This document shows positions 1 to 64,000 of a stretch of DNA of 64,000 bases, in pieces. The notes beneath the pieces were generated by a model. It did no database searches. It had not been told where the DNA came from and saw nothing but the letters and a program-made list of their open reading frames with translations. A program made the translations under genes and the position numbers. How positions within the stretch are numbered: the first letter of the stretch is position 1; the number at the start of each line of letters is the position of its first letter. Source of the DNA: Haplodiscus bocki (Eukaryota); assembly GCA_965655095.1 (NCBI GenBank), contig OZ296649.1:64294001-64358000 (forward strand), in the 5' to 3' direction.

Positions 1-2949
1 AAACGGTCAGAAACAGTCTGTTTTATCAGGTGCCTGTCCATTTTCTCGTTGTTTACTGTGCAAACTTCTTAAACTTTGGGCAGCAAAATGGCGTAACCTG
101 AACAGACAGGATTGAAATATCAAGTTTTGGACGTGTTACCCTGTGACTTTGTCGAACAAGCTCTTGATTGACAGCTGGTGTAGTATTTCTATAAGTGCCA
201 ATCACATCTGTGATGATGGTTCCAATTGTTTTTCGGGATCCTTGATCTCAACTGGCAAGTCAGAGTTCCACTCCAAAATACCCAGATTGAAGCAACCGTA
301 CCAATTAAATAATAAAAAGCGTCTCAACATTAAAACTACCCAAAGTACTTGAATGTAGCAATAACTTATTTGACATCGTAATTATGATGCTAAATATTAT
401 TGCTCCTTACAATAAAATTCAATACACCATGATACAATGCACTGCACAAAAATACTACGGCATCTATCATCTACTTTGCAAAAATTCACTTTTTTGGAAT
501 TTGAAGTTTTTTAAAACTCAAAATTATGCACAATTTATGGCAAAAACGAAAGAAGCAGATAATTGTAACTGAGACAATCACGGCTCAAATCCGCTCTCTT
601 CACAGGTCTGGTTCACAAAAATGGGTATTCTAAATGGGGTTATCACAATACTGTCTCAGTGCCGAAAACTTCGTTGGAGAATCTCAAATTTGTCTCAGTG
701 CCGAAAGTTTGTGGGAGTAGTCACAATTTCGCCTCACAGTGCCAAACTGTGGGGGGAATAAAAATTTTCTCACAGAATTTTTTTTTCGTTTTGTAAATGG
801 CAAAGTTTACATTTTTGTGCGGCCACGAACAAAAAATTAATAATTCCGAAATCTCAAAATCTACGATTTCCGAAATTTATTCTGTGTGAAACTTTTCGGA
901 CAAGAGTTACGGATTTTTGGAAATGCTAGTTTCCGTTTATTTTCTAACGGAAACAAGTTTAATTTTTTTTGACGCAGACAAAATCGTGATAACCACTCCC
1001 GTGGAAACCCAATTTTTTGAGCCTCGCGGCTGTTTTCCAAATCAAGGTAATTTTCTGTTAATATTTCAACTCTTAGTATTATAATCTGACACCACCAATT
1101 TTTTGAAACATCAGTAAACTCAAGTAATCAATAGCAAATTGAAATTTTTAGCGTTAAGACGCTGCTAATTTTTTAATTATATGGTTATTTCAATCTTGGG
1201 TATTTTAGGACTTTGGGTATTTTGTCCTGCCAACGCAAATTCGAATGTGTTGCGAAGTTCCGCTTCGCCTGTGGATTAATTTTTTTAAAGTCATTGATCG
1301 GTAGAGAACACATCTTTTTCAACATTTTGAAGAAATAACATCCAAGTTAAATAGCGTTTCAACAAGCAATACAACTCTGCAATTATCCAATCAGTTTGTG
1401 AAATTCTTAGTTATTTGAAATTTTCATGTGGAAAATTCTTAATTTAGATACTCTGACCAACGAAGAGCGCAGTGAGTATTGTGACCTAAATATGTCAATG
1501 GTTGAACCAAATTGTCGGTAGAATTAATGTTGAACGAAATCATTCGTTGTATCTCATTTGACCCCGTTTTGTCTGAGCTCCAATTTAGTCCATGGTTAGT
1601 AAGTGTTCATCTTATTTTAGAGCTTCAAACAAATGTATTTTCGGACTGTTATTGATGATGATGTGGATTGAGCCTGGTGTGATACACACAATTGAGGAGA
1701 CAAAATGCTACTGATGGAACTGAATCTTTTTTTTGTACCAAATAAACTCTAAAATTTCTAGTTTTTCTTTCAGCAAGTGTTACCAAAGTAGCTTGCAAGC
1801 AAAATTAAGTTTCTAGTGTAGATGTCAATTTGCTAGGGGAGGGGAGCACTAGATGAACTTTCAAATATCTACTTGAATGAGCTACATTATGTGCTACCAC
1901 TCTAGCTACCACTATAATTCGGAAAAAAACAGGCGTCAGTTTTGACTCTATTTTCGATTAGGATTTTAAAATTATCGGAGCTAGCTCCCTCAACAATGCC
2001 CTTCAGACTCTTGAAGGTCTGTATATAGGTGTCAACTACTCGCAAGGAGCGTCATCAGCGAACTGGGATTGATTCTGGATCCTCGTTCAAGAAACCCTGA
2101 AAAGACTAAAGCCCATCATTGAGCATCTGGAACAGGAAATCATGATAAGCATCTCGAATGACTTGATAAATAATTCAATCACGAAACATCCACAGGATCC
2201 TTGAGTTCTCGCAAATACCGAAAGAGCTGACGACGATCCGATCCATCATGTCCCAAATTGTTGGAATCGTTTACTGCCAACGAGACTGAGCAGAAAACAT
2301 GTTACTTGACCTGAGGACACTACCAATCCCAGTGGTGGCGGTTGTGAAGGATCTCAAAAAGAAAGACACAGCCCATACCGGAGTATATCTATGAATCCTT
2401 TATGAACCTAGCCTCGAACTTCACAGTCTAGAAGTTATTTTGAAAAGGAGCAATGTTTTTTTCCAATCTTCTAAGGAATCAACGAGAATTCAACATGAAA
2501 TAAAAAACGCCAAAAAAACGAACTCAAATCTCACTAGGTCAATAATTTTTTTAAAATTTCTTTTAAGCATACTATGTTTCTTTATCCAGAGTCTGATTTA
2601 TATCATCTCACCTCAGATCTAATTGATGAGCGAGTATACTGGGCTTTTCTTGTACAACTTTTAAGCAGTAATCAGTTTTTGTTCAATCCCGCTTCTCTGC
2701 CGTCCTACATCCAATCTCATTCAAAAATGACCAAAAACTGGGCAAATCATCAAAAGAGTATTTCTTTAAACGAAAAGAGGTACATCTGCGTAACTTGAAA
2801 CAAGCTTTTGTACTTCGATCCGGCGTGCACGGGCTGTCACAAGTGACCGTGAACGGAAAAAATCTCGGGACCCCAGCCTTGCTCCTTTGCCAGACTGTAT
2901 CGACAATAACGAGACATTCATACGATGTACAACACGTGAAAATGTGAAT

Positions 2950-4050
2950 GGAAAACTTGACGATCTCTTTCAGGAAATAGAGGAATGACTATCGAGCTGA
3001 AAATTGTAGACGACGCTACAAAGACTACATGTGACAAAATGGGAGAAAGCAACGCTAAAGTTGCTGTCGTGAGGCCACAAAGTATTGACAAAGGCTCTCA
3101 AAGAGCAATGAAAGTACCAAACCCAGCAATTATCAAAATATCTCTGCAAACATCTGGATGCAGGGGTTCAGAGAATGTTAAATCCGAGAATTTTGTCCCT
3201 AAATCTGAAGTGCGTAGTGTGGTCGATGAAAGACGTGTGAAAGGACAAATTACTGAGCTCCGAAGGCTTAGAATGTTCGGCAGAAAACTAAACCTCGAAT
3301 AATATTGGTAACCGTCCCAATTTAGCATGATTCCAGAGATCAGCCCTTGCCGGGGCAGTTGAAAAACGAAAAGTATTGTTTTAAACAACTCTGTGAATTC
3401 TGCGCGCGTTTCAAAAGAGGACATTTTTAATGACAGTCTCTAGAAAGCAAGGAGGTATCTGCTGAACCAGGAGGTACCTATAAAAGAGCTCAAAATCAAA
3501 ATTGAGCTGTTCAGTCATGGTAAAAAAGCTCAAACCGGAGCTGAAGCCCCTAGTCAAAGTTATACATAGAACGAAGAACGAAACTAGCAAATGCTGTCGA
3601 AGAAATCGACTACAATATAATTTTTCTGTATGAAACTTGGCTAATTGACAATATTGAGTCGTCCGAACTTCCGCTCGGCAAGTACAACCTATAGAGAGCC
3701 GACCAAAATTCTGAGAAAGGTACTAATAAACGCGAGACGTTTTGTGGCTGTTAAAAACAGCAGGGTGTCTGAAAAAAATCGACTTAAACTCTATTGTTCT
3801 GTGACATCGAAAGTTGAATTTAACAGCCGGCAAGCGATGTTTGTGCCTTCTAGAAACCACCAAAAGGGAAAGCGCAGATACCAAACTGATGACTACAAAC
3901 AAATGTTATCAGTATTGTCCAAAAATAAGGCAACCCCGATGTGTTGGGATCTCAATTTCTGCCTCACAAACTGGGAAAGCTTCACTGGTGAAGACGAAGA
4001 CGAGGAAGTCAATCCGAACAGCAGCAGATTTCAAAACTAGATAGTCGAAT
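2950..4050 (+). pseudogene. Degenerate LTR-retrotransposon (Ty3/Gypsy-like) gag/aspartic protease remnant
   Basis: VLINARRFVAVKNSRVS (ORF 3645..4040) resembles the degenerate protease start (INGxxxxALxDSGAS). DVLGSQFL (~3938-3961) resembles the protease C-terminal ILGxDFL motif. Many stops and frameshifts. Confidence 0.35.
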
Positions 4051-4062
4051 ACACTGGATGTA

Positions 4063-4831
4063 CAGTAGTGATTTTAATTAATGCGACTCAGCGATTTTGA
4101 TACGCTTTACAAAATCCTAAGTGAGGAAATGAATAATGATAGATCAGAGTAAACAAAGGTACTCTGAGAAAGCTCATTAACAGAGCTACGATATGGTTTT
4201 TTTTATTTGCCAAAAGAAGTACTTCAAAGAGGTAGAAAATTGCGTCCCAAAATTGAGTAGGTAAACCATTCAAGCATTGCGAATATTGACTAATTTGGGC
4301 AGTTTTCGTAAAAAATCTTGACAGTGACGCAAAATAGCAAGAAACAAATTACATAATTTGTTAGTTTTGGTTATTCCCCCTAGCTTTTATATTTGACACT
4401 TTTTTCATAACTTTGAATTTTCAGAAGAAATTGCAAAAAGTAAGTATAATTTTAGCATCCTATTTTAATACATTGATTTTCAAATTTAGATTCAAGATGA
4501 ATTTTGGAATAGTCTTCGAAAACTTTTCCACCGACAGATATATCAGTTGTCGCAGAAACATCAGAGGCATCTACTGATGGAATAAAATTCCAGATTTAAC
4601 TTTTTAAAGTTACGAAATTCTCAAAAGAATGGAAAGTTTGGCAAAAAACGCATTTTCTAGTTTTTGCTCTATTCGTTAGAAATTTTTCAAACAAACACCA
4701 TTATAATCTCCTAAAAATTCTAAGAATACTTTGGTTCTGGTACTTTTGTCCCAAACGATTATTCCCGGAGTTATTCATGCTTAAAGTTGACTTATGCATT
4801 AAAGTTGTCGCATTAATTAAAATCACTACTG
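4063..4831 (+). mobile_element. Tc1/mariner-pogo-type MITE, copy 1 (769 bp)
   Basis: TIR CAGTAGTGATTTTAATTAATGCGAC at both ends, flanked by TA (4061-4062, 4832-4833). No ORF. Confidence 0.9.
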
Positions 4832-5258
4832 TACTTTATGTGATAAAACGGTGTGTTAACAAGCAATCGTATTTACATACACAGCACTAAAGACTTGACC
4901 ACTTGAAGTTGTTTTATCGAACGCTTTGTGTCAAACCGTATGTGATTAAATGATCAGTGTAACCGTCATATTAAGGTTGATTCTTAGCCTTGGCGGATAG
5001 GAACTTCCCGCTAAGGTCCTTTAGAATTTTGTACAGGCATTCCTGCACCTGTGGAGGTGTCACAGCAGAGTGGCCAAAAGCAGACGTTCCTGTAAAGGAA
5101 TTTCCACATCACTACAAGAAATCACCTTTTATATGCCTTTGCGCTTCAAGAAATTTATTTCCGAGGCAATTCTGTTGGCTAAATTCTTTCGACTCGACAA
5201 GGATTTGAGAGAATTCATAATCGAATGTGACGTTGAGTGAGCGATTGTTCATCAACTA

Positions 5259-6126
5259 CAGTAGTGATTTTAATTAATGCGACAACTTTAATGCATAAGT
5301 GAACTTTAAGCACGATTAACTTCGGATCTTGATCATTTTGGACAAAAGTACCAGAAGCAAAATATTCTTGGAATTTTCAGGAGATTATAATGGTGTTTGT
5401 TTGAAAAATTTCCAACGAATAGAGCAAAAACTAGAAAATGCGTTTTTGGCCAAATTTTCCATTCTTTTGAGAATTTCGTAACTTCAAAAAGTTAAATCTG
5501 GAACTTTATTCCATCAGTAGATGCCTCTGATGTTTCTGCAACAGCTGATATCATCTGTCGGCGGAAAATTTTTCAAAAACTACTTGAAAACTTATCTTGA
5601 ATCTATTAAATTTGAAAACCAATGTATTAAAATAGGATGTTAAATTTATACTTTTACTTTTTGCAATTTCTTCGGAAAATTCAAAGTTGTGAAAAAAGTG
5701 TTAAAGATAAAAGCTCTGGGGAATAACCAAAACTAACAAGTTATGTAATTTGTTTTTTGCTATTTTGCGTCATTGCCAAGATTTTTTACAGCAACTGCCA
5801 AAATTAGTCAATATTCGCAATGCTTGAATGGTTTACCTACTCAACTTTGGTACGCTATTTTCTACCTCTTTGAAGTAGATGAAGCTATTGATGGAACCCC
5901 TCGGAAAAGGTTAGCTTTATTCAATTAATCATATCTTAATTATTTAGCGTTTAAGCGTTATGCGTAACGCGATACTTGTTTGCCAAATAGAATAGCCATG
6001 TGGTAGCCCTTTTAATGAGCTTTCTCAGAGTACCTTTGTTTACTCTGATCTATTATTTACTTCTCCGCTTGGAATTTTGTAAAGCGTGTCAAAATTGTTG
6101 AGTCGCAATAATTAAAATCACTACTG
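5259..6126 (-). mobile_element. Same MITE family, copy 2 (868 bp), inverted relative to copy 1
   Basis: Same TIR and TA flanks (5257-5258, 6127-6128). The interior is the reverse complement of copy 1 plus ~100 bp extra near 5880-5975. Confidence 0.9.
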
Positions 6127-6199
6127 TACAATTATTTTACATTAGTTTTATTCCATGTAACCTTCTATACACACACTTTGTCAAACATTCTCTTTAAGA

Positions 6200-7375
6200 T
6201 AAAACATGGCCATCAACTATCGAAAAAAGTCTGCTAATTTCACAAACCCACAGGAAGTGTTCATCCTGCAGGAATTTGACAAATGCGGGAAACAAGAAGA
6301 GATTGCATCATGATGCAACGTGGATCGATCTCTTCTGTCACGGCGGAAGAAAAACCATAATTTCTACAATTTGCTGAGAATAGCGCCAATACGTCTAGAA
6401 ACAGACAACGCAAAAGCAATTGTAAAAAGCTGAACGACCCTGTTTTTGTGGTTCAGAGATCAGCGTGCCAGGACTATTCCATTAAATGGGCCTTTATTGT
6501 TAGATACGGCGGTTTATCTGGCCGAAAAGCTCGGAATTGAGAAACTTGCCACCGCCTCGTAGATACAGAATTGCAAAGAAAGAACCTCGGATTTCTTTCA
6601 GAATTAGCGGTGAACGTTCATCTGCTGACGTAGAAAGTAAACAAAATTGGATCAAAAACGTTTTACGCACAAAAATCATCACTTGAAAAGTATGAATGAC
6701 TGGTGGCTTGTAGAAGAAAAAAATTGGCGTCCTTTGACTTAGAAATATGCTGTCAAAAGAAGAAACTGCTTCTTTTATGTGATAACCCTAGTCGAACAAA
6801 AATATATTTCTTGCAAGAATCTTGCAAGATTCGTCTAAAAACATATTTTTGCAAGATTATGCAATCCTTGTAAGATTCTTGCTAGTCGATACATTTCTTG
6901 TAAGGTTCTTCCAGCCAACATATTTCTTTAAAATTCTTTCAGAGAATGCATTTCTTGTACGATACATTCAAGAATCTTGCAAGATGTCTATTATTTGCAA
7001 GAATCTTGCAAGAAATGCATTTTTCGTCACCTAGGGAATGCAAGTTGTCGCAATTCAGAAGATGTCAGTTTGAAAAACATGGAGGATTGTCATTTTCTAC
7101 CTAATGTCACGTCATTGATTCACCCTTTGAGATGAGAAGTCATTTGCAGTTTGAACATACATTAACGAGAACAGATGCTCCAACAAATACTTCAGTGGTT
7201 GTTTATACAGGTGATATTGATGCATTCAGTGATTTGTTCTGAGAGTATATCTTTGAAATTAATTGCATGAAAACTTTGTTTTTTGTATATCCCGAAAGAT
7301 TTCATTTAATAACATATATCGTATAATAACAAAATTTTCCGAATTTATCGATGAGCCATTAAACGGTTTCTACTG
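6200..7375 (+). pseudogene. pogo/Tigger (CENP-B-like) transposase remnant
   Basis: HTH motif LFLWFRDQRARTIPLNGPLLLDTAVYLAEKLG (~6440-6540). DDE_1 segment KLLLLCDNASCR...FLPNVTSLIHPL is restored once the 6786-7036 insert is removed. The element ends ...TTTCTACTG/TA at 7375. Confidence 0.75.
6786..7036. mobile_element. CCCTAG...CTAGGG MITE (CMC/EnSpm-like) inserted in the pogo transposase
   Basis: CCCTAG terminal inverted repeat, 2-bp AA duplication splitting the GAT-AAT (D-N) codons, and internal TCTTGCAAGA palindromic subrepeats. A related fragment lies near 62833-62970. Confidence 0.75.
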
Positions 7376-8039
7376 TATATAAATGACGAAACTTGAAAAC
7401 GAGAGGGAAAAGTTCTGGTGTCACCGGTCGTTTTTTATTGATCTGCCAGATGTCGGTGCCGATCGGATAAAATGATATCGGTAAGAGACAACATCCTTTT
7501 TGATCAGCGCTTCTAACATAAAAGTGCCCGATTATAACTGACTTCTTTTGGTAAGACTAGTCCAATTTTCTTGCAAAATGGGCAAAAATTGTTCAGAAGG
7601 CGTCAAGAAAAAGGCAAAAAGCTGGAAGGGCTTGAAGAAGGTTTATATTGTATTATTTCGACTTCTCACAAAAAAGTTTCGTGATACAGTGACCAAAATG
7701 TATTGCCTTGCAGTTACCAAAATTTTTTTGATAAAGCTTCTACCAACATTTTTTATTGAACCTCTTCGACTACACCAAAAATTTTGGAAAACCTGCACAT
7801 GCTTGGAACATTTACAAAACCCCTTCAAGAAATTTGACTATTGATTACATATACAGAGTACAGATTATTTTGAAAAAGCAAATACGAAAAAAAATCAGAA
7901 GACTCATTTATATATATCGAGTCTTGCGACTTGAGCCTTCCTGGCTTGTTTCCAGAATAGTTCGTCTGTCTAAACTCATTTTCCAATTCAAAAGCATGAG
8001 ATTTCTACTTTATATAGTTTATGCTTTTTAAATCTTGCT

Positions 8040-8600
8040 TTGAACAGAATGGGATGGGAGCGAACAGCACCTGCGCTTGAATTTCAACTTGTACCTATCT
8101 GCGATGTTCATGTGTATAGCCAACAAAGATGCACGTCAAATCAGTTGTTTCTACGGCCCTTATTGTCGGGCGTTTGAGAGAACAGAAGCTTTCAAACATT
8201 GGCTTCACTTTTTGCTCAAATCCAGTAAATGGGCTGCAGAATTCGACATGAATGCCATGCTGCATCCGGGCAATGCAATGAGTGCCACTTCTTCCTTGAC
8301 AGGAGCTCTCAACATGAAGTTGGAAGACGTCTCTCTCAGATGGAGCCATGCCAGTTCTGTCTCAGAAAGGTACCGAAAGTATAACGAGACTAAAAAGGCC
8401 GTTGCAACTGCTGCTAGATCTGCTTTCGATAATTTCCGAAGTAAAGGTTGGTTGAATGAAACTCAAACTATTCTTTTTAAACAGGAACTTCAATGGAATA
8501 TGATTGTTACCATACATAGAGTTGTCTTCCGAAAAAACTTGCGATAACCAAAAATTGCTTTCTGTTTTTTTAAGCTGCGAGGTCACTTCCTGTCCTTTCC
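8040..8600 (-). pseudogene. Possible hAT transposase C-terminal remnant
   Basis: Minus-strand fragments ESFCSLKR and LLAIHMNI, in different frames, resemble the hAT dimerisation motifs ERSFSxLKR and LAxLxIH. Confidence 0.3.
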
Positions 8601-9645
8601 TTCGGTACGAATTTTACAAAAAAATTGACCTGACTAAAAAGCTAATTGCAAAGTTCGTAAATTTTGTCTCCTAATTGTTGGATTTTTGTGAAAACGCCCC
8701 ATTTTCAAATTGTACAAAGCTGCTCAACTAATTATATCATTCCAATACCTAGTCTTTGGGTTGAATGTTTCTAGTATAGGAAGTCAGTATTTATACTGTG
8801 GGTCCAGTTTTCAAACTGCAATGTGCTTTCAGGTGCCAAAATATCCAGAAATGTGAATTGGTAATTTGGCTTCTTGACATCACGTTCAGCTTCTGATTGG
8901 AATGAAGATGAGAAAAAAAGAGTACCCAGCAATGCTGAAAATTGTGGGGAACTAACCACTTGCGTCAATCATCACGATGATAAAGGACTTGCTGTATTGT
9001 TATTATTCTTAACAATTAAACTATCTCGTGCTTCAAAACTGTGCATATATTCTTCTAGTCTAGTGTATTTTTCAATGTTGTATGCTGGAGCTGCATACCG
9101 TCTATTATTTTCTAAATCCAGATGAATTCTAATTAGAAGTCTATTCAAGTTGAAATAAATTATGAGCTCCTTAAATTTCATTCAATTGGAGTTTGGAGGC
9201 CGCATACCTGTGATACCTCGGGTAGGGATGTCAAGTCTCAAGATATGAAAACTGTCAAATTGAGTTATTACACGTCGGCGTTGCTTTTAAAACTATACAT
9301 TTTCATAGACCTAACATCAATGCTTTTGACAGTTCTTGAATATAAGGTATGGTCACAGGAGTGTTGCACAACAATTTGAAAGTGTAGTTTTCCAATTTTT
9401 TTTAGTGGAAATGTTTGAGGGAAGCTGGAATTAGGACCCTCAAACTCTTCTACTGTCAATTTTGCATTTTACTTCATCCAGTCATTCTGTACACTGAGGT
9501 TAATTAATCTTTTTCCTAACCATTGACAGTTTTGATTGAAAAAAATTTTTGATGAAGAAAGCTTTGAGATTTATCACAAGAAAAGCGCCAAACTAAATAT
9601 TTTGTATTTTTTCTGATGAACTGCGCTATTGGATTTAGCTACTTG

Positions 9646-10075
9646 GATTTAGCAATTTATTGGAAACAGTGCATCAGCAGATGAACTAGTTCAAACGAAG
9701 ATGAAACAAGACGGCCGCCTACATCACCGGTACATTTTCCGCTTCCCCATTTTTTTTGAAGAAGGCTTATAAAAAGATGAAAACGTTTCTTTTTTCGAAA
9801 AGTAACTTCATATTTTTAATTTTTGCAACTTTGAAAACTTTGTTTTTTTGCCACGAAAACCTCATATTTAGGACGGAAAAAACATTTGAGAGAAAAATTA
9901 CCATTCGATACGCATTCTGCAGCAAATTTGCCACGCTCAGCGATTTTGAAATAAGTCGCTAATTTTTTTCAAAAACCTAAATTCTGACCGTTTTGGGAAA
10001 AATTATTTCAGTCGCATTTTAGGACAAATGTGTTTCAATTTGGTGAAAAACGTGAACGCAATTGGCAAACATCAA
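9646..10075 (+). repeat. Left arm of a ~430-bp inverted duplication
   Basis: Reverse complement of ~11330-11755, e.g. TGCATCAGCAGATGAAC and AACGTGAACGCAATTGGCAAA. Confidence 0.85.
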
Positions 10076-11329
10076 GTAATCAAATTTTCGAGTTGAGTGG
10101 ATGATTTTTATCCCATATTACACATCTGAAAATATTAGGTTTATTGAACAAGAATACGATACTTTGCTGAAAGGTAATTCACGGATTAAAACATAAAAGC
10201 GCATCGGCTAACAACGGAAAGCAGCTCGGATCAACGGAAGCTCCGAAAGAGAAAAATACACATTGGTTTTATTATGGATGAGAAAACTTTGGTTGATAGT
10301 TGGTCAGCACAGAAGTTTGTGTATTAGTGTGAATAACTGCGTCCATATGTTGAGCTATTTCTTCATTTCTGATAATCAAAACTGTCAATACTTCTGGTGA
10401 AAACAGATGACGAATGTTTCTATACTGTAAAAATAGCAGAGGTGAAGTATTGCTTCGCAACACTTGCGCCAACAGAATAGTTGTGAACAAATGAAACTAG
10501 TTTTTGAGGGCCACGGTACTACAAAAATTGCTGATTGAACAATCGAAGATGAAAATAATTCCATTAGTCGATTGTGAAAAATTTATATACAAGTGTAACA
10601 AGCAAGAGCTACATCGGTTAACTCGCCTTATGATTAAAACAAGCGCTTACGCTGGAAAATTGGTCGCGTGAACAACTCTGCAAATGAGCGAGAACGCATG
10701 AACAAATGTGTGCAAGAAAAGGAGAGCACAAAAACAACGTAGGCAACCATTCAGCAAAATCTATGAACCATTAGAATGTAGGTACAAATGCGGGTTGTGA
10801 ACGAATAGGAAAGAAGTCCGCAGAATCTTGTGATATAACACTTCCTTGCGCAGGGGTAAACACAATGCATAGAAGACAGGGACCCTCGACAGGCTATCAA
10901 ACCTTTTGGTGACCTCACAAATTGAAATAGGTTGTAAAGCATGAGAATCAAGGATGCTAGAGATTTAGCGCCACAAAATTTGACAAGAAAAAGAAATTGC
11001 CACAGCGATTAGCGAAGAAAAACATGAATTGGCCGAATTCAGTTAGAATTCCTATTGCGTCGAGCAGGGTTGGTGTTCGCTTTAGCTTGAGGAAGTAAAA
11101 GAGTGTATAGAAAGGACAATAAGGATTTTGCTTCACTATTACTAAACCTGCCTTATTCAATCGAACAATCACGGCGCGTTTGCGAAGCAAAACATCTATA
11201 GACATTAGGCTTCAATTAATTCCCAAATAATACTCTCGAGAAAAATTGTTTTTGTTTCAACTTGAACCTAATATTGTTTCAAATGAGCATTTCCTACATG
11301 TTTTTCACTTCTGTTCACGAGGGTCTACC

Positions 11330-11755
11330 CGATATTTGCCAATTGCGTTCACGTTTTTCACCAAATTGAAACACATTTGCCCTAAAATGCGACTGAAGTA
11401 ATTATTTCCCAAAACTGTCAGAATTTAGGTTTTTGAAATGAACGACTTATTTCAAAATCGCTGAGCGTGGTAAATTTGCTGCAGAATGCGTATCGAATGG
11501 TATTTTTTCTCTCCAATGTTTTTTTCCGTCCTAAATATGAAGTTTTCGTGGCAAAAAAAGTTTTCAAAACTGCAAAAATTAAAATAAATATGAAGTTACT
11601 TTTGGAAAAAAAACGTTTTCATCTTTTTATAAGCTTTTTTCACAAAAATAGGGAAACGGAAATTGTACCGGTGGTAGGTGGCAGTCTTGTTTCATTTTCG
11701 TTTGAACCAGTTCATCTGCTGATGCACTGATGTTTCCAAAAGTTAGCTAAATCAA
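11330..11755 (-). repeat. Right arm of a ~430-bp inverted duplication
   Basis: Reverse complement of ~9646-10075 with scattered substitutions. Confidence 0.85.
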
Positions 11756-13250
11756 AGAAACTAGCTAGCTAATTAGCATATTTTGATGTCCTTTCTGTTG
11801 CTTGACACTTTCATTTTTTTCAGTCCTCATACTATTAGCTGAGTTCCTAATCTGATATATAAACAGTCCCGTCTGTTCCCGCGCCATACTTGTATATTGG
11901 TTGTACATATGTTTTTGATGAATGCATTTTCTGGATTGATACACCAAAATCATTTTTTGATAAAAATGGTGAGCGAGCGTATTTGACTGGAAAGTTTGAT
12001 GACTTTCGTCAATTGGTACACCAAGGTATGTAACTATCAACTGCGCTTCTGTCTTCGGAAAGCGGTCATTTTCTGCAGCGTAAAGTGGAATAGAATAGTA
12101 TTCCTTTTCTGGTTATTCAGACTGAGTTTGTTTTTGTAAAATTTCTATTATTCCGTTATCAGGCTATTTATTGTAGTATCATCTGCCAAAAGAGTTCATA
12201 CTTGACGTCGAACAAGCTTGGGGTAAGTAAATCTTTGATGTAAATGAAGAACAGTGCTGCGTCCAGAACTGATCTGTGAGAGCACCTGCTTTGTCTAAAT
12301 TTCCAACAGATTGGTGATTGTTAAAATTCACAAATTGGCCACGGCTATTCAAACAACGACTTTATCGATGAAGTTTTTTCCATCAATCTCCGAACTTACC
12401 TACCTATCAAAATTTAAGGTTTGTGTGTCAAATATTTTGGAGATATCCACAAGTCCTGCTCCTTGAGGAGTCTTCAGTGTTCCATTGTGACGAAATATTT
12501 AGTTCAGGATATCGCAAGTCGCAGGAATATTACCTGTTTTGCTCCTAAAACCAGCTGTCTGTTGTTGATTACTTTGCCATTCGCTTCAAAAACTTTTTGT
12601 TTTTTGTAAAAATTTTTGAAAGTGTTGGTATTATTAAAATGGAGCTGCTACACTAGGGTATTGTTCTTCTCCACTTTCTAGATTTGGGGGATCTTGCTGA
12701 CTTTGAGTTCTCGTGTTTAGCATTCTATTCTGATTTTTTGGTTGACGTAAGGCATAGAAAGTGATACGAAAGTTAAATTTTTGAAAAGATACTTAGAAAT
12801 GCCAATAACGTCTTTATTTTCTGTTTTTCTTGTTTCTTTCGTTGATTTCAATCGTCGTTCCAAAAAAAATTTGAATTGTTGTAGACGTTTTTTTGTCAGA
12901 TTTTTAATGTTTTTTTTATGTTTTTTGTCAAATGTCGAGCTTCGTTGATGAATTGTTTTTTCAAACTTCTTGGTGGTAATTGAAAATCGCTTCCCGTTTC
13001 CCTCGATTACTGAATTATTTCACTGGTCATCTATATCAGGTTCCAAGAAGCTTTTCTATCAGAAGTGAGCCAAGTGTCGATTCGTTCGCAATTGTTTTAT
13101 TTGATCTTGTTCCTCATAATTTTTCCGATTTCCTGGTTTTGTTTTTAGTGCTCACCCGAAACTTCCTCAGCTCTCTCATCCATAGTTTTCAGTTAGACTT
13201 TTTCTTCAAGGAGCTTTTTTAAATTCTTCAATCCAGACTTTGTGATTGCT
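11700..13250 (-). mobile_element. Degenerate CR1/L2-type LINE ORF2 (RT) fragment
   Basis: Minus-strand motifs GLVDISKIFDT (~12430-12460), RGQFVNFNNHQS, SVLDAALFFIYIKDL, LLADDTTI (~12170-12195) and YVQPIYKYG (~11885-11910). The 12870-13250 part recurs at ~45780-46150. Confidence 0.7.
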
Positions 13251-13254
13251 CCTG

Positions 13255-14290
13255 AGTAGTGGAAGAGTGAGCTGATCAAGCGGGGGTTCCTATGCATTAA
13301 GATAGGTTATAGCGAGCCGATTCGAGCCGAGAAGGGAACTCGACCTTAGCCGAGAGCTCTCGGGTGACGTAATACTCTATTCTGATTGGCTAACGATTCG
13401 GGTGACGTAATACTCGATTTTGATTGGCTGCTGAGAGCTCTCGGGTGACGTAATACTCGATTCTGATTGGCTGAGGACTCGGGTGACGTAATACTCGAAC
13501 TTCATTGGCTGACGAGATTGAAATCCGAATGTATCGGCTCAATGTTTTAAGATAGGGTATAGATCGGCTCAATGTATAAAGATAGGGTATAGTTCGGCTC
13601 AATGTATTAAGATAGGGTATAGTTCGGCTCAATGTAATAAGGTAGGGTATAGTTCGGTTCAATGTATAAAGATAGGGAGTGGGCTCAATTTCGGCACTGT
13701 GAGAATACATCGAAAAAGTTTGTTTTGAACTGATTTTTTCTTGCAGGCCCGCCCGCGCGGGTACTATTTATGGCGCGGACTAATTTTGACGCCTGCGGTT
13801 GATTGATACAAGTGCAGGTACTGTTGTGACTGAATGCCATGTGATGAGATACTTCGGCAATGTATTAAGATAGGGTATAGTTCGGTAATGTTTTAAGATA
13901 GGGTATAGTTAGGTAACGTTTTAAGATAGCGTATAGTTTGGTAAGGTATTAAGATGAGTATAGTGCGGTAATGTCTCAAGACAGGGTAAAGTTTGGTAAT
14001 GTATTAAGATAGGGAATAGGTCGGTAATGTATTAAAATAGGGTTTAGTTCGGTAATGTAATCAGTCGGGGTATAGTAGTTCAACGTGAAAAATTGAAATA
14101 TACGTGAAGGTTGTAGCAACCTGACTGTAGCAATGCAAAAGAAAAAATGGTGGAATATAAGTCGCAAGTGTTACCGAATACGATATACCATATATGGAAA
14201 AACCATAAAAGGAAAAACCAGCCATGAAAGGAATTTTCAACCATAAAAGGAGCTGTCAGCCACTTTCCCTCACGCGTGCGGACACTTATG
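13255..14290 (+). repeat. Maverick left TIR with internal tandem arrays
   Basis: Inverted match to 30620-31721 extends to CACTTTCCCTCACGCGTG (~14261-14278). Contains 38/43-bp TGACGTAA+ATTGG units, 30-bp units (~13531-13680) and ~28-bp units (~13850-14060). Confidence 0.95.
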
Positions 14291-14406
14291 TGAATTAATG
14301 CTATGGAAAAGGATTGTAATATGGTTCTGAAAAGCTGATTAGGAACTATAAAAATTAACAAACACATTGTATAACCTGCACATTTATATGAAATGAAAAT
14401 GAAACA

Positions 14407-14800
14407 TTACATGTAATTATTTATGAATGAAAATACATTAACATCGTGAACTCTTGTAAATTTTTGTTGTCGGAATCTGATGGGATGAAAAGCTCCATGT
14501 AGCGTGTAGAAACGGCAAACGCTGGGATTGGACTGTAATGGTTCTGGCATGATCTTTTCATATTGCTGCTTGAGGACACTGTACTTTTTACGAACAAGAG
14601 AGTCTGCAAAATACAATTTTCGACAAGAATTTTCTATCATTATCCAATGATCACCTTGCATAATGCTGAGTGACGTATTTACAATGGCAAAAGTGTCATT
14701 GTCAGGAGTTGGAACATAATCACAGGGAAATGATCCACGGTACCGATTCTTGAGTAGTTATATACGGTTGATTATATGCTTGAGAGAAAAAATATCAAAT
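14407..14800 (-). pseudogene. Maverick adenain-like cysteine protease (PRO)
   Basis: YRGSFPCD...FAIVNT...GDHWIMI...LYFADSL...LQSNPSVC: His, Asp, Gln and Cys in adenoviral protease order. Confidence 0.88.
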
Positions 14801-16200
14801 GTACATATTTTTTCCAACAACCCCAAACTTGTCAACTGCAACCAAAGACATTCGTTTTCCCAATAGAATGAGTTAAGTAACGTGTTCTACAGGAAAAATA
14901 AAGTTTATCTCCAGCCTCAGTGATTCTCCAACTAGTTCTGGGTAATAACAATTTCCAGTAGCTTCTTGCATCGAAGTGAAATCAAATACGAGTACATAGT
15001 GGTCTTTGAAAAAATCAATTGCAATTGAGGGGATATTATGTTTGAAGTTCCTGGTTTTCATTGTCGTAACTTAAAGGCAAAAATTATCAGCAATATCAAA
15101 GTCTACGATTGGCTGACCTCCTCTGAGTATTCTATATTGTCTGAAATCAAATTGTTGATAACAGAATCGGTTTTCAGTGTATGATCCAGTGAATGCAGAG
15201 TTTGTATTCATTGCAATAGCAATCCCACGAGCTGGAGCATTGTGGAAAATGTTTTCTTGATTGAACTGACTTAGTCTGGCAGGAAAGATGAATGTTTTTG
15301 CAAGTGATACCAAATAGTTGAATTCCACAGGAGCATAGGCCAGTATGTCCATTCGTTTCTTGTAATAATAATCCATGAGAGCAATACGACGAGTGTAAAG
15401 TGAGTAATCAACAAATACAAGACTAACGGGGTTGTCGCTAGTCATGTAGAAATTAGGTCTGGCTCTGATTAGTGCTAGCCTGATTTTCATAGGTAGATAT
15501 AGCAATTCAGAAGTGGCTAAAACGTCAACCCCCAATTTAACATACAACATGAAGCTACGGGGTCTGCTAAGCGTTTTCTTTCTTCTTGTGAAAAAAGGTT
15601 CAGACAAAGGGGCCTCCATACTTTCATCACGAAACTCTTCATAGTCGTAGCCCTCGCAAAGCAAAACAATTTTGTATATAGAGATAGCCCCCGTTAGGTT
15701 GTTGGAAATCTAAAGCTTGTGCGCATACAATCCGTCAGAGTTGTAAATTTGCTGATTGTCGATGTACACTTCAACAATGGAAAAACTTGAATGCAAAATA
15801 TTTTTTACATGAGTAACGAGAGGAACTGAAGCCTCTTGTTCCTCTTCCGCCGTCGCTTCCTCATCCACTTTTGCCTCTTGTTTGTGCTCCTTTTTTTACT
15901 TCTTTGGTTTTGTAAGTTTCGTAACCATCACTTTTGACGAATTTCAACTTTAAAGCCAAGTAAGTCTGTGCCAAATCAATGTAATAGTTCCGATCCGTTT
16001 CTAATTCAAACTCTATGCAGTTTTGATCGAGTGAGGTAGTAGGAAAGAATTCTTGTTCGTGGGATAACAAGACATCGTTAACAAATGCGACGTTCTTTCC
16101 AAGATTTCCAGAAACAGCCACAAACGGTTGGTAACCAAAATTGCTCGACTTGGTTAATGAGAAATGTTTGTAGAAATGTCTTTTCGCAACCGACTGATTT
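14795..16200 (-). pseudogene. Maverick major capsid protein (double jelly-roll type), frameshifted
   Basis: ORFs 15861..16253 (IEFELETDRNYYIDLAQTYLALKLK), 15071..15664 and 14873..15061, plus ILHSSFSIVEVYIDNQQI. Size and motifs fit Polinton MCP. Confidence 0.85.
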
Positions 16201-16518
16201 GTTTTGCAGATTTTGTTGGAATGATCTTGCTTGCAATCTTTTCCTGCTACCACTACCCAATTGTTTTCTCAGAGTCTGTCTTCCCATACTCTTTGCAGGT
16301 GTCTTGAAATTCTTTCTACCACTAACAACCCCTGCGACTTCTGCCGCAGCAAATTCCAACAATTCAGCACCTAAACGTTTTGCAGCTGGGACAATTTGTT
16401 CACGCAAAAATGAAATTGCAGTTCTCCCAATTATTTGTGCAAGTGCACTGAATCCTCGCCCACGTTGTCGACCAATATCCCTATAGAATGGAATCTCTAC
16501 TTGTCTTGAAGAAACCAA
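16078..16518 (-). CDS. Small basic virion core/membrane-lytic-like protein with QRGRG motif
   Basis: PFYRDIGRQRGRGFSALAQIIGRTAISFLREQIVPAAK: a QRGxG motif followed by an amphipathic helix, located between the two capsid genes. The start codon is TTG (degenerate). Confidence 0.7.
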   Translation of the reverse strand: MVSSRQVEIPFYRDIGRQRGRGFSALAQIIGRTAISFLREQIVPAAKRLGAELLEFAAAEVAGVVSGRKNFKTPAKSMGRQTLRKQLGSGSRKRLQARSFQQNLQNKSVGCEKTFLQTFLINQVEQFWLPTVCGCFWKSWKERRIC

Positions 16519-16536
16519 CTTGTAACGTCTTTCAGG

Positions 16537-17317
16537 TTAGAAATGAATGTTGGAAGCTTTTCTGAACATAAAAGCAAGACGAGGGAAACCGACACATATA
16601 AAGAGAATTCTATCACCGCTCGTGTCTATCAAGTCAACTTGAAAACTATGAAAGGAATTTTGGGCAGCGGTCTGAATTGCAGGTTGCTATATGTCTGATA
16701 GTTCATGTACTGTCCAGTAGTTATAATGTCTCGAAATAATACGAAAGCAACGCAGCAATGGAGCCTTCGTATCGCCAACGATTTTGTACTCAATCAGGTC
16801 CGTGTATATAATGAGCGAGTGTATGCGGACAATGTGGTAAGCAAAATCTGGCCTGTCAGCTTTTTTCCTCTCAACATCACTCCAAATTCATTGCCAACAT
16901 TACTACCGAAAATGTTTCCCAGGTGCGTACTGAAGAATGCAAGACCAGATCCTTCCTCTGCAAGGTAAATCTCAACTTTTTGCGTTCTTTGAGACACATT
17001 AACTGTGATACATATTTCGCTGTAATTGTATCTTTCTTGAATGAGAGTGTTCAAGGTTTCAACAATATCGGTAATGGAAGGGTAAGGACCAGGTTCCAGA
17101 TAAAACAGTTGTGACGACTTTGAAAGTTTCTTGTCAAAAACTTTCCCTCTGTGACTTTTTGGAACATTGATGTGTAGGATATTTCCGAAATTGCAACCTC
17201 CCATTGACCTTCCAGATTCAGTTGCTCTGGTAAGAAGTTTGTAAAAGAGCTCGGTGTAATGCCTGGAAAAAGTGGCGCAGATGCATTCGAAACCAACTCT
17301 TTTTAAAACGATTCCAT
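16537..17317 (-). pseudogene. Maverick minor capsid (penton-like) protein
   Basis: ELVSNASAPLFPGITPSSFTNFLPEQLNLEGQWEVAISEISY is the typical Polinton minor capsid N-terminus. Several frameshifts follow. Confidence 0.85.
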
Positions 17318-17319
17318 TG

Positions 17320-18261
17320 TTAAATGACTTTGATCAACTCTTTCTGATGAATTTTACCGCGGATAATGTAACCTTGTTCATTCCTTATTGTGGATGTTGG
17401 AGATTTTCTGAAAGAAATTGCAACATTTTCAAAACTTCCTTTGTAAATTTTGGCTTATAACTCTTCCTGAGGGCTAGGTCATACTTCGAGATGCGAACTG
17501 TGTTTCCAAGTCTAAACTCGGGTTTTTCCTATTCTTGTAGTGGCTTGCTGTGCAGATTGGACAAAAAGTCCGAATTGTTGATATTCGTTGGTATTAAGCC
17601 TATCGAACAAGTTTTTTCTGGAATTCACGACTGTGACGAATTGAGACAATTTGTGAATGTACTTGTATGCATATTCTTCCATGTAACAGTAAAGTATTTG
17701 GTTCAGGGATCGTTCTGTACGTTCACCAAATGCAGCCTTGATTTCACTCCTTGTAGAGTAAATTTGTTTTCCTTCACCTTTGCAAAGTTTTCTCAAGTCG
17801 CAAGCAAATTTTTTTCCCCTGTCAACCCAAGCTGCCTTGGGTCGATTATTGTTTATAATCATGGTCAAAAATGCACAAACCCTTTCTTCGGAATTGTTTG
17901 TTTTCATTCCCTTTGCATCTACGGTTCTATCAAAAACGACTTGACGAACTAGCAAATACTTTACACCGTTAGTATCTTTGGCTAGTTTATCAACGCAAGC
18001 TAAGTCAAAACATCAAATTTCATTTCTGAATGTTGCAAACGCGTTCATTTTTTTTTTGAATTTACCTGTGACAATAGTAAATTTTGTATAGGAAGTTTTT
18101 GAATGCAAAAATGGTCTCACCTTTGATAGTGGTAGGTTGCTAATTTTCACTAAATTGCGCACAGAGCCAAAAGCAGCACCACCCTATGTGAACAGCCTTT
18201 GCAGATTCTGTCGTTCGTGTTCTGAAAGGGACCCAGCTTCTTCTCTCTTTGGCTTTGGCAT
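17320..18261 (-). pseudogene. Maverick retroviral-like (rve) integrase
   Basis: GGAAFGSVRNL...VKYLLVRQ...WVDRGKKF...KAAFGERTERSL...VNSR, followed by an SH3-like tail (FRLGNTVRISKYD...KELIKVI*). Confidence 0.9.
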
Positions 18262-18625
18262 TTTGATTCAGAACCAGAGTTGGGGATAGACCAGCAGCGT
18301 CAAGTAAAGTAAAGTGAACTTCAGGAATGTCTGCGTTTTTCCGACAATGTGGTTGAACAAAGTCTGACCGTAAAACTCCAGTTTCCACACCATCCAATTT
18401 TAAAATTTGCGGAATTGAGAGATTGTTACGAGGAAAAGACAAAATTTTGTCAACTAAAGGGTCTGCTTTGGCATACAGTTTTTTGTGTATTTCCTTTTCA
18501 AGCGAATCAATTTGGTACGTAGGATTTTGTGAAAGTTGATACTTTGGAACTTCCTGCTTTGTAACTGACTGGTTATTCAAACTCTTGTTGTATACAGAAG
18601 GAGGAACGCGAACAAACTGCTCCAT
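18140..18625 (-). CDS. Uncharacterised Maverick ORF between ATPase and integrase
   Basis: Open 161-aa ATG-initiated ORF in the co-oriented structural block. Its 3' end overlaps the INT start. Confidence 0.55.
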   Translation of the reverse strand: MEQFVRVPPSVYNKSLNNQSVTKQEVPKYQLSQNPTYQIDSLEKEIHKKLYAKADPLVDKILSFPRNNLSIPQILKLDGVETGVLRSDFVQPHCRKNADIPEVHFTLLDAAGLSPTLVLNQNAKAKERRSWVPFRTRTTESAKAVHIGWCCFWLCAQFSEN

Positions 18626-19582
18626 GTCAACCCAAATGGTTAATGACGGGGGGAGTAACGACTTTTATGATTTGTAACCATTTTTTGGATGCCAGATCCT
18701 CTCTTGTTTGCTTCCAAGTGACTTTTCTAGAAAGAGCACTCGAACTTCGTTTTTAAATTCTGTCACGTGATGCCTTTTTCTGCTTTGCAGGTTTCTTTGA
18801 GAAGATTTACTATACATTCGCAGAGGAACTTGGTAAACTCTTTTGTGTGAGACTGAAGGAAAAGACCTTTGGATTTGTGGGAAACTGATTGGAACACCTG
18901 AAAATAGAGAGATCTTGTGATTTCATCGTCCAAAAATTAGGACTGTTTCAGCTGATCCAGGATTAAAAACTTTGAGGGAATTGATCCGGTGTTTGTACAA
19001 TACCGTAATAGATCGTCTGTTCGCGGTGACAAGTCAATCAATAAGTGGCCTTAGGGAACAGATGTTGCGTCTCGATACCAGTCAACTAGCTCTGATCCGA
19101 GGCCCAAATTGTGCACTAAGCGTACTGACTTGCATCAGATCACGGAGAGACCTGAAAAGAAAAATGTGCGTGTTTTGGAGCTCAACGTCTCGCCCATCTT
19201 TGCTTTGATGAATCAAGTTTGGGTTAATGAAAATAGAACTGAATCCACGATGTCTTCCAGCAGTTGCAATTTCAACAAAAGTTTTTGATTTGCAAATCTT
19301 TTCACATCAAACGTCAAAGAATAACGAGTATTTTGTACGGTTGTTTTTTAACGAATCTATATAGTTAAAGTTCACACCTTGAACAAAATCAAAAATTTCA
19401 ATCTCTTCTTGCATAACATCAGAAAGTGGCTGAGAGTTCTGATAAAAAAATTAAATTTTGTCAAATTTTGGTTAAAGGGTTCCATTTTTGAGCCAATTAT
19501 AAATAAGTTGTGGTGTTTCCCCTCTTGGTGGGTCCTACCAATGATATAAAGACGCATTATTTGTAGAAATTAACTTGTTCAT
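18626..19582 (-). pseudogene. Maverick A32/FtsK-like DNA-packaging ATPase
   Basis: Frameshifted Walker A (FISLVGP...GK), Walker B region (TKYSLFFD), IATAGRHRG, and the downstream DVELQNTHIFL...DWYRDATSVP...LLIDLSPRTDDRLRY. Confidence 0.88.
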
Positions 19583-19796
19583 AGTTTTGCTGAGGGTAAA
19601 ATGTATCCCGCTGCACTACAGAGAAAGCCGAACCTAACAGTGGATTCGTCACAAGTTTATGAAAGATAAATTCTCTAAAAGCAGCCAAAGTTATTGAGCA
19701 AAACCATAGAAAGTTGTGAAAAAAACACAAATAAAGACCTGGAATAGGTTTGTCCCAAACCGGCTCACAATTTTCTCTCTCGATTGCTGTGGTCAA
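19557..19796 (-). CDS. Small hydrophobic Maverick ORF (MTTAIEREN...)
   Basis: 79-aa ORF directly upstream of the ATPase with a hydrophobic central stretch. TTG start. Confidence 0.4.
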   Translation of the reverse strand: MTTAIERENCEPVWDKPIPGLYLCFFHNFLWFCSITLAAFREFIFHKLVTNPLLGSAFSVVQRDTFYPQQNYEQVNFYK

Positions 19797-20769
19797 AGAC
19801 TATTTTACCTAGAATAAAAAGATCTTTTTCATCAGTCATCTCTCTTGTATGCTCAATTTTTCTGTATTGAATCTCCAAGAAAAAGGTTGAATAAATATAA
19901 AAAAGGAGGGCAGAAAGAGTTTTACGGAAAAACAAAGAGTAGGCCAGTCACGTGATCGAGCAAACATAAATTTGTTCCTCGCCCAAACTTGTAACAGTAG
20001 CCTGGACCTTTGCCACTACGTGCCCACACTGCTCCAACAGCATCAGGTGGTATTGCATGTAGTCTAAACACTATGAAATCACAAAACGAAAACTCCAAGT
20101 GCGAGTCCTTAGAACCAATGGTTCCACCAAATTTAAATCTTAGTCTAACTCACGTAAAGAAAGTCTAGAATCCCAACAGAAACATGCTTTTAGAAATAGG
20201 TTTTTGAGAACACTATTGTGTTCAAATGACTATTCTAATCCCGTGTACAATCGGAGATTGCTCCTTAGAAAGAGAACATCCATTCTTGACGGAATTTGTT
20301 TCATTTATGAACAGTTGTTTCGTCCAGTACAATGCACCGCATTTAGAATATTTCAATGTAGTGCAATGGATAAACTCGTTTTGCCAAGAGCAACTGGTAT
20401 TCTGTCCACTTCAGAAAATTTTCATTATCTTTGAAGTACAAACTGTTTCAGTAACGGTACACGACAATAATCAACTTGTCTGTATCAGTCTTGAAGTTTA
20501 CACTTGCTTTTCAACTGCCACTATAAAATTTCCATTATAGGCTAGAAATTTGTTCTTTAAAATCAGTCTTTTCAAAGTCTGGCATTTGTTGCATTTCAAC
20601 TACAGTTAGTGTAAGTTTTTCGGGAGATGTTTCGGGAGTTGTAAGTACAACATGATAAAAACCCAAATTTTATTTTAGCTTGAGAAAAAGGTTTCTATTA
20701 TCTCCACTGTTCCAACTCATTCTGATTCGAGCAGAAAGGAAAATCATAAAGAGTACACAGACCAAATTT

Positions 20770-21348
20770 TTTTAAAGGAGATTTCAAATGGGTTGATTAG
20801 TAAAAAGTTTATCATAAACAGAATCCATTAAATCAAGTAGGTAGATAAATTCCTCAAATTTATAAATCACATAAACAAATTGTTGAAAATTCTCTTTTCT
20901 TCTGCTTTGCGAACAATCGGACTTGATCAACTGAATTCTCTCGCTTTTCCACATGATGCCGCAGCAAAGTTACACAATACTTTCTATTTGCTTGGTCCAC
21001 TACATCCATCAGCTTGTCAGCCAGTTTGAGTTTTTCATCCATGTCTTTGGACATTGTTGGTATCAGCATTAGTGACAAGTTTTCCTCTCTGCCAAAGTTT
21101 TCTGCTGAAATGACCAGCTGGTTCCTCAATCGTATGAACTGGTTGTCATCTGTTTCTCCCATTGTGAGACTTTGGACCAGGCGAAATTCTCTGTTGTTGT
21201 CCCTCTTGATCACTTTAAGTTCAACATCCGATTAGTTGGAGTCATTTTTGGACCAAAAAAATTGACCAAAAGTGCCTTGACAATTTCCAAAGTCCACATA
21301 ACCGGTAAAAATTAGCTTGTCCTAGCAAGCAGTAGTTTTGTGAGCCAT
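20770..21348 (-). pseudogene. Maverick cargo gene with two similar halves, possibly PC4/Whirly-like ssDNA-binding
   Basis: MAHKTTAC*DKL...DVELKVIKRDNNREFRLVQSLTMGETDDNQFIRLRNQL...QVRLFAK...FQQFVYVIYKFEEFIYLLDLMDSV, about 190 aa with stops and a frameshift. The fold call is inference. Confidence 0.45.
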
Positions 21349-21534
21349 GGGTGACGGAGAAAGCACACTGGTAGCTGAAAGAAATGAATAATTTCTGACA
21401 AAGGAAGATAAGGAATGGTCAAGGAGCAGGAAACTGTTGCTTTTCTGCGCTGCTTTTTTGGTTGTTGTCACGTGACAGTTCCATTTGTGGAACATCTTTT
21501 CTTTTTGGCATTTTAATTTTAATTCTCAGATCCT

Positions 21535-21978
21535 TTGATCAGAAAAAGACTCAACAATCAAATGGCAGCTGTACTGTCACAATTGATTCCCAGCTTCTAC
21601 ACAAAATATTCAAAAAACACAACTTTTGTTTCGACAAACACTTATGAAAAATACATTGTGAGTAAAGAGTACTATATCGCTCGGCACGATGACAAGATGT
21701 GTTTCATACCCAATTGCAGATATCACATTATACTATTAGGCGACATTAAAGAGTTGTTACAAAAATTAGTTGCTTTTTGGCTCAACTACCAACACGTGGG
21801 CTGTCTGTTTACACTTCTCAAGTTCCAAATCAGTGGCAAAATTGTTGTCATGACTGAACAACTCTTTGACAGTGTGCAGAGGGCAGTTCATTTCAACGAC
21901 CAAAACAGAGGAGTGGACAGAATACCCGGCATCGCGAAAGAGAGACTCTTGAGGAAAAAGTACAAAAACATTTGTTGA
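21535..21978 (+). CDS. Uncharacterised Maverick cargo ORF (opposite strand to its neighbours)
   Basis: 147-aa open frame with an internal ATG (MAAVLSQLIP...). No recognisable motif. Confidence 0.45.
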   Translation: MIRKRLNNQMAAVLSQLIPSFYTKYSKNTTFVSTNTYEKYIVSKEYYIARHDDKMCFIPNCRYHIILLGDIKELLQKLVAFWLNYQHVGCLFTLLKFQISGKIVVMTEQLFDSVQRAVHFNDQNRGVDRIPGIAKERLLRKKYKNIC

Positions 21979-22154
21979 GCTCCTCTAAAAAACTGAATCG
22001 AGGCAAACTAGTGGATCAGTCCTTGCAGACAGAATTGAACAAGTTAAAAAGACCAAGTTCGAGTTTTAACTGCGAAAAGTTGCAGATGGTCTTCTAGATT
22101 GTCACGGTTTTTACACTAGTAGTTTAATAGCTTTTAAAATAAAATCTTTCTAAA

Positions 22155-22340
22155 CTAACCTTTTTCTGAGGTTGAATAAGACTTGTAGAAATGAATTGGT
22201 AGTGCAAACGATACAGTTATCACACCCATCAAAAACTCGATTGCCATGAAGAACGCAATAACCAAAAACTTACTACCAAACATGAGACAAAAACATGCCA
22301 CACACTCGTAAAAATTCTCTTTACCCCAGGCCGTTGTCAT
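22155..22340 (-). CDS. Small putative membrane protein (MTTAWGKEN...)
   Basis: 61-aa ATG ORF with a long hydrophobic, Cys-containing stretch. Confidence 0.45.
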   Translation of the reverse strand: MTTAWGKENFYECVACFCLMFGSKFLVIAFFMAIEFLMGVITVSFALPIHFYKSYSTSEKG

Positions 22341-22464
22341 TTTTCAGCAAGTTGCTCTTTTTAATCCAGCATGTTTCTTTTCCAGCAAGGTGCTAATATT
22401 TTGGTAAAATTTGAGCGAGTATTTGAATTAACGGTTTAAAAAGCAAGACTTCAATATAAAATTT

Positions 22465-22900
22465 TTAAAACGTTTCAGATTTTGAATGAAAAAAAATACA
22501 ACTCGTCAGGTTTCGAGTTACAAAAACGAAATGCGTTAGATTTTGAATTGGACATTTTTCGACACCTCAGAGTTTGAAAAAGTTTTCATTCAAAAACTCA
22601 CGTTCTGGTTCGTTTTACTCCGTGAAACTGACATTAGGTGCATTTTTTGTGCCTTTTTGAAGAGCATGTTTTTCAATTGAAACTTTTAAAACGTGTCAGA
22701 TTTTGAATTGAGAAAAACACAATGTGTCAGATTTTGAATTGAAAAAAATGGAACGCGTTAAATTTTGAATTCATTAAAAGACAACGCGTCAGATTTTGAA
22801 TTAAAAAGTCTTCGTCTTGTCAGATTTTGAAGTAAAATATCTACAACGTGTCAGAGTGTAAAATAAAAAGTTTTACCTCGTCAGATTTTGAATCAAAAGT
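22465..22900 (+). repeat. ~31-bp tandem array inside the Maverick
   Basis: About 11 units of AACGCGTCAGATTTTGAATT plus an A-rich linker, in two blocks (4 and 7 units) separated by ~100 bp. Confidence 0.85.
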
Positions 22901-23337
22901 TTTTCATTTTTTTAGAACTTCTAACCTGGTCTCACCATTTGCACTTTTCACATCGCTTTCCTCCATATAAGCATGTGCTATTACAGCCCACAATATCTTC
23001 GTCAACTAGATAACAGCATTTGCCACCTATTCAAACAATACTTCTTGTACTTTTTCGCAAGCACCTTGATTTTTGATTTTGGCTATGGTGTCTTACGTTA
23101 TCCTCTGTATGGGCTTAACATATGCACAAAATTGCGGCAACTAGTGAAAATATTGATATCGATACTGAAACTGCTTTTGTCTCACACATGTCTGACTAGT
23201 TTTTGAAAAATGTTATGATAAATTGAAACACGTTAATTACAATTATTAAAACACAAACACGGTAATACCTAGTGAAACAAAATTCTATAAACATAATCAG
23301 CAAGAATTTGCTATTCCTGTTCCAAATGGACGACTTC

Positions 23338-23814
23338 TCAGCAATGCAGGGGGTCGTGTTGGTCTCGCAGAGACTGGTGTTGTTGTTGGAGGAGAGTTCT
23401 TCTCTTCCACTTCATCGAGCACAATGGGGTTTTCTGCCGAACCCCCACGTCCAAGTCGTCAACCGCTGTTGGTGAACAAGGGGTATCAATGCCCAATCTC
23501 AGGACATCGTCTACATTCAGCTGAGCATTTTCCCAGTAGAATTCAACATCGGGCAGATCTGCAGACACTGATACCCGCTTGTTTCCATGTCTTGTGCACC
23601 TACTCTTGAAAGCATTTCGTCCATCATTTCCATAGTCCCATCCTGGTTGGGGATAACTAGAACCCTCGCTAGATGGTTGTTCAGAAAGTCTTGTCATTGG
23701 GACATCAACAAGCTCTAAGCTGCCAGAAGAATTTCTTGTGAACTTGTTGTCATTTCCTGGACGACATCCACTACAGTCAGAGTCACTGAATCTGTTCCAA
23801 AATCTAGAGGCCAC
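23338..23814 (-). CDS. Ser/Asp-rich low-complexity Maverick cargo ORF
   Basis: 158-aa open frame, co-oriented with the cargo block. No motif recognised. Confidence 0.4.
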   Translation of the reverse strand: MASRFWNRFSDSDCSGCRPGNDNKFTRNSSGSLELVDVPMTRLSEQPSSEGSSYPQPGWDYGNDGRNAFKSRCTRHGNKRVSVSADLPDVEFYWENAQLNVDDVLRLGIDTPCSPTAVDDLDVGVRQKTPLCSMKWKRRTLLQQQHQSLRDQHDPLHC

Positions 23815-24039
23815 TCAATACGGTCGTTGGAGACTGAGAAAATCATTTTGCTTTGCCGTAGACTGAAATTATATAAAATGAGCATGTAAATGGAATTTCG
23901 CTCAACTGCATCAACCAATGGGGTGTCCACACGATTATGCCATAAATGGAATGACTTTTGCCTTTTTTGGCACAAGTTAGGGTGTGCTTGATTGTGATTG
24001 GCAGAGAAATGTCTTCATGGAGATGGCTTTTTTCGTAGC

Positions 24040-24810
24040 CTTAACTCGTCTTCCTTGCCAAGCAATATGTACCGTCACCAGCAAACAATATAATTGTCGG
24101 CTCTTGGTCCTTGAAAGGAATATTCAAAACGTGGCAGCAGGTTTTCAAATTTTTGCAGTTGTAGAAACTAGACGCTTCATTGGTTGAAATGTGAACACAC
24201 TTATCATTTCTATATGTTGGAGAATGCACATCTCCACTGGTCTCTTGTACCTTATTGTCCTCACACAATTCTTGCATTCTATATTTGGTTGATTGAAATG
24301 GGAATTTGATGAACAATTGTCTGTCGGGTAACAAATTCATCCTTTATTAGCAATGAAAAGCGTTGTTTTGTCTGTTTTTGTCGTCTTTACGTGCTCTTGT
24401 AACCTAAAAAGGAACTTTGTCAACAAACAACCACGCTCAGCATTTTCCACAATCATAAATGGATCTCGGAGTTGTTACATAACCGTCAACAGATTCGCAT
24501 CTCTCTCTGTTGAAACAATACTTGCAAGAACAAAACACATCTCCAAAAACATCTTGAATTGAGTTTAGATTCTCTTCAAAAATGTGAACCGCTTGGCCAA
24601 ACGAAAAGAAAATGGAATTTCATTGATCTTCAAAAGGAAAATTGCGCAACTGCCACACAGTTTCGCATTCCCGACATTGATAATCGTTTCTGCTGAGAGA
24701 TTGAAAAGTCTTTTTGAGCAGGCAAAGTTTACCCAAACACAATACACGTCCCCAATGAGAAAAAAGGTGCTTTTGTCATACTCACAATCAGGGGTGAATG
24801 AGCTACACAT
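24040..24810 (-). pseudogene. Cys-rich Maverick cargo gene(s), frameshifted
   Basis: ORFs 24565..24897 and 24041..24340 plus intervening frames contain CGSC, CGKC and CKNLKTCCH. Confidence 0.4.
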
Positions 24811-25425
24811 CGTAATTGCTCTCAATTTGGTCACACTTCTTTGCAACATTATATCCGTTGTAGAGATGGTGAATTTCGAAATGGTTATGGTTGACAATTT
24901 CTGTTAGAATAAATTGATTGCCGTGTAGTTCAATTTTTTTGATGGAACATACGCAGGAATTGTTTTTCCCAAATTGGAACATAAAACACGTTTGTTTATG
25001 TGGATGTTCAATGATATCGTTATAGTAATGAGTAAGGAGATTGTCTTTTGACTTTGTAGATCCAATCTCAACTTTGGGCTTCGGTAGGGGAATCTGTACT
25101 TGCTTGCTAGAGTGATTCAAAAAATTGAGAAAGTCGCGTGGACTGTCGACCAAAGAAGTGAGTGCTTTATAGAGATGTTTAGCTCTTCATGAGGGATAAA
25201 ACGCTGCTGCGTCTTTAAATTGCAAAACTGGAACAACTTGATTGCAAACAATTTTTTGTTGGAACCTCTGCTATCTCGCGCTATTCGATACTTGGACTGG
25301 GAATTGTCAAGAATGTTGTGGTAAAAAAAACTATCTACGTCGGTTTTGTGCAGAAACTCCTCAGGTATTTCTTCGTAAAATGAATAAAATTTGCAGAAAC
25401 TGGGAAAATGATTTCTGACAGACAT
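24803..25425 (-). pseudogene. Second two-repeat cargo gene, possibly PC4-like
   Basis: ORFs 25117..25428 and 24803..25153 join by a frameshift. The halves HNILDN...FAIKLFQF...EELNIS and NDIIEH...SIKKIEL...TEIVN are mutually similar. Confidence 0.45.
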
Positions 25426-25499
25426 CAATTTCTTTTAGTCAGTAAATTTTGCAAAATGAAATTATTGAAGGTGCAGCGGTAAAATTATTGCGGATTTCG

Positions 25500-26340
25500 A
25501 GTTTCGAACAAAATATTGATTTTAGCCAATCAGATTCAAACATATCTCTTTCGATAAAATGTTATGAAGCCATGGTTTAGCGGTTAAAAGCTTTGATTGG
25601 TTCACTAGGTAACGAGAAGAACTTACGTTGATATTCCCATGAATCGGAAGTTTTTGACTTCTACACTACACAATCTGTACAAAAATTAATTTTTGTTCCT
25701 CATATTGAAGTTTTTGTGATTGACAGCTGAAACCTAAAAAAAGCAAGACAAACAAATTACATTTCTGAGCCAAGCTGTACAGGGAAACTCCTTCCCCTTG
25801 AGTATTTTTCTGAGGAAGGCTGTCTCCGTAAAAGGTTAAATTGTTCCAATAGAGTAGTTTTATCAGACAAGTTGTCACCTTGCCGAGGTCATTTGTTCCA
25901 CTTGCGTAGTTTTATCAGACAGGCTGTCAACCTGTCGAAGGAATTTGTTCCACTTGAGCACTTTTATCACTTTCGCTGCCCCGGACTGCTTTTCTTTTTG
26001 AAAAAATTTCTCAGGCAACCTGTCACCACTTTAGGGGTTTTTGTTCCACATGAAAAAGTTTTCACAGACAAGTGGTATCAATACCTTAATTAAAATTTTT
26101 CTGATATAACGTCGGTTTTCAAGACAAAAAAGAATGATTCACAGCTCTTGTGGTATTTCCTTCTATGGTTAGTCTCACTTTTTGTGGTTGGTCTCACGTT
26201 CCACTGAAGTTTCCGTATATGGGAAAAATTATTTAAAATACTTCCTGCAATTTTTTTGCCGTTATTTCTTTTGCATTGCTACAGCCAAGTAGCTTCAAGC
26301 TTTAAATTCAATTTGATTCGTTAAACAACTTTCAGTGAAA
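25500..26340. promoter_or_regulatory. Putative divergent promoter region with ~52-bp direct repeats
   Basis: Lies between the minus-strand block and pPolB. Has CCAAT boxes (~25525, ~25596) and AGTTTTATCAGACA...ATTTGTTCCACTTG repeated twice plus a partial third (~25856-26075). Confidence 0.5.
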
Positions 26341-29300
26341 TGCCCTTGTTAATCCCGAAAGAAAAAATTACATTGAAAATTGTCGTACCCGACCTGCAAG
26401 AAACACTATTGTACGGCACCAGAAGAGTTTTTGTGCTGGTACAATGTTTTGGACCCACTGTCCCGTTTTCTCTACAAAATTCCAAAATGATCTAAATTAT
26501 CATATTGCTAGGAAGCACAGCATCCGAAATCTTGATATTACATTCAGTTTTAAACTTTGTTATCAAGAGTTTTCAGGATTTCACGCTCTACGACAACATA
26601 GAAACGCCCAGCATGGCTTTCCTGTCAAGACAGCAAATGTTGATCCGGACGAAGTTGATGATGCGAAATTTAAAGAGGAGTTGCGCTCATGTCAACATTC
26701 ATAAATTGAAAGAGCGAGACACAAAAGTTTCAATTATGCAATAGATAACTTCAATGTAAAATTTCTGGACGAGAAAATTAATCGCTCTTTCAGTCACTTG
26801 GAATGCGCAGCGGAAGCAAATCTATATTTTGGATTCATTTTGGAAAACTTTGAAGTTGGAAGTTACAGATATTTTCAAGCACGCGAGAACAATACACTGC
26901 TGTATCGATCCAAACTGGTGTGCATCAAGGAGGACCTGACAAAACTAAAATATATCCTCATCAAAACTCACGTCATCAAGTTGTGTACAGGGGAGAGGAT
27001 GAATACAAATTGGAGATTCTACAAATTGATGAACTTAACTGGGCTAAGCTCTTTCCTCAAAGACGTATCTTCGGGCTGCAAGGATGCTGTCTTGCCGGAA
27101 CGTCTTCTAAAAAACCACAAAATCAACTCTCTCACGTTTGAGCAGAAGACAAAACAGCCATATAATGACAACTTGTGTCTTTTTTGTGCATTTGCTCTAT
27201 ATTAACACGGGCATCAAAAACTGGAAGCAGAAACGTCAAAAACTTTCATTGCATCCATCAATCAGATGGATCGATCAAAAATTAATCAGCTCCAAGGAGT
27301 CCGTATGAACGACTTTCCCGTAGCGGAGGAAAAAGATACAAAGAATATTCATTTGGATGATTCAAGGGAATATTATTAGTGCACTAGCAAGACGAAGTTT
27401 GCAGAAATTTGAAAATGCTGCGCGATTACTCAGATACAACAATAACAAATGCTATGTGAACAATATCAATGCCGTATTAAAATCTTTTTGTTGCCCCAGT
27501 TGTGATAATTTCTTCAACAAAGCGTCAAATTTGGAGCGTCATGAAACGACATGCAGAGATCGTGTTGAAAATTTGTATCCAAAAAACTTTTATCAATTTC
27601 GAGAAACTCTCGTTGATAAATTTTTACTGTCTTGGAAGCACGTACACTAGTGAGCAAAAACTCTCCAAAAATTTGGCTGTTTTCGATTTTGAATTGGTTT
27701 GTATTGAAGAAAACAGCCTCAAAGACACAAACACAACAACATGGATAGGTAAACAAATACCAATATCACTATCCATCTCCTAAAATGCTATGAAAAAGCC
27801 GCTTTTTCTCTGTAATTCTGACCCTCACTATCTTGTTGCGTCTTTTATTGGAGTGCTATAGGGACTCGCTTTGCAAAGTAAAGCACAAACGGAAGTGATG
27901 TTTCCTGATAATGAAACGTAGACAAAGATTCGATTGGGTAGCATTCATGAAAAATTGAATCAACGCCAGAAACAGGAGCGAACAATTGAAGCTAGACGAG
28001 TGTGAAGATGAAAAGTGCGCCTCTACTCAATTCGTGCAGATGCAAAATAATCAGAGATATGACTGCAAAAACAACTAGAACGTCATTGTAATATTTTACC
28101 AAACTTTCGCTTCAACAGTTCAAAAAACGACCTCAATTCAATCAAATCTTATCTGTTACCGATTCTCACCAATGAACGCGACATCGAACTTACTGTTATC
28201 AAGAAACCCAGTCAGTTCATCTCATTCAGGTTTGGCGATATTCGGCTTTTGGATATAATGAAGTTTCCTGGCGGAGCGACGCGTCTTGATTCATTCTTGA
28301 AAGTTTACAAAACCTCAGCGACCAGAAGTCATTTCCCTTACGAATGGTTTGATGACGCTGAAAAGTTGCAGAAAATGGAACTTCTTCCATATGATAATTT
28401 CTTCAGTAAACTGCGCAGTTGCAACCCCCTCGAAGCAGAATACAAAAAGTACGTGAACCTTTTGAGAAATGGAAGGACTACAGATCAAGCTGTGACTAAA
28501 TTAAACCTAACAAAACCGCCACCAACTGAAATCAAGAACTATGAGTACCTGCAAAAAGTTTGGCAGCGAGAACAATTGAGCACGTTCAGAAAAGTTTTGC
28601 AATGGTAGAATAACGAAGACGTTGTTCCTATTTTGGAGGCAATGCGAAGAATCATTGCCTTTTACCACGGCAAAGACATTGATATGCTGAAGTGAGGTTG
28701 CACACTTTCAAACCTGGCTAATATTTGCCTGCACAAACCAACAGACGCTAATTTCTACCCCTTGACTCAAAGAGATGAAGATTTTTTGGGGAAGATCAGA
28801 GAAGAAGTTGTTGGTGGTCCATCTTCCGTTTTCACACGCAAAACAGTTGTTGATGAAACCTTTAATCGGATATCAGAAATTATTTGCAAGTCCATTAGTG
28901 GAATTGATTCTAGTCAACTTAAAACATACTCAGTTTGTCAACCCATGCCGTTGGGATCTGGATCCAGAAACCAAGATTCACACCTCTACAAAACAAACTC
29001 GTAGCTTTGAAAAAATGGGCATGTCCTTCTTGCAACGACAGACACCTGAAAGTAAAAACGAAAGTTTTTATACAACTGGTAGACAGAAGAAAACTGACTC
29101 CTTTAGTGTGGCTGGATTTTGATCACACACTGCTGTACAGTATTTGAAGCTATGGGTTGCTTTTGTCATTTCTGTCATTGCCAAGAAGTGCGGCCGTTGC
29201 TGACTGAAGAGGACATGCAACGTGGAACTGAAAAGAAAGACCTTGATACGCTCAGACGAGACTACATTCAAAAAAAAAGATTTACTGTAATAGAAATTTG

Positions 29301-30540
29301 GAAATGTGAATGGTTGAGACTGTTGAAAACAAAGAATGCAATGAAACAGCATATTCGGGGCAAGTTCCCCTACAGAGTTTCGGTCAGATATTTTCAGCTC
29401 CTGAATGCAATAAAGGAAAGTACATTAATTAGCTAAGTACGATGCGACCTTCAAGTTCATGAAAACATGCAAAACAAATTTACCAGTTTCCTGCCAATCT
29501 TTAAAAACCTTTTCGTCAGAAAAAACGATATAAAGGATGTTATGCCGACCAGGAAGGCTTAATATCTATACCTCAGAAAATGCTGATTTCCAGTTTTTCA
29601 CTCAACAAAGGAACACTAATTACTCCGTTTCTCGTAATCTATCTGGATTGGGGTCTGGTCTGCACAAAAATATACCGCTTTGTTGAATATATTCCAAAGA
29701 AATGTTCCAACGACTTCGTGCAATCAGTACTCGACAAAAAGAGGAAAGGGGATGAAAATCCAAATTCCAGTGTAGTCGCAGATACAATGAAATTGCCAGC
29801 TAACAGTACATATGATTACCAAAAAATGGATAGGAGTCGACACACTGTGAAAAAGTATCTTAGTGATGAAAAGACGCTAGCAGCCATCAACAACGAAAAG
29901 TTTAAACGTTCCGACTTTTAAATGAACAGTTATATGAAGTCGAGCTTGCCAAATCTGAGATTGAGCACAGAGAACCAAATAATATTGGGTTTTTCAATCT
30001 GCGGTTGAGATTTTTGGAGCTGTAATACACCTTTTTGACAAGTACATCGATGTTACAAAGTATAAGGAGATAGAAAAGAATACAGAATCGCTGTATTCAG
30101 CATTGGCAGAGCAACACTTGTTTGATTGTGTTCGGCCAGAAATGAAGGAACACTGGGAAGGTTTGCGAAGTTGAGACTCCACGGATTTATTTTTGCCGAT
30201 GAAACAAGAAATTTTTTGCCTCGTACTTACTGCGCTAAGCAAAAGAAGCATAATAAAAGAGAACTTGGACTTTTCAAAGAAGATTTCAGATGTACTGAAA
30301 TGCTATGTTTATGTAGCAAGACTTACTGCTGCTTTGATTTTGGTTTCTACAAGTCTAAATTAAGCAGTGAAACACTCAACAAACGGATTTTGGAACAGAG
30401 CGGTGGTGGTCCATTGGAGAAAGATAGGAGAGTTCTAGAGGAAAAAATCAAAATTACGTCAACAAAAAGAGCTTTTGCGAACACAAAACTATGTTGTTGC
30501 AATTTATGAGCCAACCAGGAGAGGGCTGTGATTGTATCTT
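26340..30540 (+). pseudogene. Protein-primed family B DNA polymerase (pPolB) with N-terminal zinc fingers and a VSR-like insert
   Basis: ExoI AVFDFE (~27680), ExoII FNSSKNDL (~28111), FPYEWFD, IREEVVGGPS, motif A GIDSSQL, motif B KLPANSTY (for KxxxNSxYG), motif C NTESLY (for DTDS). Numerous stops and frameshifts. Confidence 0.95.
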
Positions 30541-30619
30541 GATGTATCCGTTAAGTTTTGCACAATCTAATTAAATTTTCAAAAATTTAATACACTCTTT
30601 TTACATAACAATAAGTCAA

Positions 30620-31721
30620 ATGAGTATCCACACGCGTGAGGGAAAGTGACTGACAGCTCCCCTTATGGTCAAAAATTCCTTTTACGGCTGGTTTTTCCTT
30701 TTATGGTCTTTCCATATATGGTACATTGTATTCGGTAACTCTTGCTACATATATTCGACCATTTTTTCTTCTGCACTGCCACATTCAGGTTGCTAAAACC
30801 TTCACGTATATTTCAAATTTTACCGTTGAACTAATATACCGCAGTCCAATACATTACCGAATTATACCCCTTTTTAAATCATTTCCGACCAATTCCTTTC
30901 ATAATATATTACCGAACGATAACCCATCTTAACACGTTGCCGAACTATATCCTGTCTCAATAAATTACCGAACTATACCCTATCTTAGTACATTACCGAA
31001 CCTTACCCCTTTCTAATACATTGCCGAAGTATCTTTTCACAAGGCTTTCAGGCACAACAGTATCCGCATGCGTAAAAATAACCGCAAGCGTCATAATTGG
31101 TCCGCGCCGTAATAATTATCCGCGCGGGCGGGCCTGCAGGAAAAACTCAGTTCAAAAAAAAATTTCGAAATGGTGTCACAGTGCCGAAATTGAGCCCACT
31201 CCCTACCTTTTTACATTCAACCGAACTATACCCAACCTTGATACATTGAGCGAAACTTTACCCTATTTTAATACATCGAGCCGATTTGTACCCAATCTTA
31301 ATACATTGAGGCGAACTATAGCCTATCTCAGTACCCTGAGCCAAATACACTCGGATTCCAATCTCGTCAGCTAATCAAGTTCGAGTATTACGTCAGCCGA
31401 GTCGTCAGCCAATCGGAATCGAGTATTACGTCACAAGAGAGCTCTCAGCGGTAAATGAAATTCAAGTGTTACGTCAGTCTAGTCGTCAGCAAATCAGAAT
31501 CCATTATTACGTCACCCGAGAGCTCTCGGCAGCCAATCAAATTCGAATAATACGTCACCCGAGACGTCAGACAATCAGAATCGAGTAATACGTCAGCGGA
31601 GAGCTCTCGGCTAGGGTCAAGCTCCCTTCTGGGCTCTCGGTTCGAGTCAATTCGCTATAGCCTATCATAATACATAACGACCTCAACCCCCCTCGCCTGA
31701 TCAACTCACTCTTCTACTACT
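30620..31721 (-). repeat. Maverick right TIR
   Basis: Reverse complement of the left TIR with the same arrays. Ends in ACTACT at 31721. Confidence 0.95.
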
Positions 31722-31879
31722 CTTTTGGTTTTCATTTTGCTGACGGGTTTTACTTTTTCTAGATTTTCTTCAGTTTTGATCAGCACTTTATGAAAAACAA
31801 AATGCTCGACTACTTCAGTGGTTTTTGTTCCAAGGTCATCGAAATCAACGACTTTTCAAAAACAAATTACACTACCAAC

Positions 31880-32325
31880 TGAGAGTGGTAGCATAGGAGA
31901 TCGCGGTGGTCTGGAGGGACAGAAAGATTTCGAATCCACAGTCGTGGGTCGCAACCCCGGTACAAGATATATTGCTTACATTTTACATGTCGCAATATGT
32001 AGGAAAGAAGAGTTCGGAATCCACATTTCGTGGGTTTGAGCCCCAAATTAGGCTGTTTATTAATTTTCAACACAAAAAGTACCAAAAAACTATCAAATCG
32101 AAAAAAAATGGAATTTCAGTCCAACTTGTTTTCGTAAGACCCTCCTATAAACTTTAACCAATCACTAGGTAGCGGGTTGCAGTTTCAACAAAAACGATGT
32201 TCTTCTAATTAAAACCATAAAATGAACCAAAACCTTTTTCTCCACAAGGCAAAATCTACTCGGTCCTCTGAATATTTTGAGCTTTGTGGCCGGGGCCGAC
32301 TTGGGGCATTCCCGGCTGTTTGGAA
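31880..32325 (+). repeat. Dispersed repeat with two tandem tRNA-like (A/B-box) units
   Basis: B-box-like GGGTCGCAACCCC and GGGTTTGAGCCCC. Downstream sequence and the GGCCGACTTGG...CCCGGCTGTT end match the copy at ~48620-49090. Confidence 0.55.
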
Positions 32326-33116
32326 TTAGTCCAACAATTATTCTTCGGTAGAGAGTCTCCTTTTTTTGCAGTTCAGAAAAATTACAAAATCTGTGTCTTG
32401 TGGCTTTGCCGCCCTGTCAACTGAATTTGTAATTGATATTCTGCAGTGTTAGTTTTTTTCCGGACGACTCAAGGAAAAAGCATCGTGATGTGTTATACAA
32501 TTTTCATAATAATGTATTTTTTCTTGGAAGTTCGAAAAACCAGGACATTGTTTGACTGAATGCTTTGAGTTGATCGAATATGAGCTTCCTGATCAGATGT
32601 TTTCACTTTTGCTGCTCAATGTTACATACAGTTTTGCCTCTCAGTTACCAATCAGGTCTATTAGTCTCGATGTTTAACTTGTTACTTTGCTGTTATTATG
32701 GAAAACATACGACTCACTAGTGGTTCAATAAACGTTGTTATCGTAAATTGGGTGAACTTTTGAATGTGTGGTATGAGGCATGATTGAGCTGCAGTAGAAG
32801 AAAGTTTCACCGTCAATTGTGGACAATTTTGTTTAGATCATCAGAAGTAGCATTCTCTACTACCATTAAACGCTTTCCCATTTTTAAGCTTTAGAAGCAG
32901 AACATCTTTATTTAAAAGTGCAACCAATGCAAGTTCGGTCTTTACGCGAAGATTCCTTTAACGCAATAATGTTTCATGATGTTAGTTTCCAGAAGCAGTT
33001 TCGAGTCATATTTTTTAGTGATTATGCTTACGTTATGCTTCATGGGTATACTTTTTTGGTTCCGTCATGAGGCTACCCAAACCAATTTTCAATATTGCTA
33101 ATCAGATTAGTGTCCC

Positions 33117-33435
33117 TGTTGGCGCCAGAGACATGGAAAACAACGAAACTTGAAAACTTATCTGTCTTAGCAAAATTGTTTGCTGATTTGAGTTGACCCC
33201 AAAATGAAGTCCCAACAATTGTCTTGCAAGTGGTAATCTCATTTTGTCGTTTCCCGGCTTTTTTGTCACTATAAAAAACAGTGAAAATTACTCCTGACAC
33301 TACCCTCACCTTGAAATCAGTCATGGTTGTCCCCTAATGAGGCTGGAGACAAACACTTATGACAAAACCTGATAATCTCCTGTTCTTTCGTTGTGCCAAG
33401 TTTCAACCCAATAAGACACATAAAAAATTAATTTC
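33117..33435 (+). repeat. BEL/Pao 5' LTR (3' end approximate)
   Basis: Starts TGTTGGCGCCAGAGACA and aligns with 41386-41709. AATAAG lies near the end. Flanks GTCCC / GTCCG are a possible 5-bp TSD. Confidence 0.7.
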
Positions 33436-35267
33436 GTCCGTTGGGACCTCCTTCAGAAGTTTTTTTTTGCTTAGTTTTCTGCGTTTCAGATCAACTTTAG
33501 TGCAAAACTTCATTTTGTGGGAAAAACTTGGACCAAGTCTGCTTCAAGCTATCATAATATTTGTTGCAACGACCCATTTTAACTATATTTGATACTTTAC
33601 GTTGAAAAAAATTGTGGTTATGATTGGATTTACCTAAAGAAAATTGGTTCTCCTATGGCGTGGTTCCCTGATTCCTGTACATTTATCCCGTTGAAATTGT
33701 TTTTTACGCCACACCTATGTCAATCAAAAGCTCTGGCATTCATTGTGCTTGCTGGCAAGCCACGAACGTTTTTGCGTTGCTTCATTGTTTGAGTTGTGAA
33801 GGTATTTTGAACTTTGATGAAAAGAAATTTGTCATATTCTCACCTTTTTCCAAATAACAAGTAAATTCTTTCTTTTTCAATTCTTTTAACCCCACTTTTT
33901 TATTTCCCGAAACCGCTTGTCAATTTGGATCCTGGCCACCACCAAGCCACTTTTTATTCATGCTTTATAACTTTCGAAACTTGTATTATTGTTGTTGTTT
34001 GCTATTTAAACAATATGTTCTGGTAATCATTTAGACCGATTTGAACAACGCTAGGGAGGGGTTGATAGTTAAATTGCGATTTAAATTGTTTAAAATTTTC
34101 CCAGTTGGGCGCTAAAGACAGAATCTAATCATAGTTGGGACTATTTCTACCAAGATTGTCCACTCCGAAAGAGTTTTGGAGAAAAAAATCGTCGAAGCTA
34201 CGAACAGCTATCTAGTCGAGCTATTTCAGAATCAACCGAAAACAAATGGAAGACAGAGTCGCTCCAAATTCTAGAATCCTGTTTTGCTAGTGGAGAGCAG
34301 GACAAACCAGGCACCGGCAGAAGCTCGAATCTGTTGTTAAGATTCTAGTCAGTCGCTATCTTCTCTCTTGCATTAAGCTGGATTTTCGTTATTCAAATCT
34401 CTCTCAGGAAGTAAACAAAGGAAATAATTGCGATAATCTGGGACGGAGAAATTGTCTGCCATTTCCCTTTTATTGTTTTTCAAATGCTAATTCCTACAGT
34501 TTTTATACTTCAAATAGTGAGCAACGGAATATCATTGATCTCAGCTGAAATGAATCATCGTTCTGTCTCCATTTGGTTCTGTTGTTGTGCCTAATAGTTG
34601 TGATAAAGTTATTAAATAGTTTCATATTGTGATGCCTCCAAAGAAGGTGAACCAAACGAAAACTAGTGTATCAGACGAAGTGTTCACTGATGAGGATGGC
34701 AAGAATCACTTGATAGAGTGTAGCGGACCTGGTCAAGATGGAAATGGATGTGTGGCATGGGTACCAGTCTGGCTCCCTACACGACTGTCAAAAAATTTCA
34801 TTGAGCGACCCTTTCTTTGTGGTTACTGTGCTTTTACGGAAGTTGAAAACTTGCGGAAGGAAGCTCATGGTGATTCAAAAGTACAAGAGACTAGGCTCTC
34901 AAATTTGTTTTTATCGGATGCCAATGAGCAATACGGACAAAAAGAAAATGTCAGATTATTTGGTGCTGAAGAGCAAACAGGAGAGGATGTGTATCTGCAG
35001 GTTGTGGATGTGGTGAAAGGAACAGGTGTTGAAATTTGTAAGAGTGATATTAGTGTATGCCATCGTCTCCCTGCAAGAGGACAATCGATAAACCTATTAT
35101 TGTGAACTTTGTCCGGAGACAAACAAAACTGGCATTGATGAAAAAGAAAAGTAGTTTGCAACATCAGTCAGGTAGGCCTATCTATATCAATGATGATATC
35201 ATTCAGCTGGGGGCGCGTCTTCTAAAATCGCTCAAAGAAAAACCGGATGTCAAAGCTGCAAACATGA
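33436..35267 (+). repeat. Near-identical duplicate (offset 8273) of 41710-43540, including LINE 5' region and ORF1
   Basis: ORFs 33589/41862 and 34629/42902 translate identically. Identity ends at GCAAACATGA (35267/43540). Confidence 0.95.
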
Positions 35268-38200
35268 AAGAACTTCAACACCAGAAGTCTCGAACATCGG
35301 AAGTTCTAAAAGGTGCCATCTTACAATGGAAATTTGTTTTTGAAACAGTGGCGGTGCTCGATACTGTCTACAAAATCAGTTTCAAGGATAGATCTTCCTT
35401 GGTGGAATATTCAACGTTAGCGGATAAACATGGGTCAATGAGCGAAGACCTTTAAAAACTTACAGGACAAAATCGATCAGAGATCTACAAGCAGGACTGG
35501 TCTGCTAAATTTAAAACTCACTGAAAAGAGTGGCAGAGCTTTTAGACGTTTATAAAACAGGTCCGGAAAAACAGGGAGCTCTGGTCAAATTAGAGTACTG
35601 GGCCTAGTTCAAAGAATCAATGAGCCAGTTCGATAAAGTGTATTTTGATAATTGGAAGATAGGGCTCTACCATTGAACTGGTGGAAAACTTTCCCTTGAA
35701 TGAAGAATCACGTGAAGATACCAGTCACAACTTTGATGACACTCTTGCCAATGTGCAAACTTCTCTACGAATATCAGAAAATGGATTTGAGACAAAAGCC
35801 CAGAACAATTCCGTTGGTGGCCTGATAACAGATAATTGGCGTGGAGGGGCACCAAAACCGAAAAATACGCAAAAGAATCCAAATATCACCTGTGTGAGCA
35901 TTCTCTCACCTAGGAAGAATGAGTTTCTGTCGGCTAGTCTAGAAATTATCCAGGCACTTTTAGGTAACAGGTCAATGTCAAATCCAACGTCAAGCTCCTC
36001 CGGAAGACGACTGCAATTGGAAGCTGAAGTCGCCGCATATCAAGTGAGAGCGAAAATTAAAAGAGAGCAAGATGAATTCGATCTGCGATGCAGGCAAAGA
36101 TAAATGAAAAAAGTGTCGAAGCTGCAGAAAAGACAATTGGAAAATGTAAATCGAACTCGAGCGTGAAAAGGAGGCGTTGGAATAGGCAGAAGTTAAACCA
36201 CAAAAGAAATTGTCATTGAATATGGAAAAAAATGGAAGTCATGGATCAGACATCTTCAAGAGGCATTCTTTCTAGCGCTAGTGGGTCATTTTGTAGTCAG
36301 AATGTCAGAACCAGTTCCTGGGTCAATTCACAAAAGAGTACTTTTGGCCTCCCAGTCGGAGACAAAGCTTGAGGATTAAGTTGGAGCCGTTTTTTCAAGT
36401 GAAAAGCCATGCCCATTGAAGCAGATTGATGCTAGACTGCAACAACCGGTGAAAACAACTGAACCATGGACTACTACTGATGATGAGTTGAAGAAATTTT
36501 TGAAGTTTGATTGAAATGTTTCAGTACTCAGTAGACGATCATTTGGAGGCGGGAGAACTCAAGAATCGACTCCAGTATAGTCAGCAGCAGTTCTAACAAC
36601 TCCAACGGCGATATCTTCGCCGCCAACATCAGTGCCAATGGAGTTGCCAAAGATGGTCCTGGACAATGTTTTCAACGATCCATTGGAAAGGCTGGAATGG
36701 CCTGGTCAGTTTTTTGCGACCCTTGATCAACTTGGGGTAGCACACAGTGTGAAGATCAATGTTCTGCAAATTTTGGTTAATGGCAAAGTGAAAGCAGCAA
36801 TAGAAGGCATACGCTATTCTGGTCAGATGTATCAAGTGGCTTGGCAGACTTTGGAACATGATTTCGGGAGACCGGAGATGGTTGTGAATGCACAACTGAA
36901 ATAGATTCACGCATATCAATTCATAAAACTTCATGAGTTAATGGAGATGGAGAAAATTTTGCGAGTGGTGTCTGGATGCGTTAATATGCTCACCCAATAC
37001 GGGTACGATCAACACTGGTTCAGATTCAGTGTTGAAGAGTGCAATGGGAAAGTTGTCAAATGAGTTCAAAAACAAATTGTTGACGTACTCGCAAAAATAT
37101 GATGCCAGCTTAAAAAATCAGACAAGAATCTGAGAGTCTCTAGTGCATGGCTCAAAAACATTGCACAAGTACAAAAGAACGAGCGCTTGCACTTTGGTTC
37201 TGCAAGTGACAAAACTAAAACAAGCTTCATAAGAGATAAACTGAAGATCACAGGCGTTACAGCTACGAGTGATCCTGTTTCAGTTCTTAAACCTCACTGC
37301 CCTCTGAAAAAAATCACAAAGTCAGACGAAGTGAGGCTTTGAAGAAGATGAAGGTGTCAGAAGGACATGAACCTGTCAATGAATGCATTTTGTGTTTTTT
37401 TGTCGCGGCTCTGGTCACAGGATTGGTCAGTGTAAAGCCAACCGAAAGTGTGGCACGGATGGTTGCAGCAAGCGTCATGACAGACTCTTGCACAGTGACG
37501 ACAACAAACCCCCGACTCAAAAGGAAGAACATAGCAGCAATGAGACAACTAAAAATGCCGAAACAGTATTGGCAGCAAACTCGTGCGGTGAAATTTTGTA
37601 AATTGACCCAATGATTATGTCAAGTGAGACCACCTCCGTTGAAACAATGGCAATTCGTGACACTGGATCAACACTCTCATTTTGTGGATAAAAGTATCAA
37701 AGATCAGTTGACTGTACAAGGAAATGGAAAAGCAGTCCACAATGCTCAATTTTTTGGAACAAAAGAAATGGCCAGTGAGAAAATGAGGATCAAAATCAAA
37801 ACCCTCAATTTATCAGAGTCAGTGTTTTTCCAAGTTCACCCAGCAATGTATCCTGGAAACATTTCGTATAAAGACGATCAATTGATGAGAAAATACCGCC
37901 ATTTTGATGTTTTGCCAGACGATCATATGGATCCCCTGAGGGTCAAAGTGATTCTGGGGCAAGACAACTATCATTTGCTTTTCCCCGCTGCCTACAAAAA
38001 AAGCATCAAGAACCCCGGACTGTCAACACGAAACTCGGATAGACATTGAGTGGTGCATTACCAAAACATGAAGTGGCGCAAGTTGCAGCAACGAGTCATG
38101 TTGCAGCTCAATACGATAGACTGCGTGCACAAATAAAGTCCTGGTTCAACATGGAATCATATGCTACACGAGCGAATGTCAGTGGACGTTCAAAAACAGC

Positions 38201-41200
38201 AAAGGGCTCTGCATCAACTAGGGGAGATAACAAAACTGGTAATTGGTCTCTATGAAGTTGGGCTAAGTAAGGGAAAAGTCAAGGCGACCATTCAGATTAA
38301 CTACTTCTCGGCACATACGCAATTCGTTTCATTGTAACGACACTTGCAGTTGGAGGAATCCCTCAAAGAAAGATACAAAGAGGCTATCAAAAATGACTTG
38401 CAAAATGGCTACAGTCGTGAATTAGAACAAAACGAGATGGATCAAGCCAAAAACGAAAGACAGTGGTATGTGCCGCATCATCCAGTGATCCACCCACACA
38501 AACCCGAAAAGATCAGACGAGTATTCAAGGCAGCAACCCAATACAAGGCAGATTCGCTGTATGACAAATTCGTGTTAGGGCCAGATTTGCTACAAAATCT
38601 TGTTGGAATCATTATGCGATTCAAAAAGCAACAAATTGTTTTTAGAGCAGACATAGAATCATTGTTTCTGCAAAATAAAGTGCCGCAACAAAAGAGCCGA
38701 TTAATAAAACTGCTCCGGAGATGAAAATCGGAATAGAAGATTGGCGTCTACAAGTACACAAGACACGTCTATGCTGCCTAAAGCATTCTGTTGTGTACTA
38801 ATTATGCTCTCTTCCAAGCTGACGTGGGCAACCAAGAAAATCACCCAAAAATTGCAACAGCCATCAAATCAAATTTCTATATGGATGACTTTGCAAAATC
38901 TGTAGCCGCAGTAGGAGAAGTTGCGCAAATCTACCAAAATTGCCAGAACATGATAACGACTCTTCAAAAAGGAGTGTTCATTTTGCTGCAGAAAATTTGC
39001 AGCAACGAAGTGTTCGCGAGAAGTATTTCTGAGCAGGATAGATAAGAAGCAAAAGGCAAAACAATTGAAGCAGAGCCATTTACTTCATCACTTCTGGGCA
39101 TGCATTGGCATGTGGAAAATGACAATTCAGGAGTTTGTCGCTGTGCTGACAGGGAAGTACCCAACAAGATAACACAACGGGCAGTGTTTTTGTTTGTACC
39201 GTCGGTGTTTGACCCGCTGGGGTTCTTTGCACCATTTGCGCTGAGAATACGCACTTCATTGAAGACATTTTGGGCAAAAATGGACAACAATAGGATGACA
39301 AGAATGACAAGGAAGATGAGGAACGGTTCTTTGATTGGGTCGGAGAACTAACGGAATTAAAGAACAAGCCCTTGAAGTGACGCTATTTAGACAAAAACCA
39401 CAAGAAATTAGATTTGCAAAATTCCTCAGATGCCTATATGGAAACAAAGTGCACCGTGGACGATGGTGATGGACAGGAATTGTAATATGTCATCGGGAAG
39501 CGCGTAAATGCACCAATGAAGCAGCAGGCGATCTCAGAGTTCCTTTAGTGGGCAGCACTATACTCTATTAGACTGAGGCAACAGATCACATGAAACAATG
39601 GCACCCAAATCCAGTCAGTGACACGCTGGACAGAGTCAAGGACGGTTGTCTAAAGGTTGCATCGTTTCCGTAAAAAACAGCAGGTGTTCGTTACCAACAG
39701 AGTCGGACAAATATTGTATCAATCCACTGTAAACGAATGGCGCAATGTGGAGGGCCCAAAGGATCCCACAGACACCGGCACAAAAAGCGTCATTGTGTCA
39801 CAGTTGCCGAAAAGTGAATGACCAAAAGGGCCGGCCTGGCTTAAGCAAAACCCGGGTAGCTGGCTAGAGCAAGTAGAGCCAGTGGAAAATAACGACCTTG
39901 TTTTGATGACCAATCAATCAGAGAGAGTCATAGACTGGTCAAAGTTCAGTATATACAAGAGATTGAATAACCTGAATGTTTACTGTCTTAGATTTATATC
40001 ACAGCCACGTGGCATTCTGGCAACATTACAAAGACAAAAAGCCGAGATTTTGTTTTTGCAGAAAACTCAATTAGAAAAGCTTTCCTGAACTGTTCATCAA
40101 ACATGAAGACAACACTGGAGAGAGAGTGAAGCATAACTTAGTAAAACCTTCCCCATTTGTTGGCAGTGACAACACAATAGGAATCAAGGGTCGATTGGAC
40201 AAAGCAACATTCAGTGAGGATTTGGAAATCTATTTTTACTCTCAACCGAGCAACCCAAAGTGGTTGAGAGAAATGCATGATGTCAACCACCATGAGGGAA
40301 CAAAGTGTTTGGGAAGCCGGGTTCTACAATGTTTTTGGGTGATTGGACTATGAAATGCACTCTGCGGCATCAAATTGAGGTGCATGAGTTGTAGAAGGCT
40401 TTTGATGAAACCAATTCAGCCTCACACGGTTGAATTATCAAAAGTTCCAGTTGACAGTAACGTATGTACAATCAAGAAAACTAGAGTAGCTTATTTTTGC
40501 CCATTCAAAGTTACAAACTTACGTAGACCAAAAAAGCACTGGTGCTGTTTGTTTATACGTTTGGTCACCAGAGCCGTTCACATAGAAGTGGTGAGTGGAT
40601 TACACACTGATGCGCGCATGATGGAGATCACCAGTTTACAGGCTAGTCGTGGCGAACTCCACACAATCTTGAAAAAGTTGGAACTAATTTGTTGGATTGG
40701 CTCGAGAAATAAGAGAGTGCTTCAATGAGTGGCATCAAGACGCTATGTGTGAACAACTAGCACGTGGGCAAATCGTTTGGAAATCCAATCCTCTCAGAGT
40801 TCCGTTTTTTGGTGGAATCTGGGAGATACTGGTATGAAACTGCAAGAAAGCCATGTTGGCGATTCTTGGCAACATATGCCTGACATTGCCAGTGCTGACG
40901 ACGACAAAGTGTTTGGTTCAACAAACGTTGAATGACAGAACGTTGACGCCTGTGAGTGACGATCTAGAAGATATAGAAGCACTGAGGCTCAATCAATATT
41001 TGTTGGCACGAACTGTGGTGGCAGAGCACTTGATGCCAGATTCTGGCAGGTATATCGACTGCCAAAAGATGTATTAATTATCTCAAGCGTACAATCAAAA
41101 GATATGAAACAGATGGGGAAAACTATCTACACAAGTGAAATTTGCGAGGTAAATGGGCAAATGACAACGAACGTGTTCTGAAAGTTAGAAATCCAGTATG

Positions 41201-41385
41201 GCTAATCGACGAGTCAGTTCAACGACACGAAAACAAGGTGGCGTGAGTGATTGATTTGTTTCCAGTGCTGAGGTTGTCGACCGATCAGCGTCAACCAAAA
41301 CTGCCGACGAGGATCATAGAAGACCCGCAGTGAAGCTGGTGCCAGGGTTCTTTGAATCGTTTGGAGATGAAAACAGGGCCGGCGA
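35268..41385 (+). mobile_element. BEL/Pao LTR retrotransposon gag-pol, heavily degenerate
   Basis: Gag knuckles CFFCRGSGHRIGQC and CGTDGCSKRHDRLLH; protease DTGS (~37660); RT WYVPHHPV, GPDLLQNL, NFYMDD; FDPLG; integrase HHEG, CMSC, LVTRAVHIE. Purine-rich PPT-like segment before 41386. Confidence 0.92.
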
Positions 41386-41709
41386 TCTTGTCGCCAGAGA
41401 CATAGAAAACAACAAAATTAAAAAATTATCTAAGATAGTAAAAATTCTTGTTACTTTGAGTTAACCATAAATCAGGCTTTAACAATTTTCGTGCATTTGG
41501 TAATTTCAATTTGCTGTCCCCTGGCGTATTTGTCACTTGGAGCTATCAAAAACAGTGAAATTATGTTCTGACAGTAACATGACCGTAGAAACACTCAAGC
41601 TTGTCCCCTCTTAGGGCTGACGACAAAAACTTATGACAAAACCTGATAATCTCCTGTTCTTTCGTTGTGCCAAGTTTCAACCCAATCAGACACTTAAAAA
41701 TATAATTTC
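41386..41709 (+). repeat. BEL/Pao 3' LTR (3' end approximate)
   Basis: Follows the PPT-like segment. Homologous to 33117-33435 but clearly diverged over its first ~240 bp. Confidence 0.75.
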
Positions 41710-42901
41710 GTCCGTTGGGACCTCCTTCAGAAGTTTTTTTTGCTTAGTTTTCTGCGTTTCAGATCAACTTTAGTGCAAAACTTCATTTTGTGGGAAAAAC
41801 TTGGACCAAGTCTGCTTCAAGCTATCATAATATTTGTTGCAACGACCCATTTTAACTATATTTGATACTTTACGTTGAAAAAAATTGTGGTTATGATTGG
41901 ATTTACCTAAAGAAAATTGGTTCTCCTATGGCGTGGTTCCCTGATTCCTGTACATTTATCCCGTTGAAATTGTTTTTTACGCCACACCTATGTCAATCAA
42001 AAGCTCTGGCATTCATTGTGCTTGCTGGCAAGCCACGAACGTTTTTGCGTTGCTTCATTGTTTGAGTTGTGAAGGTATTTTGAACTTTGATGAAAAGAAA
42101 TTTGTCATATTCTCACCTTTTTCCAAATAACAAGTAAATTCTTTCTTTTTCAATTCTTTTAACCCCACTTTTTTATTTCCCGAAACCGCTTGTCAATTTG
42201 GATCCTGGCCACCACCAAGCCACTTTTTATTCATGCTTTATAACTTTCGAAACTTGTATTATTGTTGTTGTTTGCTATTTAAACAATATGTTCTGGTAAT
42301 CATTTAGACCGATTTGAACAACGCTAGGGAGGGGTTGATAGTTAAATTGCGATTTAAATTGTTTAAAATTTTCCCAGTTGGGCGCTAAAGACAGAATCTA
42401 ATCATAGTTGGGACTATTTCTACCAAGATTGTCCACTCCGAAAGAGTTTTGGAGAAAAAAATCGTCGAAGCTACGAACAGCTATCTAGTCGAGCTATTTC
42501 AGAATCAACCGAAAACAAATGGAAGACAGAGTCGCTCAAAATTCTAGAATCCTGTTTTGCTAGTGGAGAGCAGGACAAACCAGGCACCGGCAGAAGCTCG
42601 AATCTGTTGTTAAGATTCTAGTCAGTCGCTATCTTCTCTCTTGCATTAAGCTGGATTTTCGTTATTCAAATCTCTCTCAGGAAGTAAACAAAGGAAATAA
42701 TTGCGATAATCTGGGACGGAGAAATTGTCTGCCATTTCCCTTTTATTGTTTTTCAAATGCTAATTCCTACAGTTTTTATACTTCAAATAGTGAGCAACGG
42801 AATATCATTGATCTCAGCTGAAATGAATCATCGTTCTGTCTCCATTTGGTTCTGTTGTTGTGCCTAATAGTTGTGATAAAGTTATTAAATAGTTTCATAT
42901 T

Positions 42902-43551
42902 GTGATGCCTCCAAAGAAGGTGAACCAAACGAAAACTAGTGTATCAGACGAAGTGTTCACTGATGAGGATGGCAAGAATCACTTGATAGAGTGTAGCGGA
43001 CCTGGTCAAGATGGAAATGGATGTGTGGCATGGGTACCAGTCTGGCTCCCTACACGACTGTCAAAAAATTTCATTGAGCGACCCTTTCTTTGTGGTTACT
43101 GTGCTTTTACGGAAGTTGAAAACTTGCGGAAGGAAGCTCATGGTGATTCAAAAGTACAAGAGACTAGGCTCTCAAATTTGTTTTTATCGGATGCCAATGA
43201 GCAATACGGACAAAAAGAAAATGTCAGATTATTTGGTGCTGAAGAGCAAACAGGAGAGGATGTGTATCTGCAGGTTGTGGATGTGGTGAAAGGAACAGGT
43301 GTTGAAATTTGTAAGAGTGATATTAGTGTATGCCATCGTCTCCCTGCAAGAGGACAATCGATAAACCTATTATTGTGAACTTTGTCCGGAGACAAACAAA
43401 ACTGGCATTGATGAAAAAGAAAAGTAGTTTGCAACATCAGTCAGGTAGGCCTATCTATATCAATGATGATATCATTCAGCTGGGGGCGCGTCTTCTAAAA
43501 TCGCTCAAAGAAAAACCGGATGTCAAAGCTGCAAACATGATCAATGAGTAA
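42902..43551 (+). pseudogene. LINE (CR1/L2-like) ORF1, one frameshift
   Basis: PHD-like Cys pattern (ECSG...C...WV...CGYC), then DISVCHRLP and PIIVNFVRR...IYINDD, typical of non-LTR ORF1. Confidence 0.8.
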
Positions 43552-43699
43552 ATAATCGTGTACCAGACGAATATTGATAAAGTTGTTTTTCATACATTGA
43601 ATGAATTATACAAATGGGATCCGGGTTTGGTCATGCGTGTATGTGCTGATAGACTAAATTTTCAGTAGAGGACCCTCGTAATAGTAAAAAACAAGAAGT

Positions 43700-45335
43700 A
43701 GAAGGTAATGAATGGATTTTTCAAGTGAATATTCGATCGATTGAAAATCATTTTGACGACCTAATGATGTTTATTGAAGATCAAAAATTAAACAAGCTGT
43801 CTTTTATATGTTTGACAGAAACGTGGCTGTCAGATAACTCTACGTTGAGTCTATTTGAGATACCGGAGTATCACAGATTGATTTCGCATGCAGGATTCAA
43901 TAGAAACAGTGGTGCTGGGATTTATGTACATAAATCGCTTCGCTATCAAGTTGTTGAATTTCACGAGAGCCTACCTGCAGTTGGGGTGAAATGTACAAAT
44001 GCGTCAAAAAACTGTTTTATAGTTGCATGTGTGTATAACTCGCCATCTTGCGATAAGCTAACGTTCATACAAAAAATGTCTACATGGTCTTCGAATTTAG
44101 CAAAGTCCAAGCACCCATGTTATATTGTTGGGGATATGAATATTAATTTGCTTGAAACCAATACCACTTCGAACAACTATATCGAATCAATGCTATTGAG
44201 TGGCTTTACCCAACATATAGCAAAGCCAACCCGTGCTACTCCGGTATCGAAAACTCTTCTAGATCGTGTGTTTCAAAATAATATTTTTTAAAATACATAT
44301 GGTGTAATGAGTTTATCTATAACAGATCGTTATGCACCGAAAGTGATAATACCATACTGTCGAGCAAAAGAGCAGAAAGTGATATTTCAGGTAAAGTTGA
44401 TTAGTTTTTTAACCGACGAAGATTCAAGAGTGCTTTATCTGCGTAGTCTTCGTGAAAGATTGTTCCACACTCCATTTGCTTCAGACGTGAATGATAATTT
44501 TTCTCTTTTCACTCAAGCGATAAATGAAACCACCGTCAGTTTTACTGTTGAAAAGCAATTCGTCCAAAAAGAAAACAAAATACCTTGGTATAGCAAAAAG
44601 ATTAAAAATCAAATTCTACTTCGTGATAAATATCTGAAGCAATATCTTGCAAACCCAACATCGGCAAATAAGCTGAAGTATACTGCCTCGAGAAATTATA
44701 CAAATCGCTTGATAAAAGGTGAGAAATATAGTTTCTACATCAGAAAGTTCGAGAGTGAAATGAAACAAACCTGGCGGTTTTACAGGGAATTAAATAAATT
44801 ATCTGGAAGGAACGTGACCAAGGATGAAGTTCGCATCATTGAACCGGAACTCAATGTAGTCGTTCGGGAAGATAATCTAGCAAACTTTTTAAATCAAAGA
44901 TTTGCTTCACAGGGTGAACGTGTCTCCAGATCCATATCTGCATTATCGGTCGAAGAATTCCAATCGGAGCGTACTTTGAAAAGCATGTAATTATACCCAC
45001 CATCATTAGACGAAATCCATCGTTTAGTTGCTGATCTTAAAACTGGCAAAGCATCCGGCATCGATGAACTTTCTGCTGAGGTTTTGAAGATATCTGCTCT
45101 GGCTATAGTCCCATATCTACAAAAGTTAATAAATCAAACGTTTAGTCAGGGCGAGTTCCCAGACTGTCTGAAAATTGACAGATTTATTCCACTATTTAAA
45201 TCTGGAAGTAAAACCGACGTTGATAACTATAGATCAATTTCTTTACTACGAGTTTTGAGTAAAGTACTTGAAAAAATCATGTACAATCGTCTAATCAAAT
45301 TCCTCGACGAAAACGACATACTTTATGAGAAGCAA
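43700..45335 (+). pseudogene. LINE ORF2: APE endonuclease and RT N-terminus, 3'-truncated
   Basis: NIRS, ICLTETWL, GAGIYV, IVGDMNINL, KPTR, TLLDRVF, PWY and YRSISLL...LSKVLEKI...LYEKQ, after which homology stops. Confidence 0.92.
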
Positions 45336-45779
45336 GGCTACCCATATCGTTGGAAATACAACTTCGATCGCTTATTCTCTTGAACAGACTACTAAACGGA
45401 TTTTACAGCAATTTTCCTATTTTATCACATATCACTTTCACGATCCCAAATTCCGGTGCATACAACACCCGGTAATCTGAAAAGCCTATGTTCCATCTGC
45501 CGAAAGTCAAGAAGACACGAACGACCCTCGATTTCTTTTACCGAGTGCCAAAACTTGTGAACTACTTCCATGCAAACACGAATCTGGACATATTCGAAAA
45601 ACCCCGCTAGTTTCAAATATACTGCTGCGGCCGAGTTCAACAAAATATTTTTGTTAAATATCTATAACCTCGATCAGCCGTACATGTAATTTTCAATTTC
45701 CCACTAACATTGCCTTCTTAGCAATTCAAGTCTTTCTCTCTCTCTCTCTTTCATTAGTTTCAGACGTTGCTTCGGTACG

Positions 45780-46150
45780 AAAACTTGACTTATAGACGTT
45801 TTTTGTCATTTCATGTTTCATAGGTTTTTCGTCAATTGTCAAACTTCGTCGATGAATAATTATTTTCTGTAACTGCCGCGTTGTAATTGAAAATTGCTTC
45901 CCGTTTCCCTAGATTATTGATGTATTTAACTGGTCATCTGTATCAGGTTCCAAAAATCTTTTCTATCAGAGGTGATCCAATTTTCGATCTGTTTGGAGTT
46001 GTTTTATTTGAGTTTGCTCCGCATAATGTTTCCCATTTCTTGGTTTTGTTTTAAGTGCTCAACCAAAACTTCCTCAGTTCTCTTATCCATCGTTTTCCGT
46101 TAGACTTTTGAAGGAGCCTTTTAATTTCTTCAATCCAGCCTTTGTGATTT
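45780..46150 (-). repeat. Second copy of the repeat at ~12870-13250
   Basis: Shared CTTCCCGTTTCCCT...CTGGTCATCT...ATCAGGTTCCAA and the same end AATCCAG.CTTTGTGATT. Confidence 0.8.
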
Positions 46151-46910
46151 AATACAAGGAGCGATCACGACGAATTAATCTTCTACCCATTGCTTTGTAC
46201 CACGAAATGCATGTCTTACTGTTGTTTAAACAAATCGTCTTGAATACGTACGACCTTGAATGGCAATTTTTTGTGCAACCAGAGGAAGGGAAAACAAGAA
46301 TTAAAGAGATCGGAGTCGTGTTTTTAGGAAGTGTAATAGCTAAGTCATTCGCATTCTACGGCAAGTTTGCTATAATTTGATAAAAAAAGTTTCGACGTCA
46401 AATCGTATGCAATTGGCTATTAAACGTTAAAACAATGAACGCGGCGAGAGGATGATTTTCCATCGTATTGAAATATAGCGGATAATAATAATTTTAGAAT
46501 CTCAAAACTTGGCTGTTTTAAATATTGTGCAAGAATTTTCCAACAGTGTTCATTGGTAAGTACGATGGAAAAGTTTTCATATCAGTTCATGTTTGTGAAC
46601 ACGAACGCCTTGCCCGATGGCTTTCTTTCAACGACAATGTAAAAGTTTTGTCTCAGTGTGACGAAACAAGTAGGTCTTCTATTTCTTCCGATATTTGGTG
46701 CAATAGTGCAACAAAAACCTTTTTAGTAAGTTTATCACATCACTTAAGACTTGCAGAATTGTTGCACAATTTAACAGTTGAAAAAAGTGTCCTGAACTTT
46801 CTCCAAATTCGAAAATGCTTCAGTGAAGCTGGAATTAGGACCCTCAAACTCTTGTACTGTTAATTTTGCATCATACTTCATCCAGGCATTCTGTCCGCTA
46901 AGTTTAATCT

Positions 46911-47110
46911 NNNNNNNNNNNNNNNNNNNNNNNNNNNNNNNNNNNNNNNNNNNNNNNNNNNNNNNNNNNNNNNNNNNNNNNNNNNNNNNNNNNNNNNNNN
47001 NNNNNNNNNNNNNNNNNNNNNNNNNNNNNNNNNNNNNNNNNNNNNNNNNNNNNNNNNNNNNNNNNNNNNNNNNNNNNNNNNNNNNNNNNNNNNNNNNNNN
47101 NNNNNNNNNN
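46911..47110. other. Assembly gap (200 N)
   Basis: Run of N. Confidence 1.
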
Positions 47111-48619
47111 AGACAAGGTATTGAAAGTGAGAAGAAACTTCACGGAAGACGCTTGTCATGGCGAAGATTAGACGTATTATGACGAACGTCTAAAGCGAGA
47201 TATCTTTATCTTATCGTTGTTACGTAAGTAGAATTTTCCTTAATAACGTGTTCGGACGTTTCCGTTGTTAGGGTTTTTCCACTGTAAAATGTACTTCTAG
47301 CACAGACGGTCCGTTGAAAAATCGCGAGGTGGCTTCGAGCTGCAACTGTTGCGTTCGTCTACGATGTTCGGACGGTTTGGAGCGAAGTCAGAATTAGACT
47401 ATTTGTCTTATTCTAACCTATGAAGAATGCCATTCTTCGTGTTTTAGAAACTGTTGCCTCCTCATGACTTTACTTGCTTACTCTACTTTCTTATTATTGC
47501 CAGTATTTTGATGGAAAAGGAAATAAAGGTTAGAAGTATCGAATTGAATTTTTGAAAAAAAATTGATTTCCTTTTTTTCCCATTTTTTGGAATACATGGA
47601 GGCCCTATCTATACACTGAGGTCTTCATGTGTGGTAAAGGGTGAAGCAACATGTTAGCTGAACGTTTGCAGGCGATATTTCTGTTTATTTAGCTGTCAAG
47701 ATAGAGAATATTTATTGGGTGCCATCTACGGTGCGAACACCCCCCCCCCCCCCTATCCTTATTACTCCTAATTCAAAATTTTTCCTCCACTTGCTGAAAT
47801 TAACGACTTCTTTTTAAATACGTAGGACCGTCATTGAGACTACGGCTTCTCGCTGCCCGTCACTTGAACACGAGCTATGTAACTTGAACACGGGGTTCGA
47901 GCTTTCCTGATGAATTTTTCGGATTGCAAGGCAACTGACAGGGTTGGAAGCAATAACTAAAGTGTCAAATTAATATGTTCTTTGAGAAACTTTTGAGCCC
48001 CTATGCCATTAAACTCTACTGATGCCTAATTTTAGTTTTTTTTCAAGGTTTGTGATATAGAAAAATTGTGTTGTTTTAGTACGTTCTCGATTTTTGGAGC
48101 CACTACATTCTGTGGTAGGAAACGGTGCAGCTGCTGACAAAAAGGTGATAATAGCTTCTGTTGTCATCTCTGTATTCTCTGTGCTTCTTTTTTGGACCGA
48201 TTTGTTGGCAGTTATTCTTGTCATACTCATTGGAGCACTGGGTATGTTACTCCAAGTTATTTATCAATTCCGTTGGATTTCAAAAATTGAAACGGTGCAA
48301 CAAATTATGAAAAGAAAATATATGTGTCAACTAAAAAAGAAATGTGTGTTATAAAGATTTTAAAACAGACACATTCATCATTATGCAGTAATTCATGCCG
48401 TGGAAAACTGCCATACCGGTTCTTCCAAGCAGTTGGTCGCCGCTCGTCTGTAGGTATTCCAGTTCAATCTCTTAAAAATTTTTCACTTGGGGATACCATG
48501 GACAAAGATGAGCAAAAGTTGGAAAGTTTCAATTTTGATCAAGCAAAGTCCAATTCAAAATCACCTGAGACCAAATTATAAATATAGATACTGGGGAGCT
48601 TAGTGCTAGGCTCGTGCCA

Positions 48620-49090
48620 AGCAAAACAAGAGAATGGCCAAACTCGGCGCCTCTCATGTGGCTCAAATTACTCATGAGTTGATTCAGATGTTTGCTGAGA
48701 TTCGGACTCGCTATTTGTCGATTCATTCACTTTTTTTCGAAACTACGTAGATTTTGGTATAATTACCGGTATAAAATATGAGACAACAAAGTTTATGCTG
48801 GGGTTAAAAATTCAGTAGATTTTATTGGGGGGGTTGTGTCACGAAATTTTGGACCGAAGGATCCATTTTTTTCCCATAATTGTTAGATTTTGGTATAAAC
48901 TGTTCAAAAAAAAAAAGAGCCTATAAACTGGGGCTCGAACCAAGTACCAGTGGACTCGGAACTTTTTTGTCTTACCCACTGGGCCTTGTAAAAAAAATAT
49001 GGCTTACACGAGGGTTCGAACCCTCGACATGTCGCTCGGAACCCTTTTGTCCTGTCCACTAGGCAATGGAGATACCACATAACAAACTGC
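48620..49090 (-). repeat. Dispersed repeat with two tandem tRNA-like units (same family as 31880-32325)
   Basis: Minus strand reads GCCTAGTGG...GAGGGTTCGAACCCTC and GCCCAGTGG...TGGTTCGAGCCCCA (A box and B box, twice). Confidence 0.65.
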
Positions 49091-49276
49091 ATTAGTCTGC
49101 ATCTTCTTTTCATAAAGCGCCGACTGAAAATGTGCTCTCGTTTATAATCAAAACATTATAATGGAAGCCTTAATGGCTCGTTGATGTAATCTAAAGCAAA
49201 GGAATGCATTCAAAGTGCAATCGCATTGAGGGAAAATTTCGAAAGGAAATTTTGTGCGGTGCCAAGAACTTATCGA

Positions 49277-51208
49277 TAGGGCAACCCACCTTGGCCCTTT
49301 ATTTTTTGCATATTTGGCCCACTCTTGGCCCTTTATTTTGCCCCAATTTGGCCCCATATTTGGCCCTTTATGAACCGAATTTACCTAAATTTGCCCTTAA
49401 AAAACTTTGTAACAATGCATAAATAGTCGATTAACAGTTGTTTTAAAGGTTATTACAGTATACACGAATATAAGCTTCTACATTCTTAGCATTGAAGTTG
49501 CGGTCTTTGGCAAGCAATTTTCCGATTTTGCTGAAGGATCGTTCAATTGACGCCGACGAGCCAACTGCGCCTCGTAGTTTTGCAGTCTTCTCAGGCGAAA
49601 GTCCGGTAGTGCATGATATAATATCCATCAGGTCTTGCATATTTTCGAGTCGATTCACTAGATATGTTCGAATGGGATCGTCGGATTGCAATTCGAGGAT
49701 GAAGTCACTAATTATTTGATGGCATGTAACAATTGAAACTTTGTCCCCTTCAATCTTTGTAATCAATTCAGGCAACTTCGCGTACTGCTGTAAAAGCACA
49801 AGACTTTGAGTTAAAGTTTCTGATGAAATAGCTTTTTTCGCATTTTTCACTATTAGGCCGTCACCATCCCAATTGAGAACTATGTTCTTAACTTCTTCAT
49901 AATTACGAGAGTAATATAGACCGGCGGTAATCCACGTGCCCCATCTGTTCAGAAGCGTTTTAATCAAATTACAAGAAGAGTCTTTTATCAAACTCTGAAA
50001 ACTATTTTTAATTTTTCATTCTGTAGTAAAACGCTTCTAAATTTTACCTAATGATGGACGGTTGAGGAGGTACTCCAAGTCCTGCATCAACGAATTCGTT
50101 TCGCCTTGAACGATTGTTAACGACAGCTGCTTTAACACTTGCAATTAGAAAATTAATATCTTCGAAAGTTGCTCGAACTTGCTCCGATACGTTGAGTAAA
50201 AGGTGAGCCAAACATGTTGTGTGTCGTAAATTCTGGTAAATAAGTTTCAAATTTTCGCCAGTCTTAAGCATGTAAGGTGCCGCATCTGACATTAAATGGA
50301 GAAAATTCTCACGTTTTATGCCCATCTCGCGCACAACACCGTCTATTAAATGAGTCATGGTAGTTGAATTGGCTTTCTCAATTTCCTTGCAAGCAACTAA
50401 GTAGGGTATCTCACCTACCTCTGCAACAGACTTATTGGCATATTTAGTGCCATCGATGGGCGACTCGTCACATGTAATTGTGACATCCTTATCTTTAATT
50501 AAACTCCGAATGGTATCAAGATTCTTCTCATGAATTGGTTGTACGGCTCTGCGAGCGGCAGATTCACTAGGATAATCAACGCGTAATTCGGTAAAAAGCT
50601 CTTTCAGAGCCGGGTGACGAAGTTTATGAAGGGGAATGTTCGCCCTAAGAAAAGCAGAAACGAATTTCGTTGTTGTGTTCGGAATAATAAAATTCACAAC
50701 TGGGGTCAACTGAAGTTGACCTATCTCCCTCTGGTGAACGTGTCCTGAGCGATGAATCTGAACTCTGGTTTTCTTTTCGCAACTAACTTTGGTTTTGCAT
50801 AGTTTGCAGTACAGAACAAACTCGCCTAGTAGTTTCCTTTTTTCGAATTCCCGCGGATACTTTGAGGTGAACGTATCAATTTTATCAGATGTGCACAATC
50901 CCTGGCGGCCCATGGTTTACAATTAGCAGTGCACAAGTCTGAAAATAAGTGGCTGTTCCAGTTTGTGTACAGTACGCTTTGCTCAGACTGTGTCAATTTG
51001 TGCAGAGTGAAGTGTTTACACAGAGCAGTGCAGTGGCAGGGTCAGCTACGGCTGCAATGCATTCGCAATGCATCCGTTTTTCTGAGAAATACCAGTGTTT
51101 AACTGATGCTGCTGTGAATTGGCCCTCTACATTTTTTCCACTTGGCCCCCTTTCTAAAATTTGGCCCATTTGGCCCCAATGGCCCATTTGGCCCTTTGGG
51201 TTGCCCTA
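49277..51208 (-). mobile_element. Intact hAT DNA transposon (CGGBP1/DUF659-like), 1932 bp
   Basis: 12-bp TIR TAGGGCAACCCA, perfect 8-bp TSD CTTATCGA (49269-49276, 51209-51216) and subterminal TTGGCCC repeats. Confidence 0.97.
49443..50913 (-). CDS. hAT transposase, two exons (50913-50048, 49944-49443), 455 aa
   Basis: Removing a 103-bp GT-AG intron (50047-49945) restores IIR|WGTW in frame. Motifs: C2H2 finger CKLC...H...H, ANIPLHKL, CDES, SDAAPYM, CLAH, IERSFS. Confidence 0.92.
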
Positions 51209-51499
51209 CTTATCGAACATCACCCACACTTCAGCAAATTTAGCAAACTTAACAGGCAAAAAATTCATGACAAGGTGGCTTTGAAACGTTTAGGATACTT
51301 CTGGTATCTTTGAGTTTGTTTTGCAATTAAAGTTGAGTTGAAATTAAAGTTAGTTATGGATCCTTTGTAATATCCAAGCCGGACGGACTCGATATTCTAG
51401 TGACATACTTTTTGATTTTTTTCAGACATCTAAAATCGATGAATTGTAATGCCTAATTGTAACTTGAAGTGAAGCTGCAATCAATTTGTGAAGTTAACT

Positions 51500-52250
51500 G
51501 CCTTTAACAAATTGTCCACTGCCTTTAACCTCACTCAATCACATATATTCAGTTACATGAATGTACTACGCATGTTTAATCGCCAATCGATTTTCCGCCG
51601 TCAAAGTCAAAATTGCCAAATTACAAAGTTGTGATTTTCAGCAATCTCCATTAAGCGCCACTCGATTATCTGCCATAAACTTCAAAATTGTAAAGTTGTA
51701 AAACTGTCACTTTTCAATACGTAACTGCAGTAGATTTTATTATACCCAAGGTGAATTTGACAAGCCAGTAGCAGGAATGCAGGAATGTCACTACGAGACG
51801 AAATTTTTGACGTAGACTTGGGGGCATCATGGAAAGTTTCCTTATTACCATTCTCATAAATTTTAAACATAAAAAGTGATCGCTTAGTTTGTGGGAATTT
51901 TTTTTGGAGAATTTGCAGTTTTTGCAAAGGGATATCACGAGTGTTTCAGGTCTATATCTCGCCTACAAATTTTGGTATGCGGAAAGAGGGCTGCCAGGGA
52001 AAATTTTCGGTTACAAATTTAGTCTCTTTATTCTAAGAATTTCCGGATGGGACAATCGTTTTCTGCCAATTTACCTAAATAAGCGATCCTCTATTTATTT
52101 TATGTAAGCTACTGTCGAGTTGCTAATGGTTTATTTCGTCGTCGTTTGATTTTTTGGCTGTTAAGTCGTTCAAATTTCCTGAATGTTTTCAAAAAACTTC
52201 ATCTGTCAGTGCATCTGAAGTTGATTTAACGTTCTTTTTTGACTCTGGTA
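51500..52250 (-). pseudogene. Possible highly degenerate LINE RT fragment
   Basis: Weak RT-like fragments in the expected order (GRKRLS, PGSPL, LFAKT, HLG). Confidence 0.3.
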
Positions 52251-52303
52251 AGTTCTTAGCGCTAATTTTTGAATTTTTATCTATAGTTCATGGAGACTAT
52301 TTC

Positions 52304-52690
52304 TAGTATTCGGCGGTTCGAGAAAATCTTTTCGGTTCGGTTCGGTTTCTGCAAAAATCGGTTCGGTTCAATTTCAGGATTTGGAACGAAAATTTTTATC
52401 CTAGCAGAACTTTTTTCCTTGTAGCGAGCGTTCCCCTACAGCCTGTGCCTTTCCAAAGTGAGATTGCTTCGGTGTCAAGCATCATTTTTTTTCTACGAGG
52501 TTAACTCCCATTCTTCTTCAACGGCTGTGAGTAATTTTCACTGGGTGATTGGGATTAGTCTCTAAAAATTAGCCAAATCGACTATCGTGGCTTCACCTAT
52601 TATAAACTGAAATTGTCGGTTTTGATTCTGAACGTCGGTTCGGTCCGGTTTTTGATTTATCGGTTTGGTTCGGTTAACCGCCGAACACTA
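52304..52690. mobile_element. hAT-type MITE
   Basis: TIR TAGT(A/G)TTCGGCGGTT, flanks ACTATTTC / GCTATTTT (8-bp TSD, 6/8 match) and subterminal GGTTC repeats. Confidence 0.8.
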
Positions 52691-55600
52691 GCTATTTTGC
52701 AGATGGTTGAAAAAATCAATGGCTTTTCAAGTCACTCGCTTCGATGTTCGAGCCCCGCCAATAGCCTATGTTCAACTTTGCGTTTTTTTTTGTGAAAAAG
52801 AACATAATTTTTTTCTGTGGTCTTTCTATTCACCGTTGGGGGGCTGTCAACAAAGAAAATTGCAGTGTCTCTGCTCTTGAATAATTTCAGATCAACAAAT
52901 TATCTCCAGTAAATGCTTTATTGGATGGAACGTTTCGTCTATCGCAATAGAGAGTTTTACCTCATTGGGGACAACTCGTTTAGTTGGCGCTTTTTGTCAG
53001 GGAAAAAGTCTGTCGCAGTGATGCTTTCTCAAGACCCTTCATCGACAAAATTCCAAAACCAACAAGTCCTCTATGGCATCCCTGCCTTCATAGGCGGAAG
53101 ATAAGCTAGGAAGAACTCAAAACTTGTACCTGTAAAGCGATAAAATTTTAGGAGCCTAAACTACCGAAAACTTCCCGCAATAATCCCTCTCTTGCATCTG
53201 CCCAAAATTGGCTTCTCCTGTGATAAATAACTCTGAGCTTTCAACGACTTGTGATTTGTTTGAGCTGGCAACGCCAGCTCATCAGGATTGACGTATCCTT
53301 TTTAATCGGTGCTTTAGTTATAACTAAAAAGTGAAAAACACGTGTATACGATTCTTCTTTTAACAAATTTGTTTACGTCTTTAATACTCGCATTCAGCAG
53401 ATTTTTAGAAATGACCTCAAACCAGCATCTCAGCATCCATGGTAAATGAGAAAACGCCAATTTTTCTGCAGAATGTTAAATAGCTGACTTAAATTATTCT
53501 CCTCATACCTTCTTGCTCAGTTTTAAAGATTCAATAAAATTTTTCTAACGCAACAAACATATATGGTACTAAATTTTACGAGTAAAAAAAACATGACTAT
53601 ACTAAATTTTTCGTCAGAAGCGCCAATATATCCCCAAAAAAGCGTCGCCACTTGGCGCATAATTTGATCCATACGGGACTGTTCCCGGCTTGTTATATCT
53701 GACCCTTGCCAATTTGCAATAATTGATCATTTGCTGGTTTCTCTAACAGTGTAGGGAGATTTTGCTGGTAGAGATTTTAAAAAATCAAACAAGAGGCGCA
53801 ACCGTTCCGTGTCGAAGGGGAGCAGAAATGATTGATCGAACATACGACAATTGACTTCTACAAAAAACTTTTTCGACGACAGTTCTCGATGGAGGCCTTG
53901 AAAATCCAGGCCTGTATTTTAGGAGAATTGTGAGCTTGAAAGTCGACAAAACAACGATATTGAAAGAACTCTTTCGCATTTCCACCTATGAGGATTCCAA
54001 TCTAAGGGAAAAAATGAGATAGTTCAAAATATGAGTCATCGAAAACTATAACACCATCAAGTCAGACATTGACGGAAGAATTCAAAGCTGCAGATTTTGC
54101 GAAGGATGAGTTGGAATATCGAGATATGTGTAAACTAGTAGTACTTTTGGCCTATCAGAATTTCTATTCCAATGTAGGTAACAAGTTTCATGATTTTCAA
54201 GAACAATGTCTTTTGGAAGAAAAAAACTATCGCTTGACACCTTGATAGAAAAGTGCAGCTGGTAGAGGTGAAGAGATGTCAGTTTGAAAATCAAGGTATG
54301 TAAAGACTAAAAGCACTTTATGGCATTTCTGGTCCATCAGGACTCCACTGCATGGAAGCAAACCAAATTAAATATTCCATCACAAGTGAAAAAATTTAGA
54401 TTGACCCCTTGAAGGAAAAATTCAAGTCAGTAGTTATGGAGAAACACGGGTTTGAAAATCAAGTTGAGTCCATAATAATTTTTTGGCCTCTCAGTACTAT
54501 CAAACTTTCAACTGAAAGAATGGAATCGATAGATTCGCATCTGATCCTTCTTCGAAAAAGCAGAAACCTTTGCATTGCGATCTCGGTGGACGAATCTAGC
54601 CTGTAGTTAGGGAGAAGTATGAGTTTGATTATAGAGATTTATCAATATTGATAGCACTTTTTGGCATTCTCGGACCAACATGATTCCGATGCAAGGGACA
54701 TTTTTAGGCCAAAGTTATTTCATAACTCAAACACTGTCGATGGAGAACTTGATCTGAGAGATCAAGCCAGTAGTTACGGAGAGATGAGAGTTAAAAAATT
54801 GAGATTTGTCTAAATTATAGGCATATTTTCGCGTTTCCGGTATATCAAAATTCTGATAGCAGGAACATATTCAATGATTTCGATTACTGCTCTTAATCTC
54901 AAAAGTTTTCGATTGAGACATTGCTAGATTAATTTAAGCCCGTGGTCTCGGAGAAATTTGTGTTCGATTATCGAGATATATCATTTATAATAATTTCACT
55001 TCTAAAATTCTGACTATCGGAATTCTGATACGAGAGCAAAATCAAAGATTTATCAATCGGTTGCTCCTCTACAAATAGAAAGCTTTCTATTGAGATCTAG
55101 ATGATTGAATTGAAGCCTGTATTTTTTGGGGAAAAGATGGTTTCAAAATCAGGGAAATTCAATACTAATTGCGCTTTTTGGCATTCCCTCAAGGTGGAGT
55201 TCGCAGAACGATATATTCTAGCAGAAAAATTTTCGATGAAATGATTTTTTTTTGACCACGGAGAAACTAGGAGAGTGACGAAAACTGATACCAAAAAGCT
55301 GAAAAATTGCAATTGCGTTTATAATTTTTTAAAATTTGCATACATTTTTTTGTTTTAAATCAAACATCTTTCCCGAATCTTTTTTGAAAAAACTGAAAAT
55401 ACGCTTCGTTTCAGTTACGTCGGTAAACGGATACTTCTTGAAAAAAATTGATTCCACTTATCAACGAAACCGTTACTTTTATCCAATGTTTGTTGCTATT
55501 AAAAGATGAGAATGTGTTAACGAGTATCTGAAAACTTGTAAAAGTTTTGGTCGGTAGAGGAATTCGAAAGCGACCTCTGGCTTCCTAACCTAGGTAAAAC

Positions 55601-56399
55601 CCTACAAGTATTTATTATACTAGCCACCCGCGATTCTGCTCTGCAACACATGAAGTCTGTGCGTCATGGGCAGTTTCAGGAAAAGGAGAAACCCCAATTA
55701 CTGAATTGAAAATTTTCCTCGCCAAAAATTTTTCCAATGGACTAATAACTCTTTTGTACCCTCTTCCTAAGGTTGAAACTGAAGCACAAAAATCAAGTAA
55801 AAGATCCGATTATTTCAATGGAGTCGGTATTTTACCTGAGTTTTGAAATTGAGACTCGATTTTTTGATTAGCTGTGGATCGGATTGCAATCATCGTTGAA
55901 GTTGAGCTCCTCATTGCTGAAAAAATTTGCTGAAAGTCCGAAAATATGCGGAAGTTTTTCACCTCGAATTCTGGATGATTCTTCTCAGCAATTAAAGTTG
56001 TCCATTGTTTCTTGGACATAGTTGATCGGATAAATGTTCAATCGTAGCTCATTGTGTTGCCAGCTTGGCGAAGGTCTACTCCGCCTCTGTGTTTGACTAG
56101 GGCAAGCCAGTGCTATGCTATCAGTCGTACTTTCTCTTCATGAAGTGAAACTAAGATTATTAGTCCCAATCGATTATGCCTTTTTTTCTTCCCTCATCGC
56201 TAACGCGCCGTGATTGAGCGAAGCTGAGCGATACTGAAGCACTTCTTGCTCACTCTCATTCGATTTTGTTTACGCTTTCGGCTCAAGCGAGAGCGGATGC
56301 CAATCTTCCCTATCTACTCTTTGGCTTTCAAGTATTTATGATAATTGATATTCTCAAATATTAAATTTCTCATTTTTGTCAATTGAGTTCATGTCTTCT

Positions 56400-59300
56400 C
56401 CTTTCTTTTCAAAATAGTGGCCATTAATCGAAAAATTATTGATTCTCAAAACGTCGAAAAACCGCGCAATGTTCAAAACGGGGAAAACTTTGACGCTTTG
56501 AATGTTCGACAAAATGGGAGTTTATGTTAAATTCTTGCAAATTATATTTTTCCGGATCGTGATAAATCAATTTTTCAATTCTTTGATTCCTTAGCGCGTA
56601 ATGACCAGCTGCGTTTATGCCTGTCTTTCGAAAGTCGGGAACTCGCAATTGCTGCCATTTCTGAATGTGACTGCGCGCTACTTGATTTTCACTCATTTCT
56701 GGCGGCGAAATTTGAACCCAGTTTTTTTTTACGTAAACCTTTATTTTATGCTGTAGAATTTCATACAGAGACAAATTCTCCTAGGTACTCCTAGGCAATT
56801 TTTTTGTGCATAATGCTGTTTCCTGCAAAAATTCTTTGAATCATCTAAATGATCAGCATTTTTGAGTTTACATTCATCATCCAATTTCAATTTTAAAATT
56901 AAATCGGAGTGTTTTCTGGGTTGTCCTTGCCATTTCAAAAATCAAATTATTTTACGAATATAACTTTTTTAGTTTCCAATTTTTGAGGTGAAAAGAGCCA
57001 AGTGGAGGAGGGAAGTTTCGAAAAATCCTCGGCAAATATCTCTTTACTTGTCTGACTTTTGCATAAACGTTACGAAAGTAGTCTTAATCTACCAAATATT
57101 TTCATGAGCGAGCTGGTGAACCGAAGCGTTACGGACGACTTTCGTTTTTCCCTTTCATCTTCAGCTCGCATTCACTGTTTAATTGACCAGTGTACGGAGT
57201 TTGTTGCAAAAATTTGTTGCGTGGTTTATTTTCCAGCGTACTTTCTAACCTGCAAGGCACATTCTAAGCTGGTGCGGGAACGAACTAACTACGGAAAATA
57301 CTGAGAAATATAATTTTAATTTTTTGAAATTTAAAAAAATAGTGTTAATTTCTTCACAAATCGTTTGTCCCTTTTTTGGTCGAATTGCTCCTTTTTCAAC
57401 GCTAATGCTACTAATCACCAGCTTGAAGCTCTGCGGAGCAGCGGGCTTGATCTGTTGTTTATTTTCATTGAGAATTTTTTCTGTTATATTGGATCATTAG
57501 TTAATGTTTTTTGCGTCTTGTTTGAAGCCATTTTCTTTAAAGGCTGACAACCGGAATGCGACCATCTAAGGTTTATTTGACTAATCGTCGCCTAGAGCAT
57601 CAGGGACGTAACAGGCACGGTTTATCCACTTTTATCAAAAAATTGGATTTTGGTTGAAAAATCAATTGGAGATTTTCTGTGCGCCGCTCATCAAATGTCA
57701 TTTTTCCAGACTAACTGTCTGTTGGTGCGCATCTTTGTCGATTGACCGCCGCCCAGAGCATCCACAATGTAGAAAGGATGGTCTTTCTGTTATTTACAAA
57801 GGATGGTCTTTTTGTTCTTTTTTGAAGATTTATGTTGGAATTGTTCGGTCGCAGGACTCCTCAATTCGATCGTTCCTTACAGGTAGTTTTCGTGAAGACC
57901 AGTGGCGCGATGTTGTTCATAGAGAACTCATTCGACCTCTCCGTGCCCAGAGGATCTGTGCAGTAATAGAGATTGTCAATTTCGTTTTGGAAAAATCCTG
58001 ACCGGTAATCGGAGAATAAAAGTTGATCTTTTTGCATCGTTCTTTAAAAATGGTTGTTTCTGAATACTTTTGATCCAATTGCGTGAAGCTGGCGCTAGTT
58101 TGAACATAATTCAAATGTAGGCTATGTTTTAGTTGTGCTATGCAGCAAGGGATGTTTTAACTTTTTCCCCCCAAGTTATCCTCACTTGTATACAGAAAGT
58201 CAGCGAGGTTTTCACTTGCAACTTTGTTCAATTGTGTTTTCCTCGAGGGCAACAACTCGAATTACAATCATCAGAATCAAACGCTATGGTTGCCTAGAGA
58301 TCCAAAAAGAATCTTGGATTTTTTTCGTCCATTTATTTTGAGATGTTTTGTAAAGTCAAAATGGTTTCAACCTGCACCTTCCGTAAAAAATGATTTTTTT
58401 TTGTGGAATATCGGTCTTAATCAGTGAATAAATAGAAGCTCTGGTTACCAACAGAAGCAGTTTTTTCTTGCTTTACTAGGCAACTGTTTCAGAGTTCAAT
58501 ATTCTGCGTCTTGAGGTTTTGGATTTCAAAATTCAATGTTTTGAATTATGTTACGTTGTTCTTCAATATTGCTCTCAAAACTCCTTGGTCAGATGCACAG
58601 CCTTGAGCTTAGATCAGTGCAGCCATGAAAGTTTTGATGAGTTTCTGGGTATCTTCTGTCCTACTTTGAATAAACAGCAATTGGAATTTCAAAATTTGTT
58701 GCGTTTGGTTTTTTGGTTCAACCACTACCCGTATGATAGTTTAGTGCAGGTCTGCTGGAAGTCGGTTATTTCTCGCGAAGGTTGCAATGCTTCGCTTGGC
58801 ATCTGTGTTAAAATTGTGACAGCAGTTGTGTCAAGCATGGATACGGTGGTACCTTCTTTCTACCGTGGACACTGCTATCAAGTTGCACGATACCCTTCGC
58901 ATTAAACTGCGCTCTTCGCTGAAGTTTGCCTTCATCTCTTTGCTTGAGAGGTTTCACATCCTATGTGACTGGTTGACAATCTATCATATGCCAAACTTTC
59001 GGTTTCAATTTTTTTTATTGTAATAGATGCGTATAACTGAACTTTTGAGTTCTTTTCTAGGGCAGCTGCCATATTTTTAGCCTTTTGATTCCATGCGCTC
59101 CAGATACACTAGGTGAGTACTGGAAGGGAGGACCAATTGTGTTAACAGAGACTTCAAATAGCATAGAAATTCTTGCAGAGAAGAAGATATGTTCCGTTTC
59201 ATACCTCTCTGGCGAAATATCTTGAATTGTAATGTGAAATTCGAGTTCTTGACTTTCATCCTTCTTGAAAGTTATTTTTCTCAAATACTGCCGTTGGGAT
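56400..59300 (-). pseudogene. Very degenerate Ty3/Gypsy pol remnant
   Basis: Minus-strand fragments in RT-RNase H order: DIPQKKSFFT, IAFDSDD, INFYSPITGQDFSK, KDHPFYIVDA, VPDAL. Confidence 0.4.
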
Positions 59301-60366
59301 TGCGGGCATCAGTGCTCTTTTCAAAAGTCGACTTTTGAACGGCCCTATGGAAAGTTTGCGTGGATGCAGAGATGTTCTGTATCAAACTTTTGACGGGAAT
59401 TATTTTGACTTGCAGTTTTAAATTGGATTTATTTTGTTTGCGGCTTTCCAGAGTTGTAGTTCTCGGACGTTACCGGTTTTCCCGAGGGATCTCTTTATTT
59501 GTAATTTGAAATAAGAAATTTACTGGAGTTTTTCTCAAACTTGTTCCTTCGGAGACTACCGGTTGAATTGAAAAAAAATTGGAGTAATCATTCAAAAGCC
59601 TGCTTTATGAAGAAAATGCGGAGTAGCAGAGATGTACCGTTTTGTACTTTTCTATAGATGACTTGACTTGTAGTTCAATTTTTGCATGTTGATTTTCGAG
59701 ACTACTGGTTGTGCTTGTTATCATCCAATGCATTACCTGGATCTTCAGAAGTGTGATTGCTATTGATAAGTCGCAGTTTCCGTACCTTTTTCTTCAGTGG
59801 AAAAACGTTTTTCTCTAAATTTTGCTATAATGAGCTCGTAAGAATCAAGTGACCAGCTCCGTGCGATGAGCTATTCTTCAATGACACTCCTCACTTTCGT
59901 CGCAAGTGTAGCCGAGGTAGCTGTTCCCCTGTAATTTTTTCTCCCACTGCGACTTTTTTGGCAATAGAATTTTGAAATTCCAGCCGTTTTCATTTACTAT
60001 ATTACGAAACGAAAATCAATCTCAGTATGTATACTTTTTTTCCGTTCGTCTGCCCGTTATTTGTGAACATGATCACGTTTCCAAATATTTCTTTCGAAAA
60101 ACCAAGATGTTCCTCTGGACAGGTAGAATGCTGTTTTGACAACCCTGTCAAAAATTTTCCGCCCAAATTATGAAAAAATTCATGTCCTTTCAAAAAAGTT
60201 TTTTTTCCCAAAATGTTTCCCCGGACATGTAGAATGCAGTTGGCTACCCTGCCGATTTTTTTTGCTCAAAGCCCTGATAAAATTCTAAGTTCTCAAGATA
60301 TTCACAAAAATTTCTCAATATGTCTCTCTAAAAATCAGGATTTTGTCTGAAATTGTACTAACTGAA

Positions 60367-61150
60367 CTAAGAGCCAGCCTCCTCGCACACTAGGGGATAC
60401 CTGTTTTTATTGAAATTTTCAGCAATATCATGTTGGGTCATTTCTGACCCACCCTCGACCGAAAATATTGCAACGCTGCTGCGCCTCTTGTTAACTTTTC
60501 TTAGAACCAATGTTAAATTCTTACCTTCAACCTGGGAACTGTGTCTTGAGTGGTTCCAAGTTTTTGTCGGAGACATCATTGCAACGAGATTTAGAAGAAT
60601 AGTATACAACATATACTAATGCCAACGTTCAAGTTCTGGAAGTTTCGGATTTTTGCATAAAACTTTCTGAGATATCATTGCAACGAGATTTAGAAGAATA
60701 GTATACAACATATACTAATGCCAACGTTCAAGTTCTGGAAGTTTCGGATTTTTGCATAAAACTTTTGCCATCTTTTCTATAGTATCGAGTGTCATAGAAG
60801 TCTTGCAAGTTTGCGTTTTTGAGGTTTTTCATTTTGGCCTTCCAAGTCAACTTCTCAGCTCCAAATTTATCATAAATCAATACAAATACAGCAATTGTCT
60901 AAAAGTCCACATTTCTGCAAAGAAGTGCTGCTTTTGCTGTTCTCAAGTAGACCGAAAACTTGTCAGTTTCGTTTTTCCTGCAGTTTTTGTTTTGTCTTGC
61001 AATTCGGTATTATCTACGGAGTGATTTTAACTTGATGCAGAAAAACCATGTCCAGTATAAACTAATACCAGTTTGGATATAAGCAACTTTACAATTTTTT
61101 ACATGAAGCGGTCTTTTGTGGTGTGTTTAGGTGGAGACATTATAGTAATT
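60367..61150 (-). pseudogene. Possible LINE ORF1/endonuclease remnant
   Basis: LVAMMSPTKTW...VEG...RKVNKRRSSVAIF resembles the APE pattern IxxSETW...RxxKRGGGVAIF. Confidence 0.4.
60570..60765 (+). repeat. 99-bp tandem duplication
   Basis: ATCATTGCAACGAG...GCATAAAACTTT occurs twice, nearly identically. Confidence 0.95.
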
Positions 61151-61812
61151 TTGCCTTTTTTCGATTTTTTTTGGCACATCCCCCTTTCGTGTTAACTTCT
61201 TTGCTGCAAATTAAATGTTTTTTCTCGTTCTTTCAAATCATTTTTTCAATTCCAAATCTTCTAACTTAATACGGAAATCTTCGTTAGACTGATGTTTGCG
61301 TTCCATTTTCTAATGTGAAATTGCCGAACAGATCTTGGTACATTCTTTACAAAATTTTCAGAACATCTTTTCTCAATAAACGCCGTTCGTTTTCGTTGAG
61401 AAATCTAATTAAAAGCTACTATCTTTGAATACAATTTTGTCGGACAACTTTTAAGTGATTAATTGCCATTTTTCACAGGATACATTCAGAATTCAAAGAG
61501 GTTGCATAAAAATACTGATTTTGAAGCCACGTTTCTCGGTTGTGTGCAGAGGGCTTGCATTTGTGCGTATTTAACTTTTTACCTGAAGCATTCCAACTGT
61601 GCGCTAGTGTTTGGGAAGCTCAGATTTGCCTCTTTCATTTTATGGCGTGACCGGGGAGATTTTCGAATGTAATCTTTTCATAGTGATATTTCTGTTCTCA
61701 GATCCAAATCTAGTTTGTTTTGCTTTCGCTCCTCTAGTTTTGAACTGACCGGTAACCTAAAATTGATAGAGTTTCAGCATTAACGCTTCTTGATTGTTGT
61801 TTTTTGTTTCAG

Positions 61813-61972
61813 TCTGCATGGTGCACGCAGCGTATCGCAAGTTGAACGTGGCAACACAGATATCGTCTTTCCGATCTCAGCTAGAAAGGTCGCCCATGTA
61901 TACTCTTCTAGCCACCCTAGATTCTGGTCTAGATGCAATCATTTTGCCCCCAGTCGAGCCCCGAGAGTCCAG
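61813..61972 (+). CDS. Candidate isolated host-gene internal exon (160 bp)
   Basis: T-rich tract plus TTTCAG acceptor, CAG|GTGACT donor, higher GC than flanks, and an open frame CMVHAAYRKLNVATQISSFRSQLERSPMYTLLATLDSGLDAIILPPVEPRES. Confidence 0.45.
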
Positions 61973-63036
61973 GTGACTAAGCGTGGAATAGTGGAGAGGT
62001 GATAGATCGTTACAGAAATTACATATTGACTGAATTTGCGGAACCGACAGACAGTGGTGTACATTTGAAGGATCGTTTAAAGTTGAAATGATCATATAAA
62101 TTTCAATTAGTTTTTACGCGAGTAATTTAAACTATTTTCATTTGAATGATTGTTTACTTTGAAAAGTCTCAATATTTCGGATTTTTGGTCTTATTAAACA
62201 GCGAATCAAAGCTAGACAAAAACTCTCCGATCTGAAAAGTTGATACTGCTGATTAACATCTGTTTTTCGGATGTATTCAAAAAAATGCTTATTCAATCGT
62301 TGTCTAGTCAGATCAACTTCTCAATTTTTGGCCAATTTTATGCTTGTGGGAAAAAATTTAAAGGAATACTTTAAATTTCTTCATTTCCTTTAAATCGGAA
62401 AAAGAGCTTAAAAAATAAATGTACATCACTAGCGACAGACATCTTCGCAAGAAAACTCGAGGAATCCTCTTCACTCTCAAACATTCTGTGTAAATTTACA
62501 CCACCGAGTTGTATACTTTAAATTCTGTTCTGAAGATTTTGGTTGAACATCTTTATCCATAGATCTGGTGGATGATATAGCCATCTTGGATGTTGCATAG
62601 AGGTTAATCTGGTTCCATTTTTATAAAACTATGTTTCGTTGTTTTATCTATTTGAACGTGTATGCAATTTTAAAATGACATTAATGAGCTGCAATTGACT
62701 AATTTCACCTGATTGAGTAGTATTTTGTGCCAAATGTTCGATCATTTTATTTTTTGCTATTTTTCTTTTGAAAAAAGGTAAATGCCGATAATAAAAGCAA
62801 GTAGCTCAAGTGGAGTGATCATAGTGTCGACTCCCTAGTTGACCTTGCAGTGACAGTTTGTATGTTGCTTCCATGCATGCTGTCAAACTTTATGAAAACA
62901 GAATTTTCAGGGATCTTGCATGGAAGTTTCTGATAGAAGATTCACGTCACATACAAAATCTTGCAAGAATTTTCCTCAAATAAAGAAAATTCTTTCAAAA
63001 CTTTTATTCAAAAGTTGGACCTGACATCACAAACTT

Positions 63037-63863
63037 GGGGGCAGGACAAAACAGCCGATTTTAAATGTGGCAAAACCCGCCGATTTTGTTAAAAGAACAG
63101 TCATCAAAATTGTTTCGCTGATGAAAGCGTCTTGGCCTCTTTATCGATAATTAGCAATTATGTTACTAATGGAAACTGCGACACCAGTAATGCAATTTCC
63201 TTCAATTTTTGCGGCTTATAAATTTTTGAAAATGCCAACACTAAAGATTTTATGAAAACCCTCGCTTCCATTTAAGCTAAATTTGTAGTACCCATCCCTA
63301 TCTTTTGTGTACCGAACTCTTCTGAACAAGTAAAAGTTCTGAAAAAACTAAACCGCCATTGCCAAAATTTTCAGAAATGGTCTTTTCGGATATTTTCGGT
63401 TCATGCAATTGGGTATCAAGAATAATCAGTAAATTATATGGCGCAAAAATTAAAATAGGCTGTTTTTTGTTGTAGTTTTAAGTTTAATTGACATTTCATT
63501 GGGTGACAGAAAATTTAGTTTTGCAGATATTGGCATTATCAATTTCCACAATTTTGTGTTCGTGACCGACCAGAATTTTAACCTTGGCTTTTTACAAAAT
63601 TCAAATTTTGGTCAAACATTTTTTGACTTGGGTATTTTGGGCTTGGTTATTTTGGGTTTTGTATTTTGGATTAGAACCATTTCATTAGTATATTGGCAAT
63701 TCAATTGCTAATTATCCGTAATTAGGCCAAGACGCTTTTATATGGAACAACTTTTATCTTAGCAAAGATTACCGATCTGTATTGTTACAAATCGGCGGTT
63801 TTGTCCCACTTTAAAATCGGCGGTTTTGTCTCAGTCTAAAATCGGCGGTTTTGTCTCGCGTCC
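63037..63863. mobile_element. Mutator(MULE)-like MITE
   Basis: 9-bp TSD CACAAACTT (63028-63036, 63864-63872). TIRs are built from GACAAAACCGCCGATTT repeats. Confidence 0.8.
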
Positions 63864-64000
63864 CACAAACTTTAGTTCGCTTAAAAATCTGTACACTAGT
63901 TCATTTAAACAACGGTAATAGCTAATTGTTTAACGAAAATTGTCAATTATAAGAAGAAACTTACAATTTTATGTTTATTGACGATAGCTTGTAATGATGG

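What the first reader, a model, noticed from the sequence alone, without database searches (positions are those of the whole stretch)
13255..31721. Complete endogenous polintovirus (Maverick) with full virion module and ~6 kb of unassigned cargo
Seen: both termini, a degenerate TSD and all core genes. The layout is one co-oriented block (ATPase-ORF-INT-mCP-QRGRG-MCP-PRO) diverging from pPolB. Established: this gene set defines Polintons/adintoviruses, which are thought to form virions. Inference: the cargo at 19.8-25.4 kb matches nothing I recognise, so this may be an undescribed lineage. This copy is dead, so the system would need reconstruction from other copies.
Basis: partly seen in the sequence, partly recalled or inferred. 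Interest (0 to 1): 0.8.

Follow-up and report, generated by a model that had tools for sequence, protein, structure and literature searches.

The report
Dead Polinton with family accessory genes
This is an old, broken copy of a well-known kind of virus-like jumping DNA (Polinton/Maverick); its 'mystery cargo' is mostly genes shared with related copies, one or two of which may bind single-stranded DNA.

Summary
The element is real: 13,255-31,721 (18,467 bp), (AGT)2 ends, ~1.1-kb terminal inverted repeats now 83% identical, flanks matching at 4 of 6 bases. It has the standard Maverick gene set; two ORFs, not one, lie between ATPase and integrase. The polymerase probably carries a Vsr insert. Polymerase, ATPase, integrase, both capsid genes and protease are broken. 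The capsid protein has 2,784 relatives, including young clusters of 307 and 530 sequences. The cargo is not all orphan: four genes (2.5 of 6.8 kb) have hundreds of relatives. They are a 192-aa two-repeat protein whose low-confidence model has beta4-alpha repeats and ranks Pur-alpha first in Foldseek (E 2e-4; weak TM, not confirmed by VIA), a second two-repeat 208-aa protein, a triple zinc-ribbon-like protein and an acidic protein. An intact 138-aa ORF stays unexplained. Best reading: an ordinary Polinton family with a probable PUR/Whirly-type nucleic-acid-binding helper; 'SSDBP' labels already appear on published adintovirus maps. Repbase/Dfam comparison, host and virions were not testable.

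The parts
13249..13254 (.). Left copy of the putative 6-bp target-site duplication (4 of 6 match to the right copy)
   Evidence: chance of >=4/6 is 0.05
13255..14367 (+). Left terminal inverted repeat: (AGT)2 end, internal ~40/81-, 30- and 28-bp arrays, four TGACGTAA sites
14410..14796 (-). PRO, adenain-like cysteine protease; one stop in frame
   Evidence: Pfam Peptidase_C5 E 0.0034, below the curated cut-off; 40% to the intact PRO-position ORF of L001
14804..16157 (-). Major capsid protein (MCP); a frame change and three stops
   Evidence: 2,784 relatives at E<=1e-10; 77% to P0013. The name rests on position and recalled motifs; the fold was not modelled; no Pfam or PDB match
16237..16530 (-). 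QRGRG ORF, at the PW (Cupiennin) position between mCP and MCP
   Evidence: 54% to the same-position ORF of L001; position as in PMC8097293; name by position only
16540..17345 (-). Minor capsid protein (penton position), spread over three frames
   Evidence: 35-70% to the intact 270-aa ORF of L001; one gene away from MCP, as described in PMC4028283
17321..18200 (-). rve-type integrase, broken; ends directly against mCP with no room for a chromodomain (start approximate)
   Evidence: Pfam rve E 0.023, below cut-off; frames
18143..18664 (-). ORF at the PZ position (174 open codons)
   Evidence: named by position against PMC8097293, not by sequence
18665..18940 (-).
   Evidence: named by position only
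18930..19570 (-). Packaging ATPase, heavily broken
   Evidence: Walker A/B-like stretches read by eye (motifs recalled); no Pfam hit; longest open frame 74 aa
19560..19976 (-). Candidate ORF G, three stops; unassigned, relatives not searched
   Evidence: no family
20073..20540 (+). Candidate ORF F, two stops; unassigned, relatives not searched
   Evidence: no family
20775..21348 (-). Cargo gene E: 192-aa family with two internal repeats; probable type I PC4-like (PUR/Whirly) nucleic-acid-binding protein; broken here
   Evidence: 687 relatives, 60 of the 120 listed are 191-192 aa; repeats; model and fold searches
21562..21978 (+). ORF D: intact 138-aa basic protein, unexplained
   Evidence: about 0.05 such open frames expected by chance in 6.8 kb; no Pfam or NCBIfam hit, PHROG E 0.076 only, Atlas best 0.87
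22155..22343 (-). Small candidate ORF C5 with one hydrophobic segment; length is within chance
22435..22916 (+). Non-coding 31-bp repeat array inside the accessory region
   Evidence: 8 of the 10 window matches to its core motif lie here, 2.0 expected in the whole window; no match elsewhere in the window
22926..23189 (-). Candidate ORF C4: N-terminal hydrophobic segment and cysteine-rich tail, three stops; unassigned
   Evidence: likeness to an L001 ORF not significant
23300..23846 (-). Cargo gene C3: acidic, proline-rich ~180-aa protein, broken; conserved among copies, function unassigned
   Evidence: relatives P0218, P0202, P0245 and others map here
24029..24810 (-). Cargo gene C2: three ~70-aa cysteine units (zinc-ribbon-like), broken
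   Evidence: most of the 150 listed relatives map here; units align at z 7-8, 0 of 500 shuffles
24806..25425 (-). Cargo gene C1: ~208-aa protein with two internal repeats, possible paralogue of E; one frame change here
   Evidence: full-length relative P0205, 65% and 54% over the two halves; repeats z 5.1, weaker by profile; model poor
26339..30560 (+). Protein-primed DNA polymerase B with N-terminal zinc fingers and a probable Vsr-like insert (~29,100-29,320); many stops and frame changes
   Evidence: zf-C2H2 E 0.0066; the only 3 PDB matches are E. coli Vsr, E 0.25-0.34; polymerase motifs read by eye (recalled)
30542..31721 (-). Right terminal inverted repeat ending in (ACT)2
31722..31727 (.). 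Right copy of the putative target-site duplication

Best explanation
An old, inactivated, full-length insertion of a Polinton/Maverick family that is abundant in at least one sequenced genome set. Shown: ends, TIRs, gene order, decay, family membership of four accessory genes. From established knowledge of the class: an active copy is excised or released as a linear DNA, copied from both TIRs by its protein-primed polymerase through strand displacement, re-inserted by the rve integrase with a 6-bp duplication, and probably packaged by ATPase, MCP, penton and protease. Inferred here: the accessory region between the two diverging modules encodes replication and host-interface helpers. Gene E (probability about 0.55) is a single-chain type I PC4-like (PUR/Whirly) protein that coats or melts displaced single strands or binds viral RNA; C1 is a diverged second protein of the same kind (about 0.35); C2 is a zinc-ribbon regulator in the place where 'Oncoid' genes lie. 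The repeated CRE-like sites in the TIRs probably bind host factors for transcription or origin firing (inferred from a recalled motif).
For: Ends, TIRs and size fit the class (PMC8097293 passages: 12.7-24.6 kb, TIR 46-1,447 bp, (AGT)2 ends, 6-bp TSD, modules ATP-PM-PZ and INT-mCP-PW-MCP-PRO). The order mCP-QRGRG-MCP-PRO is intact in an independent contig at 54% MCP identity. MCP has 2,784 relatives, with 90% clusters of 530, 307, 67 and 56 members; the window copy has the longest terminal branch of 51 sequences (0.285, next 0.157). Cargo travels with MCP: 5 contig lengths are shared by the two top-120 lists against a mean of 0.07 (max 2) in 400 shifted controls. E: 60 of 120 relatives keep 191-192 aa; two repeats (z 4.7; 24 of 25 and 23 of 25 above the 99th null percentile); the model gives beta-beta-beta-beta-alpha twice, the definition of a type I PC4-like domain (PMC7549692 passages); 8 of the first 9 Foldseek rows are Pur-alpha repeats I-II, E 2e-4 to 5.6e-3, with WHY1, PBF-2 and MRP1/2 lower. 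Other protein-primed replicons encode their own SSBs (PMC8276246 passages).
Confidence: 0.8

Rival explanations
1. Same element, but E and C1 are transcription or RNA regulators, or protein-binding adaptors with a generic beta-sheet plus helix fold, and play no part in replication.
Against: Only the PUR/Whirly family explains both repeats in one alignment of ~175 columns; VIA rows cover one repeat and lie at background Z.
Confidence: 0.35
2. The accessory region is a mosaic of captured host DNA or nested small transposons, not an inherited part of the family.
For: It is the least recognisable part; it holds a tandem array; ORFs D, F, G, C4 and C5 were not searched for relatives.
Against: E, C1, C2 and C3 have hundreds of relatives; relatives read through C1-C2-C3 in the same order; E shares contigs with MCP; no inverted repeat pair inside the region is among the 25 longest in the window.
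Confidence: 0.08
3. A categorically distinct virus lineage whose cargo is a new functional module, for example an entry or envelope system.
For: D is intact and unmatched; C4 and C5 have hydrophobic segments; L001 also carries two small hydrophobic ORFs inside its virion module.
Against: Core set and order are canonical; no large glycoprotein-sized ORF exists in the region; C4 and C5 do not match the L001 ORFs beyond chance; C5's length is within chance.
Confidence: 0.07

Closest known systems
Vertebrate Mavericks (Barreat and Katzourakis 2021, PMC8097293; passages and part 2 of 8 read)
   Same: Eight core genes plus PM in the order ATP-PM-PZ and INT-mCP-PW-MCP-PRO; (AGT)2 ends; 6-bp TSD; size and TIR length in range; 96% of loci degraded.
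   Different: There pPolB is in one module with ATP and PZ and modules mostly converge; here ATP-PM-PZ is joined to the INT block, pPolB alone points away, and one accessory region lies between. Intact copies there reach 38 per genome; MCP clusters here hold up to 530 sequences (number of genomes unknown).
Beta-class adintovirus virion module (Starrett et al. 2021, PMC8502044; parts 1-2 of 6, passages, text of Suppl. Fig. S2)
   Same: Integrase, Penton, Cupiennin, Hexon, Adenain, FtsK, PolB; CXXC 'Oncoid' genes upstream of PolB; maps for Hydra and Stylophora carry an SSDBP label.
   Different: No conserved LxCxE in C2; no room for an integrase chromodomain; OTU domain not detected; the fold and sequence of the published SSDBP could not be seen, so its relation to E is unknown.
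pPolB2 Polintons with VSR insert in marine molluscs and a marine nematode (Jeong et al. 2023, 10.1101/2023.08.22.554363; passages)
   Same: A Vsr-like stretch inside the polymerase (weak E).
   Different: No tree was built; placement in that subgroup is inferred from the insert alone.
Type I PC4-like proteins: Pur-alpha repeats I-II, Whirly, MRP1/MRP2 (PMC7549692; passages)
   Same: Two beta4-alpha repeats in one ~150-190-aa chain; top Foldseek family for E.
   Different: No detectable sequence similarity; helix swap not seen in the low-confidence model; binding untested.

Membership tests
Polinton/Maverick | Long TIRs with (AGT)2 or (AG)3 ends; size about 13-25 kb | tested here: met
   ranges
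Polinton/Maverick | 5-8 bp target-site duplication | tested here: inconclusive
   4 of 6 match, chance 0.05; no empty site; decay matches the 17% TIR mismatch
Polinton/Maverick | Protein-primed DNA polymerase B | tested here: met
   4.2-kb broken ORF with exonuclease and polymerase motifs read by eye (motifs recalled); no curated Pfam hit on the fragments
Polinton/Maverick | rve integrase | tested here: met
   Pfam rve E 0.023, below cut-off, on a decayed fragment; expected position
Polinton/Maverick | Packaging ATPase and adenain-like protease | tested here: met
   Peptidase_C5 E 0.0034; ATPase by recalled motifs
Polintovirus (virion-capable) | Double jelly-roll MCP and single jelly-roll penton | tested here: inconclusive
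   conserved ORFs at the expected positions; no PDB or Pfam sequence match; folds not modelled
Polintovirus (virion-capable) | Particles or free linear genomes | not testable with these tools
   needs host material or reads
Adintoviruses (as defined in PMC11071296, passages) | Integrase with C-terminal chromodomain | tested here: not met
   the integrase frame stops at about 17,321, against the mCP start; no chromo hit; single decayed copy
Adintoviruses (as defined in PMC11071296, passages) | N-terminal OTU-like domain on PolB | tested here: inconclusive
   no OTU hit on fragments; not modelled
Adintoviruses (as defined in PMC11071296, passages) | Hexon reciprocally recognisable by BLASTp to reference adintoviruses | not testable with these tools
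   reference sequences not in the readable part of the supplement; none of the 120 listed MCP hits has a name
Oncoid genes | Paired CXXC, upstream of PolB | tested here: met
   C2
Oncoid genes | LxCxE Rb-binding motif | tested here: not met
   2 of 150 relatives hold an LxCxD/E-like string, neither LxCxE in a conserved place; none in the C1 or C2 region of the window
Type I PC4-like (PUR/Whirly) - gene E | beta4-alpha-linker-beta4-alpha in one chain | tested here: met
   secondary structure of the model (low confidence) and sequence duplication
Type I PC4-like (PUR/Whirly) - gene E | Helix-swapped tertiary fold matching solved members | tested here: inconclusive
Type I PC4-like (PUR/Whirly) - gene E | Binds ssDNA or RNA | not testable with these tools
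   bench assay needed
Type I PC4-like (PUR/Whirly) - gene C1 | Two beta4-alpha repeats | tested here: inconclusive
   duplication z 5.1; only the second repeat modelled as beta4-alpha
Catalogued Repbase/Dfam Maverick family | Match to a library entry | not testable with these tools
   no such library here

The most novel reading that the evidence does not exclude
A recently and massively expanded Polinton family, with hundreds of near-identical capsid genes, carries two diverged single-chain PUR/Whirly-type proteins as its own ssDNA-binding or helix-melting machinery. That would name the SSB of a Polinton lineage, in a fold I found no report of for this class, and offer an unusually rich host in which to look for natural Polinton particles.
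Probability: 0.3. Interest if true: 0.62.

Novelty: new member of a known kind. Interest (0 to 1): 0.33.

Why it matters
Complete but dead Mavericks are common, so the locus itself is ordinary. Two things could matter. Protein-primed strand displacement needs an ssDNA-binding protein, and none is among the eight core Maverick genes; a PUR/Whirly-type accessory gene would be a testable candidate. My searches found no paper that names such a fold in Polintons: Polinton + PC4 gave 1 paper, not read; Polinton/single-stranded DNA-binding/Whirly listed 20 plant Whirly papers of 135; polinto/ssDNA-binding/SSB listed 25 of 652, 2 with 'polinto'. An SSDBP label of unknown fold is on two published maps. 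Second, MCP clusters of 307 and 530 sequences within 90% identity point to a young, large family, a good place to look for the particles that have not been observed for Mavericks (PMC8097293 abstract listing).

Full report
Observation. The element spans 13,255-31,721. Its terminal 17-mer occurs only at the two ends. The TIRs are about 1.1-1.2 kb with internal arrays; 936 of 1,130 aligned columns are identical, K2P 0.196. TIRs are expected to be near-identical on insertion (established knowledge), so the copy is old. The 6-bp flanks match at 4 of 6 bases; random pairs do so 5% of the time, and a neighbouring repeat did not supply an empty site. Each TIR holds four TGACGTAA sites (8 of 10 in the window, 1.7 expected); the likeness to ATF/CRE sites is recalled.

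Core genes. Six-frame reading gives, on the minus strand, ATPase, two ORFs, integrase, minor capsid, the QRGRG ORF, major capsid and protease; pPolB runs the other way. This is the order ATP-PM-PZ and INT-mCP-PW-MCP-PRO of PMC8097293 (passages), joined into one block. PM, PZ and PW are named by position only. Library support is weak because the fragments are decayed: Peptidase_C5 E 0.0034, rve E 0.023, zf-C2H2 E 0.0066, all below cut-off. ATPase and polymerase motifs were read by eye from recall. The middle of pPolB has only three PDB matches, all E. coli Vsr (E 0.25-0.34), which recalls the VSR-bearing pPolB2 of marine molluscs and a marine nematode (passages). Polymerase, ATPase, integrase, both capsid genes and protease carry stops or frame changes, so the copy is dead. 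The integrase stops against the penton gene, leaving no room for the chromodomain that PMC11071296 (passages) lists for adintoviruses; I file it as Polinton/Maverick, not as an adintovirus.

Family. A 340-residue MCP piece has 2,784 relatives at E<=1e-10 among 3,738 candidates; the 120 listed are all from one source archive, unnamed, 64-77% identical, and 51 of 120 are 440-456 aa. Clusters of 530, 307, 67 and 56 members show young subfamilies, though member lengths and the number of genomes are unknown. In a tree of 50 of those 51 relatives (P0010, a rearranged copy, left out) plus the window piece, the window copy has the longest terminal branch and sits with a star-like older group (midpoint root, partial sequence). 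One scan of prokaryotic genomes found 1 locus among 91 pattern matches: a 4-kb contig in a MAG, probably mis-binned (inference), with intact mCP, QRGRG ORF, MCP (54%), two small hydrophobic ORFs and PRO.

Accessory region. Between the ATPase and pPolB starts lie 6,779 bp. One 629-codon frame found 906 relatives at 50% clustering; mapping the 150 listed back to the element resolves three genes. C1 (~208 aa) has a full-length relative, P0205. C2 has three cysteine units that align at z 7-8; some relatives appear to have two units. C3 is acidic and proline-rich. No full-length C2 or C3 was among the 150. Gene E has 687 relatives among 691 candidates; 60 of the 120 listed are 191-192 aa. Five contig lengths are shared by the MCP and E lists, against 0.07 by chance. 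These four genes cover 2,518 bp. Copies also share non-coding DNA, so relatives prove inheritance, not function; length conservation and conserved repeats argue for coding. ORF D is intact (138 aa; 0.05 expected by chance) and unmatched. A 31-bp array fills about 0.5 kb.

Fold of E and C1. Both are internal duplications (z 4.7 and 5.1, 0 of 500 shuffles); profiles confirm E strongly and C1 weakly. The model of natural relative P0290 (121 aligned sequences, mostly close) has pLDDT 45.6 but gives beta4-alpha twice, the type I PC4-like topology of Pur-alpha, Whirly and MRP1/2 (PMC7549692 passages). Foldseek puts Pur-alpha repeats I-II in 8 of the first 9 rows; all 3 matches at E<=0.001 are Pur-alpha; WHY1, PBF-2 and MRP1/2 follow at E 0.02-0.08. 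Against this: TM 0.20-0.24, rmsd 17-19 A; VIA's best rows are secretion chaperones at background Z (7.2), with WHY1 at 4.8 and Borrelia Pur-alpha at 4.3 on the second look; no sequence match. The C1 model (21 sequences) built only its second repeat that way and matched nothing. Kinship of E and C1 is suggestive only. I put E as PUR/Whirly-type at about 0.55 and C1 at about 0.35.

Mechanism. The life cycle (linear intermediate, protein-primed copying, integrase insertion, probable packaging) is taken from what is known of the class, not shown here. Protein-primed replicons encode diverse SSBs of their own (PMC8276246 passages), and Whirly and Pur-alpha bind single strands and melt duplexes, so E is most simply a helper for strand displacement; a transcription or RNA role is the main rival. 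C2 fits the place and CXXC pattern of Oncoid genes (PMC8502044) but lacks a conserved LxCxE.

Known or new. Gene set, ends and size are canonical; accessory regions are expected; most genomic Mavericks are fossils. SSDBP labels are on the Hydra and Stylophora maps in Suppl. Fig. S2 of PMC8502044. That supplement was cut, and its sequence file and slides could not be read; they may show that E is already annotated. The supplement of PMC8097293 was only listed, and bioRxiv supplements were not seen. Repbase/Dfam, reference trees, the host, and viral and metagenome contigs stayed unchecked. Verdict: a new member of a known kind, interest 0.33, with one worthwhile lead: PUR/Whirly-like accessory proteins in a large, partly young family.

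Noticed in passing
window 33,119-43,540: Decayed BEL/Pao retrotransposon region (DUF1759 E 4e-4, Peptidase_A17 E 4e-4) with a 2,156-bp direct repeat at 96% (33,119-35,267 and 41,388-43,540). The repeat may be a tandem duplication and not an LTR pair.
   Followed up: partly
window 43,653-45,380 (+) and 49,446-50,916 (-): A LINE-type endonuclease fragment (Exo_endo_phos E 5e-8) and a DUF659, hAT-like transposase fragment (E 3e-7).
   Followed up: no
window 4,059-6,130 and 9,636-11,763: Two foldback elements with long inverted arms at 85-91% identity.
   Followed up: no
window 12,879-13,247 and 45,790-46,149: A dispersed repeat (81%) whose match ends 7 bp before the Polinton's left end; it does not continue on the right flank.
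   Followed up: yes
window 22,435-22,916 and 25,841-25,969: A 31-bp array inside the accessory region and a 52-bp x2.5 repeat in the spacer before pPolB; possible cis-acting sites, unexplained.
   Followed up: partly
relatives P0157, P0166, P0168, P0173, P0230, P0247: Zinc-ribbon-like C2 relatives that seem to have two units instead of three, suggesting unit gain or loss between subfamilies (rough motif count).
   Followed up: partly
L001 60-3,468: An intact Polinton virion module on a 4-kb contig binned in a bacterial MAG, with two small hydrophobic ORFs between MCP and protease; probably mis-binned eukaryotic or viral DNA.
   Followed up: partly
window 21,562-21,978 (+): ORF D is fully open from Met to stop while most neighbours are broken; chance, or separate maintenance.
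   Followed up: partly
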